The position numbers and the translations under genes were made by a program. 64,000 nt of DNA. It comes from a virus. Lineage: Duplodnaviria; Caudoviricetes. Where the stretch lies: positions 32,001 to 96,000 of the IMG/VR virus record IMGVR_UViG_3300021400_000262. One strand, 5' to 3'. This document shows, in pieces, positions 1 to 64,000 of the stretch (positions within the stretch are counted from its first letter, which is position 1; each line of letters begins with the position of its first letter). Under the pieces are notes generated by a model that did no database searches, was not told the DNA's origin, and saw only the letters and a program-made list of their open reading frames with translations.

Positions 1-60
1 AAGCTGATGCAGTTCCTCATCATTCTTGCGAAGAGCTTCTACGATTTCATTGATAGTCAT
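1..60 (-). CDS. small hypothetical protein, truncated at window edge (MTINEIVEALRKNDEELHQL...)
   Basis: ATG at 60 with AGGAGA upstream on the minus strand; lies just downstream of the promoter at 90-118. Confidence 0.6.
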   Translation of the reverse strand, partial: MTINEIVEALRKNDEELHQL

Positions 61-114
61 TTTGTTTTCTCCTTTCTTCCTGTATCTTTACTATAGCAGA
101 TTTTATTTGTTTTG

Positions 115-363
115 TCAAGACCAAAGTTTAATCATGATTTTTTCTTTTAAAGTTTTTTCTTTTCTTCTGAAGCCAGAACCGTTCGTTTCAATCATTCCAT
201 TTTTTGCCATTTCCTCAGCAACCTTGTCAATTTCTTCCGCTTCAAACTGAGCGAACCATGAATCTTTTAACTCCCACCAGTGCCACGAATGCCAGTTTAA
301 ATCATTTTTCTGTAATAAGGAATAGATTCTCATAGCTACTTCAAATTTCTGTTCGTTTTTCAT
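115..363 (-). CDS. hypothetical protein (MKNEQKFEVAMRIY..., 82 aa)
   Basis: track ORF 115..552; start moved to 363 because of the GAGGAG site and the promoter at 394-422. Confidence 0.7.
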   Translation of the reverse strand: MKNEQKFEVAMRIYSLLQKNDLNWHSWHWWELKDSWFAQFEAEEIDKVAEEMAKNGMIETNGSGFRRKEKTLKEKIMIKLWS

Positions 364-451
364 TTTCTGTTCTCCTCTCTTGTTTGTACCTTTATTATAG
401 CCGATGTTTCCCAGTTTGTCAAGCGTTTTTTTTGGTATTTCAAGAAGTAAA

Positions 452-688
452 TTACTTCTTGAAACGCCATTCCTTATAAGACACTGTCCATTCTTCGTAC
501 TCGCTATCATCGTAAACATCAGTACCGCTTGTAAAAGTTTTTGTACCTTCACGAGTTTCGAACATATCAGGATACTTTTTTATAGTGCTGTAAGACACAG
601 GAGCGTAGAAATAGAAATCTGTCCAATCAGTACCCTTGCCACTTCTTTTTGCCTCTTCCACTTTTGCTCTTGTTTCTGCTCTCATCAT
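452..688 (-). CDS. hypothetical protein, 78 aa
   Basis: ORF with GAGGAG site behind the promoter at 719-747. Confidence 0.7.
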   Translation of the reverse strand: MMRAETRAKVEEAKRSGKGTDWTDFYFYAPVSYSTIKKYPDMFETREGTKTFTSGTDVYDDSEYEEWTVSYKEWRFKK

Positions 689-771
689 TTTCTTTTTCTC
701 CTCTCTCTTGGTATCTTTAGTATACTATAGACCGGGCAAAAAGTCAATAGTTTTTAAAAAAAGTTTTCAGA

Positions 772-966
772 TTAACTGAAAACTTTTTTCTGACACGCGG
801 GACAAATTCCGCTAATTAACTGTTCTCTTTTTGTGGGCGATAAATCAGGCAACACATCCTGAATTAACCCCATTCCATTATACCAGAGGAAGAAACCTTC
901 TTCATTTTCAACAGACACTTTGTGTTCCTGTTCGCAAAAAGGACAAGTGATTAAAATGTCAACCAT
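772..966 (-). CDS. small putative zinc-binding protein (CPFC...CPAC)
   Basis: two CxxC pairs; AAGGAG site; overlaps the end of the upstream ORF. Confidence 0.7.
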   Translation of the reverse strand: MVDILITCPFCEQEHKVSVENEEGFFLWYNGMGLIQDVLPDLSPTKREQLISGICPACQKKVFS

Positions 967-1144
967 TGTTCTGCTCCTTTCCCTGATAAGGCTTCATAAA
1001 TCTATCTGTCTGTGAGTCCTCTTCGAAACAAGCCTTGTAAGTTCCACCAAACTTAGCGACTACATTCTTTACCTGCTCAAGTGTGGTAAACGTGTTCTTT
1101 GTCTTGTTGTCCTTGGCTGTCCATTCGTAGTATACTCTCGTCAT
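959..1144 (-). CDS. hypothetical protein, 61 aa
   Basis: ORF with GAGGT site behind the promoter at 1177-1205. Confidence 0.7.
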   Translation of the reverse strand: MTRVYYEWTAKDNKTKNTFTTLEQVKNVVAKFGGTYKACFEEDSQTDRFMKPYQGKEQNNG

Positions 1145-1214
1145 TGCTTTTACCTCTCTTTTCTTTTTCTATTATTATTATAATAAATTTTTTTTTATTT
1201 GTCAATAGTTTTTT

Positions 1215-1373
1215 TTAGATTGCCGCAAGTGCCTGCTCAAGCGCACGCTCTTCTGCGACAAGCTCGCTGTCAAGGTCGTAGTCCTTGCTGTCCCATCCAT
1301 CCTTCATCGCAAGGAAGAATCTTCTGCGTTCTACTGCTTCAAGTCTTTTCTTCAGCTCTTCTCTCTTCGTCAT
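1215..1373 (-). CDS. small hypothetical protein, 52 aa (MTKREELKRLEAVERRRFFLAMKDGW...)
   Basis: translated by hand; GAGAGGA site; behind the promoter at 1418-1446. Confidence 0.65.
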   Translation of the reverse strand: MTKREELKKRLEAVERRRFFLAMKDGWDSKDYDLDSELVAEERALEQALAAI

Positions 1374-1500
1374 TGTCTTATCCTCTCTTTCTTTCTCTCT
1401 CTCTTTCTTACGTCTATAGTATAGCGTCTTTCCGGGATTTTGTCAAGCCGTCAAATTGCACAAGCTTTCGCAGTCTTTTTTGTGCAAGGTGCCTATTGCT

Positions 1501-1534
1501 AAAAATTCGCGCCGTGGCAGCCACCGACGGCGCG
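1501..1534 (-). terminator. probable intrinsic terminator after gene 1565..1879
   Basis: CGCGCCGT/ACGGCGCG stem followed by a short T run on the minus strand. Confidence 0.45.
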
Positions 1535-1564
1535 GCGGGTTTTGTCTGGTTATAGATAAAGGGT

Positions 1565-1879
1565 TTAGCAGTACGCTAAACCCATCGTGCGCCAGCCCAG
1601 CACGCTAATCTGATTGCATGCCCTGCCGACCTCAAGAGCTTCTCTCTTGGTCGCTACCCTGTGGCTCTTGTCGATGTAGTACACACCCTCGCTGTACCAC
1701 ACGCCACAGTTACCCTCGTACTCTTTGATGTAATGCATGGCTTTGCGTGCGCTCTTGGTCTCCTTACCCTCAGTGGCTACCTGCCAACCGCTCTTATAGG
1801 TGATGCTTACGAAGCGCTTGAGCGTCAGTCCATCGTTGTTCTTCAGTGCCTTGAGTGTTGCTGTGGTGATGTTCTTCAT
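1565..1879 (-). CDS. hypothetical protein, 104 aa
   Basis: clean ORF with GAGAGGG site behind the promoter at 1908-1936. Confidence 0.75.
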   Translation of the reverse strand: MKNITTATLKALKNNDGLTLKRFVSITYKSGWQVATEGKETKSARKAMHYIKEYEGNCGVWYSEGVYYIDKSHRVATKREALEVGRACNQISVLGWRTMGLAYC

Positions 1880-1944
1880 TGTGTGTCCCTCTCTTTCTTA
1901 CGTCTATAGTATAGCACTGAAGCCCGGTTTTGTCAAGAGTTTTT

Positions 1945-2124
1945 TTAAATTCTTTCACTCTTCAGAATCTCTGCGCAGCAGTTCATCAGCGTGCAGTTTA
2001 CAGACAGTCTGTCGGTCTCCCAGTCTTCCACGATCTCATCAGTGTCAAGATAGTGAATGGTTACTCTGACCTTGTAGTTTTCCATCTTGTCATTGCAGGT
2101 AGCTTTCTTGAAGAAGTTGAACAT
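1945..2124 (-). CDS. small hypothetical protein, 59 aa (MFNFFKKATCNDKMENY...)
   Basis: translated by hand; AAGGAG site; behind the promoter at 2177-2205. Confidence 0.6.
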   Translation of the reverse strand: MFNFFKKATCNDKMENYKVRVTIHYLDTDEIVEDWETDRLSVNCTLMNCCAEILKSERI

Positions 2125-2556
2125 TGTTTTTATCTCCTTTTCTCTTGGTCTGTATCTCTCTCTTGCTTACATCCATAGTATAGCACCTGCCCGGTTATTT
2201 GTCAAGCGTTTTTGCAAAAAATTTTTTATTTTTTTTAGGATTATTTTCTCTTAATCGGTGCATTATCATTTTGCACGAAAGTTTTTGCATCCTTGCAGTT
2301 ACGCAAATACGGCTCGTCGCGCTAGACAACGAGCCGCTGTTTAGGGGGTGCGCCAGTAGGCCTTCACGAGAGACCCAAAGAAAGGCGACAATAGAGGGGC
2401 GGTGTATTTTGGGAAAAAAATTTTTTCGACTGAGCAAAATGGTTTTGCCTGGCTAATTCTCCTACCAAGTATTTTTACATTTTCGAAGAACAAACCTCTC
2501 CTTTTCCCGTCATGCAAAAAATTCTAATTTCAGGAAAAATCAAAAAAGGAGTCTCT

Positions 2557-2838
2557 TTAATCCATTACCAAATCATAAAAATAATGCCACACAAAACCAC
2601 TTGAATCAATGTAAGTTCCTAAATAATTATCTATATTTACTCCACCTACTGGCCATCCAGTTCCAATACAATGAATTTCCCAATGACAATTTTTTATTTT
2701 TCCCAAATTATCATCGACCACAGCCCATAATACTGGCCATCCTCTTTGCTCTTTAATATCTAAAAATTTAATAATAGGATTAGTAATAAAAGTTGTATTT
2801 CCTTCTACTCCAAGAGGGTACTTATAAATAACAGCCAT
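2557..2838 (-). CDS. hypothetical phage protein, 93 aa
   Basis: ORF coupled (TAATG overlap) to the upstream SLOG gene. Confidence 0.75.
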   Translation of the reverse strand: MAVIYKYPLGVEGNTTFITNPIIKFLDIKEQRGWPVLWAVVDDNLGKIKNCHWEIHCIGTGWPVGGVNIDNYLGTYIDSSGFVWHYFYDLVMD

Positions 2839-3260
2839 TAAACTCTATAAACCTCCAATAACTTCCCTTTTTCTTTAGCATAATTCATAGTATAATAGGT
2901 GCCGCCGCCTGGTTCTCCGTCCCAGACAGCAAGAACACCTTCAGATCTATCAACAACAATTTCATCTCGAACTAAGTAGCAATTATAATAATATTTTCCA
3001 CTCAACCAAACCAAAAGAGAGCAAGAATCAACAAGCTCTTGTTCAACAGTTGTTAATTTTTTTCTATAAGGATAAACACAAATATAATTTATTCCCAAAT
3101 CTTTAGCGGCCTGGGCGGCAATTTGATCCACTCCCTGTGCCATACCCGTGATAACCTCACTGGGTCTAATTTCTTTAAACTTCTTAATAAACCATTCATA
3201 AATTTCTTGCTCATGACCGACGATCCTCCCAGGTCTGTGCCCTGTTACAGCTAATCTCAA
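2838..3260 (-). CDS. YspA-like SLOG family protein
   Basis: motifs AVTGHRP, TGMAQGVDQIAA, RDEIVVD, AVWDG-GGT-YT typical of YspA/SLOG; TTG start. Confidence 0.8.
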   Translation of the reverse strand: MRLAVTGHRPGRIVGHEQEIYEWFIKKFKEIRPSEVITGMAQGVDQIAAQAAKDLGINYICVYPYRKKLTTVEQELVDSCSLLVWLSGKYYYNCYLVRDEIVVDRSEGVLAVWDGEPGGGTYYTMNYAKEKGKLLEVYRV

Positions 3261-3525
3261 AATTTAACACTTCCTTTATTTTCTGAATATCTGGATTAAA
3301 ACATTTTTTAAAATTTGGGCGCGGAATACTTTTCAAGCATCCAGCGGAACCATCCTTGTTATAATAGAAGTTGCGGCAATACAAACAACCAAAATTATCA
3401 GTAATTAATTGTAAAAGAGTTGCGGCCGGGCCTCTCTAAGATTTCTTAAGTTTGGATGACATCATTGTCCAGGCGCCGCAAGCAACTCCTAGCCAATAAG
3501 CAAATATAAATTCTAAAAAAGACAT
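3211..3525 (-). CDS. hypothetical protein with N-terminal hydrophobic segment (one internal TAG)
   Basis: ATG 3525 with AGAGGA site; open to TGA if TAG is Gln; overlaps the next gene by 50 bp. Confidence 0.4.
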
Positions 3526-3595
3526 AATCTTCCTCTTTTATTTTTTTCTTTATATAATAATTATAATAAAAAATTTTTAAAAAATCAATAAAAAT

Positions 3596-3624
3596 TTGAC
3601 TTTTTTTTGAAAAAATGGTACATA
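3596..3624 (+). promoter_or_regulatory. putative sigmaA-type promoter at the strand switch
   Basis: TTGACT-17 nt-TACATA with extended TG; a divergent TTGATT..TATAAT lies at about 3560-3588. Confidence 0.5.
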
Positions 3625-3655
3625 GAACAGGAAGTTAATCTTAGGAGGTAAATAG

Positions 3656-4720
3656 ATGAAATTAGATTATACTATTGAATCTCCAGAAGAAAGAAACGAA
3701 TTAGTAAAAAAGATTCTTGCGGAAACGCCAGATCCAACTCCAGCTTATTTAGAGATTTTAGCCAATTATCTTGTTTTTTGTATGGAAAAGCAAGAAAAGA
3801 AAGAAAGAAAAATTGTAACTGAGAATAGACAAAAAACAATTAGTGATCATGAGTTTTCTTTTGAAGGGTTAGTTTCTCAATTAGAAAATGGCGAAGATGG
3901 TATATACGGATTAATTAATGAAGATAAATAGCAAATTTTTAAACCTAAAGTTAGTATTACAAAAAAAGATTTAAAAGAAATTCCCGAATTAAGATAGATA
4001 GGACAAGCCATTGAAATGTGGGAGAAAAAATCTAAAACCGCCACAGGAAGAGATGCTTATATTATAAGACAAGCAATTATAGAATTAAGAAAAGACCAAT
4101 ATGAAGTAAAAAAATCTTATCGTCGCCCTATACGATTTACTAAAATTTCTCATACTACTTTTCCCAATCGTTTAGAAGAGTCTTTTACATTAAATGATGA
4201 AAATTATGTTATTCCTTCTGGAGTTTCTTTATGCGATCCAAAAATATGTTCTTATATATTATGTAATTATTCCAAATTAAAAGAAGATGGATGGGGACAT
4301 TTTGATGGAGATCTTTATTATTTAATGGAATCTTTTGATGATTGCGCCGACCGTGCTTTAAAAAATTATCCTGTTTATGAAGAAATTGTTACTTGTAAAA
4401 TAGATGGCATGTAGAATGCGGAAATCCAAAAAATTTTAGAAGAGAAATTTAATATAAAGCATAGTTTAGAATATATATCTAGTCTTTGGCGAAAAAAAAT
4501 ACCTGGTTTAATAGCTTCTACTGCGGAAGATGACATTTTAGAATGGTACTTTTTTAATGTCAAAAAAGGTAAATATAAAAAATGTAGCCGATGTGGTCAA
4601 ATTAAATTAGCTCATAACAAATATTTTAGTAAAAATAAGACAAGTAAAGATGGCTTTTATAGTATCTGTAAAAATTGTCGAAATGCAAAGACCAAAGAAA
4701 AAAAGGTCAAAAAAGATTAA
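3656..4720 (+). CDS. putative DNA-binding protein (HTH-like segment plus C-terminal CxxC...CxxC zinc ribbon), 354 aa, TAG-recoded
   Basis: track ORFs 3656 and 4016 share a frame and end in TAG; frame runs to TAA 4720; CSRC...CKNC; AGGAGG site. Confidence 0.7.
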
Positions 4721-4760
4721 TTTTTATTAGAATGTTTTTATATAAAGGAGAGGTTTAATT

Positions 4761-5921
4761 ATGGCTGTAGAACAACAAAAATTTTGTGAAAAATGCCATC
4801 GAACCATATCTATTAAAGAATTTTATCGTTCAAATAATGAAGAAAAATATCCTGATGGTTATTTAAATCAATGTAAAAAATGCATGACTATGTTTGTTGA
4901 TAACTGGAATCCGCAAACATATTTATGGATTTTGCAAGAGGCAGATGTGCCTTATATTCCAGAAGAATGGGATAAATTACTTGCTTCTTATGGAAAAGAT
5001 AAAACAAAAGTCACTGGAATGACAATTATTGGTAGATATTTCTCTAAAATGCGTTTAAAACAATTTAAAGATTTTAGATGGAATGATACTGAAAGATTAC
5101 AAGAATTAGCTGATAAAAAAACAGAAGAGGCAATGAAGCGTCAAGGATATGGCGCAGTAGATATTGCTACTGTTATTAATGATAGAAAAATTGTTGTCCC
5201 AGAAGGCGGTTTTGTTGAACCAGAACCTCCAGAACCAACAAGAAACTTGGCTGATGATGGATATTTTGATGATAAAGATGAAGATATTGATTTAACTGCG
5301 GAAGACCGCACTATGTTAAAAATAAAATGGGGAAAATCCTATAAACCAGAAGAATGGGTAAGACTTGAGTAGTTATATCAAGAAATGTGTGAATCATATG
5401 ATATCCAAGGAGCTGGCCATGAAGATATTTTAAAATTAGTTTGCAAGACTTCATTAAAAGCAAATTAGTTAATTGATATGGGTGATGTTGATGGCGCTTA
5501 GAAAATGTTAAAAATGTATGATTAGCTTATGAAAAGTGGAAAATTCACCGCTGCTCAAAATAAAGCTAATGAAGATGGAGTCCTTAATTCTATTTCAGAA
5601 TTAGTTATGATTTGTGAAAAAGAAGGATTTATCGAACGCTATTATACAGATGGACCTAAAGATAGAGTTGATGAAACAATAAAAGATATGAAAGATTATA
5701 CTAGATCTCTTGTTGTTGAAGAAATGAATTTAGGTAATTTAATTGAAAACGCTGTTAAAGAAATGGCTATGCAAGAAGCTAAAGAAGAAGATGAAGATGT
5801 TGAAGATGAATTAAGTTTAGAAGAAATTGAAGCCTTAAAAGATCAAGATTATCTTGAATTCAACGATTTTGTTGACGCTGAACATGAAGATGATGAAGAT
5901 TTATTTAAGGAGGATGAGTAA
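4761..5921 (+). CDS. zinc-finger protein, candidate terminase small subunit, 386 aa, TAG-recoded
   Basis: CEKC...CKKC N-terminus, acidic tail, directly upstream of the large terminase; function inferred from synteny only. Confidence 0.55.
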
Positions 5922-5923
5922 AA

Positions 5924-7660
5924 ATGGCATTAAAAGATTTACTTGACCTCTCTAAACAAAGAAAAAAGATTGGTGTTTCTGAAGAGCGTATTCATCAAAT
6001 AATTCCAGAAGCAAGAAAGTATATTGCCTTTTGGAGAGAATATCCAGATTTATTTGTCGATTTTCTTCTTAAAATGGGGAACCCGCAAGATTTTAAATTC
6101 TATTTTTATTAGAGAGTGTTTTTGCGGGTGGCGATGCGACACCAGTACGTATACGCGGTATTCCCCCGTGCATATTCTAAGTCTTTTCTTTCTATGATGA
6201 TCCTGATGATTCGTTGTATTTTATATCCTAGATGCAAATTATTTGTTACTTCTGGAGGAAAAGAATAGGCTGCTGGAATTATGAAAGAAAAAGTTTAGGA
6301 AATATGTAATCTTATTCCAGCTTTTGAAAAAGAAATTAACTGGGGACGAGGAGTAACTCTTGAAGGTAAAGATTATGCGAAATATGTCTTTAAAGGTGGA
6401 TCTTATTTCGATAATATTGCGGCCAGGGAGAGCTCCCGTGGTAAGCGCCGACATGCGGGTGTAATCGAGGAGTGCGTAGGTGTCGATGGATAGATCTTAA
6501 ATGAAGTTATTGTGCCTACAATGAATATTTCTCGTATGTGTATGGATGGTACTTCTCATCCAGAAGAATAGTTAAATAAATCTCAGTTATTTATTACTAC
6601 CGCTGGATATAAAAATACTTATGCATATGATAAATTAATACAGTTTTTAGTTTGGCAAATTGTCCGACCAGAAAAAGCTATGATTATGGGTGGTACTTAT
6701 AGAGTACCTGTTTTAGTAAAACTTCTTGATAAAAATTTCGTACAAGACCTCCGCATGGATGGTACATTTAATGAATCTTCTTTTTAGCGTGAATATGAAT
6801 CTAAATGGTCTGGTACTGTTGAAGATGCTTTCTTTAATTCTGAATCCTTTGATAGAAACCGAATATTAAAACAACCTGAATATGAAGCTTCTGGTAGAAT
6901 AAGTAAAAATAGCTTTTATATTCTTTCAATGGATGTGGGTCGAAAAGGATGCGACTCAGTTGTATGCGTCTTTAAGGTGACGCCGCAAGCACAAGGCGTT
7001 TCTTTAAAATAGCTAATTAATATTTATACTTTTAGTGACGATCATTTTGAAGATTAGTGTATAAAAGTTAAAAAACTTTTTTATAAATATAAAGCAAAAA
7101 GACTCGTGGTTGATGCTAACGGTCTTGGTATTGGTTTTCTTGATTATCTTGTAAAATCTTAGATTGATCCAGATACCAATGAAATATATCCAGATTTTGG
7201 TGTTTATAATGATGAAGAAGATTATTATAAAAAATATCGAACTTAGAATTGCGAACAAGATGCAATTTATTAGATTAAAGCTAATGCTCCAATAAATAAT
7301 GAAGCTCATGCTAATGCTCAAACTTAGCTTTCTTCTGGAAAAGTAAAATTTTTACAAGATGAGCGTGTTGCAAAAACTAAATTATTAGGTACTGTAAAAG
7401 GTAATAATATGACTCCAGAAGAAAGGGCAGAATATTTAAAACCATTTACTTTAACTTCCATATTAAAAGAGGAAATGATGAACCTTCGTGAGGAAAATGA
7501 AGGTGTTAATATCATTTTGAAGTAGGCTAATAAAGGTATTAGAAAAGATAAATTTTCTGCTTTTGAATATGGTCTATATTATATAAAACAAGAAGAAGAT
7601 AATAAGAAAAAGAAAAAGCGTTTTAATGCTAAGGATTGGAAGTTCTTTAGTAGCATATAA
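5924..7660 (+). CDS. terL: terminase large subunit, 578 aa, TAG-recoded
   Basis: FYFY(TAG=Q)R adenine-binding motif, Walker A-like PRAYSKS, Walker B GVIEE, ITTAG, nuclease motifs SMDVGR and KDKFSA. Confidence 0.9.
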
Positions 7661-7681
7661 AGATGAAAGGAGGTTGACCTT

Positions 7682-8038
7682 ATGGATGCAAGCAGAGGCG
7701 AAATGAAGATACATGAAATTCTAGAATAGTCTGGATTGAAGTATGTAATGGAATATAGTATCGAAGGATTAAATAGCTCCAATGGAAAACCTCTTCGTTT
7801 TGATTTTGCTATTTTTGACGATGATGGGAATTTAGATTTTTTAATAGAATATCAAGGAAAACAACATTATGAACCTAGTGCAAAATTTGGTGGAAAAAGA
7901 GGATTTTATTAGCAGCAATATAATGATAATAAAAAACGTAGATTTTGTGCTTTAAATGATGTTAAATTAATAGAAATTCCATATACAGAAGAAAATCTTA
8001 TTACTTATGATTATATAATGCATAAAGCAGGATATTAA
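7682..8038 (+). CDS. Vsr/DUF559-like PD-(D/E)XK endonuclease, 118 aa, TAG-recoded
   Basis: SRGE..I, LRFDFAI, LIEYQGKQHY, DNKKRRFC, LIEIPY pattern; AAGGAGG site. Confidence 0.75.
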
Positions 8039-8057
8039 TTTTTTAGGAGGCTGAATA

Positions 8058-9728
8058 GTGAAAAATAGATAGGAAAAAATTCGCTCCAAAGGATTTAATA
8101 TCACTAATACTAGATAGAGTAATGAAGGGCCATTAGATTATAATTCTATTAAAATAGGCATGAAAACTTTAGAAGATGCTGTTTTAAATTTAGGCTCTTT
8201 ACGCAAGATTGGTAACAGAGGGTATGGAGATAAAGTAAAAGTTTTACAAGCCATTAACGATCATAACCTTCCTTTGTTAAGAAGCATTTCTGAATTTTTC
8301 TATAATACAAGTGGTATTTATTCTCGTACTTGTGATTATGCAGCATATTTATATCGGTATGATTGGTATGTTGTTCCAGAAATTTTTGATAAAGAAAGTA
8401 AAACAGAAAAGATTGTTAAAGAATTTAGTGACATATTAACATATCTAGATAATTCTCATGTAAAAAAATTATGTGGAGATATAGCTTTAGATGTTATAAA
8501 ATATGGAGCTTATTATGGATATATTATTCCATCTTCTTCTGGACTAGTTCTGCAATAGTTGCCAATTAACTATTGCCGATCAAGATTTAGTATTGGAGAT
8601 ATACCAGTAGTAGAGTTCAATATGGCCTTCTTTGATGAGTGTTTTAGGGATGTTAATTATCGTATGAAAATACTTAAAATGTTCCCTGATGAGTTTAAAA
8701 AAGGTTATATACTTTACAAACAAAATAAATTAACCCCAGAATATATCGGAGATGATTATTATTGGGGCGGAAGAATTAATCGAGAGCATGATTTTTTAAG
8801 TTGTCGTGCGGGCGGGTGGTACCCGCTTGAACCAGGCAATACGGTGAAATTTTGCTTCAAGAATGGTGACTAGCCACTTTTCATTAATGCGATTCCTAAT
8901 ATCATAGACCTTGACGCAGGTCAAGACCTGGATCGCCGCAAACAAATGCAAGATTTAATGAAAATTGTTATTCAAAAATTACCGCTTGATAAAAATGGGG
9001 ATTTAATTTTTGATGTAGATGAAGCAAGAGATATTCATAATAATGCTGTTGAAATGTTACAACATGCTATTGGAGTTGATGTTTTAACAACATTCGCTGA
9101 TGTAGATATCAAAGATGTTGCAGATAAAAATTCTACAACATCAGATGATGATCTTGAAAGAATGGAAAGAACTGTTTATAATAGTTTTGGTGTTTCAAGG
9201 AACTTATTTAATACAGATGGTAATTTATCTTTGGAAAAATCTATTCTTGATGATGAATCTACATTAAAAACATTATTATTATAGTTTGGGACTTTTTTTG
9301 ATAAGGTTACTAAAGCTTTAAGTAAGAATAAAAAGAAATATAATTTTAGACTTTATATGTTGGAAACAACTTAGTATAATTATAAAGAGTTATCTAAAAT
9401 GTATAAAGAACAAGAGCAAATGGGTAAATCAAAAATGTTAGCACAAGTTGCTCTTGGACATTCACAAAGTGCGATTATACATACCGCATATTTTGAAAAT
9501 GAAATTCTTCATTTAAGTGAGTTAATGATTCCTCCTTTAATGAGTTCTACTTTAAATGCTGATGCAATTTTGGGTAAAAAAGATTAGAATAATGATTCAA
9601 AAACTCAAAATTCTTCAGAAGGAAATGTTAAAACTTAGAAGCTTTCTTCTGGTGAAGTTGGTAGACCTCAAAAAGAAGAAGGACAGAAAAGTGAAAAAAC
9701 AATCGCTAATCAAGAATCTATGAGTTAA
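8058..9728 (+). CDS. portal protein, 556 aa, TAG-recoded
   Basis: four same-frame track ORFs joined at TAG; GTG start after AGGAGG; size, position after terL and a C-terminal GRP tail. Confidence 0.8.
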
Positions 9729-9737
9729 GGGGGAAAC

Positions 9738-11252
9738 ATGAAACATACAAGTGTAAAATTAAACACACCAAGTGAATTCATTAAATTAACTCCTATTAAC
9801 CCCTTGGTTTCTAAATGCGAAATTAAAGTTTGTTATGTTAGTGATGAACCAAATCGTAATAGAAGCGTTATTACTAAAGAAGTAGCTAAGAAAATAGCTA
9901 ATACAATTCCAGGAACTCCAATCGTTGGTTATTATAATCAATATAAAGGTGATTTTGAAGAACACAATCGTACAATTTCAATAAAAAATAACGAAATCAT
10001 TATTGAAGATGCAACAAGACCTTATGGCTTTGTTGATTTTAATGCAAAATGTTGGTTTCAATGGTTTCGTGATGACGATGGTGTTGATAGAGAGTATTTA
10101 ATGACCGAAGGTTGGCTTTGGACAGGTCAATATCCAGAAGCACAAAGGGTTATTGATAAAGGTAATAATTAGTCTATGGAATTAGATAAAAATTTATTAA
10201 ACGCTTGGTGGACAAAAGATAATAATGGTAAACCAATGTTTTTCATTATTAATGAGGCAGTAATGTCTAAGCTCTGTATTTTAGGTGAAGAAGAAGAACC
10301 TTGCTTCGAAGGAGCTAGTATTTCAAGTGTTTAGTTCTCATTAACAAAAGATTTTAATTATTAGCTTTAGAGAATGAAGGATCAATTAACAGAGTTATTA
10401 AATAATAAAGGAGGAGCGCAAGTGTTTACTACATACGCAGTAACAGTTGGAGATGCTCTTTGGACTGCATTATATAGTCATTTAAAGACAGCTTATCAAG
10501 ATGTTTATTCTATTGCTGGTATCTTTGAAGACGATAATCAGAAATATGCAGTCCTTAAAGATAATTCAGCTGAGAATAAATATGTTCGCTTGAACTTCTC
10601 ATTCTCCGAGTCAGACGGATTTTCTGCTGAAGAGAATGTAAATGAAGTTGAGTATACTCCTGCAGAAGAACCTCAGTTTTCTCTTTCTGAAGTAGAAGCT
10701 TTTGAGCTTACTTTTAAGAAGGATGAGGATCCAGAAGATGGAGAAAAGGACAAAAAAGATAAATCTGAAGGAAATAATCCTGATAATCCTACAGAAGATC
10801 AAAAAGAAAAAGAGGAAGAAGAAGATGATAAAAAGAAAACTTCTTATTCTTTAGAAGAATATAATGATCTTCTAACAAAATATACTGATTTAGAAACTAA
10901 ATATAATACTTTAGTTGAAGAAAAAGTACAATTAGAATCTGAGCTTCAGCCGCTTAGAGAATTTAAACTTGCGGCAGATCGCAAGGCTAAAGAAGAAATG
11001 ATTAATAATTTCTACTGGCTTGATGATGAGGCTAAGAAAGATGTTCGTGAGAACATTGATACATATTCTTTAGATGATATTGAATCAAAACTTTCAATTC
11101 TTAGTGTTCGCAATAAGGTGAATTTTAACCTTGAAGATGATAGTACTCCCAAGGGGCCAATAACTTACAACCTTCATGCAGATGATTTTGGTGATGAATC
11201 TGTTCCTGCTTGGGTAAAAGCCGTCTTAGATACTGCGAAGACTTTAAACTAA
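9738..11252 (+). CDS. prohead protease-scaffold fusion, 504 aa, TAG-recoded
   Basis: N-terminal NRNRS..PIVG..H, N(TAG=Q)SMEL, LCILG..EPCFEGA; acidic coiled-coil C-terminus; lies between portal and capsid genes. Confidence 0.8.
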
Positions 11253-11272
11253 TTAAGGAGGAATGACAGATT

Positions 11273-12229
11273 ATGTTTAAAGACTTTTTAAATAGCCATA
11301 TTCCTGCAGCTTATAAGTCTCAGGCTGGCTATGTAGAGTTTGGATATGGTCAGGTTGAGCCAAACCACCTTTCTGCTCAAAGAACAGGTCAAATCTATGC
11401 TCAGTTACCTGCCGCACCAAGCATCACAATGCTTGAACAAGGTCAGTTTGTTAAATATGATTATGCCGCTAATAGTAATGGTATTGGCGAAGTTAATTTC
11501 ACTGGCAAGGGCGAATGGATGCTTGTATATAATGAAATTAAATTATACCGCGATCATCCCGATGGAACAAAGCAATGGGATTGCGAATTTGTTATGTTAA
11601 AGGATGATTATCAGGCTCGTGTTTATACACCTTATGACTGGGAACTTCCAGAAGTTGAATATCATAATGGTCTTCGTTTAAATGGCGTTGATGAATTTGG
11701 AAAGACTTCTAAAACTATTACTCATGCAGTTACTCTTAATGCTGATATGAAAACTGTTGATATTGCTGGAGTTCGTTATGCTGTTGAAGCTAGTGAGCCA
11801 AATGCGAATGGTGTTGTAACCTATACTCTTCATTATGGTAATAAAGATTATACTTCTACAACTGGAACTTTCGAGAATATTCCTGTTGAATATACATATG
11901 ATGATGTAACTAAGGATGTTCCGGATATTTATGAATGGAATTTCACAAATGATCCTTGGAAGAAACTTGGTACTTATAAGGAAAAGATGATGAGACCTGG
12001 TACTGCTATGGTTCCTCGCGTCTTTAAGACTAATGTTGGTGATATTTTCACTACTAATACAATTAAAGATACTACTGTAACTGTTGGAAACATTCTTGTT
12101 CCTGGCACTACAAATGGTATCCTTGAAGTTAAAGCTGAACCCGTTGCCACTGATATGCAATGGCAAGTTGTCAAGGTATATACTATGCCTGATGGACAAA
12201 AGGGTGCTAAGATTATGAGAATTGCGTAA
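11273..12229 (+). CDS. capsid-associated (decoration/minor head) protein, 318 aa
   Basis: TAG-free ORF between scaffold and major capsid; strong SD. Confidence 0.65.
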   Translation: MFKDFLNSHIPAAYKSQAGYVEFGYGQVEPNHLSAQRTGQIYAQLPAAPSITMLEQGQFVKYDYAANSNGIGEVNFTGKGEWMLVYNEIKLYRDHPDGTKQWDCEFVMLKDDYQARVYTPYDWELPEVEYHNGLRLNGVDEFGKTSKTITHAVTLNADMKTVDIAGVRYAVEASEPNANGVVTYTLHYGNKDYTSTTGTFENIPVEYTYDDVTKDVPDIYEWNFTNDPWKKLGTYKEKMMRPGTAMVPRVFKTNVGDIFTTNTIKDTTVTVGNILVPGTTNGILEVKAEPVATDMQWQVVKVYTMPDGQKGAKIMRIA

Positions 12230-12248
12230 GAAAGGGGGATAAAAGAGA

Positions 12249-13361
12249 ATGTTAGATAGAACTAATTTAGTTGCTTTAATGAAGCAAGTAGCAAAAGCAG
12301 ATCCAGCAGCTCCTATTTCTTATAGCTTTAGTGGTCAAAATCTTAGCTATGAAGCTATGCAAGAGACTCTTCGTAAAGAGTTAAATGAACTTGCTGGAAC
12401 CTATGCTCTTTATAGAGAGAATAAAAATCTTATTTTCTCTATGATTGAAGAAACAATGGATGAAATTCTTCCTAAAAAGGTGACTCAGCAGTATGAGCAA
12501 TTTGCTGAAGTTAAGACTTTTGCACAAGGTGATAAGCCTGTATTCCGCAGACCTCTTAATACTAGAGCAAGAGCTAAACAGTTTATTACTCGTGTTGGTC
12601 TTGCTGGTATGTATGAAGTATTTAAGCTTGGTCCTGCTGAGAAAGAAAGCTTTGAAGTTCGTACAAGCGCAATCGGAGGCGCTGCTCAAATTGGATTCGA
12701 AGAGTTCCTTGATGGTCGTGTTGACTTCGCTGAACTTACTAGAATTATCATGGAAGGTATGGATGAATTAATTTATAAAGAAGTTGCTCATGCATTAAAG
12801 GCTTCTGTTAATCAACTTCCTCCTGCTAATAGAGTCGTTTCTAATGGTTTTGACGAAAAAGCTTTTGATAGATTAATTACTATTGCCGCAGCTTATGGCA
12901 CTCCAGTTATTTATTGCACTTATGAATTTGCTGTAAATATGATTCCTAATGAAGCTTGGAGATACACTGAAGATATGAAGACCGAGCTTTGGAACACTGG
13001 TCGCCTTGCTAATTATAAAGGAAAGCAAGTTATTATCCTTGATCAGGGATTTGAAGATGAGACCAATACTCGTAAGGTAATTGATCCTGGTTATGCTTGG
13101 ATTATTCCTACTGGTGCTGATGGTAAGCCTGTAAAGATTGCTTTCGAGGGTGGCACTATTGTTGATGAATTCAATAATTATGATCGTTCTAGAGAGATTC
13201 AGGTTTATAAAAAGGTTGGCGTTGTTTGCATGCTTGCTAATAATGTTTGTTGCTATGTTGACACCGCTCTTCTTGGTCAGATGCTTACTTGGAATCTTGA
13301 TGGTATTACTGGTAAGGTTGCTACTTATGATGGCCGCCCAAGTGGTACACTGGGAAACTAA
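12249..13361 (+). CDS. major capsid protein, 370 aa
   Basis: size, position, TAG-free and strongly biased codon usage. Confidence 0.8.
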   Translation: MLDRTNLVALMKQVAKADPAAPISYSFSGQNLSYEAMQETLRKELNELAGTYALYRENKNLIFSMIEETMDEILPKKVTQQYEQFAEVKTFAQGDKPVFRRPLNTRARAKQFITRVGLAGMYEVFKLGPAEKESFEVRTSAIGGAAQIGFEEFLDGRVDFAELTRIIMEGMDELIYKEVAHALKASVNQLPPANRVVSNGFDEKAFDRLITIAAAYGTPVIYCTYEFAVNMIPNEAWRYTEDMKTELWNTGRLANYKGKQVIILDQGFEDETNTRKVIDPGYAWIIPTGADGKPVKIAFEGGTIVDEFNNYDRSREIQVYKKVGVVCMLANNVCCYVDTALLGQMLTWNLDGITGKVATYDGRPSGTLGN

Positions 13362-13768
13362 TTGAAGTAACAGTAGCTAAATTAGCGGCTGCCCCTAATG
13401 ACGAAAATAAAGAGGCATCTTAGGCAAATTAGGAAGCTGTTACAATCACCAAAATAGGCAGTAATATTATTATAACTGGTGATTTAGATACTTTAAATAC
13501 TTTTAATTCAACAAATCCTTCTCAAGGTGAACATAAATGGGTTGGAATTGATATCGACACTGGATTAGATTCTATAGTTGGAGCAACTTGGAATGGATAT
13601 CCTTTAACACAAGATGATGTTGATGAAGCTGCATCAGTTGGACTTGGCGCAGGACATATTATTTTCTGGGCTAAAGCTGATGTAATTGCTACAACTCCTG
13701 CTAATATTACCATTGGTAAAGAAGGTTGCGAAGATATTGTATTAACAGTATCTTTTGAAAATGTTTAA
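13352..13768 (+). CDS. -1 frameshift C-terminal extension of the major capsid protein (136 aa, beta-rich)
   Basis: G GGA AAC heptamer at 13352-13358 directly before TAA; -1 frame open to TAA 13768 with no start or SD of its own; two TAGs. Confidence 0.7.
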
Positions 13769-13786
13769 TAAATAAAATTTTTCTTG

Positions 13787-13830
13787 ATAAGGGGAAGGGG
13801 GAATTCCCCTTCCCCTTATTTTTATTTTTT
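13787..13830 (+). terminator. intrinsic terminator of the capsid operon
   Basis: ATAAGGGGAAGGGG/CCCCTTCCCCTTAT stem plus T tract, located after the extension ORF. Confidence 0.85.
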
Positions 13831-13849
13831 GAGATAAAGGAGATAGTAT

Positions 13850-14422
13850 ATGTTAAATAAAGCAGAGATGTGTAAGGTAAAAAATAGAAGCACTAGTGTG
13901 GTGGTTTATAAAATTCCAGAAACTAATCTTCGCAGAGAATTTGCTCCTGGTGAAACAAAAAGAATTCCATCCGATGAGTTTGAAAAATTAACTTATCAAC
14001 CGGGTGGAAAAGAACTTCTTGCAAATTTTCTTCAAATTGAAGATGAAGAAATTACTACGGAATTGAATATTCCTAGAGAGCCAGAATATGATATGTCTGA
14101 AGATCAAATTAGAGATTTGCTTTTAACTGGTTCTTTAAATGCTTTTCTTGATGCATTAGATTTTGCTCCTCTTGGAGTTATTGATTTAATTAAGTCTTTA
14201 GCTGTATCATTACCTTTAACAGACTATAATAAGAGACAGGCACTTAAAGAGAAAACTGGTTTTGATATTGATAAAGCTCTTATGCATATTGAAGAAGAAA
14301 AGGCTGAAGAAAATGTACCTGCGGCAGCGCCTCAGCGAAGAGTTCAGCCCGTTAAAGAGAACGCAGAACCGGCTCGCCGCACCACTCCTAAATATAAAGT
14401 GACAAGTAAGACAGAAAATTAA
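13850..14422 (+). CDS. conserved hypothetical head-region protein, 190 aa
   Basis: TAG-free ORF, AAGGAG site. Confidence 0.75.
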   Translation: MLNKAEMCKVKNRSTSVVVYKIPETNLRREFAPGETKRIPSDEFEKLTYQPGGKELLANFLQIEDEEITTELNIPREPEYDMSEDQIRDLLLTGSLNAFLDALDFAPLGVIDLIKSLAVSLPLTDYNKRQALKEKTGFDIDKALMHIEEEKAEENVPAAAPQRRVQPVKENAEPARRTTPKYKVTSKTEN

Positions 14423-14433
14423 AAGGAGTTATA

Positions 14434-15096
14434 ATGGCTGAAACATATATTACAGACGAAGAACAAATTACTGCGACTGGAACTATGTTTGCGACTATAT
14501 ATAACCGTTTTCTTGGTAAAATTACTGATGATATGTATATGGAATTAACTCCAGAAGATACCATTAAAGATTTATAGAATCTCTTGGTTGATGCTATACC
14601 TGGCTTTGAATTTCCTCGGGTTAATTTATTTGATTACCAATTAAAGACCGAGATTATTAATGAAGCTGATGCGCAGCCTGGAGATTTTATTTTAGCTGTT
14701 CTTTGGGGTGAATTACCGGAAGATGGGGAATAGGAATCTCCAAAAGTCCTTGTTGAGAGATCTGCTTTTTATGCAGAATTGACGACAGAAGAAGTCAATA
14801 TCCTAGCATTATTAATGAAATAGGCTTGGATTGAACGTCAAGTAGCTTCTATTGAAAACATCAGAATGAAATATTCTGGTCCTGACTTTAAAATGACTTC
14901 ACAAGCGAATCATTTATAGAAGTTACTATCTCTATTGTCTGAAGCACAGCGAGAGTCTTTCCATATGCAAAGATTGTATAAACGTAGAAAAATATCTAAG
15001 AAAGATGGCAGATATAAATCTAATTGGACAGTGTTAAGGTAGCATAGTACATTGCGGCCTCCTGTTACTTTTTATAGTGAGGAGGATAATTGGTAA
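14434..15096 (+). CDS. putative head-tail adaptor, 220 aa, TAG-recoded
   Basis: AAGGAG plus ATG 14434, open to TAA 15096 with TAG as Gln; function from synteny. Confidence 0.6.
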
Positions 15097-15401
15097 TGTA
15101 TTCAGATCGTTTTAATATTCATTTTCCAAAAGAAGTTATCTCACAAGATATCTAGCGTTTATCTAATTAGATATGGAAATGCATTCCAATGCGTGAAAAT
15201 AATGAGGACTGGAAAAAACAATTAGATACAGTCGAGTTAGAAATTGTTGGATTAAATGAAATTTTTATGTCTCAACATTTTCTTCAATTATTAAGTAAAT
15301 TAGAGGGATTGCGAATACAAGAAACGAGCTTTGAGTTTTATAGAAAAACTATCTTTGAAAGTTTAAGTCTATTATAGGAGCTAAATCTCAATGACGGATA
15401 A
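15096..15401 (+). CDS. hypothetical protein, 101 aa, TAG-recoded
   Basis: TAATG overlap, GGAGG site, extends track ORF 15189. Confidence 0.65.
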
Positions 15402-16650
15402 TAAGTCAAAAAAGGATTATCGCAATACCTCTTTATTTTTATTAGGAAAAAGACTAGGATTAAACTATAATTCTTTTGATAAAGAGTCTAAACAAGATGT
15501 TAGAAATGATAATCTTGGAGTTTTTGGCGCTAGAGTTGGATTGAATTATTAGTAGAATCTTAGTAATGCTGAAGATTCTGAATCAACAATAGATTCTATT
15601 GTTGATCCTAATGTAACTGGCGTTAATAACCAAAGAGCCATTTTAGGCTACAATGGGGGAACGTCATAGCAAGATCGCATGATATTTGATAAAAGGAGAA
15701 CTTTAGATAGAGTTTTAAAATATTCTTATCAATCTACACCTATACGAAAAGTATAGTGTGATGATGATTTAGATAATACTTTGTATCCAAATATTCATGC
15801 TTTAGATGAGCATCCTTTTTGTTGGGCTTTAATAAATCCTGACAAAAATAAAATGAATTATGATGATAAAATAATATCTGTACATTATGAGGAAAATTAT
15901 CATCCAGGAGATGTGTTTGAGTGGATAGGTACTAATACTTATTGGTTAATTTATTTATAGGATCTTGACGAAAAAGCGTATTTCCGTGGAGAAATAAGAA
16001 GATGTTCTTATTAGATTACTTGGGAAGATGAAAATGGCTAGCATACAAGTTATGCTGCGATAAGAGGTCCTGTAGAGACAAAAATTGATTATATTTAGAA
16101 ACATTAGATTTCTGTTGATAATCCAAATCATAGTTTAAATATTTTAATGCCAAGAACCAAAGATACTGTTTCTTATTTTTAGAGATATAGTAAATTTTAT
16201 TTACAAGATGAAACTGAAGGAGCGCCATTGATTTGTTGGCGTGTTGAAGCGGTTGATTGGATTTCTACTCCAGGCATATTGGAAATAAATGCTACAGAAT
16301 ATTATTCCAATAAAGATGAAGATGATTTAGAGAATAAGATTGCGGGCGCGCTGATTGCGGCGCCGATTGATCCCAACCCTGAACCCGATGAGGACCAGCC
16401 GCAAATAACAGGAGATACTTTTATAAAACCAAAAGTTGTATATGAGTATCGTTATGAAGGGGCTGAAGGTGATTCTTACTCTTGGAAAATAGATGTTAAG
16501 AATAATAATACACCAGAATTAATCTCTATGAGAGTAAATCCAAATGATCCTTATCATATAAAGTTAATTTGGAATTCATCTTTTAGTGGATAGTTTATTT
16601 TATCCTATGGTCCAACGACTAAAACTATTGTTGTTGAATCGTTGTTTTAA
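15391..16650 (+). CDS. putative neck/head-closure protein, 419 aa, TAG-recoded
   Basis: AGGAG plus ATG 15391, same frame as track ORF 16228, ends TAA 16650; synteny. Confidence 0.6.
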
Positions 16651-16678
16651 TATAGATTGGTGATAAAGGAGATAAAAA

Positions 16679-17263
16679 ATGATTATTGATAAGACTTTAA
16701 AACCAAAGTCAGCTTTTCTCTCTGTAGAAAAGGATATGGGAATTATCATTAATAAGCTTCTGCAAAGTGATAGATTAAAAAGATTATTATATTATACCAC
16801 TCCAGATGCTATTGAAAAACAAAATCTAACTTCTGCTCAAGCAGCTGAGTTAATTAATAAGAATATAAAAAATGTACCTAAACTTTATGTTGATAATAGT
16901 GTACTAAATTATATAATTATTAATTTTGATAATTTTACTTCAAATAGAACAAATCCAGAATTTAGAGATAATATTATTGAATTTGATATTATTTGTCATT
17001 TTGATTAGTGGCAACTTAATGATTTTAAATTAAGACCATATAGGATTGCCGCAGAAATTGACTCTCTTTTGGATGACACTCATTTAACAGGTATTGGTAA
17101 ATTAGAATTTCTTGGTGCAAATCAAATTATTCTTACTGATGAATATGCTGGTTTATGTTTAATGTATCAAGCTATTCATGGTGAAGAAGATAAGAAGTTT
17201 ATGCCAAATCCTGCTGACGAAGAAAAGTTTATCGAAGATTATAAAAATAGTTTTGGAGGATAA
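16679..17263 (+). CDS. putative tail completion/terminator protein, 194 aa, TAG-recoded
   Basis: track ORFs 16679 and 17069 joined at one TAG; position before the tail tube. Confidence 0.6.
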
Positions 17264-17267
17264 ATAA

Positions 17268-17993
17268 ATGGATATCCAACTAGCGTTAATGACTGGCATT
17301 GATATACCAATTCCATAGTGCTAGTTAGTTATTCATTAGCCTCGAATAAGAGATATTTCTTTTATTGGAAATGAGGAATTTTTTAAAGGTGTATAGTGTC
17401 TTTCTTTAAATAAATCTATGTTTGCAAAGGACAAAACTGATTTAGACAAAGTAAGTAATTTTCAAATATTTATGACAATAATGAGCGAAAAGGAAACAGC
17501 TGATAAAAAAGAAGCTGTAAAGCAATTATTGCTACTTACTTTTCCAGATTATAAGGTATCTTTTACACCTAGATCATTAATTTTTTTAGGCAAAGATAAT
17601 CAATCAATATCTATTGATGAAACTAACTTTGATTTTTTGCAAGAGATGGTAAGAATTATATTTTGTTCAAAAAATGGGCCAATGGATTAGCAAACATTTA
17701 ATCCAAGTGGAGAAAAAGCTAAAGAAATTGCTCAAAAATTAATGCGTGGTCGTGAAAGAGTTGCAGAATAGAAAGGTTCTGCAATATCAGACGTATTTGG
17801 ATAGTATATGTCTGTTTTATCTGTGGGTTTGCATATACCTTTAACAGTATTTAATGATTATACAATGTATTAGTTATATGATGAAATGGACAGATTTGCT
17901 TTATACGTTAATTGGGATATAGATATTCGATCCAGATTGGCTGGCGGCAAGCCCGATTCCGAGCCAGAGAATTGGATGAAAAATATCCATTAA
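17268..17993 (+). CDS. hypothetical tail-region protein, 241 aa, TAG-recoded
   Basis: GGAGG plus ATG 17268, contains track ORF 17418, ends TAA 17993. Confidence 0.65.
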
Positions 17994-18016
17994 AATATCA
18001 AGGAGGAATATACACT

Positions 18017-19030
18017 ATGAAATTTGGTGTTCGCGAGATTTGTGATGTTGTTTTAAAAGCAAAAGCAACTCAGAAAGTCGGTAAAAAGATTTTTTACAAA
18101 AATGAACCAGTCATTTATTTTGATACACTAAAGACTTCTAGTTTAGAGGGTGCCGCCACTCAAGTATATGCTACTGGTGGACGCGGTAATGCTCGTCTTA
18201 TTTCTTGGGAAGGTGAACGTACAGTAACCTTCACAATGGAAGATGCATTAATCTCTCCAGAAGGATTTATGATTCTATCTGGTGCTGGACTTATTGAAGC
18301 TTCTGCAAACAATACTATTAAGCAACATCTTACTGAAAGAGTTGACCAGTCTAAGGTTATTGTTGATAACGAGGCTGCTCCAACAAAGTTTACTATTAGA
18401 GTAAGTGAAAAGCCTTATCTTCCAGATGGAAAAGGTGATAACTTTGCTTATGTAATGTTTGTTAAAAATGATGAAATTGTTTCTGAGCCTTATATTCCTG
18501 TTCATTATGAGTCTCAGGATGAAATTCTTCGTAAGACTGATGAAGATGGTGCTAGCTATTATGAGATTGTAATTGAGCCTCATGATGACTATTATACTCA
18601 AGCAGTTGATGAGCAAGAAGCTGGATATATTTTAGCTAATGTTTATGGTAAGTATGATTATGATAGTGTAATTGTTGACTATTATACTGAAAGAGCTGCG
18701 GCTGCTCAACAGATTGAAATTACTGCTGATAAATTTGGTGGTAACTATTATCTTGAAGCTTCTACTTTATTCCGTGATCAAAACGGCGTAGATATGCCTG
18801 CAGAGTTTATTATTCCTAACTGCAAGATTCAGTCTAATTTCACATTTACTATGGCTTCTACTGGTGATCCAAGTACATTCACATTTACTATGGATGCATT
18901 CCCAGATTATACAAGATTTGACCATAGTAAGAAAGTTCTTGCTGCAATTCAAATTATTGAAGAGGGTGGAAGTATGGATCTTCACAGACTCCAGACCGCA
19001 CACACTCCAGAGCATGAACTTACATTCTGA
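18017..19030 (+). CDS. major tail (tube) protein, 337 aa
   Basis: AGGAGG plus ATG 18017; ATGGRGN..LISWEGER..TFTMEDA and C-terminal GDPSTFTFTMDA; TAG-free; TGA stop. Confidence 0.75.
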   Translation: MKFGVREICDVVLKAKATQKVGKKIFYKNEPVIYFDTLKTSSLEGAATQVYATGGRGNARLISWEGERTVTFTMEDALISPEGFMILSGAGLIEASANNTIKQHLTERVDQSKVIVDNEAAPTKFTIRVSEKPYLPDGKGDNFAYVMFVKNDEIVSEPYIPVHYESQDEILRKTDEDGASYYEIVIEPHDDYYTQAVDEQEAGYILANVYGKYDYDSVIVDYYTERAAAAQQIEITADKFGGNYYLEASTLFRDQNGVDMPAEFIIPNCKIQSNFTFTMASTGDPSTFTFTMDAFPDYTRFDHSKKVLAAIQIIEEGGSMDLHRLQTAHTPEHELTF

Positions 19031-19051
19031 TTTAAAACAATGTAATTTTAA

Positions 19052-19086
19052 AGGGGGAAGACAATTAATTGTCTTCCCCTTATTTT
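19052..19086 (+). terminator. intrinsic terminator
   Basis: GGGGAAGACAA/TTGTCTTCCCC stem plus T-rich tail. Confidence 0.8.
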
Positions 19087-19105
19087 GCGTTAAAGGAGAA
19101 AATAT

Positions 19106-20401
19106 ATGACACCAGGAAGTGTTTTTAAAAGAAATATTTTAGATCCATATCCAAAAACAAAACCATTCTGGGAACCATATGCTGAATTAAATAAGGTTAC
19201 AATTCCAGATTTAGCTGCAATAAAAAAATATTAGTTATCAAAAATTGAAATGTTTGAATAGGCTTCATTAGAAGGTTTAAAGAAAAAATCTGATCGAATT
19301 AATAAATTATTTTTATCTGGAGATATTAATAGTTTAAAAAATGAAAAAGGGCAGTTAAATGATAAAACAATAGATAAAGTCATTAATGATATTGTGGGTC
19401 GTTTTAATAGTATGCGTTTTGTTGGATATGATAAAGAAAAACATGAATATAATTATTAGTATATGTCAGATTTTGCAAAATAGTTGATAGAACATATTAA
19501 TAATATTAATAGTGTTTTAAGTTCTGATAATATGATTCCATCTTCTTATATAGATAAATTAAATTCTTTAATAGACAGTTGTAAAATGGGATCTTTAGGT
19601 GTTCCTGCAATTAGAGAATGGATGTCGCAATTATCTAATTTTTAGGGAGCTTTAATTGAAGATTTAGCTGTATAGTGGTTAAGAGAAAGTGATATTCCAG
19701 AAGATGTTACTGTATTAAATACTGGTTCTGTTAGATTGTCTGGAACTAATAGAAAAAATAGACATAATGGTTAGTTAATTCAAGATTTAATGATGTTATA
19801 GATTGATTCAGATGATTTATATGATATAGAAGTGAGATATAAACCTGCCGGTGGAGAAAAATATATTACTTCAACATTAGGATAGTTATTAAAAGATATT
19901 GAAAAAGCAAATGGAACTTCTAAATAGATTGCCATTGATGATGATACTTATGATGTAATTTAGAGTTTGTCTGTTATGAATATTTAGGCAAAATCTGGTA
20001 AAAAATAGTTACCATGGAATAAAAATGCTAGTACTAGTGTTTCTATTGCGGAATTTCAAGATGATGATTTGGTTCTATCAGCACGAAGAACTTTTGAATT
20101 ATTACACTCTTTAGATCAAGAAGGAGGACCCGATTCCGATAATACTTGGATTCTTTCTACACATAGAAATTATAATTTATTAGCTGATTATGGTTTAGCA
20201 ACTGTATTAATAAAAGTTTTACATTTAGATGGAGCAGAAGGTAACTAGTTTTTAATTACTCCAAGTGGTTTTACTTTATATAGTACACGTTTAAGATATA
20301 TGATGTAGCAATATAAAAGTTATATTCGTATTATTGATGATATTAATATTAAAAATAGTTTGTCTAATAAATATATTATAGGTATGCAAGGACTTAAATA
20401 A
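19106..20401 (+). CDS. hypothetical protein, 431 aa, about 15 in-frame TAG (absent from the ORF track)
   Basis: AAGGAG plus ATG 19106; hand translation shows only TAG interruptions until TAA 20401. Confidence 0.7.
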
Positions 20402-20468
20402 TTTGACTTTTTTAAAAATTTTTATTATATATATAATATATATAAGTTGAGCAAAAGGAGTTTTTAAT

Positions 20469-20993
20469 ATGGCTAAAGTGACTTTTACAAAACTTGCTCT
20501 TAAAAAGAAAGAGGAAGTTAGAAATATTAAAATTAATGGTAATGATATTGAAGTAAAACAATATCTTCCAGTAAATGATAAATTAAATTTAATTGCGCGA
20601 GTTATTAGTGGAGCACATGATGAAAATAATTTTCCTAATCCAATAAAAATTGAAGTAATTGGTTCTATAGAAATTATTATGGCATATACTAATATTACTT
20701 TTACTGATAAGCAAAAAGAAGATATTGCTAAATTATATGATATTTTAGATAGTAATGAAGTAATTGATCAGGTTATTGCGGCGATTCCAGAAGATGAGTA
20801 TAATTTTTTAATTGAAGGAATTGATGAGACTGTTAATGCTGTTTATGCTTATTAGAATTCAGCTCTTGGTATTCTTGATACAATATCTCAAGATTATAGC
20901 AATTTAAATCTTGATGCTACTGAAATTCAAAAGAAACTTGCTGATAAAGATAACCTTTCTCTTGTCCGAGATGTATTAACCAAATTAGGATAA
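20469..20993 (+). CDS. putative tail assembly chaperone, 174 aa (one TAG)
   Basis: immediately upstream of the tape measure; TTGACT promoter-like element at about 20403. Confidence 0.6.
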
Positions 20994-21029
20994 TTTTATT
21001 TAAAGTTTATTTAAATAAAATAGGAGTTA

Positions 21030-21068
21030 AGCGGAGTAGAGTTTTTAACTCTACTCCGCTATTTTTTT
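21030..21068 (+). terminator. intrinsic terminator
   Basis: AGCGGAGTAGAGTT/AACTCTACTCCGCT perfect stem plus T7. Confidence 0.85.
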
Positions 21069-21121
21069 ATTTGCGCAAATAAAAAAACGATAATATGGAG
21101 AGAAAGGAGAGCAAATAAAGA

Positions 21122-24100
21122 ATGGCTAAACAACTTAATATTGATCTTAGTTTTAATGCGGATACTTCTAAAGCTAAAGCTTAGATAGCAGATTTGCAAA
21201 AAAGCTTAGATCAATTAATATCATCAACTATTAAAAATAATAATTAGCTTGGCATTGATAAAGAAATTAAACAAGCTATTGATGATGCAACCAAATTAAA
21301 AGTTGCTCTTCAAGCAGCTACTGATGCTGATACAGGAAAATTAAATTTAGCTAAATTTTCTGAAAGTTTAAAAAATAGTTAGATGTCTCTTTAGGCATAT
21401 GCATAGCACTTAAAGGCTCTTGGACCAGAAGGAGAATAGAGCTTTTTAAAATTATCTAAAGCTATTGTTTCTGCTGAGACGCCTATGAGATAGACAAACA
21501 CATTATTAAATAATATGTTTGTTACTTTAAAAAATACTGCTAAATGGCAAATTTCTTCTAGTATTTTACATGGATTATAGGCAGGATTATCAGGGGCTTT
21601 TTCTTATGCTAAAGAATTAGATACCTCTTTAAATAATATTAGAATTGTTACGGGATATGGTGTAGATGAAATGGCAAGATTTGCTGAATAGGCAAATAAA
21701 GCGGCTTAGGCATTAAGTACAACTACAACATCATATACCGATGCTGCATTAATTTATTATCAATAGGGTTTAAGTGATGAAGAAGTGCTTGGCAGAACAG
21801 AAACAACTATTAAATTAGCAAATGTTTCTCGTCAAAGTGCTGAAGAAGTTTCAGATCAATTAACTTCTATTTGGAATAACTTTTATGATGGAAGTAAAAG
21901 TCTAGAATATTATGCAGATGTAATTACTGCATTAGGTGCGGCGACCGCATCAAGTTCAGAAGAAATTTCTACTGGTCTTGAAAAATTTGCAGCTGTATCT
22001 AAAACTGTTGGTTTATCATATGAGTATGCAACTGCGGCCTTGGCTACAATTACAGCAACGACTCGTCAAAGTGCTGATACTGTTGGTACAGGTTTAAGAA
22101 CATTATTCACTCGTTTAGAAGGTTTAAAACTTGGTGAAACACTTGAAGATGGCGTTGATTTAAATAAATATTCTGCGGCATTATCAGCTGTAGGAGTATA
22201 GATTTTGGATACATCTGGTGAATTGCGTAATATGGATGATATCCTTGAAGATCTTGGCGAAAAATGGCAACAATTAGGTCGAGATCAAAAAATGGCATTG
22301 GCATAGACTGTTGGTGGTGTACGTCAATATACCAATTTAATTGCATTAATGGATAATTGGGACTTTATGCAAGAAAACTTAATTACTGCAAGAGGTTCTG
22401 AAGGTACATTACAACAATAGGCTGATATTTATGCTCAATCATGGGAAGCTGCTTAGAAGCGAGTGCGCGCAGCAGCACAATAGGTTTATAAAGATTTAAT
22501 TGATGAAAAATTTTTTATTAGATTAAGTGATTTTTTAACTGGTGCTATAAATGGAGTTGATAATTTTATAAATGCCATTGGTGGTATTCCTGGGGCAATA
22601 GCTGGGGTTGGAGTTGTTTTAACGACAGTTTTTGGAAAGCAATTATCAGAGTCTGTTAATTCTGCAATGTATGAATTTTCTAGATTTACTGGTAAAGCAG
22701 AAGATGTTGCTAATAAGACTCGTTTATAGGCAATGGATGCTGTAAATAGTTATTATGATACAACTGGAGCTTCTGGTGGAACGAATGATTCAGTAGCAAG
22801 TGCTTTATTAAGACAAGAAATAAATGATAATTATGAATTATAGAAAATTACTTCTTAGCTGACAGAAGAACAAAGGGCTTTTGCATAGGCAATATTAGAT
22901 TCAGCCGAAGCTTATGATAAATTAGCTATAGAGGCTGAAAAGACTTAGAAAGAAGCATCAAATGATTTAGGCGTTGCAAGAGGACAGTTGAGAGGTTCTT
23001 TAGGTGCTTCTGTTTCTGTATCTGGAGAAAGTGCAGCTTAGATTTCTAAAAATGGTTAGGTAATGTTAACTGATTTAGAAGAGACTTTAGCAGACTAGTT
23101 TAATGAAATGACTAATGGAGCTTATAAATTTTATACTAGTAGTTTAAAAGAAGCTGATGATGCTGCTAAAGAATTAGTTGTTGCTAAAAATGAATTAATA
23201 AATATTACTAATAAAGAGAATGTTTCTGAAGAAGAAATTAAATAGAAAAGAGAAGAAGTTGCTTAGAAAACACAAATTTTAACAGATAAAACAAAAGTTC
23301 TATAGTAGGCTAAAGATGGTTTGAAAGAAAGCGAATTAACATTATCTGGTTCTTCACAAGAGTTAATTGCTTATTTAAAAGATTAGGGATTAATGACAGA
23401 TGAAAATAAAGATAAAGTTTTAGCTTTTATTAAAGCCTTAGAAGGTTCAGAATCATCAACAGAAGAATTTATTCGTAAAACAAAAGTTGCATTTGAAAAT
23501 TAGAATAGCATTCCTGATGAATTAGAAAAAATAAGAACAGGATTTCAAAATATTGGAACGGGAGCTGTAGGAAGTTTAAAAAGTATTTCTCAATTAGCTA
23601 TGGGATTTACTTCTCTCAAAGGGGCAATGGATGCTCTTAATAATACAGATTTAACATTTTTTGAGAAATTTTCTAGAGTTTCAATGGGATTATCTATTGG
23701 AATTTCGTAGCTTGCAGCTGGATTTCCAACTTTAGTAAAAGGTTTGACAGGAATCGGCATTGGAATTATGAAATTAATTCCTGCCGCAAATGGAGCTGGC
23801 GCAGCATTATCAGCAGCTTTCGGTACTGCAGTAGGACCTATTGCAATTGCAGCTGAAGCAATAATCGCTGTTGGTCTTGCTATATGGGGGTTAAAAGCTG
23901 CTTGGGAAAACTTTACTCCAGAAGGCAAATTAGCTGTTGCTGAAAAAGAAGCTAAAAATGCTAAAGATGCTTATGATAAAGCAAAAGCTGCTCTTGATAG
24001 TTTTAAATCTGGATATGATAATTGGTCTTCTTTATATGAAAAAACTTAGAAATTAAAAAAAGGAACAGATGAATATACAAATTCTATTTTAGAAGCAAAT

Positions 24101-27100
24101 AAGGCTGCGCAAGATTTAATTGATAAATATGATTTAATAGCTGGTACAGATTATGAACTTGATGAAAATGGAGTAATACGTTTTAAATCTTCAGCTGAAA
24201 ATAAATAGAGAAAAGAAACTAATGAAACTTTTATTGAAAAAGCTAATAAAGATATTAATGAAAGAAATGAAAAAATTCATTTTAGAAGTGGTGAAATTGC
24301 TCAAAACTATGCTACTAGAACAGATTATGCTATTTATAATGGAAATGATATCGAAAATTTTGCTAGATAGTTGTCTTCTGGTTCTTTGACTGAAAGAGAT
24401 ATTTTATCATAGATAGCAACTTATGGTTTGGATAGAGAATCTTCTAATAATTTAATTAGTTCAATAAGAGATCTTGCTATAGAAATTTCTAATACAGAAA
24501 AAGCAAATAAAATTGATTTTTAGCAAGCTAGAATTGCTGATGCTAGAATTTCACTAGGAGAAAATTATTCTGCTGGAATGGAACCTTTATTAAATAAATT
24601 TTTAAAGGATTCTCCTCGTGGAGGCCGTGGTGGAAGTATAGATGGCGAAGAAATATACGGTGATGCTCATCATATTGCAAAAATATATAATGATACATTA
24701 AATTCTATTAATTCAAATGATATTGATGATTCTACTAAAAAACAATTAGCATATGCTTTAGCTGAAGCTTAGTTAAGTGGAAGTGAAAGAGTAGATCTTT
24801 CTGGAATTGATACTTCTAATTGGACAGAGACTTTTATAAAAAAGACCTTTGGAGAAAATGCTGAAAAAATTCAAGCTGCTGTTGATAGAAAAGCTAAAGA
24901 AATTGATACTTCAGTTTTTGAAAATAAAATTGCGGATGTCCATAAAATTTTAAATAAATTAAAAGATGACGCTGTTCTAGAACCTAAAGATTTCGAAGCT
25001 TTAAATTAGGCAAGTGATCTTACATCAGATTATTTTATAGAAATGGCTGATGGGACTCATAAATTAATTGGCGATGCTAAAGAGTTTTATAATCTCGTTC
25101 ATGGAGAACAAGTAGATAATATAAAAAAAGAAATTTCTCGATTAAGTGAAGAATCAAAAGAAATAAAAGATAGAAGAAATCTTTTAGTTGATGAAGAAAC
25201 TGGAGAAACTAGATATTTAGGTAGTGAAAAAGGAGAAAATCTTTTATTTAGTAATGCTTGGGGTAGTGCTAATGCGTATAGTTTAGAGACATATAATCCG
25301 ACTGTATTAGAGGATTAGTTAAATTTATTAAAATCTTTTGATGATTTTGACTAGAGTAAAATTACCGAATGGGAAAAAGATGGTCTTTACAATAGAGATG
25401 AAATGCAAGCAGTCGCAGATGCTTTAAGTTAGTATCGAGAACAAATTGTCTCTAGTAACGAAAAGACAAAAGAAATTGATTAGTCTATAGAAAAATTAAG
25501 TAATACAGCATTATTTGAATCAAAAACTTTTAATGAATTAGATAATAATTTAGCTGATCTTGCATAGAGAACTTCTGGTAATATAGAATTAACAAAAGGT
25601 TATTAGGTTGCTTTTGATAATATTATAAAAACAGAATTATCTTCTATTGGAGTTTCAGAAGATGTTTTTGATTAGCATGTTAAAACCATAAAAAGAAATG
25701 CTGATGCAATAAAAGATGATGAAAATGCTGTTAAAAGATTGGCTTTGGCTAATTTAAGAGTCTAGTAGGGAATTAAATCTTTAGGATAGAATATTAATAC
25801 TTATACAGAAAATTTAGTAGATAGTAAAAAAGATACTTTAGAATATGCTGAATCTATGAATGGTGTAAAAGATACAATGTCATAGATTCTTGGTATTTCT
25901 AAAGAAGACATATCTAATGATTTTATTTTAAAGAATTTAGAAGATATAAAACTTGCAGCAGAAGATGATGAAGAAGCATTAGAACGATTAAGAGAAAAAG
26001 CAAATAGAGAAGTTGTTGCTAAAATTAAAATAGAAGATGAAGATTTAAAATCTTAGCTTGATTTAATTTTAAATGATTTAGAAGCAGAAGATTTACGAGA
26101 TATTGAACTTGGAATGTCAATTAATGAAAATGAAGTTTTAACAAATTATGTAAATCTATTAAATAGAATGTCTGAAGAAGCTGCTGGTGCAGGAGAAGAT
26201 ATTTCTAGTGCATTACAAGATGCAATGGATAGCATTAACTTTGATCCAGAAATTGATTATGATACCATTTCGGTTGGAGATGAAGATTTAACTGAATCTG
26301 CAACAGATGGATATGTAGAAATTCCAAGTATACATACTTCAGCAGATGGAACAATAGAATCTACAACAACAAGAATACCTCTTTCAACTTATTAGCAAGC
26401 TCAGGCAAATGGATTAACAGAAATAAGAGTTCCAAGAATTAATGGAAAGAAAACAGTATCTAAAGGCGGAGTAAATTCTAATGCTAGCACAAGCAATAAA
26501 AGTGGTAAAGGTGGCGGCGGAGGCGGAAGTGCGCCAAAACCAGCTAAAAAGCAAAAAACTACTGATCCTAATACTGGTATAAAAGATATTGATCGCTATA
26601 TCAAAATAAATTAGCAATTAGATGAAAAAGAACATGAAAATACTATGGCTGACGCTAGATTAAAAGCTACTAGCGGAAGAAGTGCCATTAAAATAATGGA
26701 AGAATAGCTCGGTATTTTAAAACAGCAAAAAGTTTTATATGATGAATTAGCAAAAGAAGCTAAACAATATCGAGAAGATGATTTAAAAAAATTACAAAGT
26801 GATTTCGCTGATTTAAATTTTGAAATAGATCCAAATCAAGAAGGTATGCTTTTAAACTATGAAGCTTTATTAAAAGCTGAAACTGAGGCTTATAATAAAG
26901 TTTAGGAAGAGTGGAATAAAAAAATTATTGAAGCTGAAAAAGCATACAATGATGAATTTGTCCGATTAGGTACGGCTGCTACAGAGGAAGCTTTAAAACC
27001 TTGGAAAGATGCTTTAGATAAAGTTAAAGAAGAATCTGAAGAACCATTAGAAAAAGCTGCACAACGTTATGAATTATTTAAAAAAGATACTGACAAATAT

Positions 27101-29743
27101 AATGATTCTGTTGAGCAAGAAAGAAAAGCCAATGAAGAAGCAATACAAAAAGCAAATGAAAAATATTCAAAAGAACTTGAAATAATTGCTAAAGGTGTAG
27201 AATTAAAAATTAAAGTTGATGATGCTGATTTACAATATCTTGAATTTTTATTAGAACAAATTGGAGAAGGCGCAGATCGAGCTTTAGATAGAATGTCTAA
27301 TTTTAGCTGGCAATTAGAAGATAATATGAACAAAATTGATAAATATCAAGAAGGTTTAGATAAAGTTCTTGAACATGCTGGATTAGATTATTAGGATTTA
27401 TTAAATGGTGATATTGATGGTATTGGAACTTTTAATGAAGAAGATTTATCTAAAGTTGAAGAATATCGTGATGGTTTAATTGCTTGCGGAGAGCAGCTTT
27501 TAGAATTACGCAAAACTATTCTTGAAGAAGTTAGTGCTGCCTTTGATGAATTTAATTCTGATTTAGATAGAGCTATTGATAGAGTAGATCATCTAAGAAG
27601 ATTTACTGAAACTTATAAAAATATTCTTGATATAGTTGGTAAGGATGTTGTCGATCCAACAGGAAGAACTACTAATATGCTTGCGCGAACCGCTTTTACG
27701 TAGGCACAAGCAAATGCAAATGCTCTTCAAACCCAGCTCGATATGCAACTTTCTGCGATTGATGATTATAATCGTACTATTGCAAATCTACAATCTGATA
27801 ATAGATATGGTGAACATGATGATACTATTAAAGAATTTAAGAATCAATTAAAAGAAGCTGAAGACGCATATGCGGCGACCCAAGAAGAATGGTTGGGAGC
27901 ATGGGAAGAAACAGTCCAGGCTGCCGCAGATATTTATGAAGCTACAATGTTATAGATTATTGAAGATTTTGGTAAATCTATTTCCGGTTTAGCTGGTTCT
28001 TTAGAAGAATTAGATACTAGATTTAATAGAGCAAAGAGTCTTGCCGATACTTATGTTGATGATTATGAAAAGATTTATCAATTAAGTAAATTAAATCGTG
28101 ATATAAATAATTCTATAGATGATACTGATAATATTCGTAGCAAATAGAGATTAAGAGATTTACAAGAACAAATTAATGATCTTCAAGCCAGTGATAATCA
28201 AATGAGTGAATATGAGATTGAAAACCTTCGTAGAAGATACGAGCTGGAATTAGCATATCTTCAACTTGAAGAAGCCAGAGATGCTAAGAGCCAAGTTCGT
28301 ATGGTCCGTGATAACGAAGGCAACTGGGGATATATTTATACAGCTGATGAAACCGCGGTAGAAGAAGCTGAATAGAATTATGAAGATAAGCTTTATGCTA
28401 TGCAAAAAGCTAATACCGAATATATAGAATCTCTTGAATCAGAAATTCTTCAACTTGAACAAGAGTGGTCTGATGCTTTAGCTGGAATAAGAGTACAAGA
28501 TTATGCCAGCTATGAAGAATACCAAGAAGCCATCGACCGCACAAATGACTATTATACTCAAAAGTTAGACCAAACATATGAGTAGATGGGTATTGCTATT
28601 GACAATAATAAGGTTCTTTATGATGAAGATTGGGCTGCTTATTCTGCTGCTACTGGATATAAGATTTCTGAAGATGAACGTTTTATTGACGATTTTAAAG
28701 AAACAACTTTAAGTCTTACTACTGGATATTAGACCATTGAAGATGCCTAGAATGCTTTTAGAGATGCTACTTTAAATGTTACCAATGATATGGTTTAGGC
28801 TTTTCAAGATTGGGAAAGAGATACTAATACTGCTTTAGAATTAGGCGGAACAGATATTTAGAATTATGCTGAAGATGTGAATGAAGCTATTAATGGTGAT
28901 GGCGGAATTGTTGATCAAACTGAAGATGCTGTCGAAGCTGCTGAAACAATGTCTGATGAGTATTAGGATGCATTTACTGAAATTATTGACTATGCTGGAA
29001 CTTTTTGCTCAGATTTTGATGATATTATTCAAAGAGTTATAGATGATTGTAATGAAGCTGTTGATGCTATTAGAAGATTAGTTGAAGAAATGGATAGAGA
29101 AAATGAGAGAAATAACAATAATAATGAAGATACTTACGCAAATTGGGAAGCCTAGCTTGATGAAGCAGGAAATCTTTCTGGTTGGAAAGCAAAAGATAGA
29201 AATGGTAATTATATAACTGGTTCAGGTAAAAAATTATATTGGGGTGGTAATGAATAGATTTCTGGTTATACTACTACTTATGATTTTGATGCTAATGGAA
29301 ACTTAATTATAGATGGCAAAAATGCTGTTGGTTCTGGTTTTGCTGGTAGCACTCTTTCAGAAGAAGAAAAAAGAAAACTTCTGAAAAAAGCTGCGCATGC
29401 AGATACTGGAATGTATACAGGAAACTGGGGATCTCCAGAAGGAAGGCTTGCTGTGTTGCATGAAAAAGAACTTGTTCTTAATAAAGATGATACCTCTAAT
29501 TTCTTATCTGCTATTGGTATGATTAGAGATATTTCTAGCATGATTGATTTAAATTCAGTAACAAGTTCTAATTTAATGGCTTCTATGTTTGGAATTAAAG
29601 GAGTTTCTACTGGAACAGATACTCTTGAACAAGAAGTCACTATTCATGCAGAATTTCCTAATGTTTAGAATCATTCTGAAATAGAGGAAGCCTTTGATAA
29701 TCTTATTAATAAAGCTTCACAATATGCTAATCGTAAAATTTGA
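21122..29743 (+). CDS. tape measure protein, about 2873 aa, TAG-recoded
   Basis: eight track ORFs in one frame, each ending at TAG; TP901-like TMP core (21.6-22.4 kb), hydrophobic Ala/Gly segments, long coiled coils, C-terminal TGMYTG..LAVLHEKELVLN; ends TGA. Confidence 0.88.
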
Positions 29744-29768
29744 CTTTGTTTTTTTTTAATGATATAAT
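29740..29768 (+). promoter_or_regulatory. consensus sigmaA-type promoter overlapping the tape measure stop codon
   Basis: TTGACT-17 nt-TATAAT with extended TG. Confidence 0.65.
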
Positions 29769-29769
29769 T

Positions 29770-29810
29770 ATGGGGATAAAAATAATAGTTTTATCCCCAT
29801 TTTTTTATTT
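29770..29810 (+). terminator. intrinsic terminator
   Basis: ATGGGGATAAAA/TTTTATCCCCAT stem plus T tract. Confidence 0.8.
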
Positions 29811-29888
29811 TATTGGACAATATTGAGAAAATAATCTAAATTATTTTTGATATATTTATAGATAATGGAGAGAAAGGAGGAACAAGCC

Positions 29889-32800
29889 TTGGGAGATAAA
29901 AGCGAACAATTATTTCAAGGAATAGAAATAATTGCAAAAGGGCTTATATCTGATTTAAAATTTAATAAAACCTCAGTATGTACTATTAAAGATACAAAAG
30001 AAGCTTCGCAAGGTAAATATTATGTTACTGATGGAACAAGTTATTTTTATGCATATTCAGAAAATACTGATTATGTAAAAGAATAGCAAGTATATGTAAT
30101 GATTCCTAATGGCGATTATAATAATTAGAAAATTATTACTGGTAAATATTTAGCGAATGAAAACGAATCATATACTTATTCAGCTCCTTTTAATTCTTTT
30201 GTAGATATAACTGGAAATCTTTATAATAGTGCTATTGATGAAGTCCCAAAGTTAGATTCTTCTTTAATTGCGAATGGGGAAATTAAAGAAATTCTTTTAT
30301 GGGAAAATAAAGATTCATTAAAAGGATATACTACTTTAGGTGTTAAAGCAGATTTTAAATCTTTATTAAAAGAGTTTAATACAGTTGAAGGTACTTATGG
30401 ATTAAGAATCGCTATTCGTTTTATTGATTCTACCAATAGAGCTAATTCACAAGTAAGAGTTATTACTTTTACGAATGAAGATATGTATGGTAATCCGTAT
30501 AATTTTGAAACTTATTATACTCAAGAAAAATTATTTACAATAGCCGATAAAGATAAAATTATTGATAGAATTTAGGTATACTTCTTTTAGGATAAAAACT
30601 TTAGAGCTTCAAATGGAGTCAATATTCCTGTAGCTACATTACCGAATCTTTTTATTAAGAATGTTTTTGTTGCTTTAGGATATGATTTAAATGGCTTTGG
30701 AGAAGATTAGGTTTTATTATATAGTTTAAATTCTGATACTTATGATGCATCTTATAGCTCTTTTGAAAATAAGAAAACTATGAATATAAGATGGATTCAT
30801 AAAATAGATGATAATAATTTTGAATGTTATGCTGAAGAAAATGAAGAATTTTCAAATTCTTTAATCATACACTGGTATAAATATAATCTTTCAACTGGCG
30901 TTATAGATCCTCTTGCGGGTAATTTTTGGTAGGAAATACCAGAAGCAAAGAATAAATTTAAATATTCTATTTTTCCGAATACTATAGAAAGTAATGAATA
31001 GTATAAAGTAATTATTGAATCAATTCCTGATAATAATATTGATGATGCAGAGTTAAATAATCTTGAAAATTTAGTTTAGGAAAAATATAGTGTTTTAAAT
31101 GATTATACTGCTAGATATGGGAATTCTAATAACGAGATTGAAATGCAGTTATTAGAAAATGCTCGATAGGAATATGATGCTGCTGTTGAAGATTATGATT
31201 TTTAGAAAGCTTAGTTGTTTGCGGAAACCCAGTATTTTGAAAGTAATGTTTTAACTTTTACTAATGAATCTTTAGTTGCTAATTATGCAAGTATAGATTT
31301 AATTAATGGTCTTTCAATAGAATGTGATTTAAATGGTCAGAAGGGAATTTATAATATATATAATTCTCATAATGAATTAACTAATTCTAGTGAAGGCAAT
31401 AAAATGAGATTAATGACTGCGGTTTATAATTCTATTATAACTGGTCAAGAATCTCTTGATACTGCGGAAAAGATTTCTTGGAGATTCCCTTTAACTAAGA
31501 CAATGATTCAAACTCCAGTCGATGGCAAAGAATATAATACTGCCAATGGAGATGAATACTTTGAGGCTGCGGATGGTAGTTATTGTATTATCACGCGTGA
31601 TGGTACGAAAGCTACTGGGGACATAGGATCGTCTTTCCCGAACGCCGCGAGTCAATATTTTAGAATTAAACCTTATTATGTTGAAGGTGCTACTGATAAT
31701 ATAATTACTTGTTATGTAACCAAGAACAGAACTACTTATACAGCTTCAACTTCTCTTACCTTTGGAAATCAAGGAAATAGTGGAACAGATTTTACTTTTT
31801 TCCTTTAGTGGGAAGAAGGAAGTAATTGTATTTATGAGAATGATGAAGATCCAATTTAGATTTTTGCTCATTTATACGATGAAGAAAATAATGAAATTGC
31901 TCTACGAAATGTTACTTTTGAATGGGTTAATCCTGATACGAAGTTTAGAGATTTTATTATTAATGAAAGTCCAATTACTTTCTGCAATTCTACTGGAAGC
32001 GAATCTTATTATAGTATAAGTGTTGGAGGTAGTGATAGTTGTTATATTCATTATGATAGCATAAGAGAATATAAAGATGGTTTTTGGAATATATTAAAAG
32101 CGACTGTTAAAACAGGAGAATCTGAACCCGTTACTAGTGATGGTTAGGAGCTTGGAGCGGAAGTTGTTTTAACAGCTTATTTATCAATACCTTTAACTCA
32201 AAGAAGAACTACTTCTTCTGGAACAGTTAATATTTTTTCTTCGGTTGAAGGTTGTAATAAAATAATTTATAATTCTTTAGGTTCTAATCCAGATTATTTT
32301 TCTGGTTAGTATAAAATCTTTTAGGGCGCTAATGAATATGATATTGATACAAATGGATATTCTTGGCGGATTTTAATTAAAGATTTTATGGATACTGCAA
32401 TAGATGTAGATGAGTAGAATCATTTAAAGAATTATTATCCATAGATTAAAAATAATTTTATTGTTCCTCCATCTATGTATTTTGGATTTACTGGAATATG
32501 TAGTGCAATTTGTGCAAATGATTTGGGGGATATTATTTGGGCTTAGCCAATAGTCATATAGCAAGATTAGTATAGTTCAGCTTTATTAAATTCTTGGAAT
32601 GGTAAATATACTGTTGATGAAGAGGCTGGAACTATATTAACAACAATGTTGGGAGCTGGGTCTAAAGATGAAAGAAATAGATTTTCTGGAGTTCTTCTTG
32701 GTGATATAGATGATTCTGATAAAGGAGTCTTCGGTTATCATGAAGGTGCTCAATCTTTTGGATTTAGAACCAATGGTAAAGCTTTTATTGGTAAAGCTAA

Positions 32801-35192
32801 TAAAGGTCGAATTGAATTCGACGGAAATTCTGGATCAATTAAAAGTATGTCTTATAGCAAAGGCAATACTGGTATGTTAATTGATTTAGATGATGGTGTT
32901 ATTGATATTTTAGGTTGCGAATATGCAAGTGTTGCGACTGTTTATGATAGTAGCATTGTCTATTGGTATTTAAATGAAGATGAAAAATGGCAATAGATAA
33001 ATGAAATTTATAATCTTTCTGTATAGACAGCAGAAGATTTTAATAAAGGTCCTATTTAGTTAGCTACAGAATAGTCTAAGTAGGATTTGGTTTCACATGA
33101 TGAAACAAGTCCTTATTATAATAAATTTTTATATCCAATAGTAGCAGAGTATTATGATTATAATGAAACTTATTGGTATAAAGATGCTGATAATAATTGG
33201 GCTTAGACAAATGTTCCTGGTAATATTGAATTATTGAGTGAAGATGCTTTTTGGGCTGGTGTTATAGGTCTTGCGAGCAATGGATTAGGAATATCTGTTT
33301 TAACAGATGAAAGCAGTCCTTATTATAATAAATTTTATACATTCTCTGATACGCTTCCTACTGGAGCTGATTTAAACGAATGCTTTTATTTAGATAATAA
33401 TGAAGCTTTTGTTAATCCTAATACTATTCTTGTCTTGGAGGTGCGGACGGCCGCAGACTTCGCATTAGGGCCAGTTGAATTAGCAAGACAACAAAGAAAA
33501 ACAGATAGAATTTTAGCTGATAGTAATAGAGCTGGTTATAATAAATTCTTTTCTGGATAGACAGTAAACGATTCAGATAATAATACAACTTATACAAAAA
33601 CAGATAGTCGAGTAACTATTTAGGCATTATCACCATATATTAAAGTTAATGAGTCTGGAAAAGATGTTTTTTAGATTGCTAAGGACGTGTCTTTTATTTA
33701 GACTAATGATTATAGTTCTAGCGAATTAACAGGAGCTAGAATTACTTTAAAAGGCGCTGATGATACAGTTAATAGTTCGATCAAGCCTTCTTTTGATATA
33801 AAAGCATATAGTGCTACTGGTGGAGTAAAAATGAGTTCCATTTCTCCTTTTTTAGTAGCTCAAGCAAGAGATAATAGTCACGATATAAATGGAGTTAGAG
33901 ATTTAGAAAATTATCCTTATAAAACATTATTAAGTGTTGGCGATAATAGTTATTATTTACAATCTTTTAATTATGAAACTCCAACTTCTAATGCTGAAGA
34001 TGGTACTGAAAACACTACCAATGGCAAAGGAATGAGAATTGATCTTGCTAATGGAAAAATTTTAGGATATGATTTTTCCTTGAAGGCACAAGAAAATTCT
34101 GGAGATTATAATGGTTCTTATGTGGCTATTAATAGCAATGGTAATTCTTATTTAAGAGTACATTTAAAAACAGTTTCTAGTGCTCCAGAATATGAACTTG
34201 TTACTTTTCCTAGTGCAGTAACATCAACTGCTATGGGAGAAGAAGATGGAACTGGATATGTAGCTAATACTTATTATTATTATGATGAAAATACTAATAG
34301 TTATTAGTTAGCTACTGAAGGTTGGAATCCTAATATAACATATTATTAGTTAACAACAATACCCACTCAATTAAGAGATGTTGATTTAATTAATATAGGA
34401 AAAAATAAATTTTTATTACAATCTTAGAACTGGGTTTCTGGTCATTCTGGTACTTAGATTAATTTATCAAGAGGTAAAATAACTTCTTATAACTTTAATT
34501 TAAGAGCAGTTGGAACTGGAGGAACAATTTTTATTAATAGTACCAATCCTACTTATCCTTTTAGAATTGAAGGTAATACAGAACAAAGTATTCAAAATAA
34601 TATTACTTCAACTGTTGTTACTAATGTTGGTAAAAGTTATTTTAGGATAAAATGGAACGGAGATTTTATAGCTGGAAATAATACTAATAATTTGGAATAT
34701 TCCGGTGGACGTTTTACTTTAAAAGGTGGCGTTATTTCTGGTGGTTCTATTAATATTGGAAATGGATTTTTTAAGGCTAATGATGAAGAAGTAAAATTGG
34801 GTGATTGGCATGTTGATAGTTCTAATGGAGCAGATGCTTTTTATTATGGAGATTGGGATGATTCTACTATTGGAATGGCAAATCCTTCTTCTTCTAATCA
34901 TCCATATTATTTATGGGCTGGATGGGGAGACGATTATAAACTACCTAATGGTGCTCATGCAATGTTAGCTACCAATAGAGATGGAACAGAAATTGCTAAT
35001 TTAACTTTATATGGACCTACAAGTTTACATGAAGGTGGAACTCATTATTCCGGATCAACTTTAGGTTCAGCTTTAGATAATTTATATGATAGCATTGATA
35101 ACTATGATACCTGGTTAGCACGAGGAGAATGGCATAGAGAAATTATAGACCATGAAGAAATTTGTCATGCCAGAGGCCCAGAGAATGATTAA
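29889..35192 (+). CDS. large tail-tip protein (1767 aa unspliced), TAG-recoded, intron in its 3' end
   Basis: TTG start after AAAGGAGG; six track ORFs in one frame; first gene after the tape measure; beta-rich GxxIDL-type segments in the C-terminal half. Confidence 0.75.
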
Positions 35193-35438
35193 AATCAGGA
35201 TTAAATGGTGCTAGTAAAATTCCTTAAACTGCGGGGACACCCTTAGAGCTTTTACAACCAAACAAGTACAGGGATGTGCTTGCGGCGATGGAGTAACGGC
35301 CTCGGTATGGTAAAATCGTAAAAGATTGGGCAATCAAACGCATCGAAATCTCTAGAACAGAGAGACGTTCAACGACTATAATAGGAACTCGAAAGAGATG
35401 GTATAGTCTAATCGCTTACGAAATGTAAGAGTGAAATG
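35096..35438 (+). ncRNA. group I self-splicing intron without homing endonuclease (alternative 3' end at 35618)
   Basis: P element AAACTGCGGGGA (35226), R GTTCAACGACTA (35367-35378), S GATGGTATAGTCT (35397-35409); P3 TTCCT/AGGAA, P4 TGCG/CGCA, P7 GACTA/TAGTC, P8 CTC-GAAA-GAG, P9 CTTAC/GTAAG; P1 TAGCAT (35090-95) with GTGCTA (35208-13) ending in U.G. Confidence 0.88.
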
Positions 35439-35616
35439 CAGAAATTAGTAGGCTGCTTTTAATGAAGGAGCTGAAGCTGGTTTTGTAGCTGCTTAGAGAG
35501 AGACACCCTGTGATCCAGATTGTTATTGCAACTATGAATTTTGTGCAGATGATTGCGATACATGTAATAATGGAAATTGTGGGTGCAATAGTGGACAATG
35601 TGAACCAGATGATTAA
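35439..35616 (+). CDS. alternative 3' exon A: 58-aa Cys-rich C-terminus (9 Cys)
   Basis: RNQQAAFNEGAEAGFVAAQRETPCDPDCYCNYEFCADDCDTCNNGNCGCNSGQCEPDD*; in frame after a 35095/35439 junction. Confidence 0.65.
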
Positions 35617-35618
35617 TG

Positions 35619-35886
35619 CTGTAATTCTGATGAAAGTTATACAAGTGGTTCAAATTCTTTAAAAGGACGACTTTATTCTGATGGATATTCAGATGGATAT
35701 GAAGCTTGGGATCCACCATTATATTGTCATCATTGTAATAACAATAAAATATGTGATGAATTTTGTGGGTGTGATATTGTAAATTGCGATTGTAATGATA
35801 ATAGTCCTTGTTCTTGTAATAGATCTTATTGTGGAGATGATTGCGATGATACTCCTTGTTTTAGTTATGGACCTGGTGGAGTGTAA
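35619..35886 (+). CDS. alternative 3' exon B: 88-aa Cys-rich C-terminus (13 Cys)
   Basis: CNSDESY...LYSDGYSDGYEAWDPPLYCHHCNNNKICDEFCGCDIVNCDCNDNSPCSCNRSYCGDDCDDTPCFSYGPGGV*; no usable in-frame start; in frame after a 35095/35619 junction; 10-bp P10 pairing. Confidence 0.65.
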
Positions 35887-35891
35887 AAACA

Positions 35892-37187
35892 ATGATTTAT
35901 ATTATTAATAAAGGTAATAAAAAAATATTTAATATTTTAAAATTACAAAAATATGATTCTTATAAAAGATATATTTTTTCTCCTTATATAATTAAAATAT
36001 GGAAAGAAAACAATTTACTTTTGAGAAATCTCTTAACACAAGAAAGTATTATGTTAAAAAATAGTAATGAAGAAGATGAAAAATTCTTAATTACTCATTG
36101 GTTTAAAATAGAACAAGAATCAAATCCATATGATCTTTTTTAGAAAATTAAAAAAGAAGGAAATGAATCACATAAAAATATAAATAATTACAATTTATTA
36201 ACTGATTTTGATAAAGCTATAATTTATACTACTTTAGATTGTAATGCTAATTGTTATTATTGTTATGAGAAACATTAGTGCTTTTAGCGTAAAAATATGA
36301 CTAAAGAAGTTGCTGATAAATTAATAAATTTAATTATATAGAATAAACCTAAAAAATTTTTTTTCAGTTGGTTTGGTGGAGAGCCTTTATTTAATTATTA
36401 GATTATAGATTATATTATTGATAAGATAAAAGAAAATAATATTGACTATGTTTCATCTATGATTTCTAATGCTATTTTATTTACTCCTGAAATGATAGAA
36501 AGGGCAGTAAAAAAATGGAAATTAAGAAATATTTAGATTACAGTGGATGGGATATATGAAAATTATGAAAAAATAAAAGATGTCCCGAAAGGAAGCTTTG
36601 AAAGACTTGCAAATAATATAGATTTATTAATTTAGAATAAAGTAAAAGTCAGTATAAGATTAAATATTACTCCAGATAATTTACAAGAATTAAAAAAAGC
36701 TATTTTATTTTTTAAAAAATATAAAGGTAATCAATATTTTAGTATTTATACTCATGAAATATTTGATACTCCACTTGATAAATAGAAAAAAATATTTTAT
36801 AATAAAAGAGTATTAAATGAATATATACATTACTATTGTGGACATGACCCAAAGATTATATAGTGGCAAGAAAAATGTTGTATGGCTGATTAGGGTAAAT
36901 GTATCGGTGTTTTACCAGATGGTGAATTAAATATTTGTGAACATTGTATAGACCATGATCACTTTTCAAATTTAGATTAGGATTTTTATGATATAAATGT
37001 TATAAATAAATTTACAGAAATATCTGATAGAAAAGAATGTCAATTATGTCCACTCAGACCGAGTTGTATTTTTTTACATGAATGTGGTGGTAGTAGTGGA
37101 AATCATTGTTCTTAGTATAGAGTAGAAGATAGATTATTAGAACATAAATTAGATTTAATATCTTCTATTGAAAATAAATTAAATTAG
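35892..37187 (+). CDS. radical SAM/SPASM domain protein (peptide/protein maturase-like), TAG-recoded; may run on to 37604
   Basis: CNANCYYC (36240-36263), WFGGEPL, I(TAG=Q)ITVDG, SPASM cysteines CMAD..PDGELNICEH..CQLC..RPSC..C..C. Confidence 0.9.
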
Positions 37188-37208
37188 AGAAAAAGGAGAT
37201 TACATCTT

Positions 37209-37604
37209 ATGATTACAAGAAATTTATATACCAATTTAGATATTTATAACAAAGCAATGGCTCTTGTTGAGGCTTTTAATACAAAGGAAGGTAAAGAATT
37301 AAATTATCCTGTAAAGATTAATTATTATCTTCAGAAGAATATCAAGGCTTTTGTTGATGCTGCTACAGAGATCGAGCAAAAGAGAATTGAGATTGTTCAG
37401 AAGTATGGTAATAAGAAAGAAGATTCTGAAGAATATATCATTCCAGAAGATAAAATGGATGAAGCAGGAAAAGAATTACAAGATTTCTTTGAACTAGAGC
37501 AAGAGATTCCAGTTAGTATGTTAAAGCTAGATTGGTTTGATAATATTGATATGACTGCAGAGCAAGTTTCTGCGATTTCTTTCATGATTGAGGAAGAGGA
37601 GTAA
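37209..37604 (+). CDS. small acidic protein resembling DUF1617-type tail-associated proteins, 131 aa
   Basis: TAG-free, AAGGAG site; family resemblance by eye only. Confidence 0.65.
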   Translation: MITRNLYTNLDIYNKAMALVEAFNTKEGKELNYPVKINYYLQKNIKAFVDAATEIEQKRIEIVQKYGNKKEDSEEYIIPEDKMDEAGKELQDFFELEQEIPVSMLKLDWFDNIDMTAEQVSAISFMIEEEE

Positions 37605-37607
37605 TAA

Positions 37608-40600
37608 ATGGCGAAATTATATCCGCCTTATATTGAGGGAACTATTCCGGCTTTTACGGGGACTACTATTGTAGTCCCCTTTTCTCTTAATAGGGCAAAT
37701 TCAACAACCGATATTGCCGGATTTTCTTTGAGAATAAAGACTGTATAGAATAATATTACTTTAGATACATTGGAATAGACTGATAGTGGATATATAGATT
37801 TGACCGATAAATTTCAAGTTACTTTTACCATAAATGAAACTTTATAGAGCAAATTAACAATAGGTTAGTTTTATAAAGTCCAATTAGCTTTTTTAAGTAA
37901 TAATTCTAATAATAATGGATTAGATGTTGGATATTATTCTACAGTTGGAATTATTAAGTATACAACAATTCCAGATCTGGGTATATCTGGATTGAAAACA
38001 TAGAAAAGTAGTGATGCTACTACAACAATTAATCGTCATAATTATAAATACTTAGGATTTTATAGTTAGAAAGATGGCGATTCAACAGAAAAATTATATT
38101 CAAGTCGTTTTATTTTAACTAATTCAAAAGATGAAGTTATTCTTGATTCTGGAGATATTATTCATAACAGTTCATATGATACAAGTCCATATGAATCTTT
38201 TGAAGATTATGTTATATCGAGAGAACTTCCAGCGAATTAGTCTTTTTATTTACAATTTGTTGCTACGACTATTAATAAATTGGTTGCGGCCAGCCCTAAG
38301 TACCGCATAATGCAACAAAACTCCGTTAAACCGGAACTTAATGCAGATGTAATTGCTAATGTTAATTTTGAAGACGCTTATATTGATGTTTCATTAGTTG
38401 GACATTTGAATAAAAGAGGCGAAGAAACCCACGTAACTGGTAGCTTCGTGTTGAGCCGGGCCGCAAGTAATACTGATTGGGCTTGGGAAAATATTATGTT
38501 TTTTACTTTACAAGCTCAAAAACCTACTCGTTTCTTATGGAGGGATTTTACTGTTGAACAAGGTGTTCAATATCAATATGCTGTTTAGCAATATAATGAT
38601 AATGAACTTTATTCCGCTAGAATAAAGAGCGAAATAGTGACTGCGGACTTCGAAGATGCGTTCCTCTTTGACGGGACGCGGCAATTAAAGATTCGTTTTA
38701 ATCCAAAAGTGGCTAGTTTTAAGAACAACATTCCTGAACAAAAGATTGATACTATTGGAAGTAAATATCCATATATTTTTAGAAACGGAAAGGTACATTA
38801 TAAAGAATTTCCTATATCTGGACTAATCTCTTATTAGATGGATGACAATAAAATGTTTTACGCTGTAGAAGAACGTGAAAATATTTCTGCAACTCCTAAT
38901 GATTTAGTTTCTGAGAATATTCATAATGAAAGAGATTTTAAATTAGAGGTTCTTGAATGGCTAAATGATGGAAAATTAAAAATCTTTAAATCTCCTACAG
39001 AAGGAAATTATTTTGTAAGATTAATGAATGTATCTTTATCTCCAATAGATCCTCTTGGAAGAATGTTGCATAGTTTTAATTGTACAGCTTATGAAATGTA
39101 TAATTATAACTATAATAATTTAGTTAATTAGAACTTTATTAATGTTTATATCCAACAGACTAAATAGATTAGATTTTTAACGGTTGAATTAACAGGTAAA
39201 GATAGCACATTAGCTGATTTAATAGCTAGTCTTGAAAATTATGCGAATGCTGGAGTAAATGTTGTTTTTACTGAACAATAGCATGCAAAAATTTGTAATC
39301 ATACATATAGTAAAGATTCAAATTTTGATTATTCCGCTTTATTCTCGCGTTTATCTGGAACAACTAACTATTATATCCCGGCCGCAACTATTAAAGCAGG
39401 AAATAATTTAGCTGCGTTATAGGATATTAATGAAAATACTATTTTATACTTAACTGGTAGAATTAATCAATATCCTATTTATTCTGTGTAGATTGCTGAT
39501 ATGGTTCCAGGTACAAGATTAACTTTTATTCTCGATGATAGAGGAACTACTGAGAGTATTTAGATTAATGCTACTGGAAAATATCATGCGGAGTTTACTG
39601 AACCAATAGTTGGTATTAATGTAGATAAAGCTGAAAATATTAATGTAGATAATATGACGACTGGAATTCAAGGTTCCATTACTTATGGTTATTATAGTAC
39701 CGCAACTAATATATTTAATACTATTGCGGATGTTTCTTTATATGATGTACCAATTAAACAATTTTTTGGTACACCTTCAAAGACCTATTATTCAATAAAT
39801 GATACTACTATGGTAACAACAAATAATTTAATTGAAGTATTAGAAGATATTAAACGAGATATTTCTCAAATTTTCTTTATTAACTTCTATTCAAGACCAA
39901 TAAAAAATATTTATTTTAAAGATAATCGAGAGAGTAATTTTACTTTAACCGCTTTAAAAAATAAAGTTTATTATTGGGATATGGATTGTACAGAACCTAT
40001 TGATGTAAATACTTTAGCTCCGAATTATATTTACGCAATATGCAGAGCTAGATATGATTATACCTATACAAATGATGTTTTATTTGAATAGTATTATATT
40101 GATTCTAATTTGTCTCATGGCTATTATGTTGATACTTTTGGAAGAAGAATTGAGGCTTTTCTTGGATATTACCTTGATGGTAAATCTGATCAATTTAATA
40201 CGATTATATTTAAAGACAGCTATGATTTAAAACAGGTCACTATTAATAAAGATACTATTGATTTAAGATAGACTGAGCAATTCCTTTTACCAGCAGAATC
40301 TGGAATAGAATTAACTAAGGTTACTTTTGGAAATGGTGTTATGTGTGAAATTAGTTATTAGTATTCAGAAATAACTTATTTAATAGAGCAAACAAGTGAA
40401 TTAATTAAAAGTAGAAAAGTTGATTATGAGAAATATTATTCTTATTGGATTGAGTTGCATTAGAGCGCTGAAGCATAGACTAGTTTTGAAAATATGCCAG
40501 GATTGCAAAACCCAGATACTAGTTTAAATTCTTTTGTAGCTTATGAATCTAATTCTGATACGTTGATTAATTTAATTAATACAAGTTATCAAGGATATAT

Positions 40601-40655
40601 AGATTTCTTAGCATTATCATTAAAACAATATAGAGAGGAGCATGAAGAACTGTGA
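37608..40655 (+). CDS. tail/baseplate protein with a distal-tail (Dit)-like central domain, 1015 aa, TAG-recoded
   Basis: four track ORFs in one frame; DTIGSKYPY..FPISG..EWLNDGK.KIFKSP..SFNCTAYE pattern; precedes the hub-like gene with GTGA overlap. Confidence 0.65.
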
Positions 40656-43600
40656 AAAATAATCCTTTATTAGACAAAGATTTTCTTTATGCTCTTGACT
40701 AGCAAAAAGAAAAATAGATTTACGCTCGAATAGTGTCTTTAACCTTTGATGAATTACCAATAGAGTAGATTGAAGGCAAGGTCACAGGTGGATCTATTAA
40801 TATAGATGGCACTTCAGCTATTAGAAGAACTTGTTCTGTATCCTTAGTTGCTGAAGATGTAAATATCAGTGATTATTACTGGGGTGTGAATACTAAATTT
40901 TAGCTTTTTATTGGAGTTTCCAATAATATTGATAGTGAATATGATGATATTATTTGGTTTAAGCAAGGTGTTTTTTTAATTACCAGTTTTAATTCTTCTT
41001 TATAGGTAAATAATTATAGCATATCTATTTAGGGTAAAGATAAAATGTGTTTACTAAATGGCGATATAGGCGGCGTTATTGAATCATTAACTGCTGATTT
41101 TGGTAAATATGACTAGATAGATAGTAAGGGAAACTTATTAAGAAGAGATTATTAGATTAAAGAGATAATTAAAGAGGCTGTCCATCACTATGGCAAAGAA
41201 CCTTATTCTAATATCGTTATTAAAGATTTAGATATGGCTGGATTAGAACTTCTTGAATATCGCGGAGATAAAAGCTTATTTTTATTAATTCAAGATGATA
41301 TGGTTACTGGATACAGATTTGCGGGCGCCGGTAATGAGGCCGCAGAGACGGGCTACCGCAAATTTGATCCAATAACAAAAGAAATTGGAGAAGCTATTTC
41401 AATAGAAGATGAAGATTTTGTTTATGACAATAGAATCTCAATTACTTTTGGAGAAGAAGAAAATAATCCAACTTATATAGTGGCGGAAGATGACCTAGAT
41501 CATCCTTATACAGTAGCCAAGATAAATTTTGGGGATAGTTGCGGTTATAGAGAAACTGAATTAACTTATGTCGGTGATTTAATTGGTAATGTAGGAGAAT
41601 CTATAACTCAAGCAGTATTAGATAAAATAGTATCTATGTTAGGAAATTATGAATATTTTTATGATGTGGATGGTCGTTTTATTTTCAGAGAGAAACAAAA
41701 TTATATAAATAATAGTTGGAATTCCATTAAAGATAATGGAGATTCTTTGTTTGTTGAAAATGCTGCATACGCTTCTCCAGTTTCATATTCTTTTTTAGAT
41801 AATAATTTAATTACTTCCTTTTAGAACACTCCTAATTTATTAAACCTTAAAAATGATTATTCTATTTGGGGAGAAAAAACTATAGGTGATAATCAATATC
41901 CGATTCATTTAAGATATGCGATTGATGAAAAACCTAAATATTATAAGAATTTTAAAGAAGAAATTTATTTAACTCAAGATGAGTATGATAAACTTAGATT
42001 CTTAGGACAATTAGAAGATGATTCTAAGGTTGTGATTATCATTACTTCTAGATCAAGATTTAAAATAACCCCATTGCCGCAAGGATTGAGCGACTCTTGG
42101 TGGGAAATTGATGACTGGACTAGAAGATATTTATATTTCGCCGATGTGAATGATGACCAAGGCCGCACGATAGAAGATTATATTAACTTAACTTCTTATG
42201 AAGTTAAAGAAATTGTTGATGCATCTACTAGACCAGTAGATTAGAGTGTCCATGATTTTAATTATTATGTATATCAATTAAAAATAAATCAGTTAGGTCG
42301 TTTCGTTAAAGAGTGGGCAACTGAAGATTGGTTGGGAATTTTCCCAGAACCAGATTAGGGTTATACTAGCTATTATAGTGCAATAAAAAGAGCTGCTAAT
42401 TAGGGATTGAATTATTGGGCTTGGCTTTTTGATACTGCTTTAGATGCAAATGGGAATGAATATATTCGATCAGTAGAGCATGGTTATAATACATTGCCTG
42501 AAGGTCAATATCCATCTGCCTCTCCTGGATGTACGCATGTTTTTTCATATGCTCTTGATAGAAAAAATGGTGGCGGTTTCTTTAGAAGCTATATATATGA
42601 TCCACAAGTGCCAGATAGTTTAAAGGTTGATGCAGAATTTACTGAAAAAGAAGATACTACTAGTGAAGATATTACTTTATATGATGCTAGATATCATATC
42701 TGCGATTGGCGAGAAATTATTTATCAAATGGCCTATGATTATTTTCACTATCAGCATAATGATAATTATAATGCTATTATAGCTTTAAATAATAAAGAAT
42801 ATTATCCAGATGGTTTTACTAAATATGAGTAGTATTATACTGATATTTATGGCTTCTGGAGAGATATATATAATCCAAAAGCTGATGGATTAACATCTCA
42901 TATTGTAGATTTATCTTTATAGAATTTATATTCTTGGAATAAAGAAGAAAAGAAATATGAGTTAATTGATTTACAAGATCCAAATAATGTTTATATTTCT
43001 GATCCAAAAGATGTCGTTAATGAAGATGGCGCTTTTTATTATGTAAGTGGAAAAGATAAGTATTCTCCTTATGTGGTTGGATAGATGAATGGGGATTATT
43101 TTTCTTAGGGATTATATAAAAATTTATCTAATTTAAGAACCGATAAAAAATATCGTGCAGTTCAGATTACTTGGAATTCAAGTAATAGTTTTAATTAGAG
43201 TAAATAGAATTATATTTTACAAAATTCAAATTATATTCCTATTTATGAACCAATAGAGGGGATAAATACCTATTACACTTAGACAGCGAGTGATTATATT
43301 AATTGGAATTAGACCGGATACAGGAAGATTTCTTTAACAAGATCTGAATGGGTAAAAGATAAATATTATTTATTTAATGGTATTAATTATACTTTAGATA
43401 GTAGTGAAGTTTTTGATAGTAATAATGTTTATTATGAATTATCTCCAAAATTTGTTTTAGGTTATAAATATTATTTAGATGAGTCTTGGAGAAAAACTAT
43501 TAATTTTGCGGCAGGGGTGAATTATTATACTCAGAATTATTATCAGTTAATAACTAACTCTTCTGAAGCTCAATCATGGGACTACTATGGAATTACAAAT

Positions 43601-45784
43601 GATGGAGAGGCTGTTTGGCAAGAGGTTTATAATAATAATTATTATAAAAAGGTTTTTGATTATTCTCAAAACGTAACGATTGCTTATGAATTAGAAAAAA
43701 ATATTGATCCTAATATTCAGTATTTTGATTTTCTTTCTACTACTTCTTTTGATTTATATTCAAAAGTTGAAGCTTTCGTAAAAGGACAGAGATATTATTA
43801 TGAATATTTAAAACCTAATGCTAGTTTAGGAGAAGATTATTTTGGGTTAGAAGCTGCTAATGCTTGGAGTTCTGTTTATTGTTATGGTTTAATGGATGGA
43901 GAAATTATATTATTTAAATAGAATCCAGGTTTAGAAACAACTTATTATAGAATAATCCCATATACTAGTGGCACAAGATATTCTAAATAGTATAGAGTAG
44001 CGAGTGCAGTTTATTTTGATAATAATACAACCTATTATATTAAATCAAGTGCTTCAGATTAGGAAGTTTGTGATTTATCTTCTGTTGTTAAAAATGGGAC
44101 TTATTTTTATACAGAAGAGAATGAACAATCTTATATTTCAGCTGCGGCGGCCCCGGATAAGAGTTGCATAATGGCTGGCAATAGCGCAGCTTTTTATCCA
44201 GGAGATATCTATTATTATTATTATAAACAAGATTATAATAATATGGATAATGGATATTATTATATGATGGGTGATTATTATTATTTAAGCGAAGATGAAA
44301 CTTTTTATAATGATTTGACCTATTATTATGATACATATGGAACAGTAGCTCCTATTACAAGAGAACAATATAAAGCAAATACTTACTATTATAAAGATTT
44401 CTTTTCTCGCTTAATGTTTACTAAATACAATATTTTAATAAGGTTTAAAAAAGGTTCTTCTTATTATGCGATTGAAAATAATACTAATACCTCCTTATTG
44501 AGTAATAAAAATTATTTATATGCAACTTTTTATCCAAAAACGTCTACTATTTTTTATAAGATGAATGATAATGGAATTTTAGAAAAAGTAGGAAACGTGA
44601 CTCAAGAAGATTTTTATAATGATGATTATTATATAGCATATGGAGAATATAATTATTATAATTATGCTAATTTTATTTTAAATAATTTAGTAGCTTCTTA
44701 TACTAATGAATATAATAAAGATGCTATTTATTATAAAGAGATTGATGGAAATGTTGCTGTTGATAAATATCATTGTGTTGGTAAGATTGCAGAAGATGAA
44801 TTTGTAAGTTAGACATTATATACTGCTAGTTCCGCTTTAACATTCAAAAAGTCTAGTACAAGACCGGCCGCAGAGGCGCTGCCGCAAACATATTATCTTT
44901 TTCCAACTTTGACTTCTGGAATAGAAATAACAGATCCAGAAGATTGGGATGAGAATTTATTTGAATTATTAAATGATGGTATTTATTTAGAAAATAAGTT
45001 TAATCCTGAGACATATTGGAATTTTGATGTATAGAATCCTGAAAATTTAATTTTCTGGTTTGATTTTCTTGATGTCTCTACTGGAGGAGATTTAGCTCAG
45101 TATTCAGCGCATCTTGTTGGAAATAGGCCAAAAACGATTAATAGTAAAGATGTAAAGTCTATTTATTATAGAGATATACCAAGTGTTATTTTTTAGGATA
45201 ATCAATCTGGTTATGTAAAAATTTTTATAAATGAAGAAATTTTTGCTGCTAGAGAAGAGGAGTATTATATTTATAATAATAATACAAATAGTTTTGAACA
45301 AGTAAAAAGTTTTTCAAAAAATGAAAATCATTATATACTAAAAAATGGTACTTTGGTAGAAGTAAGAAGTAGAGATTTATATTATGATGATATTGATATG
45401 TATACAGAAGATGGTATTTTAACCTAGAAGTATTCTGCTGGAACTGATTATTATCGTAAATGGAACGCTATTCAAGATATGAATTCTGGATATACTTATG
45501 TTAATTTAACTGATAATATTAGTAATTTATTTACTGTTAGTTCTTAGAAAAAATCCACTTTTAATGTATTAGATGAGTTTTTATATAATAATAGCTATTG
45601 TACAGAATCTATTACATTATAGGCTATTCCAGTTTATTATTTAGAGCCAAATAATCGTATTTTAGTTAGAGATGATTCAACTGAAATTAATGGAGAATAT
45701 CTAGTTTAGAGAATATCATATCAATTAAATCATAGTGGAACAATGAGTATAACTGCTACAAAAGCTGTTAGCAGGATATATTAA
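40652..45784 (+). CDS. baseplate hub/Tal-like protein with large Tyr/Asn-rich insertion, 1710 aa, TAG-recoded
   Basis: N-terminal GSINIDG.SAIRRTCS, QGVFLI, GKDKMCLLNG; C-terminal IPVYYLEPN.RI..GEYLV..I..GTMSITA; five track ORFs in frame. Confidence 0.72.
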
Positions 45785-45801
45785 AAAGGAGATTAAGGAG
45801 A

Positions 45802-46140
45802 ATGGCAAAAAGAATTAAACAATTTCGTTATTATAATGCAGATGCGGTGAATGAAAATTCCCCTTCTAATTTAAGATATTAGCAATTATAGTCTGGTAGT
45901 GCATTTGCCGATTATCTTCCTATTTTACAGCTCGGTATTTAGGCTTTACCTGGTACTAAATTTTATATAAATAATTCTGTAGACCCAGTTATTATTGGGT
46001 CTACAGGAGTCTATGAACTTTCTCTTTCTGGAGATGCTTAGATTACTGCTTTAGCTTTTTCTCCAAGTTCTATAGCTCAAATAAATGATAATGCAAATGC
46101 TTATTTATTAGTTGATATTATTTATGATGATGGAGAGTAA
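45802..46140 (+). CDS. hypothetical tail-region protein, 112 aa, TAG-recoded
   Basis: AAGGAG plus ATG 45802, ends TAA 46140. Confidence 0.7.
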
Positions 46141-46142
46141 AA

Positions 46143-49100
46143 ATGGGATTTTATGGTAATATTATAAATACCACTCGTACATAGTTTTCATTTGATAGAA
46201 TATATGCTAATAAATATGAAATGTTCAAAAACGCAGAAACAGATGGCGTTTATGCCGGACGTTATGTTTTAGTTGAATATGATAAAGATTTGAGCGCAGA
46301 TTCTTTTATATCAACAGCATTTAGATATAATAATAATATGTATGCTGCTTTGAGAAGTGTTGAAACTGCGAGTGGTAAAAAATTTTATGAAGCACCAGAA
46401 GCGACGAATTTAATTACATTAGGATCAAAAGTTGGAAATCTTACTGTCGAAGATGGGACTATTTTAAGATTAACTCCAGGGCATAATTTATCTAATTTTA
46501 ATGAGCAAATTATGTATATTTAGATTACTGGTTATGATGAGCAAAATGATTCCTATAGTTATGCGGCAGTCGATCCTGCGACGTACATTACCTGGGTAAG
46601 AAATAATTTTGAACGAGATGATTTATATCATGAGACAGAAACTCTGTTACAACAAGAGTTTGAATCAGGTATTTTTTATACAAAAAATGAATCTGGTGCT
46701 TTTGTTCCTGCTGAATCATATAATCCTAATCTGAAATATTATAATTTTGGATATGGAACAAAGATTTTTATTATAAATGGAACTGAGGTTCATGGACTTC
46801 ATCCATACAGTAATTCTCATGAAATTCAAGTAAATGATATGTTTATTTTGAGAAAGTATTGCTCTTATTCTACTAACACTTTAGATGAATTATGGGCGGC
46901 TGAAGTGGTGATTGATGAAGTTAATGAAACCTCTAATTTAGTATGGAATAGAATTACTACAGTATCTAATTCTAATTATTACTTGAATTTTAATATAGAT
47001 ACTATATCTTATCCAGATGCTAAACGAGGTTATGATTCAACTGTTTGGCAAAAAGTTTATAGCGAAGGTAAACAATTCTATGTAATGATCGCGGAATTGA
47101 ATACCATTACGCCCAACTTTGCGATTTCCGCAGAGGCACCGACCGCAACTCCTTTAGTACCTCATTTTGATACTGATAGTACCAATATGTATTATAAAGT
47201 ACATTGGCAGCCTCAATGGGGATTTAGGGTCAAGGCCGCAAGCAATACTCATTTAGGATAGGAAATAGATAATTATGGTATTCCATCTGAAACAAGTAGG
47301 ATAGTATTAACAGATGATGAAGTTGTTTATCCATCTGACAGTTCTACTGCTTGGAAGACACATTTATATAATACTATTACTGCTGAAAAAGCAGAAAAAT
47401 ATTATAATCCAGAGACAGGAAAGCTTGAAGATTATAATGAAGAAAAAAATTATAAGATGAAATCAGCAATTTATTTTAATAAAAAAGGCTTTGATGCTGA
47501 AAATATTTCTTATAGTGAAGATTTAATAAATGAAGAATCTTCTGAATATGATGAAACTATTGCTGCTTCTGGATGGACAAATGAGAATGATATAAAAATT
47601 GCTCCTACTGGATATAGTGGAAATATTTATGATTCTCATAATGATAATAATGAAGCTAAACCGCTTCCCGATACTTAGGAATTATCTATTATGATTCCTG
47701 CTCTTGGAGATAATATTGCCAAAGTTTGGGATATTGTATATGGTGGTAGAGATACTAATGATATTATAAAAGAAACAAATAAAAGAAATTTAGATATTTT
47801 CTGGGAAGATGCTAAAGAAGGTGCGATTAGATCTGGATTGCGCTTGGTTAGTGAAGTACCTTCTTCTGATGGTTTTGTAAAAACCTATAACAATATGATA
47901 AAAGATGAAAATGGAAATATTGTTAATAGAGGTGAAATAAATACTTTAGCTGGTTGTATTAATTCAGTTCATGATCTAATGGGTATGATTTTAGTTAATA
48001 CGACAGAAGAAGATTTACAAAATCTTCAAAGAGATCTTTAGGATGATGATACTTTTGTAGATTATAAAAATATAGATAATAATAAGATTTATTATTTTTC
48101 TAATGATGGAACTTATAGAAGAAGACATGAAACTTATGATTATACAGAAGCTGTCTATGAATATGAACCAATAACATTAACGGCAGATACTTTTATAAAG
48201 AACTATTATTATTATAAAGATGGAAATGATTATATTCCAAGTTATGATGATAATTTTGATGCTACAAGAGAATATTATGTGAAGAAAATAGATTATTCTG
48301 TAGCTTCAAATCAATCTTATTCAAGAGTTGATAATTTACAAGCATTTACTTCTGGACCACATTTCCCATATCAAAAAACACTTGGTAATGATTATATATA
48401 TGATGAATCTCAATATGCCGATGATGACGTTGTTTATTATAATGTTTCAACATCTGATAATTACAAAATAAATGTAAGTGGAGATTATAAACCATATACA
48501 TATTATTATTACAATGATATTACAGATATTATAACTAGAGTAAATACAGAATATATCGGATCGTGGCATTTAGATACAAATGAACGAGCTTCTTCAAATA
48601 TTCATGATAATTATTATGAAATAAATGTTGTTCAAGCAAATAAGAATCTTGAAGAAGTTGCTGATTATGCTGATAATGTTGGTAAATATTTATATTGCCC
48701 AGATTATTTCTTTACATTAGATTATAAATTATTAACAGGTGTTCCTTCTGCTAGTAATATTGATACTTATTATAAAGGTGTTAATTTAGATATTACTGGT
48801 GAACAAGAAATTTATACCAATGGTACAATTTATGTTCCATTAGAATTAGGAACTGATTATGAATATGATCCTAATACAGGAGATATTATTTGGGATACTT
48901 CTTTATTTAATAATGGACAAGTATTAAATATTTATACTCAAACAAATGACTTATCTCTTGATAAGAATGATAAAATGACTAAGGGTCAAACATATTATCT
49001 TATTACTGCAGAGCAAAGAGAAACTATTGATATCGAGTATGAAAGAGATGAGAATGGCAACTGGCGTGAAATTATTCGTGGAAATATAGCTCATATTGAT

Positions 49101-50153
49101 AAATATCGTGTTCAAATGATGCCATATCTCCCATATAGATATTATAGAGTCACTAATAGAGTAGTTGTATTTACTAAAGATGATGGAGAAACATATATTA
49201 CAAGAGAAGAATATAATCAACTTTCTCAAAATGAATAGTTAGAATATTCTGCTAGGACAAAAGATGTTCAATATGATCTTATGACTGGTTCAACAGTAGA
49301 AGAATTATCAGAAGATTATTCTCTTTAGTTCTCAGATTCTTTATCTAAAACATTTGTTAATTATTATACAATAACAAAAGCTACTGATGATGATAATTCA
49401 ACAATTTCTTTTTATACACCAAGTCGTTTCTATTATAATACTTTTGAAGATGCTTTAACAACGGATGAAGAAAAAGATTCTTGGGAACAGGATGGATTCG
49501 GATACGGTGACTGGTTAATCGACAGAATGCCCAGCATGACCGCCGGCCGCAGATACTACACAGAAATAACAACTTCTAGTAGATATGGACCTTTCTATCG
49601 ACCGAACATGTATTATTATTATAATGATGAATTGCAAGATTATGTTTTAGATTAGTCTGAAAATATGCAGAATGTAATTTATTATTTAAAAAGTAATTTC
49701 TATGTTATAGAAGATAAGACGGGATTCTTATTAAAAGGTGCTGTTTGGAAATATAATAATGGTGTTATTCCTTGTATAATAAAAGTAGGAACAAGAGAAA
49801 GTATTTATGAAATGCAAGAGCTTAAAGGTTTTGCAAGAACATTAAATACTATTCATGGTTTAATTTTAAAGATTAATAATCTTTTAGAAATAGATGATAA
49901 TTTAACTCGTGATACTAATACTATTCAAGGTTGTATTAATACGATGAAGGATTTGATTTATCGTTTTGATGAGTTAGATTTTAATAAAATGTTAGTAACA
50001 AATGAATATGGACGAGTAGTTACTTAGAATCTTGCAGATATAAAAATTATTTACAATACAAATAAAGTATCTAATTTAGATTCTGCTTTAACGCATTTAG
50101 ATGAAATCCAAACAATGAGTGCGGCTGAAATAGATGCGATTATAAATAGTTAA
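46143..50153 (+). CDS. large tail/baseplate protein, 1336 aa, TAG-recoded
   Basis: six track ORFs in one frame; Tyr-rich short repeats. Confidence 0.7.
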
Positions 50154-50158
50154 TTTTT

Positions 50159-50198
50159 ATGGGGTTTGGATTTTTAGGCCAAACCCCATTAATTTTTT
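50159..50198 (+). terminator. intrinsic terminator
   Basis: ATGGGGTTTGG/CCAAACCCCAT stem followed by an AT/T run. Confidence 0.7.
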
Positions 50199-50250
50199 GA
50201 ATACACTTTTCATAATTTTATGAAAATAAAGTAGAAGGAGGTTTTTTATA

Positions 50251-51216
50251 ATGGCGGCAAATTATGCTAATTATGTTAGATTTTTGCGAGGAACACCTAC
50301 CGCTTATGAAAATTTGCCGAAGAAAGACTCAGACACTTTATATTTTATATCAGAAAAGAATTCAGATTCTGGAGTTCTCTATTTGGGAACTAAATTAATA
50401 AGTGGCGCTGTTTCGATATATACTTCAGTAGAAGCTCTATAGGATATTTTATTGAAGAATTTGAAATAGGGCGATATACTTGTGTATAATGAAGATAAAT
50501 AGAAGTGGGTAAATGCTTCTATTCCAGAACTTGCGACATTAACTGTTCGTATGATGACAGGCGCAACCGAAATTGAAGATGGCTAGTCTGGATTAGTACC
50601 AGAACCAAAAGCAGGAGATTAGAATAAATTCTTGCGCGGGGACGGAACCTGGGCTAATTTTACTGTCCCAGTAATGACTGGAGCATCTTCTTCAAAGGCT
50701 GGAACTTCTGGTTTAGTACCAACTCCTAAGAAAGGAAGTCAAGATTTATTTCTAAGAGGAGATGGTAGTTGGGCCAAAGTAACAGGTACTCTTACGGATG
50801 ATATGATTTAGGATTTTTCTAATTTGAAATCAACTGTAAGTAGAATAGTTGGAGACTATACCGATAAAACCATTTATCAAATTGCCGTTCAAGCTTTAGA
50901 AGATAGTTTGATTGCAGCTAATGCCGCAGAAGATTTGAATTCATTAGGTGAAATTGCTGATTGGATTCAAAGTACAAATAACAAAAATAATGATTTTAAC
51001 GATAGAATTCTAGCCCTAGAAAATTTCGTCTATACAGGAACTGGAGAATAGGATGGTAATACTTCTGTTATAATTCAGGGATTACGCACATCTGTTGGTA
51101 ATTTAACAAATATAATAAATGAAATGCATCCTAAAGTTGAGATGCATGAAGAAAGTATTATAGAGTTAAACGAAAGAACAACATGGCGTGATTTTGCACA
51201 GGGAGATTCTGAGTAA
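50251..51216 (+). CDS. tail fibre-type protein with two MTGA..G.SGLVP.P..G.Q..FLRGDG.W repeats, 321 aa
   Basis: 40-aa tandem repeat at about 50554-50775; C-terminal coiled coil; AAGGAGG site. Confidence 0.72.
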
Positions 51217-51239
51217 AATAAGGAGGAAATTTAAAAAAT

Positions 51240-53072
51240 ATGGCTATTCTTAATACGGATGTAAAAAATGCTAATGTAAAGTTTTTAAATGGTCTCCAAA
51301 GTAATGTAAATACATTAATTACAAATGGTGGCGCAGTAAAAGGAGCTTTTTATTTAACTTCTGATACGCACAGACTTTATATTGGTCAAGAAGATGATAC
51401 TCGCAGTAATATCATTGTTCCTGTTCCTGTTAATGAAGGTGTTTTAACTGTTGCTAGTGTTAGTGCTTTACCATCACCGAACACAGCGGAGCAAGGAGCG
51501 TTTTATTACGCAACTGCGGAAAACATCTTATGCGTTCATAATGGACGCACATGGGTTCAGATAAACCCAGATACTAATACAACAGTACAATATTTTTATA
51601 ATACTATTGTAGATAGTTCTGATAAAACAACTTTAACTTATACTTTAACAGATAGTACTGGTAATGAATTAAGTCAAGGATTAGATTTAGTTGGAGCAAA
51701 TGGTATTAATATTACTTCGGTATCAGGCGCTAACTTTAATGGAACTACATTTGTGCCAAACGCAACAAAAAGAATCACTATCACTGGAGATAGCTACTCT
51801 TTAACTGGCACAACCGCAAGTAATATTGCGACTTTAACTTTAGCTTCTTCTGATACTAATAAAACACCTTCAACGGTTCAAATTCAAGGTGGTTCTAATG
51901 TTAGTATTACTACTGAAAATGATAAAATTGTTCTTAGAGCAACAGATACTTATGTTAATGCTATTTCTCTTACCAACAAACCTACTAATGGGAATGGTTT
52001 TGATTTAACAGCTACTTATAATAATAATAGTAATGAAATTTATAGCACTTTTGATCCAATAGTTAGTATCAATGGAACTCAAGATTATCATTTTGTAAAT
52101 GGTAAGGCAACACTTCCAATTTATAGTAAGAATGAAATTGATGTTTTAGTTAGACAATTAAATTCAATGACATTCCAAGGATTAATCGGAGATAATTAGC
52201 TTTTAACAGCTGTCCCTGATAATTCAACTGTTACCATTAGTGGCACTGGCGGAACAGTTAAATATGTTTCTGTTGGTGATACATTTAAAATGACAACTGC
52301 AAAGAGCGTTATCACTGGGTCAAATACTTCTGGTACTGCTGGAGTTGGAGATCTTATTATTGCTCAAGGTACTGAATATACTGCAGCTGATTATGAGAAT
52401 GGAACAATTACTAATTCTGCTTTAATTGGCACAATCAATCCTGCTACGTTATATTGGGGTATTGTTCCTTCTGGAGATGATACTGTCACTCAAATTAGCT
52501 ATCAAGGTGTTGCTATTGTTGGAGGTATTGAATTACAACAATCTTCAAATAGTCAAACCGTTGCTTCTTTAACAGCTCAAGGTGATAATACTTATATTTA
52601 GGTTAATAGTGCTAATACTGGAACTGGAGATAACGCAAGAAGCTCTCAAGTTTTAACTATTGTCCACAAATTAATAGATTCTGCATTTGTTGATTAGACT
52701 GTAGCTGCTACTTCAGCAACTACTCAATCTGCAAATGCGCCTTTAACGATTCCAGTTATTACTTCTATTAATAGAGATGCTGCTGGTCACGTATAGAATA
52801 TTGTTGTCACTGATTATGTTGTAAGAGATACCATTAGCAGAATTGATGCAAATGGTTTTACAACCAATATTACAGCTGGAGGAACAGCAGATAATTATGC
52901 TAAGATTGATACTAGTTTAACTCTTGTTGATGCTAATAATAATCAAATTAGTAGTCAAACTGCAAGTTTTGTATTAGAATCAGATACTATTCAATTATCT
53001 ACTGCGACAAAAACTATTGGTGGAACAACTTATAAAGCTACTGTAGCTGACATAATTTGGGGTAGTTTTTAA
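51240..53072 (+). CDS. tail fibre-type protein, Thr/Asn/Gly-rich, 610 aa, TAG-recoded
   Basis: N-terminal GAFYLTSDTHRLYIG module; ends WGSF-TAA; track ORFs 51240 and 52290 in frame. Confidence 0.72.
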
Positions 53073-53131
53073 TGGACAAAATTAATTAAATTAATAATTA
53101 ATTTTCGTATTTATTATTGGAAATATATCTT

Positions 53132-53166
53132 ATGGGAAAGATTAGAAATAATCTTTCCCATTATTT
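53132..53166 (+). terminator. terminator-like hairpin
   Basis: ATGGGAAAGATTA/TAATCTTTCCCAT stem, weak T tail. Confidence 0.55.
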
Positions 53167-53196
53167 GTATAAAAAGTTAGAAAGGAGTAAAAATCA

Positions 53197-56100
53197 TTGA
53201 GTACACAAAGTGAATTCAAGTTTAGACCTATTAGAGGTAAAGAAGCTGATTTACTTGAGATGAATGCTCCAGAAGGTTCTGTATTATTTGCATCAGATAC
53301 TGGTAAAATGTATATGATCGCAAATGGTTATAGAATAGCTTTAGGTGGAGATGGCGGCGGCGCCGCTTTACTCTATGGAGAAGCTGAACAAAAAGAAATC
53401 AGTGATTAGGGTTTCTATGAACTGTTATTAAGTGAACTCGAAGATTCTACTGTGCTTCCCGCAAAAGGTGATTTAATTTTGAATAGTGATGGAGCCTTTT
53501 ATAAAGTAGCTTCATATGATCCAGAATCTCAAATCATTTATTGTAAGCTTTTAACCGTTAGTGGAACTGGCGGCGGTGGAGGCGGCGGTCAAACATCTTT
53601 AGCTAAGAAGATTGCTGTTGATGTTTCTAATGAGTCTGGTATTTCAACACTTATTAATGGTCAAGATGCTTTTGCTGCGATTACAGTTACTTCTGGTACT
53701 GATTATAATGGAACATTACTTGATCGTGGTGCCACAATGTGGGTTGATTTAACTCTTCAAATTCAGAATGAAGATAAAAGTTATACCACTTATTATACAT
53801 GGACTAAATATGACGTCGCTGATGGCGATACTTTTAGATTTAACTTTGGACAATATGCTAGACAATCTGCAACTTCTCGTTTAATGGTTGTTGCTCATGG
53901 TAACAACTCTGGTGATAGTTTGTCTTAGTATCTTGGACCTTTTACTATGAGTGATTTAACTCTTAACTTAACAGAGAATTTTAAAGCAAGTATCGGTACT
54001 GTATTTAGAAATACTGATATTACTCTTGCTTGTAATGCCGCTGGTAAGATGGATAGAATTGTTGATTTCTATTGGGATGGAGATTTAATTGATTCAACTC
54101 AATTAAGTGCAACAAATACTACTGGTGCTAATGTTACTTGTCAAGTACATAGAAAAGTAGAAGATATTACTCATGGAAATCATACTGTAAGAATTGAATT
54201 ACATCAATATATTCTTGGAGAAAGAAAGCTTGGACCGGCTCCAATAGAGTTCGAAATTGGTGTTGCGGTCGTCGGTGAAGAGGATCCCGTTGTCTGGTTA
54301 GGAGATTATCAATCAGAGTATTTTAATTACGATGATATTGAAATTCCTTACTATGTATATGATCCAAATCCAGAGAATTATACTGTAACAGTTAATTTAT
54401 ATAAAGATAATATTTTAAATGGTACTCGTATTTTTAATGATGTAAGTGGAACCATTGGTTCTTCTTATGAAATTGTTGACTTTGATGAAGATGAAGGAAT
54501 CCAAAACCATTATAGTATTGGATGTAAGAAAACTATTCGTGATGTTTACTTTACAATAGTTGATGACCCTGACAGAGATATGACACTTCAAGAGCTGCCA
54601 AGCCTCGTTTTGAGTTTCGACTCTAAAGGCCGCAGTAACGACGAGTCCGCAACCAATAGACAGAAATGGTCTTATGGAAATATTGTAGGTTCTTTTAATA
54701 ATTTTAACTGGTATAATAACGGTTGGATTAAGACTAATGAAGGTACTGCATTAAGAATTAGCAATGGTGCTTCTTTCTCTATTCCTGTTGGAGCAATGAC
54801 TTTTGGTGGTTCTCAGCAAGGTCAGCAAGCTCATACTATTGAACTACAATTCAAAGTAAGAAATGTCCAGACTTATGAAAACTTAATTAGTAATATTACT
54901 CGTTATAAGGGTGATGAAGATTATTATGATGCTTTCTATGGACATACTGCTTTTATTCCAGATCCTGGAAATAGCTATAGTTCAATCTATACTTATTATA
55001 AAAAAGTAGATAATAATTATATAAAATTAAAAGATATTGTTGATGCCGCTACATATAATGCAAATGAAGATGTTAAGTATGTCGGGACTGATGAAGGATA
55101 TAAGACAGAATATACTAACTATGATGCATTCTTACAACATTACGCTCCTTCTTTTGGAACTGATTATGATACTGTAACTAAAGATTATGATTATACTCAA
55201 AAGGTATTTAATCTTCATGCTTTAGTTTGTAGTTTCTATAGTGGTACTGATAAGATTCCTATTGGTATTGGTCTTGGTCCTCAAGATGCTTTCTTTACTA
55301 ATGGAACAAATACAGTCAACGTATCTTATGTTGAAGATAAGATGGTTAATCTTGCTATTACCTATTCTAATACTGGATTAATGTCTATTTATTTAAATGG
55401 TGTTCTTACAGGAGTTGTTTATTCTACTCTTGATGGAGCATTTAAGATTAATACCGACAATATTGTATTTAATTCAACTTATTGCGATATTGATTTATAT
55501 AAATTAAGAGTTTACAATATTGACTTATCTATTAATGAAGTTGTTACTAACTATGCGGTAGATTTAAAAGATGTTGTAATGTACGATCAAAACACTCTTG
55601 TTGATGCAAATGATAAGACTTTATTTGATTTTAATCAGATGATTGAATATAATACAAATCATCCTTCTGATCCAATAATGCCTTATATTGTTTTTGAAAC
55701 AACAAGAGATGGTAGTGAAGATAGACTTTCTTGGTCTAAGAAAACAACAGTTCCTATTAAAGTAGAATTTGTAAATACTGTTCTTGATAGAGCGTATAAT
55801 TCTGGAGAACTTGAATTATTAGCTCAACAAGATGGCGTTACTGTTGAAGATTATTATCTCCATCATTGCCCATCTTGGACTGGTGAAGGAATTGAAATGA
55901 AGGTTCAAGGTACTTCTTCTGAATTCTATCCAAGACGTAATTATAAATTAAAATGTAAAGGATTAATGAATGCTCATAAAGGACCTTTCTTAAGCGAAAG
56001 CAGAAAAATAGATTGGTTCTACATGAATAACTATTCTGTTGGTACAACTAAATTCACAATGAAGATTGACTTTATGGAATCTTCTGGTTCTTATAATAGA

Positions 56101-59100
56101 GGACTTGGTAATTTAGTTCATAATGCTTATTCTCATCATCCATTATGGTATTATAATTAGGCAGGGGCTTTAACAAAGCAGGCTTCTACTTATACAGAAG
56201 TTGCGGCAAATGCTGAATTTGATCCTAATGAAAATTATTATTATATTAATCATAAAGGTAATTGGAAGATTGCTAAAAATGGAAATGATGGGCATGATGC
56301 AAAAGCTGATAATTCTGATGGATTAACAGTTGCTAATGTCGTAGATTTAAAAAGTGGTCCAGTTGCATTAGGAACTGCACAAAATATTACTAAAGTTTCT
56401 TCTGATACCGCTAATCAATATTATAATAAATTCTATACAAGCGTAACAGCTTATGAAAATGTTAATGTTGAGAATGAATTTAATTTAAATGATTTAAGAA
56501 CTTGTATTGCTGGATTCCCAGTATTAGCTTTCCACAAGAAATCTGATGGTAGCTACACTTATATCGGTAGATATAATATGTTGCTTGATAAGGGTTCTGA
56601 TGAAGCTTATGGATATAAGTTTGATTATTATTTAAAGTATTTAAAGAATAAGGCTGTTAAGAAAAAGGCTGAATGTTGGGAGTTTGAAAACAACTCTCGT
56701 GGATTCTGTTCTTTCAGAGATCCTAAGAATAGAAGAGTATTAAGTTTTAATACTGGAGATTTCTTAGATAGCGAAACATCTACAGCTCCTTCAGTTGTTG
56801 ATGACTTTGAATACAGATACCATACCGCCGCTGATTCTTTAGATACTATTAGTGGTGCTGACTCTACTAGAATGAATGCATTAACTGCAGATCAGATCGC
56901 ACTTATTAAGGACGAAACTGGAGTAGAAGTTACTAATATTGAAAAAGGTCAAGATTTAATTTTTGATTTATATGGTAACTGGGAAAAAGCCGTTGCTTGG
57001 GTTTGGTCTACTGCTTTAGATGTAAGTTTTAATGATGGTACTTCTGTTTTAAAAGAAGCTGATATTGAATTATTAGAGCCAGAAGAAAAAGCTAAATATT
57101 TATTAAGAAGATATGAAAAAGTTGCATCTGGTACTGAGTATGATGCTAATGAAACATACTATGTTTATAGTCGTCATTTATATCAGCCTTATACTTTTGT
57201 TGATGCCGAAACTTTTGCTACAGATATTGCTGATGGTAAATTATATACTTATAATGTGTTTACTAAACAATTTGCTGAGGGTGAAAAAACTTATGAGTAT
57301 GATTCTTATGAATATAGATTTGATAAATTTAAATATGAAGTAACTGATCACTTTAATTTAGATTATTTATTAACCTATTTTGTTGTTACTGAAACTCTTG
57401 AATGCTATGACTCTCGTGGTAAGAATGCAATGTTCGCATCTTGGGGTCCAATGACCGAAGGTGGAGAATATATTTGGTTCCCAACCTTCTACGATATGGA
57501 TACACAGTTAGGTATTAATAATACTGGTATTCCATCTTTTGAATTCTCTGTTGACGCAACAAAAGAAGGTTCTTTCTCTACTAATGATAGCGTTTTATGG
57601 AATAATATTTATACGGTCTTCCGCAATCAGATAGTCCAAAAATATAAGCAGTTAAAGGGTGAAACTGAAGGTTTAGGAACTTTTGAACCATTAAGTTATG
57701 CTCCTTTTGCTAGCGTTACTCGTATTGAAGGTTGGTATGAAAGCGATCCAACTATTTGCGGACAGATTGTTATGAGAGGCCAGAGACCTTTAAGTGCTAT
57801 CAACTTGGATGAGTATTTTAAATATATTGCTATTACAACTAAAGCCGGTGGTGGTTATTAGAACCGTGATGGTGGTATTAGCTATGATAATAGTGATATT
57901 CAAAATGGTAATGGTTCTCCTACTGGTGCATATTTCTATGCATTACAAGGAGATAGATCTCTTTCTAGACAGCAGTTTTTAGCAAACCGTATTAACTACC
58001 TTGATTCTTGGTTAACCGTTGGCAACTACGCTAGAGGTGGACAAAATGCATTCTGGGGACGTATTTCCGCAAATGATATGTATGAAGATGGAGGCGTAAT
58101 TAAGACAAATAACTTAAAATCTGATGTTTGGGTTGAAGATGCTTCTATTGGAACTGATTCTCCATTCTATAGCGAATATTACGATGGACTTGGTAATAAG
58201 AAGAATGAATTTGATGCAGAATACTGGATTACAGTAACTCCTTCAAGAAGAGCTTATGTTACTCTTGGAGATGATGCTGAAAACTATCCTTCTGTTCAAT
58301 TCTTAAATAATCCTGTTAAATATAATATTACTAAACTTGAGAATGGTATTAGAACAAGTTTGAACTATAAAGAGCAATTATTCTATGTCTATGGCGTTGA
58401 AACAATGAAAAGCTTAGGTAATTTACATAATTTGTATTTTACTGAATTACACTTCTAGACCAATGCTAATAAACTAACTGACTTTATTGTTGGTTGGGAT
58501 GGATTAGATACTAATAATTAGAAATGGTTCAACTATCAAACAAACAGATATGAATTATCTGTAATGCCATTATTACAAGAGGCTAACTTTAGTAATATTC
58601 AATATAAGACTGGTGTTGATACTGTTCTTGATTTAACTGCGAGTGAAAAACTTCAAAACTTCCGTGCTACAGGTTCTAACTTTACTCAGATCAAATTTGC
58701 TGAAGGTGTTGCATTAAATACATTGTATTTACCATCAACAATTACTGAGTTGAATTTAACTGAAGCTCGTCAGTTAACGAATATTATTACTAATTATCAA
58801 ACTCCTACTAAGAATTCTACTACTGGAAAATTAGTGGCTGCTCCTGGATTGTATATTGAGAAATTTACTGATTATCTTGGAAGAATTGGTACAAGTAATT
58901 ACTTAACTGATTGCCAGAATATCGTTACTAATTTACAAAAGATTTCTATTTTAAATGCTTATAATTTGGGATATGATTCTTATAAGTTAGTAAATGGTTT
59001 CTATCAAAAGACAAAGAGCAATACTGCTAATACATTTAGAATTGCTCTTACAGATGTTTTATGGTCACCATATAAACTGGTTGATGAAGGAACTGTTTAT

Positions 59101-60915
59101 GATCCAGAAGTAGAGTATTATTTAGATAACTATCATTATGGATTAACCAGATATAATTACAATCCTGCTACAGACTTTGAAACTGAAAATGGTATTAGAG
59201 TTAATGAAGGTAATGAATGGAATAGCCATATTAAGAATGGTGAGTTATATTATTATGATACTACTGAAGCTACTAACAAGACAATGATTAAAGATTTAGA
59301 GATGCTTTTAGCATTTATGAATTCTAATAACTATGTTGGTACTGCTGAAAATAGTGGTATTCCTAATATTACTGGTTTAATTTATATTGATAATGATACT
59401 GCGGAAGGATTAAAAACTTTAGATGGCGAGACTGTAATTGATGAATATTATGTTCGTAATGTATTGCAGCCACAATATCCTGGTTTGAAATTCTTCTTTG
59501 CTAATTTAACAAATAATTATACTGCAAGATTTGTATTATTAGATGAGGATAATGATAAACTTTATACTTTAATTGGTACTTAGACTGTTAGAGAAGGAAG
59601 ATTTACTAATCCTATTACTGCTTATGGAGATATTTCTGATACTAAAGATGAATATGATTTCTATGGTTGGTCTAGTGATGCAGAAGGCAATACTATTCTT
59701 GTAAATGTTGATACTGGCGATACAGCTATTGATATTTGGAATACAAGTAATGCTACTCTTGCGGTTAGTGGTACTTCTACCTACACATTCTATGCTATTT
59801 TCTCTGTACATAAGTATATTATGACATTTGTTGATGGTAATGGCAATAGTGTTACTAAAGCAATAGTTTCTGGTGAAAGATTAACTGCTCCAGACAATTA
59901 TTTACCACCAAAAGATGATAGTGAATTAGGCAAGAATGAAGCTGGAGAAGAACAAACTTATAGATTTATTGGATGGTCTTTATCAGAAACTGGTACTGTT
60001 ATTAATTTAGCTAATTATAAAGCTGATAAAGATAGAAGATTATATGCTCAATATGAAGAAATTAGCGTATATGAAAATCCAATTAGCATGGAATATTTTA
60101 ATGTAAGATAGGTCAACTATAATCAACAGTATAATCCACAAGATCCAGATGCTAGTTACTATATTACTGGTTATGAAATTACTCCTAAGATGAGAGGAAT
60201 TTTATCTGGCAAGATTACTATTCCTAACGAAATTACTGTTAATGGAACCACATTACCAGTTATCTTATTAGGTACTAGTAGCTCTGAAGCTGGTCAATGG
60301 CAAGGAGCAACAAAGATATTCTTTGAGAATCCTAAGACACATCAGTTAAGAGGTATTATAGATAGTGCTTTCAGTGGCTCTACTACATTACAATATTTTG
60401 AAATTCCTTCTAATTTAAGATATATTGGCGCTAGTGCTTTTTAGAGCATAAGAACTTTAGCAATTCCTGAATTTACTAAAGCTCCAATTTATAGGATTGG
60501 AGATTATGCTTTCAACGGTTCTTTAACATCTGATACTTTAGATTTAAATAATCGTGAAGAATTAAATATTAGCCTTGGTGGTGATGTAATTTACCTTGGT
60601 TAGGGTAGCTTCAGTAATGCTTATGGTGGAGGTTATTTCAGAGCATATGGTACATTTACCATTGGTTCTAATGATAATCCATCTAAGTTAACAGCTCCAG
60701 TCAATCTCCCAATTAGCCGTAATAACGGTGATTATTCTCAGATTCATACTTTGACTATTTATTGCGGCGACCGCATTACCGAGTTCAGTAATAATAATGT
60801 TCTTTGGGCTGCTCAGGAAGCTGGTGGCTCAGCCGTATGGTTCTACTTGAGAAGTGGAGATACTAACTATACTGCGAAGGTTAATTTAATTGATGCTAGT
60901 GGCACTACACATTAA
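53197..60915 (+). CDS. giant multidomain tail-region protein (LamG-like, CotH-like kinase, LRR, InlB-B-like repeats, BspA-like LRR), 2572 aa, TAG-recoded
   Basis: eight track ORFs in one frame; KVQGTSS..YPRRNYK, KIDFMESS, YIGRYNM, DSRGKN, FYDMDTQLG; YDFYGWS and YRFIGWS repeats; IPSNLRYIGASAF. Confidence 0.75.
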
Positions 60916-60926
60916 GGAGGGGTAAG

Positions 60927-61130
60927 ATGACAAAAAATGTATTCTACATTTATGCCGGAGAGAATGGATTTATGCAATCTCCGATTAAAATCCCCGGTGC
61001 AACAAATGTAATTGAAAAAGTTCGCTTGATTGCTGGCGAAAACATGATTTTAACCGATGGCATTGAAAGAAAAGCTGTCGTTGTAACTACTAAAGAAGAT
61101 GTAAAAAATTGGACTGAAGTTGAGGCTTAA
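60927..61130 (+). CDS. small hypothetical protein, 67 aa
   Basis: AAGGAGG site, clean ORF after the giant gene. Confidence 0.7.
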   Translation: MTKNVFYIYAGENGFMQSPIKIPGATNVIEKVRLIAGENMILTDGIERKAVVVTTKEDVKNWTEVEA

Positions 61131-61197
61131 TTGGCCAATCTTAGTTATTTTACCTTATAACTTCTTTAGATATATTTAGAAAAAGAAAATGTTAGTT

Positions 61198-61237
61198 TGC
61201 GGAAGCCGGTTCTGCGATCGCAGGACCGGTCGCCGCA
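61198..61237 (+). other. GC-rich hairpin in the leader of the next gene
   Basis: TGCGG..CCGGTTCTGCG/CGCAGGACCGG..CCGCA stem. Confidence 0.55.
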
Positions 61238-61277
61238 AGTTTCTTTTAAATATTGAAGAAAGGATTGGGAATAAATA

Positions 61278-63362
61278 GTGATTACATATGTAAATAGTTC
61301 TAATTCTACCAAGTATTCCGTTTTATTTGCCGATGCTGAACAAGCTTTAATTGCCGCTGATATCGCCGCACAGGCAGATGGGCAAGAAAAAGGCAGTATA
61401 ATGCCATACGAGGAAGAAAATGGCGCTCCCAAGAGAGACGAAGCGGGATTATATATTCCAATTGAACCTATTACCACTATTGAAAGATATTTCGCTAAAT
61501 TGCCAGAATTAGTCCAATTAGGTGGAGCTGATTCAGACGATGAGTATGAAGTTCTTCACTCTTCTGGACGTAGATATACAATGCTTCCAATTGATGAAGA
61601 TGTTTTCGATATTAATGCTAATACAAGAATTATAAGTGTTCCTACTTCTTTTGTCAGAAATGGTATTGCTGTTAAAGGTGATGAACTTTCTGAGGTTCTT
61701 TATTTCAGAATTGATCGTTTCTTTGATGCAATGGATTTAGATACAGCTAATATTTATATTCAATGGACTCGTCCAGATGGACAAAGTGGTGTTTCTAAGC
61801 CATGGGTTATTGATATTGAAAGTGAGCCAAATAAAATAATTTTTGGTTGGGCTATATCTTCTTCTATTGCCAAGATGACTGGTACACTTAGATTTGCAGT
61901 TCGTTTCTACAAGTGGGCTGATGATCAGCATGAAACTTTAAATTATAGCTGGGCTACTCAAGCACAGACAGTTTCTATTAAGGATACTCTTGATTTTGCA
62001 TTAAATGAAGAAAACTTCTTAAAAGAGCTTACAACTGATAGCGCCATTGTAAATCGTATTACTGGTAGCAAGACTCATATTACTGATAATGAGGATGCAG
62101 CTGCTCCAGAATATGTATTTAATTTAAGAGATAATTTAGTAAATGATCTTCCTGTTGGAAAGCAAGAAGATGGATTTGTTTATATTGATCTTGTTGCAGA
62201 TCCTGTTACTGGAAAAGAGACTTATACTTTCAAAGTACAAGCTAAATCAACCGATGGTGGTATTGTTTCTTATACTTGGAAAGAAAAAGACCATTCTCAA
62301 CCTCTTGGTTCTGATTATGATCAAGGTGCTGATGGTACTAAATCTATTACAAGATTAGGTTTTGAATTAACTGCTGATATAGAAGTTAAAGATAAGATTT
62401 ATTATATTAAGACTGGAGAAGGTAATCAAGCTGTTTATACTGCTTTTGATACTGATGGTCTTGAACCAGAAGAAACTCCAGCAAGCAAGGGATTATATGA
62501 GAAATTTGCTTATTGCACAGTAAGCCAAATTGGTACTTATAAAGCTGTAGCTAGCAACCGTAAAGTTGGTTCTAATGCTACTACTTTGAATTCTGATACT
62601 TGTATCGTTCCTATGCCTGTTGATCCAACAATCACAACTCAGATTCCTGCAGCAGAAATTATTCCAGAAGTTGACTCTGAAAAGAATCCAATTACTGATG
62701 GAACGGTTACTCTTACTGTTGTTGCAACTAATACTGAGACTAATGGTTCTAAGGATGGTGTCTTAACATATTCTTGGTTCTATAAACAAAAGGATACTGA
62801 TGGTTGGGTTCAGTTAAAAGGAAAGACTGAGAGTTCTCTTGAGATTGTTAATAATGTTCACTTTACTGGTATTACTACAGTAGAAGGCGAAAATGGCGAA
62901 ACTATTGATGCTGAAACTGGTGAACCATTAACTTCTGAGGCTGAAATTCCTCAGCTTGAAGGATTCTACAAAGTTAGAATTAATAACCATAAAAATATGC
63001 AAGATACTGTTGTTGATAGTATTCCTTGCCGTGTATCATTTACTGCGGAAGCTCCTGTTATTACCTTCCCGACAGATGGTAGTGCAGACTCTGCAAGAAT
63101 TAAGAATGTTGGCGAGACTCTCTATGTCCAGCTTTCTGAAAACTGGTATAATAATTGGAATATCTCTGATGATATTCTCTTCCAGTGGTATAAAAGTGGA
63201 GACGTTGAGGGTGCTACTACGACAGAAGATAATGTTGCTGTTGAAGGAGCTACAAATCGTACCTTTGTACCAACAGAGCATGGTGTTTACTTCTGTCATA
63301 TAACTAATATTAAGAATGGAACTGAAGCTTCTACTGATAGTGCTACATTCTCTGTGAACTAA
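61278..63362 (+). CDS. BppU-like baseplate protein with C-terminal Ig-like domains, 694 aa
   Basis: LYFRIDRFFDAMDL..IYIQW..IIFGW.I..G.LRFAVRF module; LTYSWF and FQWYK..G.YFC Ig-like patterns; TAG-free. Confidence 0.7.
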   Translation: MITYVNSSNSTKYSVLFADAEQALIAADIAAQADGQEKGSIMPYEEENGAPKRDEAGLYIPIEPITTIERYFAKLPELVQLGGADSDDEYEVLHSSGRRYTMLPIDEDVFDINANTRIISVPTSFVRNGIAVKGDELSEVLYFRIDRFFDAMDLDTANIYIQWTRPDGQSGVSKPWVIDIESEPNKIIFGWAISSSIAKMTGTLRFAVRFYKWADDQHETLNYSWATQAQTVSIKDTLDFALNEENFLKELTTDSAIVNRITGSKTHITDNEDAAAPEYVFNLRDNLVNDLPVGKQEDGFVYIDLVADPVTGKETYTFKVQAKSTDGGIVSYTWKEKDHSQPLGSDYDQGADGTKSITRLGFELTADIEVKDKIYYIKTGEGNQAVYTAFDTDGLEPEETPASKGLYEKFAYCTVSQIGTYKAVASNRKVGSNATTLNSDTCIVPMPVDPTITTQIPAAEIIPEVDSEKNPITDGTVTLTVVATNTETNGSKDGVLTYSWFYKQKDTDGWVQLKGKTESSLEIVNNVHFTGITTVEGENGETIDAETGEPLTSEAEIPQLEGFYKVRINNHKNMQDTVVDSIPCRVSFTAEAPVITFPTDGSADSARIKNVGETLYVQLSENWYNNWNISDDILFQWYKSGDVEGATTTEDNVAVEGATNRTFVPTEHGVYFCHITNIKNGTEASTDSATFSVN

Positions 63363-63383
63363 TAAGAATAAAGGAGATAAAAC

Positions 63384-64000
63384 ATGATTTCAACAGCTGA
63401 AGAATATTTTGCCAATCTGTTTAAGATAAAAGGTTCTTATAATATTCCCAGCCTAGCAGTTTTACTTCCAAGATCTGAAAATATTTATAATATAGATCTT
63501 AATTCTCGTACAGTTGAAGCGCCAGAATTTTTAAGCGTTCTTGATGACCATGCTTCTGAAACTATTTACTTTACAGTAGATAGATTTTTTGATAACATGG
63601 ATATGTCAACTACAGCTTGTGTGATTTAGTATGTAAATGCATTGGGTGAGGGACGAATTTATGTCGTCCCTTACTATGATATTGAAACTTATCATGCTAC
63701 AGATCAAATGTTGATTCCTTGGTGCATAGAAGGGGAAGCTACTAAAGCTGCTGGCGATGTTACTTATTCAATAAGATTCTTTTAGGTTGACACAACTGGT
63801 AAATATATTACTTATATTTTAAATACCATTCCGGCTACAAGCAAGGTTTTAAATGGTATTAATGTTATGGATTTCGTATTGGTTGAAGATATGACTGAAG
63901 AAAAATATAATTCTGAAGTTGTTTATTATGTTCCAACATACGATTCAAAAGGTAATATTAATGGTTATATTCCTGCTACTGGAGAATACAATCCAACAGG
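63384..64000 (+). CDS. second BppU-like protein, truncated by window end, TAG-recoded
   Basis: IYFTVDRFFDNMDM..CVI(TAG)Y..IPWCI..GDVTYSIRF aligns with the preceding gene. Confidence 0.7.

What the first reader, a model, noticed from the sequence alone, without database searches (positions are those of the whole stretch)
35090..35886. Group I intron with two alternative 3' splice sites predicts three C-termini for one tail protein
Seen: a complete group I core at about 35215-35438 with no endonuclease ORF. The guide ATCAGGATTA-AAT-G-GTGCTA (35194-35213) pairs with exon TAGCAT (35090-95) ending in the canonical U.G, which puts the 5' site at 35095/35096 in codon phase 2. Two near-identical junctions follow: AATG|CAGAAATT (35438/9) and AATG|CTGTAATT (35618/9). 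They are exactly 180 nt apart and both restore the frame. The distal exon pairs with the guide over 10 bp (TAATTCTGAT with ATCAGGATTA), the proximal one more weakly. Each junction opens a different Cys-rich coding cassette with its own TAA. The cassettes share a lead-in motif (AFNEGAEAGF vs LYSDGYSDGY), and cassette B has no start codon. The large P1 loop itself encodes a 31-aa ending for the unspliced mRNA. Inference: a domesticated ribozyme gives 1767-, 1794- and 1824-aa isoforms of a tail-tip protein. This would be RNA-level diversification of a possible receptor-binding tip without an invertase or DGR. I know of no described phage system of this kind.
Basis: partly seen in the sequence, partly recalled or inferred. 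Interest (0 to 1): 0.96.

Follow-up and report, generated by a model that had tools for sequence, protein, structure and literature searches.

The report
Self-splicing intron swaps phage tail endings
A self-splicing RNA at the end of a large phage tail gene appears able to join the gene body to either of two cysteine-rich endings or leave the original ending. This would be a ribozyme-driven form of alternative splicing not described for phages, supported here by three related phages but not yet by RNA data.

Summary

- **Setting.** The window is a phage that reads TAG as Gln.
- **Intron.** A real group I intron without an ORF (core 35220-35429) follows a 1767-aa protein encoded directly after the tape measure gene.
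- **Relatives.** I found two further lineages with the same layout, L142/L143 and L187, and a 99.4% identical variant, L141.
- **5' site.** It is supported by a compensatory change in P1: U-A in the window and L142, G-C in L187.
- **Both cassettes are coding.** All 8 window/L141 differences in them are synonymous third-position changes. They are orthologous across lineages, and most have no start codon.
- **Readthrough.** It is excluded in L142 (a second in-frame TAA lies between the cassettes) and in L187 (the cassettes are in different frames).
- **Distal site marks.** The window has a 10-bp P10. L142 has a different, covarying 12-bp P10 plus a duplicated P8'-P7'-P9 domain. L187 has an exact 12-nt repeat.
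- **P1 loop.** It encodes the ancestral C-terminus.
- **Neighbour.** A radical SAM/SPASM maturase-like gene follows in all three lineages, so the cassettes are probably its substrates.

The closest analogue is the Clostridium tetani group II intron C.te.I1. An unchecked note from this scan (e1-5642447) describes a similar idea in another genome.

The parts
29889..35095 (+). Exon 1: the common body of the large tail protein. It is the first gene after the tape measure gene and starts at a TTG with a Shine-Dalgarno site.
   Evidence: The ORF is open only with TAG=Q. The upstream gene matches tape measure PHROGs.
35090..35095 (+). Exon strand of P1. The 5' splice site lies after 35095, in codon phase 2 within Ser-Ile.
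   Evidence: It pairs with the IGS over 6 bp, ending in U.G. The same word sits at the same codons in L142. L187 has a compensatory change in both word and IGS. It uses AGC, a rare Ser codon at 8% of Ser codons in the window's genes, and L142 and L187 use AGC at the same codon.
35096..35192 (+). P1 loop. It carries 31 codons plus TAA and gives the C-terminus of the unspliced mRNA, which is the ancestral ending.
   Evidence: The frame is open in all three lineages, although the loop is 112, 99 and 49 nt long. A shared motif appears. Distant relatives without the intron continue 8-25 aa past the equivalent point. Similarity to L142 is only marginal, with 221 of 5000 shuffles reaching the score.
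35194..35207 (+). P10 guide, immediately 5' of the IGS.
   Evidence: It pairs over 10 bp with the start of exon B (-10.6 kcal/mol), against a best run of 5 bp, out of register with the junction, and -2.1 kcal/mol for exon A. L142's different guide pairs 12 bp with its own exon B, and cross-pairings fail. G35207 faces the C that begins every exon 2.
35208..35213 (+). Internal guide sequence (IGS).
   Evidence: It aligns in position with the IGS of nrdD introns whose splice sites follow from NrdD conservation. It covaries with the exon word in L187.
35220..35429 (+). Catalytic core. P3 35220-24/35383-87; P4 35230-35/35334-42; P5 with extensions 35240-35330; P6 35344-53/35359-67; P7 35374-80/35402-08; P8 35388-97; P9 35415-29.
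   Evidence: Rfam match, covariation and coordinates. The core is about 91-95% identical between lineages whose proteins are 41-47% identical. There are no differences from L141.
35438..35438 (+). Proximal terminal G (omega G), 9 nt after P9.
   Evidence: The junction sequence is conserved in L142. L187 has a G followed by C at the equivalent place.
35439..35616 (+). Exon A: one base completing the Ile codon, 58 codons of a Cys-rich cassette with three in-frame TAG codons, then TAA.
   Evidence: Translation. All three differences from L141 are synonymous. It is 45% identical to L142 cassette A, which has no start codon.
35609..35618 (+). Distal 3' tail. 35611-35615 can pair with J7/9 (35409-35413) as a P9.0. 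The distal omega G is 35618. The stop codon of cassette A lies inside this element.
   Evidence: The P9.0 run is 6 at the distal site against 3 at the proximal one. The combination of P9.0 and P10 is rare genome-wide.
35619..35886 (+). Exon B: one base completing the Ile codon, 88 codons of a second Cys-rich cassette, then TAA. It has no start codon.
   Evidence: Translation. No in-frame start codon. All five differences from L141 are synonymous. It is 41% identical to L142 cassette B.
35892..37187 (+). Radical SAM/SPASM peptide-maturase-like gene. With TAG read as Gln the frame runs on to 37604.
   Evidence: Pfam PF04055 at 5e-18. The best NCBIfam matches are peptide maturases, all far below their cut-offs. 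Homologues follow the cassettes in L142 and L187.

Best explanation
A group I ribozyme derived from the nrdD-type introns of this phage group has been recruited behind the stop codon of a large tail gene.

**First step.** Its guide sequence pairs with a word 32 codons upstream of that stop. The first splicing step therefore cuts the mRNA after 35095 and discards the native last 31 codons, which form the P1 loop.

**Second step.** It can use either of two terminal G residues. G35438 lies just behind P9 and joins the protein body to cassette A (58 aa). G35618 is brought in by a long P10 with the guide, and probably by a P9.0 pairing, and joins the body to cassette B (88 aa).

**Products.** RNA that is translated before it splices gives the ancestral ending. 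One gene therefore yields three C-termini, of 1767, 1794 and 1824 aa.

**Likely role of the cassettes.** They are Cys/Asp/Asn-rich and are followed by a radical SAM/SPASM maturase-like enzyme. They are probably cross-linked after translation.

**Shown here:** the intron core, the pairings, their covariation across lineages, and the coding status of both cassettes.

**Inferred:** that splicing occurs at these sites, the ratio of products, modification by the enzyme, and any role in adsorption.
For: **Real ribozyme**
- Rfam E 3.6e-6 in the window and 1.4e-9 in L142.
- 19 covarying pairs across family members.
- The core is 91-95% conserved while flanking proteins are 41-47% identical.

**5' splice site**
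- The IGS is positionally homologous to that of nrdD introns.
- The exon word is conserved at the same Ser-Ile codons, using the AGC Ser codon, which is rare (8%) in the window's genes.
- A compensatory U-A to G-C change occurs in L187.

**Both cassettes coding**
- All 8 differences between the window and L141 are synonymous, 3 in A and 5 in B.
- The cassettes are orthologous across lineages.
- They contain in-frame TAG codons like the tail gene.

**No independent translation**
- Window B, L142 A and L142 B have no in-frame start codon at all. L187 A and B have none upstream, only start-like codons inside the cassette.
- A second in-frame TAA lies between L142 A and B.
- L187 A and B are in different frames, 157 nt apart.

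**Distal site marked in every lineage**
- Window: a 10-bp P10 plus a P9.0.
- L142: a 12-bp P10 with different bases and failing cross-controls. It also has a duplicated P8'-J8/7-P7'-P9 with a compensatory change in P9. The two copies are 80-85% identical, against 45-55% for the paralogous cassettes. Rfam detects the second copy independently.
- L187: an exact 12-nt repeat before both junctions.

**Other points**
- All six exon-2 starts are C, opposite the guide G.
- Family members carry homing-endonuclease ORFs in the P8 loop, so a large insertion there is tolerated.
Against:
- Rfam scores are below the gathering threshold (32.6 and 43.3 against 50).
- P1 loops of 49-112 nt are unusually long for this family, whose other members have 11-17 nt. 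MFE folding of that region does not form P1 by itself.
- The window has no second 3' domain. Its candidate second P7 strand lacks the C of the G-binding pair, so the distal site must rely on long-range P9.0 and P10.
- P10 for exon A is only 2-3 bp in register.
- In L187 the distal P10 is weak and out of register.
- In the window, A and B are adjacent and in frame, so TAA readthrough cannot be excluded for this one lineage.
- Only three lineages are known.
Confidence: 0.75

Rival explanations
1. Ordinary intron with one 3' site, the proximal one. Only cassette A is spliced on. Cassette B is expressed some other way, such as TAA readthrough giving an A-B fusion or reinitiation, or it is a decaying duplicate.
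For: The proximal G sits at the canonical place just after P9, and its junction is conserved in L142. In the window, A and B are separated by a single in-frame TAA. The window has no second 3' domain.
Against: B is under purifying selection, with 5 of 5 differences synonymous, and is orthologous in three lineages. Readthrough fails in L142, where a second in-frame TAA intervenes, and in L187, where the frame differs. The covarying long P10, the duplicated 3' domain and the 12-nt repeat all point at the distal junction. TAA is the normal stop in this genome, ending 15 of 17 genes.
Confidence: 0.1
2. Only the distal site is used. Cassette A is an ORF inside the intron, in a 3' extension, and is expressed separately or not at all.
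For: The distal exon has by far the stronger P10 in the window and L142. Family members tolerate ORFs inside the intron. The window's cassette A has in-frame ATG 35398 and GTG 35431 inside the core.
Against: Those start codons are not conserved, and L142 A has none. A is coding, with 3 of 3 differences synonymous, and is 45% identical between lineages. The proximal G followed by C lies directly after P9 in all three lineages, in the right phase for exon 1.
Confidence: 0.07
3. The ribozyme no longer splices. It is a relic, or an RNA structure with another role such as processing or stability. The cassettes would then be small precursor peptides of the radical SAM enzyme, translated from unusual start codons.
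For: RiPP precursors are normally small stand-alone genes next to their maturase (established knowledge). Rfam scores are below gathering. No RNA data exist.
Against: The core is far better conserved than the flanking coding DNA and shows compensatory changes in P1, P6, P8 and P9. Reading-frame phase is kept at all six junctions. Three of the six cassettes have no ATG, GTG or TTG at all, and none of the other three has a conserved start.
Confidence: 0.06

Closest known systems
Clostridium tetani group II intron C.te.I1 (McNeil, Simon and Zimmerly, PMC3919590)
   Same: It has one 5' splice site and several alternative 3' sites, each followed by an ORF that supplies a different C-terminus to a surface protein. 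The 3' catalytic domains are repeated in front of the downstream exons, as in L142. The stop codon of the upstream ORF lies downstream of the real 5' site, so unspliced RNA gives a further isoform. The intron has no ORF.
   Different: That intron is group II, with a different ribozyme and lariat chemistry, and sits in a bacterial chromosome with exons 1-2 kb long. Here the intron is group I, in a phage, with 58-88 aa cassettes. In two of the three lineages the distal site has no repeated catalytic domain and appears to be chosen by base pairing alone.
Alternate 3' splice sites in Podospora mitochondrial group I introns (Sellem and Belcour 1994, NAR 22:1135; listed as reference 86 in PMC3073962; paper not held, details from memory)
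   Same: A single group I ribozyme uses more than one 3' site in vivo.
   Different: As I recall, the alternate site there serves to express the intron's own endonuclease ORF fused to the upstream exon. It does not give a host protein alternative functional endings. I could not read the paper.
Exon skipping by group I introns in phage Twort orf142 and in the phage SIOphi polymerase gene (PMC10136302; PMC11878797)
   Same: Group I introns in phage genes produce more than one ligated product. Twort orf142 encodes a tail tube protein.
   Different: Those cases need two or three complete introns and drop a short exon. They involve no dedicated alternative terminal exons, no shared 5' site with a choice of 3' sites, and no unspliced isoform.
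nrdD (sunY-type) group I introns of phages, for example Enterocloster phage CB457P1 and Enterococcus phage VRE9_1, and a relative of this phage (L177)
   Same: They share the core sequence family (72-85% identity in parts), lack P2, have the IGS at the same position, use a guide just 5' of the IGS, and tolerate large insertions in P8.
   Different: Those introns interrupt a conserved enzyme gene at one site, have P1 loops of 11-17 nt and a single 3' site, and often carry a homing endonuclease.
DNA-level switching of phage tail fibre ends: invertases such as Mu Gin and P1 Cin, and diversity-generating retroelements (established knowledge)
   Same: They give alternative C-terminal parts to a tail protein from one genome.
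   Different: Those systems change the DNA, so each genome expresses one form at a time. Here the choice would be made on RNA, and all forms could be produced in a single infection.
Radical SAM/SPASM maturases of Cys-rich peptides, such as ranthipeptides, SCIFF and CXXX-repeat families (NCBIfam names)
   Same: A Cys-rich substrate is encoded directly upstream of a radical SAM enzyme with a CX3CX2C motif and C-terminal Cys clusters.
   Different: The putative substrate is not a small leader-core peptide but the C-terminus of a protein of about 1800 aa, reached by splicing. All NCBIfam scores are far below the family cut-offs.

Membership tests
Group I intron | Conserved catalytic core (P3-P9 with the P/Q/R/S elements) | tested here: met
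   The Rfam alignment covers the full model, positions 1-253. RNAalifold recovers P4, P5, P6 and P7, and 19 of 41 pairs show compensatory changes. By inspection of the alignments, P3, P8 and P9 also covary.
Group I intron | Score at or above the Rfam RF00028 gathering threshold (50 bits) | tested here: inconclusive
   The window scores 32.6 bits at E 3.6e-6 and L142 scores 43.3 bits at E 1.4e-9. Both are significant but below the curated cut-off. The nrdD introns of cultured phages from the same family gave no match at E 0.01 or better, so the model is weak for this subfamily.
Group I intron | 5' splice site defined by P1 with a U.G pair to an internal guide sequence | tested here: met
   P1 is 6 bp and ends in U.G. 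The far pair changes from U-A to G-C in L187.
Group I intron | Terminal G at the 3' splice site and P10 with the guide | tested here: met
   G precedes both junctions. P10 is 10 bp at the distal site and 2 bp in register at the proximal site. All six junctions in the three lineages read G then C.
Group I intron | Self-splicing with guanosine and Mg2+ | not testable with these tools
   This needs an in vitro transcript or RNA from an infection.
Alternatively splicing self-splicing intron (C.te.I1 type) | One 5' site and two or more 3' sites, each followed by an in-phase ORF that cannot be translated on its own | tested here: met
   Phase is kept at all six junctions. Window B, L142 A and L142 B have no in-frame start codon. 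Readthrough is excluded in L142 and L187.
Alternatively splicing self-splicing intron (C.te.I1 type) | Repeated 3' catalytic domain in front of the downstream exon | tested here: not met
   This is met in L142, where there is a second P8'-P7'-P9 copy. It is not met in the window or L187, where only short junction words recur. The window therefore works like this type but has a different anatomy.
Alternatively splicing self-splicing intron (C.te.I1 type) | Alternative ligated RNAs observed | not testable with these tools
   No RNA data were available.
Radical SAM/SPASM peptide maturase (downstream gene) | Radical SAM domain with a CX3CX2C motif | tested here: met
   Pfam PF04055 at 5.4e-18 and PF13353 at 2.9e-10. 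The motif is visible.
Radical SAM/SPASM peptide maturase (downstream gene) | Score above the cut-off of a named maturase family | tested here: not met
   The best match, TIGR04334, scores 80 bits against a cut-off of 600. The gene is not a member of any named equivalog and resembles the class only.

The most novel reading that the evidence does not exclude
Phages of this group use a domesticated group I ribozyme as a programmed alternative-splicing device. One tail gene then makes three proteins in the same infection: the ancestral ending, plus two different Cys-rich endings that a co-encoded radical SAM enzyme cross-links. The three lineages have evolved different ways of presenting the second 3' splice site: a duplicated catalytic domain, a long P10, or a repeated tail word. 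This would be the first natural case of a group I intron choosing between dedicated terminal exons to diversify a protein. It would also be the first RiPP-like modification reached by RNA splicing.
Probability: 0.55. Interest if true: 0.92.

Novelty: new variant of a known kind. Interest (0 to 1): 0.88.

Why it matters
Alternative splicing is usually treated as a eukaryotic way of getting several proteins from one gene. Among self-splicing introns, the only well-documented protein-diversifying case I could find is one group II intron in Clostridium tetani.

A group I counterpart in phages would show three things:
- Ribozymes normally seen as selfish can be recruited as gene-expression devices.
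- A phage could diversify a tail protein on RNA, without invertases or retroelements.
- The three natural designs would offer a compact, protein-free and programmable switch for choosing a 3' splice site.

The link to a radical SAM maturase also suggests that RiPP-type chemistry can be applied to the end of a virion protein. All of this is directly testable with a transcript of about 900 nt.

Tried and rejected
**Searches that led nowhere**
- The last 166 aa of the tail protein found nothing in a protein search or in cultured phages.
- Scans of viral contigs with the tail end and with the radical SAM protein found no close relatives.
- 39 relatives chosen by capsid similarity have a tail protein of 1760-1806 aa followed by small acidic proteins. 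None has the intron, cassettes or radical SAM gene at this locus, so no intron-less allele of the same C-terminal domain was available to fix the junction directly.
- A scan for two copies of the P7 strand 150-180 nt apart found nothing in viral contigs.

**Ideas rejected**
- TAA 35614 as a sequencing error: it is present in L141.
- A suppressor tRNA for TAA: only Ala, Trp and Lys tRNAs occur in the 110-kb record.
They are not conserved in L142 or L187, and one lacks the U.G pair.
- The TAATG overlap at 35614-18 as a coupled restart: that ATG is out of frame and meets a stop after two codons.
- Independent translation of cassette A from ATG 35398: that start is not conserved.
- A second P7 strand in the window at 35588-92: it lacks the C of the G-binding pair.
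- A DNA inversion system: there are no suitable inverted repeats.
- A single consistent P9.0 or tail-to-guide pairing rule for all six junctions: I could not find one.

**A correction.** I first argued that the two sites must lie a multiple of 3 apart. That was wrong, and L187 (157 nt) shows it is not required.
Full report
**Setting.** The window belongs to a 110-kb viral record estimated at 61% complete. Long ORFs appear only when TAG is read as Gln. TAA ends 15 of 17 large genes. The capsid protein is 41% identical to those of Enterococcus phages of about 140 kb, and 49-56% identical to gut phage records. The gene in question (29889-35192) lies directly after a 2873-aa tape measure protein. 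'Tail protein' is therefore supported by position. 'Tip' or 'receptor-binding' is not shown.

**The intron is real.**
- Rfam's group I model matches 35159-35431 over its full length at 32.6 bits and E 3.6e-6, below the gathering score.
- The core is about 72% identical to introns in the nrdD genes of Enterocloster phage CB457P1 and Enterococcus phage VRE9_1. More family members sit in nrdD, polymerase-like and other genes of viral contigs.
- On five members, RNAalifold recovers P4, P5, P6 and P7 with 19 of 41 pairs showing compensatory changes. P3, P8 and P9 covary by inspection.
- There is no endonuclease ORF.

**Relatives that decide the question.** A metagenome scan with the downstream radical SAM protein gave two useful sets of loci:
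- L141 is 1922 nt and 99.4% identical to the window.
- L142 and L143 are one phage found in two samples, identical over the 9.3 kb fetched. Their radical SAM protein is 44% identical to the window's.

A genome-collection scan with a core word gave L187, a 4.9-kb contig binned with a Bacillota genome. L142 and L187 have a homologous tail C-terminal domain, 47% identical to the window's for L142 over 265 aa and 42% for L187 over the last ~100 aa. Both have the intron at the same codon, two cassettes and then the radical SAM gene.

**5' splice site.**
- In nrdD introns of this family the splice sites follow from the conserved NrdD glycyl-radical motif. Their IGS lies exactly where the window has 35208-35213, with no P2.
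- The window's IGS pairs with 35090-35095 over 6 bp, ending in U.G.
- L142 has the same word at the same Ser-Ile codons. All three lineages use AGC there, which makes up only 8% of Ser codons in the window's genes.
- In L187 the first base of the word and the last base of the IGS have both changed, turning U-A into G-C. This is direct covariation for P1.
- The site is in phase 2 in all three lineages.

**The P1 loop is the old C-terminus.**
- The exon frame stays open through the loop and stops a few bases before the guide. This holds in all three lineages although the loop measures 112, 99 and 49 nt.
- The encoded peptides share a short aromatic/acidic motif.
- Distant homologues without an intron continue 8-25 residues beyond the equivalent point.
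- The similarity between the window and L142 is only marginal on its own, with 221 of 5000 shuffles reaching the score.
- The simplest history is that the ribozyme landed behind the stop codon and its guide was retargeted upstream. C.te.I1 shows the same feature.

**Both cassettes are translated, and cannot be translated on their own.**
- All 8 differences between the window and L141 within 35439-35886 are synonymous third-position changes in the cassette frame, 3 in A and 5 in B. The core has none.
- A and B are each orthologous between the window and L142, at 45% and 41%, and are recognisable in L187.
- They contain in-frame TAG codons.
- Window B, L142 A and L142 B have no ATG, GTG or TTG in frame. 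L187 A and B have none upstream.
- Readthrough of cassette A's stop cannot reach B in L142, where a second in-frame TAA lies in the spacer. It also cannot in L187, where B is in another frame 157 nt away.

**3' splice sites.**
- The proximal G lies 9 nt after P9, and its junction is conserved in L142.
- All six exon-2 sequences begin with C, opposite the G that precedes the IGS.
- The distal site is marked differently in each lineage:
  - *Window.* Ten consecutive pairs form between the guide 35194-35203 and 35622-31 (-10.6 kcal/mol, against -2.1 for exon A). A 5-6 bp pairing also forms between J7/9 and 35611-15. Both together occur at 5 of 19,319 G positions genome-wide, two of which are the proposed site and the G three bases downstream.
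  - *L142.* The guide has a different sequence and pairs 12 bp with its own exon B, and cross-combinations give only 4-6 bp. That is covariation in P10. L142 also has a second copy of P8'-J8/7-P7'-P9 directly in front of cassette B. The copies are 80-85% identical and differ by a compensatory change in P9, while the paralogous cassettes are only 45-55% identical. Rfam finds the second copy on its own. Family members carry endonuclease ORFs in the P8 loop, so looping out cassette A there is plausible.
  - *L187.* The same exact 12-nt word precedes both junctions. Its P10 for B is weak and out of register.

**Context.** The next gene has a radical SAM domain and C-terminal Cys clusters. Its best NCBIfam matches are peptide maturases, all far below their cut-offs. 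The cassettes are rich in Cys, Asp and Asn. It is a reasonable inference that they are substrates, but this was not tested.

**What remains open.**
- No RNA evidence exists.
- The window lacks a second catalytic 3' domain.
- I could not derive one rule for 3' site choice that fits all six junctions.
- Readthrough is not excluded for the window alone.
- The product ratio and the function are unknown.

**Literature.** The library describes three relevant kinds of case. Group I alternative splicing is reported only as cryptic or alternate sites and as exon skipping. Alternative 3' splicing with repeated 3' domains is reported for the group II intron C.te.I1. I found no description of a phage group I intron choosing between terminal exons. 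An unchecked earlier report of this scan describes a similar idea in another genome.

**Verdict.** I put the probability that both 3' sites are used at about 0.75.

Noticed in passing
window 37170-37604: The radical SAM frame has only a TAG (37185-87) at its natural end. Read as Gln, it continues into a 131-aa acidic protein that has its own ATG at 37209. In 10 relatives this part is a separate gene of about 139 aa, sometimes in two copies, directly after the tail gene. L142 has the same continuous frame.
   Followed up: partly
window 35116-35121 and 35130-35135: Two further words complementary to the IGS lie inside the P1 loop, one with C-G instead of U.G. They are absent from L142 and L187, so they are probably chance or lineage-specific decoys.
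   Followed up: partly
L178 (G025) about 1500-1760: A relative by capsid similarity carries a different group I intron inside what looks like its tape measure gene. The same record gave several other intron-like matches.
   Followed up: no
L177 (G028), reverse strand about 1480-2180: A relative carries an nrdD intron of the same family with a homing-endonuclease ORF in the P8 loop. This makes it a plausible source of the tail-gene ribozyme.
   Followed up: partly
L175 943-996 and L176 3001-3054: An unrelated phage protein ends with the same short Tyr/Gly-rich lead-in motif that precedes the Cys-rich part of cassette B. The motif may therefore be a more general C-terminal module.
   Followed up: no
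L187 298-3088 versus L142 7-2758: The tail genes of L187 and L142 are 86% identical in DNA over 2.8 kb but diverge sharply in the last 450 nt before the intron. This suggests the C-terminal domain, intron and cassettes are exchanged as a module.
   Followed up: no
window 35126-35145 and 35428-35447: A 20-nt direct repeat (75% identical) links the region of one decoy word in the P1 loop with the proximal 3' junction. Its meaning is unknown.
   Followed up: no

Follow-up and report, generated by a model that had tools for sequence, protein, structure and literature searches.

Thioether formation by radical SAM/SPASM enzymes is established for small, antibiotic-like peptides and, in two cases, for proteins of cells. 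The canonical SPASM motif (C..G-x4-C..C-x2-C-x5-C-x3-C..C) binds two auxiliary clusters, while the RRE, a winged helix of three strands followed by three helices, binds the leader of the substrate. In a strict RiPP system, a short precursor is made of a leader and a core, and the core is released. CteB (SCIFF maturase, PDB 5WGG/5WHY) and PapB (freyrasin) are built from an RRE-like N-domain, a radical SAM barrel and a SPASM domain with two auxiliary clusters, and their 40-60-aa precursors are rich in Cys and Asp, with Asp frequent at position +4 from Cys. The closest functional precedent for the locus described here is a different one, in which a SPASM gene lies beside that of a Cys-rich protein substrate rather than a small peptide. 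QhpD adds thioether links to the protein QhpC (Nakai et al. 2015, cited in PMC13692751), and CrpC thioether-links the archaeal Cys-rich protein CrpA (Dieter et al. 2026, PMC13692751). The bonds are given as Cys-Asp/Glu or ranthionine in PMC13692751, which makes no mention of phages, and our literature searches turned up no description of a radical SAM enzyme acting on a phage tail protein.

Here, we analyzed a 64,000-nucleotide stretch of phage DNA (the window), in which a gene for such an enzyme directly follows two short Cys-rich coding segments (cassettes A and B) behind a large tail gene. In the reading that we consider likely, a RiPP-type SPASM maturase links a Cys/Asp/Asn-rich, intron-joined tail-tip end by thioethers in an anaerobic host.

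The tail-tip gene, its predicted intron and two Cys-rich ends

The source phage, of gut or rumen, reads TAG as Gln. Coding on the + strand of the window rises from 18 kb to 55.6 kb once TAG is taken as a sense codon, alignment of Gln with TAG columns is 7.8 times background, and translation with table 11 breaks the region into short ORFs. No tRNA genes were found in the window, and there is no suppressor tRNA in the 110-kb record (~61% complete), where the only tRNAs are Ala, Trp and Lys. With TAG read as Gln, the tail region comprises the following features.

21122..29743, + strand: tape measure protein, 2873 aa with TAG as Gln (Pfam PF10145 PhageMin_Tail, E 1e-29)
29847..35095, + strand: exon 1 of the post-tape-measure tail-tip protein (ORF with TAG as Gln)
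35096..35438, + strand: predicted group I intron up to the 3' splice site of A (Rfam RF00028 and P1 covariation)
35439..35616, + strand: putative alternative 3' exon A, 58 aa after a split Ile, in frame with the 5' splice site in 6/6 loci, stop TAA at 35614-35616
35619..35886, + strand: putative 3' exon B (alternative), encoding 88 aa behind the split Ile; its frame fits the 5' splice site in 6/6 loci; stop TAA at 35884-35886

The gene behind the tape measure gene (1781 aa) is taken to be the tail-tip/baseplate gene because of this context, and the gene order around the tape measure recurs in relatives. The protein encoded by exon 1 is homologous to an intron-less 1313-aa protein of the relative L012 (E 1e-12), in which the Cys-rich end is contiguous with the rest. 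In the window, exon 1 ends in ...LDNLYDS followed by AU, which belongs to a split Ile codon (phase 2). The 5' splice site was placed after U35095 by covariation between P1 and the internal guide sequence (IGS) in seven loci, where compensatory changes give three states (UAGCAU:GUGCUA, CGAGCAU:GUGCUCG and AGAGCAU:GUGCUCU). This meets a feature of group I introns, the U at the end of the 5' exon being paired to a G in P1 with the IGS. The P1 loop extends the frame of exon 1 by 31 codons, up to TAA 35190-35192, and is followed by the IGS (GGUGCUA, 35207-35213), the core (35214-35431) and the omega-G (35438). RF00028 is matched over the full length of the model (1-253) with 32.6 bits (E 2.8e-6), which is under its gathering score of 50, and Rfam run at gathering thresholds has no match in the window. 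Among six loci, the DNA of the intron core is nearly invariant and its flanks are variable. Two other placements were discarded. The P1 drawn by Rfam (35163-35185) is not conserved and was replaced by the covarying UAGCAU (35090-35095):GUGCUA, while 3' splice sites directly after P9 are excluded by in-frame stops in L004-L006.

Both 3' exons are preceded by a G in 6/6 loci, with compatible frames, and the predicted splice junctions join GAUAGCAU to CAGAAAU for A and to CUGUAAU for B. Exon A consists of a conserved part (R-x-x-x-x-x-A-Y/F-x-E-G...G-Y/F) followed by a core with 9 Cys, and stop codons lie directly upstream of it in three of five relatives. Exon B, which has no ATG, GTG or TTG of its own, opens with a conserved C-E/N-x-D-x-x-Y...LKG-x-x-Y-x-x-G-Y/F and continues into a core with 12 Cys. 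Its omega-G is G35618, in the same context as at site A (AAUG followed by C), and its P10 pairing amounts to 1 bp at most. The relative frame of A and B varies between loci, yet exon B stays in frame with the 5' splice site in 6/6. Readthrough of the TAA between A and B was rejected as a general mechanism because of this varying frame. The original prediction that the Cys-rich end is spliced onto the tail protein is thus upheld by P1 covariation and by the fit of both exons in all six loci with a full region. The data support the cassettes being alternative 3' exons of the tail-tip gene, splicing itself being inferred from sequence comparison. That both exons are used is inferred with moderate confidence, there being no direct evidence for exon B.

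The cassettes stand out by composition, with 9 Cys in 58 aa for A and 13 in 88 aa for B (0.8% for the window ORFs overall). ORFs of at least 300 aa in the phage part of the window never have more than 4 Cys in their last 80 aa, and mostly 0 or 1. As had been noticed at the outset, Cys often sits next to Asp or Asn, in CD, CN, CxC and DDC motifs. The Cys-rich cores contain 26% Cys and 16% Asp, and Asp occupies positions +1 and +4 from Cys more often than any other residue; Asp at +4 corresponds to the CX3D spacing in substrates of PapB. Apart from the cassettes, the block of phage structural genes has no Cys-dense coding segment on the coding strand of the 110-kb record. One other Cys-dense segment was flagged on the + strand, in the non-phage-like left part of the window.

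The radical SAM/SPASM enzyme and its C-terminal part

The radical SAM ORF, with TAG as Gln, runs from ATG 35892 to TAA 37604. Its start was correctly placed 5 nt behind the stop of cassette B (TAA 35884-35886, AAACA, ATG 35892). The span first proposed, 35439-37187, needs correction. It does begin at the first base of the Cys-rich exon A, but it is not the enzyme gene alone, and 37185-37187 is an in-frame TAG that had been taken for the end of the enzyme.

35892..37184, + strand: radical SAM/SPASM enzyme proper, 431 aa, with 12 internal TAG codons (Pfam PF04055, Cys pattern and structure model)
about 35958-36191, + strand: RRE-like N-terminal domain, predicted from the alignment of the model
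36240-36263, + strand: CX3CX2C motif
36879-37109, + strand: seven-Cys SPASM region
37185..37208, + strand: junction, made of an in-frame TAG, AGA AAA AGG AGA and 9 nt, followed by ATG
37209..37604, + strand: conserved acidic 131-aa protein or domain, free of TAG, fused in frame to the enzyme

The enzyme scores 66.1 bits against PF04055 (Radical_SAM, cut-off 29.5). The radical SAM cysteines (C117-x3-C121-x2-C124) are invariant in 14 homologues, as are those of the SPASM region (C330, G344-x4-C349, C383-x2-C386-x5-C392-x5-C398 and C406), in which one spacing deviates from the canonical motif (x5 instead of x3). Since Pfam finds neither domain, the SPASM and RRE-like assignments rest on motif and model. 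PF13186 (SPASM) does not match the enzyme of the window at E up to 1, although it comes close in the relative L015 (21.1 bits vs. a cut-off of 21.5), and PF05402 (PqqD/RRE) does not match enzyme residues 1-103. In the structural model (pLDDT 80.7), the N-domain, which was not folded or searched separately, shows strands (27-56) followed by helices (60-96).

The best NCBIfam profiles are those of Cys-peptide maturases (Clo7bot, CefB, PapB, geopeptide and CXXX-repeat). On the ranthipeptide/sactipeptide equivalog profiles that we compared (PapB NF047865, SCIFF maturase TIGR03974, Clo7bot TIGR04334 and CefB NF038107), the enzyme obtains 76-80 bits vs. cut-offs of 340-600, none of which is reached, while for intron-less relatives the equivalog profiles listed give 42-127 bits, vs. 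cut-offs of 340-600. By sequence, the best solved relative is CteB (5WGG, E 1.3e-22, residues 111-404), followed by SkfB (5e-10) and YydG (3e-4). The top Foldseek matches of the model are CteB, TigE, anSME, SuiB and SkfB, and its VIA-align alignments with anSMEcpe and CteB extend through their SPASM domains to residue 428 (Z 20-22). Only CteB and TigE align the N-domain, from model residue 23-30 (e.g., 30-427 to chain 1-448); the alignment with anSME, which has no RRE, starts at residue 105. Structural identity to the solved relatives is only ~16-18%. The idea of peptide modification would have been undermined had the enzyme clustered with non-peptide SPASM families, whereas by profiles, sequence and fold it groups with RiPP-type thioether synthases. 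The best explanation is that it belongs to the RiPP-type radical SAM/SPASM maturases, has three [4Fe-4S] sites and carries a CteB-like N-domain. Because structural identity is low and profile scores lie far under the equivalog cut-offs, the type of modification rests on family resemblance.

This leaves room for the enzyme to act on the Cys-rich end without making thioethers, by epimerization, Cys/Ser oxidation, C-C or C-O cross-linking or methylation, or for the end to bind a metal or Fe-S cluster that the enzyme helps install. We regard this as improbable, but it is the best-surviving alternative. In VIA-align, anSMEcpe (Z 21.7) and ChlB (Z 21.2) tie with CteB (Z 20.6), the epimerase EpeE/YydG is among the structural and sequence matches, no curated family cut-off is reached, and the dense CxxC/CxC spacing suits metal. 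Against this, the nearest profiles and the nearest solved structure by sequence (CteB, at the E-value given above) are Cys-peptide thioether maturases. As for oxidation of the anSME kind, the substrate motif of anSME is C/S-x-P/A-x-R, which was not found in the cassettes. Plain metal binding would not require a special enzyme whose gain and loss go along with those of the Cys-rich tail, though it cannot be excluded, and neither can cleavage of the tip as peptides.

The enzyme proper is followed by the 131-aa part, and the 12 nt between their separating codon and the spacer (AGAAAAAGGAGA) are identical in 7/7 loci; they read RKRR and also contain the Shine-Dalgarno-like AAAGGAG. The junction codon is TAG in the window, L002, L003 and L006, and AAG (Lys) in L004, L005 and L007, so that in these last three no stop separates the enzyme from the 131-aa part. 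Among relatives, the 131-aa part is 51-98% identical (at least 74% except for L005) and the full-length fusion 47-60%. The 131-aa protein is probably also made alone. It matches phrog_1401, of unknown function, and is found on its own, as a 131-aa viral protein, in Atlas clusters with 743, 80 and 76 members, but is absent from the more distant tail-linked loci. Pfam gives only chance-level matches to it, and folded alone it reaches a pLDDT of 53.

Relatives and coupling of the enzyme with Cys-rich tail ends

In 6/6 fetched loci of the clade with a full upstream region, the tape measure gene is followed by the tail gene, the intron, cassettes A and B and the radical SAM gene. The order is kept, with ~700 nt accommodating the intron and both cassettes, in six loci of relatives (cattle and other samples) with enzymes of 47-60% identity; one of these, L003, is truncated upstream of its tail gene. 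The relatives stem from anaerobes of rumen and gut. Neither the enzyme nor the tail end, used as a single query sequence, had matches in IMG/VR, and alignment-based searches were needed; the GenBank phages searched yielded three weak matches only. The enzyme module is widespread, with three enzyme clades in IMG/VR and occurrence in prophages of Clostridia MAGs.

In 12-13 of the 18 nearest IMG/VR relatives, the enzyme gene directly follows that of a protein of 285-1313 aa whose last 80 aa include 5-20 Cys; L021 and L023 remain unclassified, the automatic genetic code having wrongly assigned TGA=W to some GC-rich loci. In all cases among the nearest intron-less relatives, the enzyme lies directly behind a large protein with a contiguous Cys-rich C-terminus. 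Five of seven scanned Cys-tailed proteins carry PF06605 (Prophage_tail, Tal-type), a domain that marks those of a second tail-linked clade. The tail protein of the window resembles PF06605 Tal only weakly (BLASTP E 4e-4), and with an hhalign probability of 39%, too low for membership, it was not assigned to this family.

The Tal family allowed co-occurrence to be counted. Among 33 complete homologues of the Tal C-terminal domain, the enzyme is encoded immediately downstream for 8/8 with Cys-rich ends and 0/25 of the others, and in a Tal tree built without the tail region, enzyme and Cys-rich end change jointly at least 3-4 times. This is the co-occurrence across related phages that had been expected, with two reservations: the eight Cys-positive loci are contigs already found by the enzyme search, which means that the 2x2 table is not blind, and kinship inflates it, only ~3 coupled changes being independent. 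In the enzyme tree, the clade of the window (support 99) lies inside a 13-member clade (support 95) in which all members are tail-linked, while small-peptide-linked enzymes fall in other clades. Adjacency of enzyme and Cys-rich end is kept in three enzyme clades. Occurrence of the enzyme without Cys-rich neighbors, which would also have spoken against the original proposal, was likewise not what the comparison showed.

The Cys-rich ends could instead be true RiPP cores, cleaved off or translated alone and released as bacteriocins or signals, the tail protein being only a giant leader or a neighbor. The closest relatives of the enzyme among cells, which lie in Prevotellaceae and Clostridia MAGs, do adjoin small precursors (~40-60 aa) that combine a leader with a Cys-rich core (there are at least 511 relatives in these MAGs, mostly beside small Cys-rich precursors), and several intron-less tail proteins belong to PF06605, annotated as "prophage endopeptidase tail." However, exon B lacks a start codon and exon A a conserved one, conservation starts exactly at the splice junctions, and intron-less relatives carry the Cys-rich stretch as the uninterrupted C-terminal end of proteins that reach 1313 aa. 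Moreover, neither a protease nor an exporter gene appears in the gene lists and Pfam calls for the module across the loci of the clade, and tail-linked enzymes form clades of their own, apart from peptide-linked ones. We therefore judge release as free peptides to be very unlikely. Hardly credible is a merely coincidental position, with the enzyme serving nucleotide/DNA modification or a viperin-like activity and the Cys-rich ends folding alone: phage radical SAM enzymes do have other roles, e.g., DNA hypermodification (PMC8989533), and viperin-like enzymes appear lower in the fold list (Z about 14), but this enzyme combines a SPASM domain with an N-domain resembling that of CteB, its coupling with Cys-rich tail ends is strict over at least three independent changes, and their immediate adjacency is kept in the three clades.

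Proposed maturation of the tail tip and known systems compared

Synteny, strict co-occurrence and the enzyme tree all favor the proposal, part of the original prediction, that the enzyme acts on a Cys-rich C-terminal end joined by splicing to a tail protein of the virion. The inference that the enzyme acts on the Cys-rich end of the phage's own tail-tip protein is strong, although it is drawn from comparative genomics, and the enzyme very probably modifies the virion tail tip chemically. That the product is a thioether cross-link is inferred by analogy with moderate confidence, the chemistry not having been shown. In the thioether reading, the group I intron would join the tail-tip body to exon A or, most likely as an alternative, to exon B. 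The enzyme would then most likely abstract H from a carbon in the side chain of Asp, Asn or another residue, and this carbon would be bonded to the sulfur of a nearby Cys, giving ranthionine- or sactionine-type thioethers as with CteB, PapB, QhpD and CrpC. The outcome would be a compact, covalently knotted tip, independent of disulfides or metals in the reducing, protease-rich gut.

What the modified tip would do, including whether its ends are swappable, is only weakly supported inference. It is conceivable, though doubtful, that the intron attaches either Cys-rich end and that the enzyme, tethered to the assembling tail via the 131-aa domain, locks it by thioethers, yielding virions with mixed, exchangeable receptor-binding or penetration tips. 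If enzymatic cross-linking of tail tips in gut/rumen phages is true, it represents a new kind of virion maturation. It would bear on host recognition and particle stability because disulfides cannot form in this reducing, protease-rich habitat. It would also provide scaffolds, shaped by natural evolution, for a RiPP-like knotted module on a large protein. The two putative alternative exons behind a group I intron would place this clade in the very small group of candidates for alternative splicing by a ribozyme in bacteria or phages, and if the reading with alternative tips is true, such splicing would be combined with RiPP chemistry on a virus particle.

Compared with CteB and PapB, the enzyme of the window shows the same predicted architecture, and the cassettes the same richness in Cys and Asp, with Asp frequent at +4 from Cys. 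It scores 76 bits against the PapB profile (cut-off 340). Unlike in those systems, the putative substrate is the C-terminus of a ~1800-aa tail protein rather than a 40-60-aa precursor, and the enzyme comes without a leader protease or exporter in the gene lists and Pfam calls of the clade and is fused to a 131-aa protein. Among NCBIfam profiles, the intron-less tail-linked relatives match TIGR04463 ("rSAM_vs_C_rich") best (76-127 bits, not reaching the cut-off of 525). However, the TIGR04463-type systems of gut anaerobes are small Cys-peptide maturases, whereas tail-linked enzymes form separate clades in the tree. The pairs QhpD/QhpC and CrpC/CrpA are nearer in function, but QhpC is a small enzyme subunit and CrpA is archaeal, whereas here the partner is a phage virion tail-tip protein with predicted alternative exons; against the QhpD profile, the enzyme obtains 39 bits (cut-off 453). 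Measured against a strict RiPP system, with its short leader and core and its released core, the modified part would here be the C-terminus of proteins of up to ~1800 aa. The system in the window works like a RiPP system but is not one.

Genetic code and layout of the tail module

Under translation table 11, the window breaks into many short ORFs. When TAG is read as sense, + strand coding, counted as stop-to-stop stretches of at least 600 nt, rises from 18 kb to 55.6 kb; reassignment of TGA or TAA brings no comparable gain in the window's + strand coding. Three genes were aligned across six related phages, and the columns holding TAG pair with Gln 7.8-fold above background, Lys and Glu coming next. 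The coding gain and the Gln enrichment make the reading of TAG as Gln well supported. As for the decoding tRNA, none with a CUA anticodon was found in the 110-kb record (G000), which is ~61% complete and holds only three tRNA genes (Ala, Trp, and Lys), despite abundant TAG in the late genes. The host may supply the suppressor, or its gene may lie within the missing ~39% of the genome. With TAG as Gln, the window is predicted to be a phage structural module, with the following features:

5924-7660: terminase
8058-9728: portal
21122-29743: tape measure, 2873 aa (PF10145, E 1e-29)
29847-35192: tail gene, 1781 aa
gap of ~700 nt between the 1781-aa gene and the radical SAM gene
35892-37604: radical SAM gene, 570 aa
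downstream of the radical SAM gene: more giant tail genes

The leftmost part (window 1-3600) has a G+C content of 0.41 versus ~0.30 and a GC skew of opposite sign, and it lacks long + strand ORFs even when TAG is read as Gln; it looks like a module or strand orientation unlike the structural block.

The enzyme has ~15 full-length homologues (47-99% identity). Seven loci were fetched from five of them; their contigs, from cattle and other samples, reach 191 kb, and all seven recode TAG. Six share the order tape measure, tail gene, gap, radical SAM gene, and a gene of 1015-1155 aa; the seventh, L003, is truncated 5' of the tail gene. In all six loci examined, the gap is made up of an intron and two cassettes, A and B.

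Inferred alternative Cys-rich ends and a group I intron

Both cassettes (A, 35439-35616; B, 35619-35886) are dense in Cys and rich in Asp and Asn, as the original prediction had stated: Cys makes up 16% of A and 15% of B, versus 0.8% in the window's ORFs, and Asp and Asn abound in the cores. On the coding strand, they are the sole Cys-dense coding segments among the phage structural genes; the one further + strand segment flagged by our script lies toward the left of the window, in the part that is not phage-like. The proposed spacing also holds, the enzyme starting 5 nt past the stop of cassette B (TAA at 35884-35886, AAACA, then ATG at 35892).

The group I intron in the gap gives a full-length, sub-threshold Rfam match (32.6 bits, E 2.8e-6). 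Its core DNA is almost invariant over six loci in which the flanking coding sequence has diverged, and P1, formed between the guide sequence and the exon word that precedes the 5' splice site ~110 nt upstream of it, occurs in three compensating states: UAGCAU:GUGCUA in the window and the related loci L002-L004, CGAGCAU:GUGCUCG in L005 and L006, and AGAGCAU:GUGCUCU in L007 and L008. The window's 5' splice site falls after U35095, within an Ile codon (between AU and Y). A G directly precedes both cassettes, in all but one case within a shared context, (A/U)AUG before the junction and Y after it. Both cassettes are in frame with the 5' site in all six loci having the full upstream region, and the frame of A relative to B varies among loci; stops lie immediately 5' of cassette A in three of five relatives and 5' of B in one, and no start codon occurs anywhere in cassette B. 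The predicted spliced products run ...LDNLYDS-I-RNQQAAFNEG... into Cys-rich A and ...LDNLYDS-I-CNSDESYTSG... into Cys-rich B. Use of exon B is the weaker inference, because P10 pairing is only ~1 bp for B, as against 2-3 bp for A.

Read without splicing (window 35096-35192), the tail gene gains 31 codons through the P1 loop to a TAA, without a Cys-rich core. A His...Cys pattern and acidic final residues (...DD, then stop) are retained here in relatives, on which basis the stretch may be a real third C terminus. Presentation of the distal 3' splice site differs within the clade: L002 (7715-7760) and L004 (~7680-7728) carry a second copy of the intron 3' element (GAUGGUAUAGUC..., P7' and the P9 hairpin) before cassette B, whereas the window has none ahead of its cassette B, which, as in L005, adjoins cassette A's stop codon.

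The enzyme, its extension, and its likely product

The predicted protein matches Pfam Radical_SAM with 66 bits, and 14 full-length homologues keep both the C117-x3-C121-x2-C124 motif and a seven-Cys SPASM pattern (C330, G344-x4-C349, C383-x2-C386-x5-C392-x5-C398, and C406). By sequence, the closest solved structure is the SCIFF thioether synthase CteB (PDB 5WGG; E 1.3e-22 over residues 111-404), followed by SkfB. An AlphaFold model built from the 14-sequence alignment (pLDDT 80.7) retrieves, by Foldseek, CteB and then TigE, anSMEcpe, SuiB, and SkfB. VIA-align leaves anSMEcpe, ChlB, CteB, and TigE tied at the top (Z 20-22); within this group, the N-terminal ~80 residues align only with CteB and TigE (model 30-427 to CteB 1-448), the alignment with anSME, which lacks the recognition domain, starting at model residue 105. 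Since a Pfam scan of the window's protein detected neither SPASM nor PqqD, its SPASM and PqqD-like domains rest on motif and model.

The span first assigned to this feature, 35439-37187, begins with exon A's first base and closes with an in-frame TAG, which was taken as the enzyme's end. The enzyme has no TAA or TGA stop of its own. At the junction (window 37185-37208), residue 431 is followed by TAG in the window, L002, L003, and L006 and by AAG in L004, L005, and L007, and then by AGAAAAAGGAGA (AGA AAA AGG AGA, reading RKRR), identical in all seven loci. The junction holds a Shine-Dalgarno-like AAAGGAG, 9 nt before the ATG of a TAG-free acidic protein of 131 aa. In the AAG phages, fusion of the two is, from the reading frame, unavoidable; conservation of the ribosome-binding site suggests that the 131-aa protein is also translated separately. 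This protein is 51-98% identical among relatives (at least 74% in all but L005), the full-length fusion being 47-60% identical. It matches phrog_1401 (function not known), appears on its own as a viral protein in large Atlas clusters, and is missing at more distant tail-linked loci; its model reaches a pLDDT of only 53.

By analogy, we infer with moderate strength that the enzyme installs Cys-to-carbon thioether links, since the nearest characterized relatives make such links, the cassette cores are Cys/Asp-rich with Asp favored at +1 and +4 from Cys, and SPASM enzymes are known to make thioethers on whole proteins (QhpD on QhpC and CrpC on CrpA; PMC13692751). Some other radical modification of the Cys-rich end, or metal binding by it, is unlikely yet keeps some weight. 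The top NCBIfam profiles are Cys-peptide maturases only (Clo7bot, the Cys-every-fifth CefB, PapB, geopeptide, and CXXX-repeat), and the scores fall far short of every equivalog cut-off (76-80 bits vs 340-600).

Coupling of the enzyme to Cys-rich tail ends

A profile search of IMG/VR yielded 45 more distant loci. In 12 or 13 of the 18 nearest, the enzyme lies directly behind a 285-1313-aa protein, stop and start within tens of bases; these upstream proteins, encoded without an intron, have 5-20 Cys in their last 80 residues, where Asp, Glu, and Gly are also frequent. Of the seven scanned, five contain PF06605 (Prophage_tail, the Tal tail-tip family) and match tail PHROGs. At L012, the protein upstream of the enzyme (1313 aa) has a contiguous Cys-rich end and is distantly homologous to the tail protein of the window: a match of 99 aa has E 1e-12, and weaker matches are colinear with it. 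Since the window's protein resembles PF06605-type Tal proteins only weakly, its designation as a tail-tip protein rests on position and on this chain of relatives rather than on family membership. At L013:5550-8408 and L046:5194-7710, on viral contigs as large as 254 kb and 435 kb, the related enzyme comes before, not after, a protein of 838-952 aa whose last 80 residues include 13-16 Cys; on the enzyme tree, these two enzymes and that of L010 form a separate clade.

Bacterial genomes hold at least 511 relatives of the enzyme, all in gut/rumen anaerobes (Prevotellaceae, Oscillospiraceae, Lachnospiraceae, and others). Among the best 80 of these, many adjoin small Cys-containing precursor-like ORFs, and a few, apparently prophages, lie behind 661-1079-aa Cys-tailed proteins. 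On the enzyme tree, the window's clade (support 99) sits inside a 13-member clade (support 95) that is entirely tail-linked, its other members being L012, L127, L108, L009, L104, L142, and L018. Support is 100 for a second clade of tail-linked enzymes; peptide-linked enzymes fall in other clades. That the phage's Cys-rich end is released as a free peptide is very improbable.

Two peptide arrangements were seen in passing. In L020:6587-7003 (a 467-kb contig classed viral), two small ORFs (73 and 55 aa) sharing an NMKFF start and with Cys/Asp/Asn-rich ends lie ~1.6 kb downstream of a related enzyme, a classical precursor-peptide arrangement. In Prevotellaceae MAGs (L094-L098 and L106), a tight clade of related enzymes is accompanied by precursors of ~45 aa that join the leader KKFEKPQMEVVKLKPAGMVC to a Cys/Asp-rich core, an arrangement that may represent an uncharacterized RiPP family of rumen Bacteroidota.

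Co-occurrence of enzyme and Cys-rich tail ends, a check the original prediction called for, was borne out. An IMG/VR search with the conserved Tal C-terminal domain, leaving out loci that run off the contig, gave 33 homologues: all eight with Cys-rich ends have the enzyme right behind, and none of the 25 others does, the same helix there being followed by an acidic, Gly-rich, Cys-free tail. Because the enzyme search had already retrieved the contigs of the eight positives, it is the 25 negatives that add new information. On a Tal tree built without the last 110 residues, the joint trait changes four times, at least three of these forced by well-supported branches; L063 (both traits) is closely paired with L072/L073 (neither). 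Mere coincidence of position can hardly be entertained. Our analysis shows a tight genetic linkage between the Cys-rich C-terminal ends of tail-tip proteins and a radical SAM/SPASM enzyme of peptide-maturase type with three clusters; that such an end is the enzyme's substrate is a strong inference. It is speculative that covalent knotting would make the tip well suited to a reducing habitat rich in proteases and without available disulfides, as is any role of the tip in adsorption or penetration.

In full-text literature searches, no description of phage tail or fiber proteins being modified by radical SAM enzymes came up, and the CrpC paper does not mention phages (PMC13692751). Protein thioether maturation by SPASM enzymes is already known; specific to this locus are a Tal-like target that immediately follows the tape measure, a gut/rumen phage clade with recoded TAG, the predicted delivery of two alternative Cys-rich ends via a group I intron, and the fusion of the enzyme to a conserved small protein.
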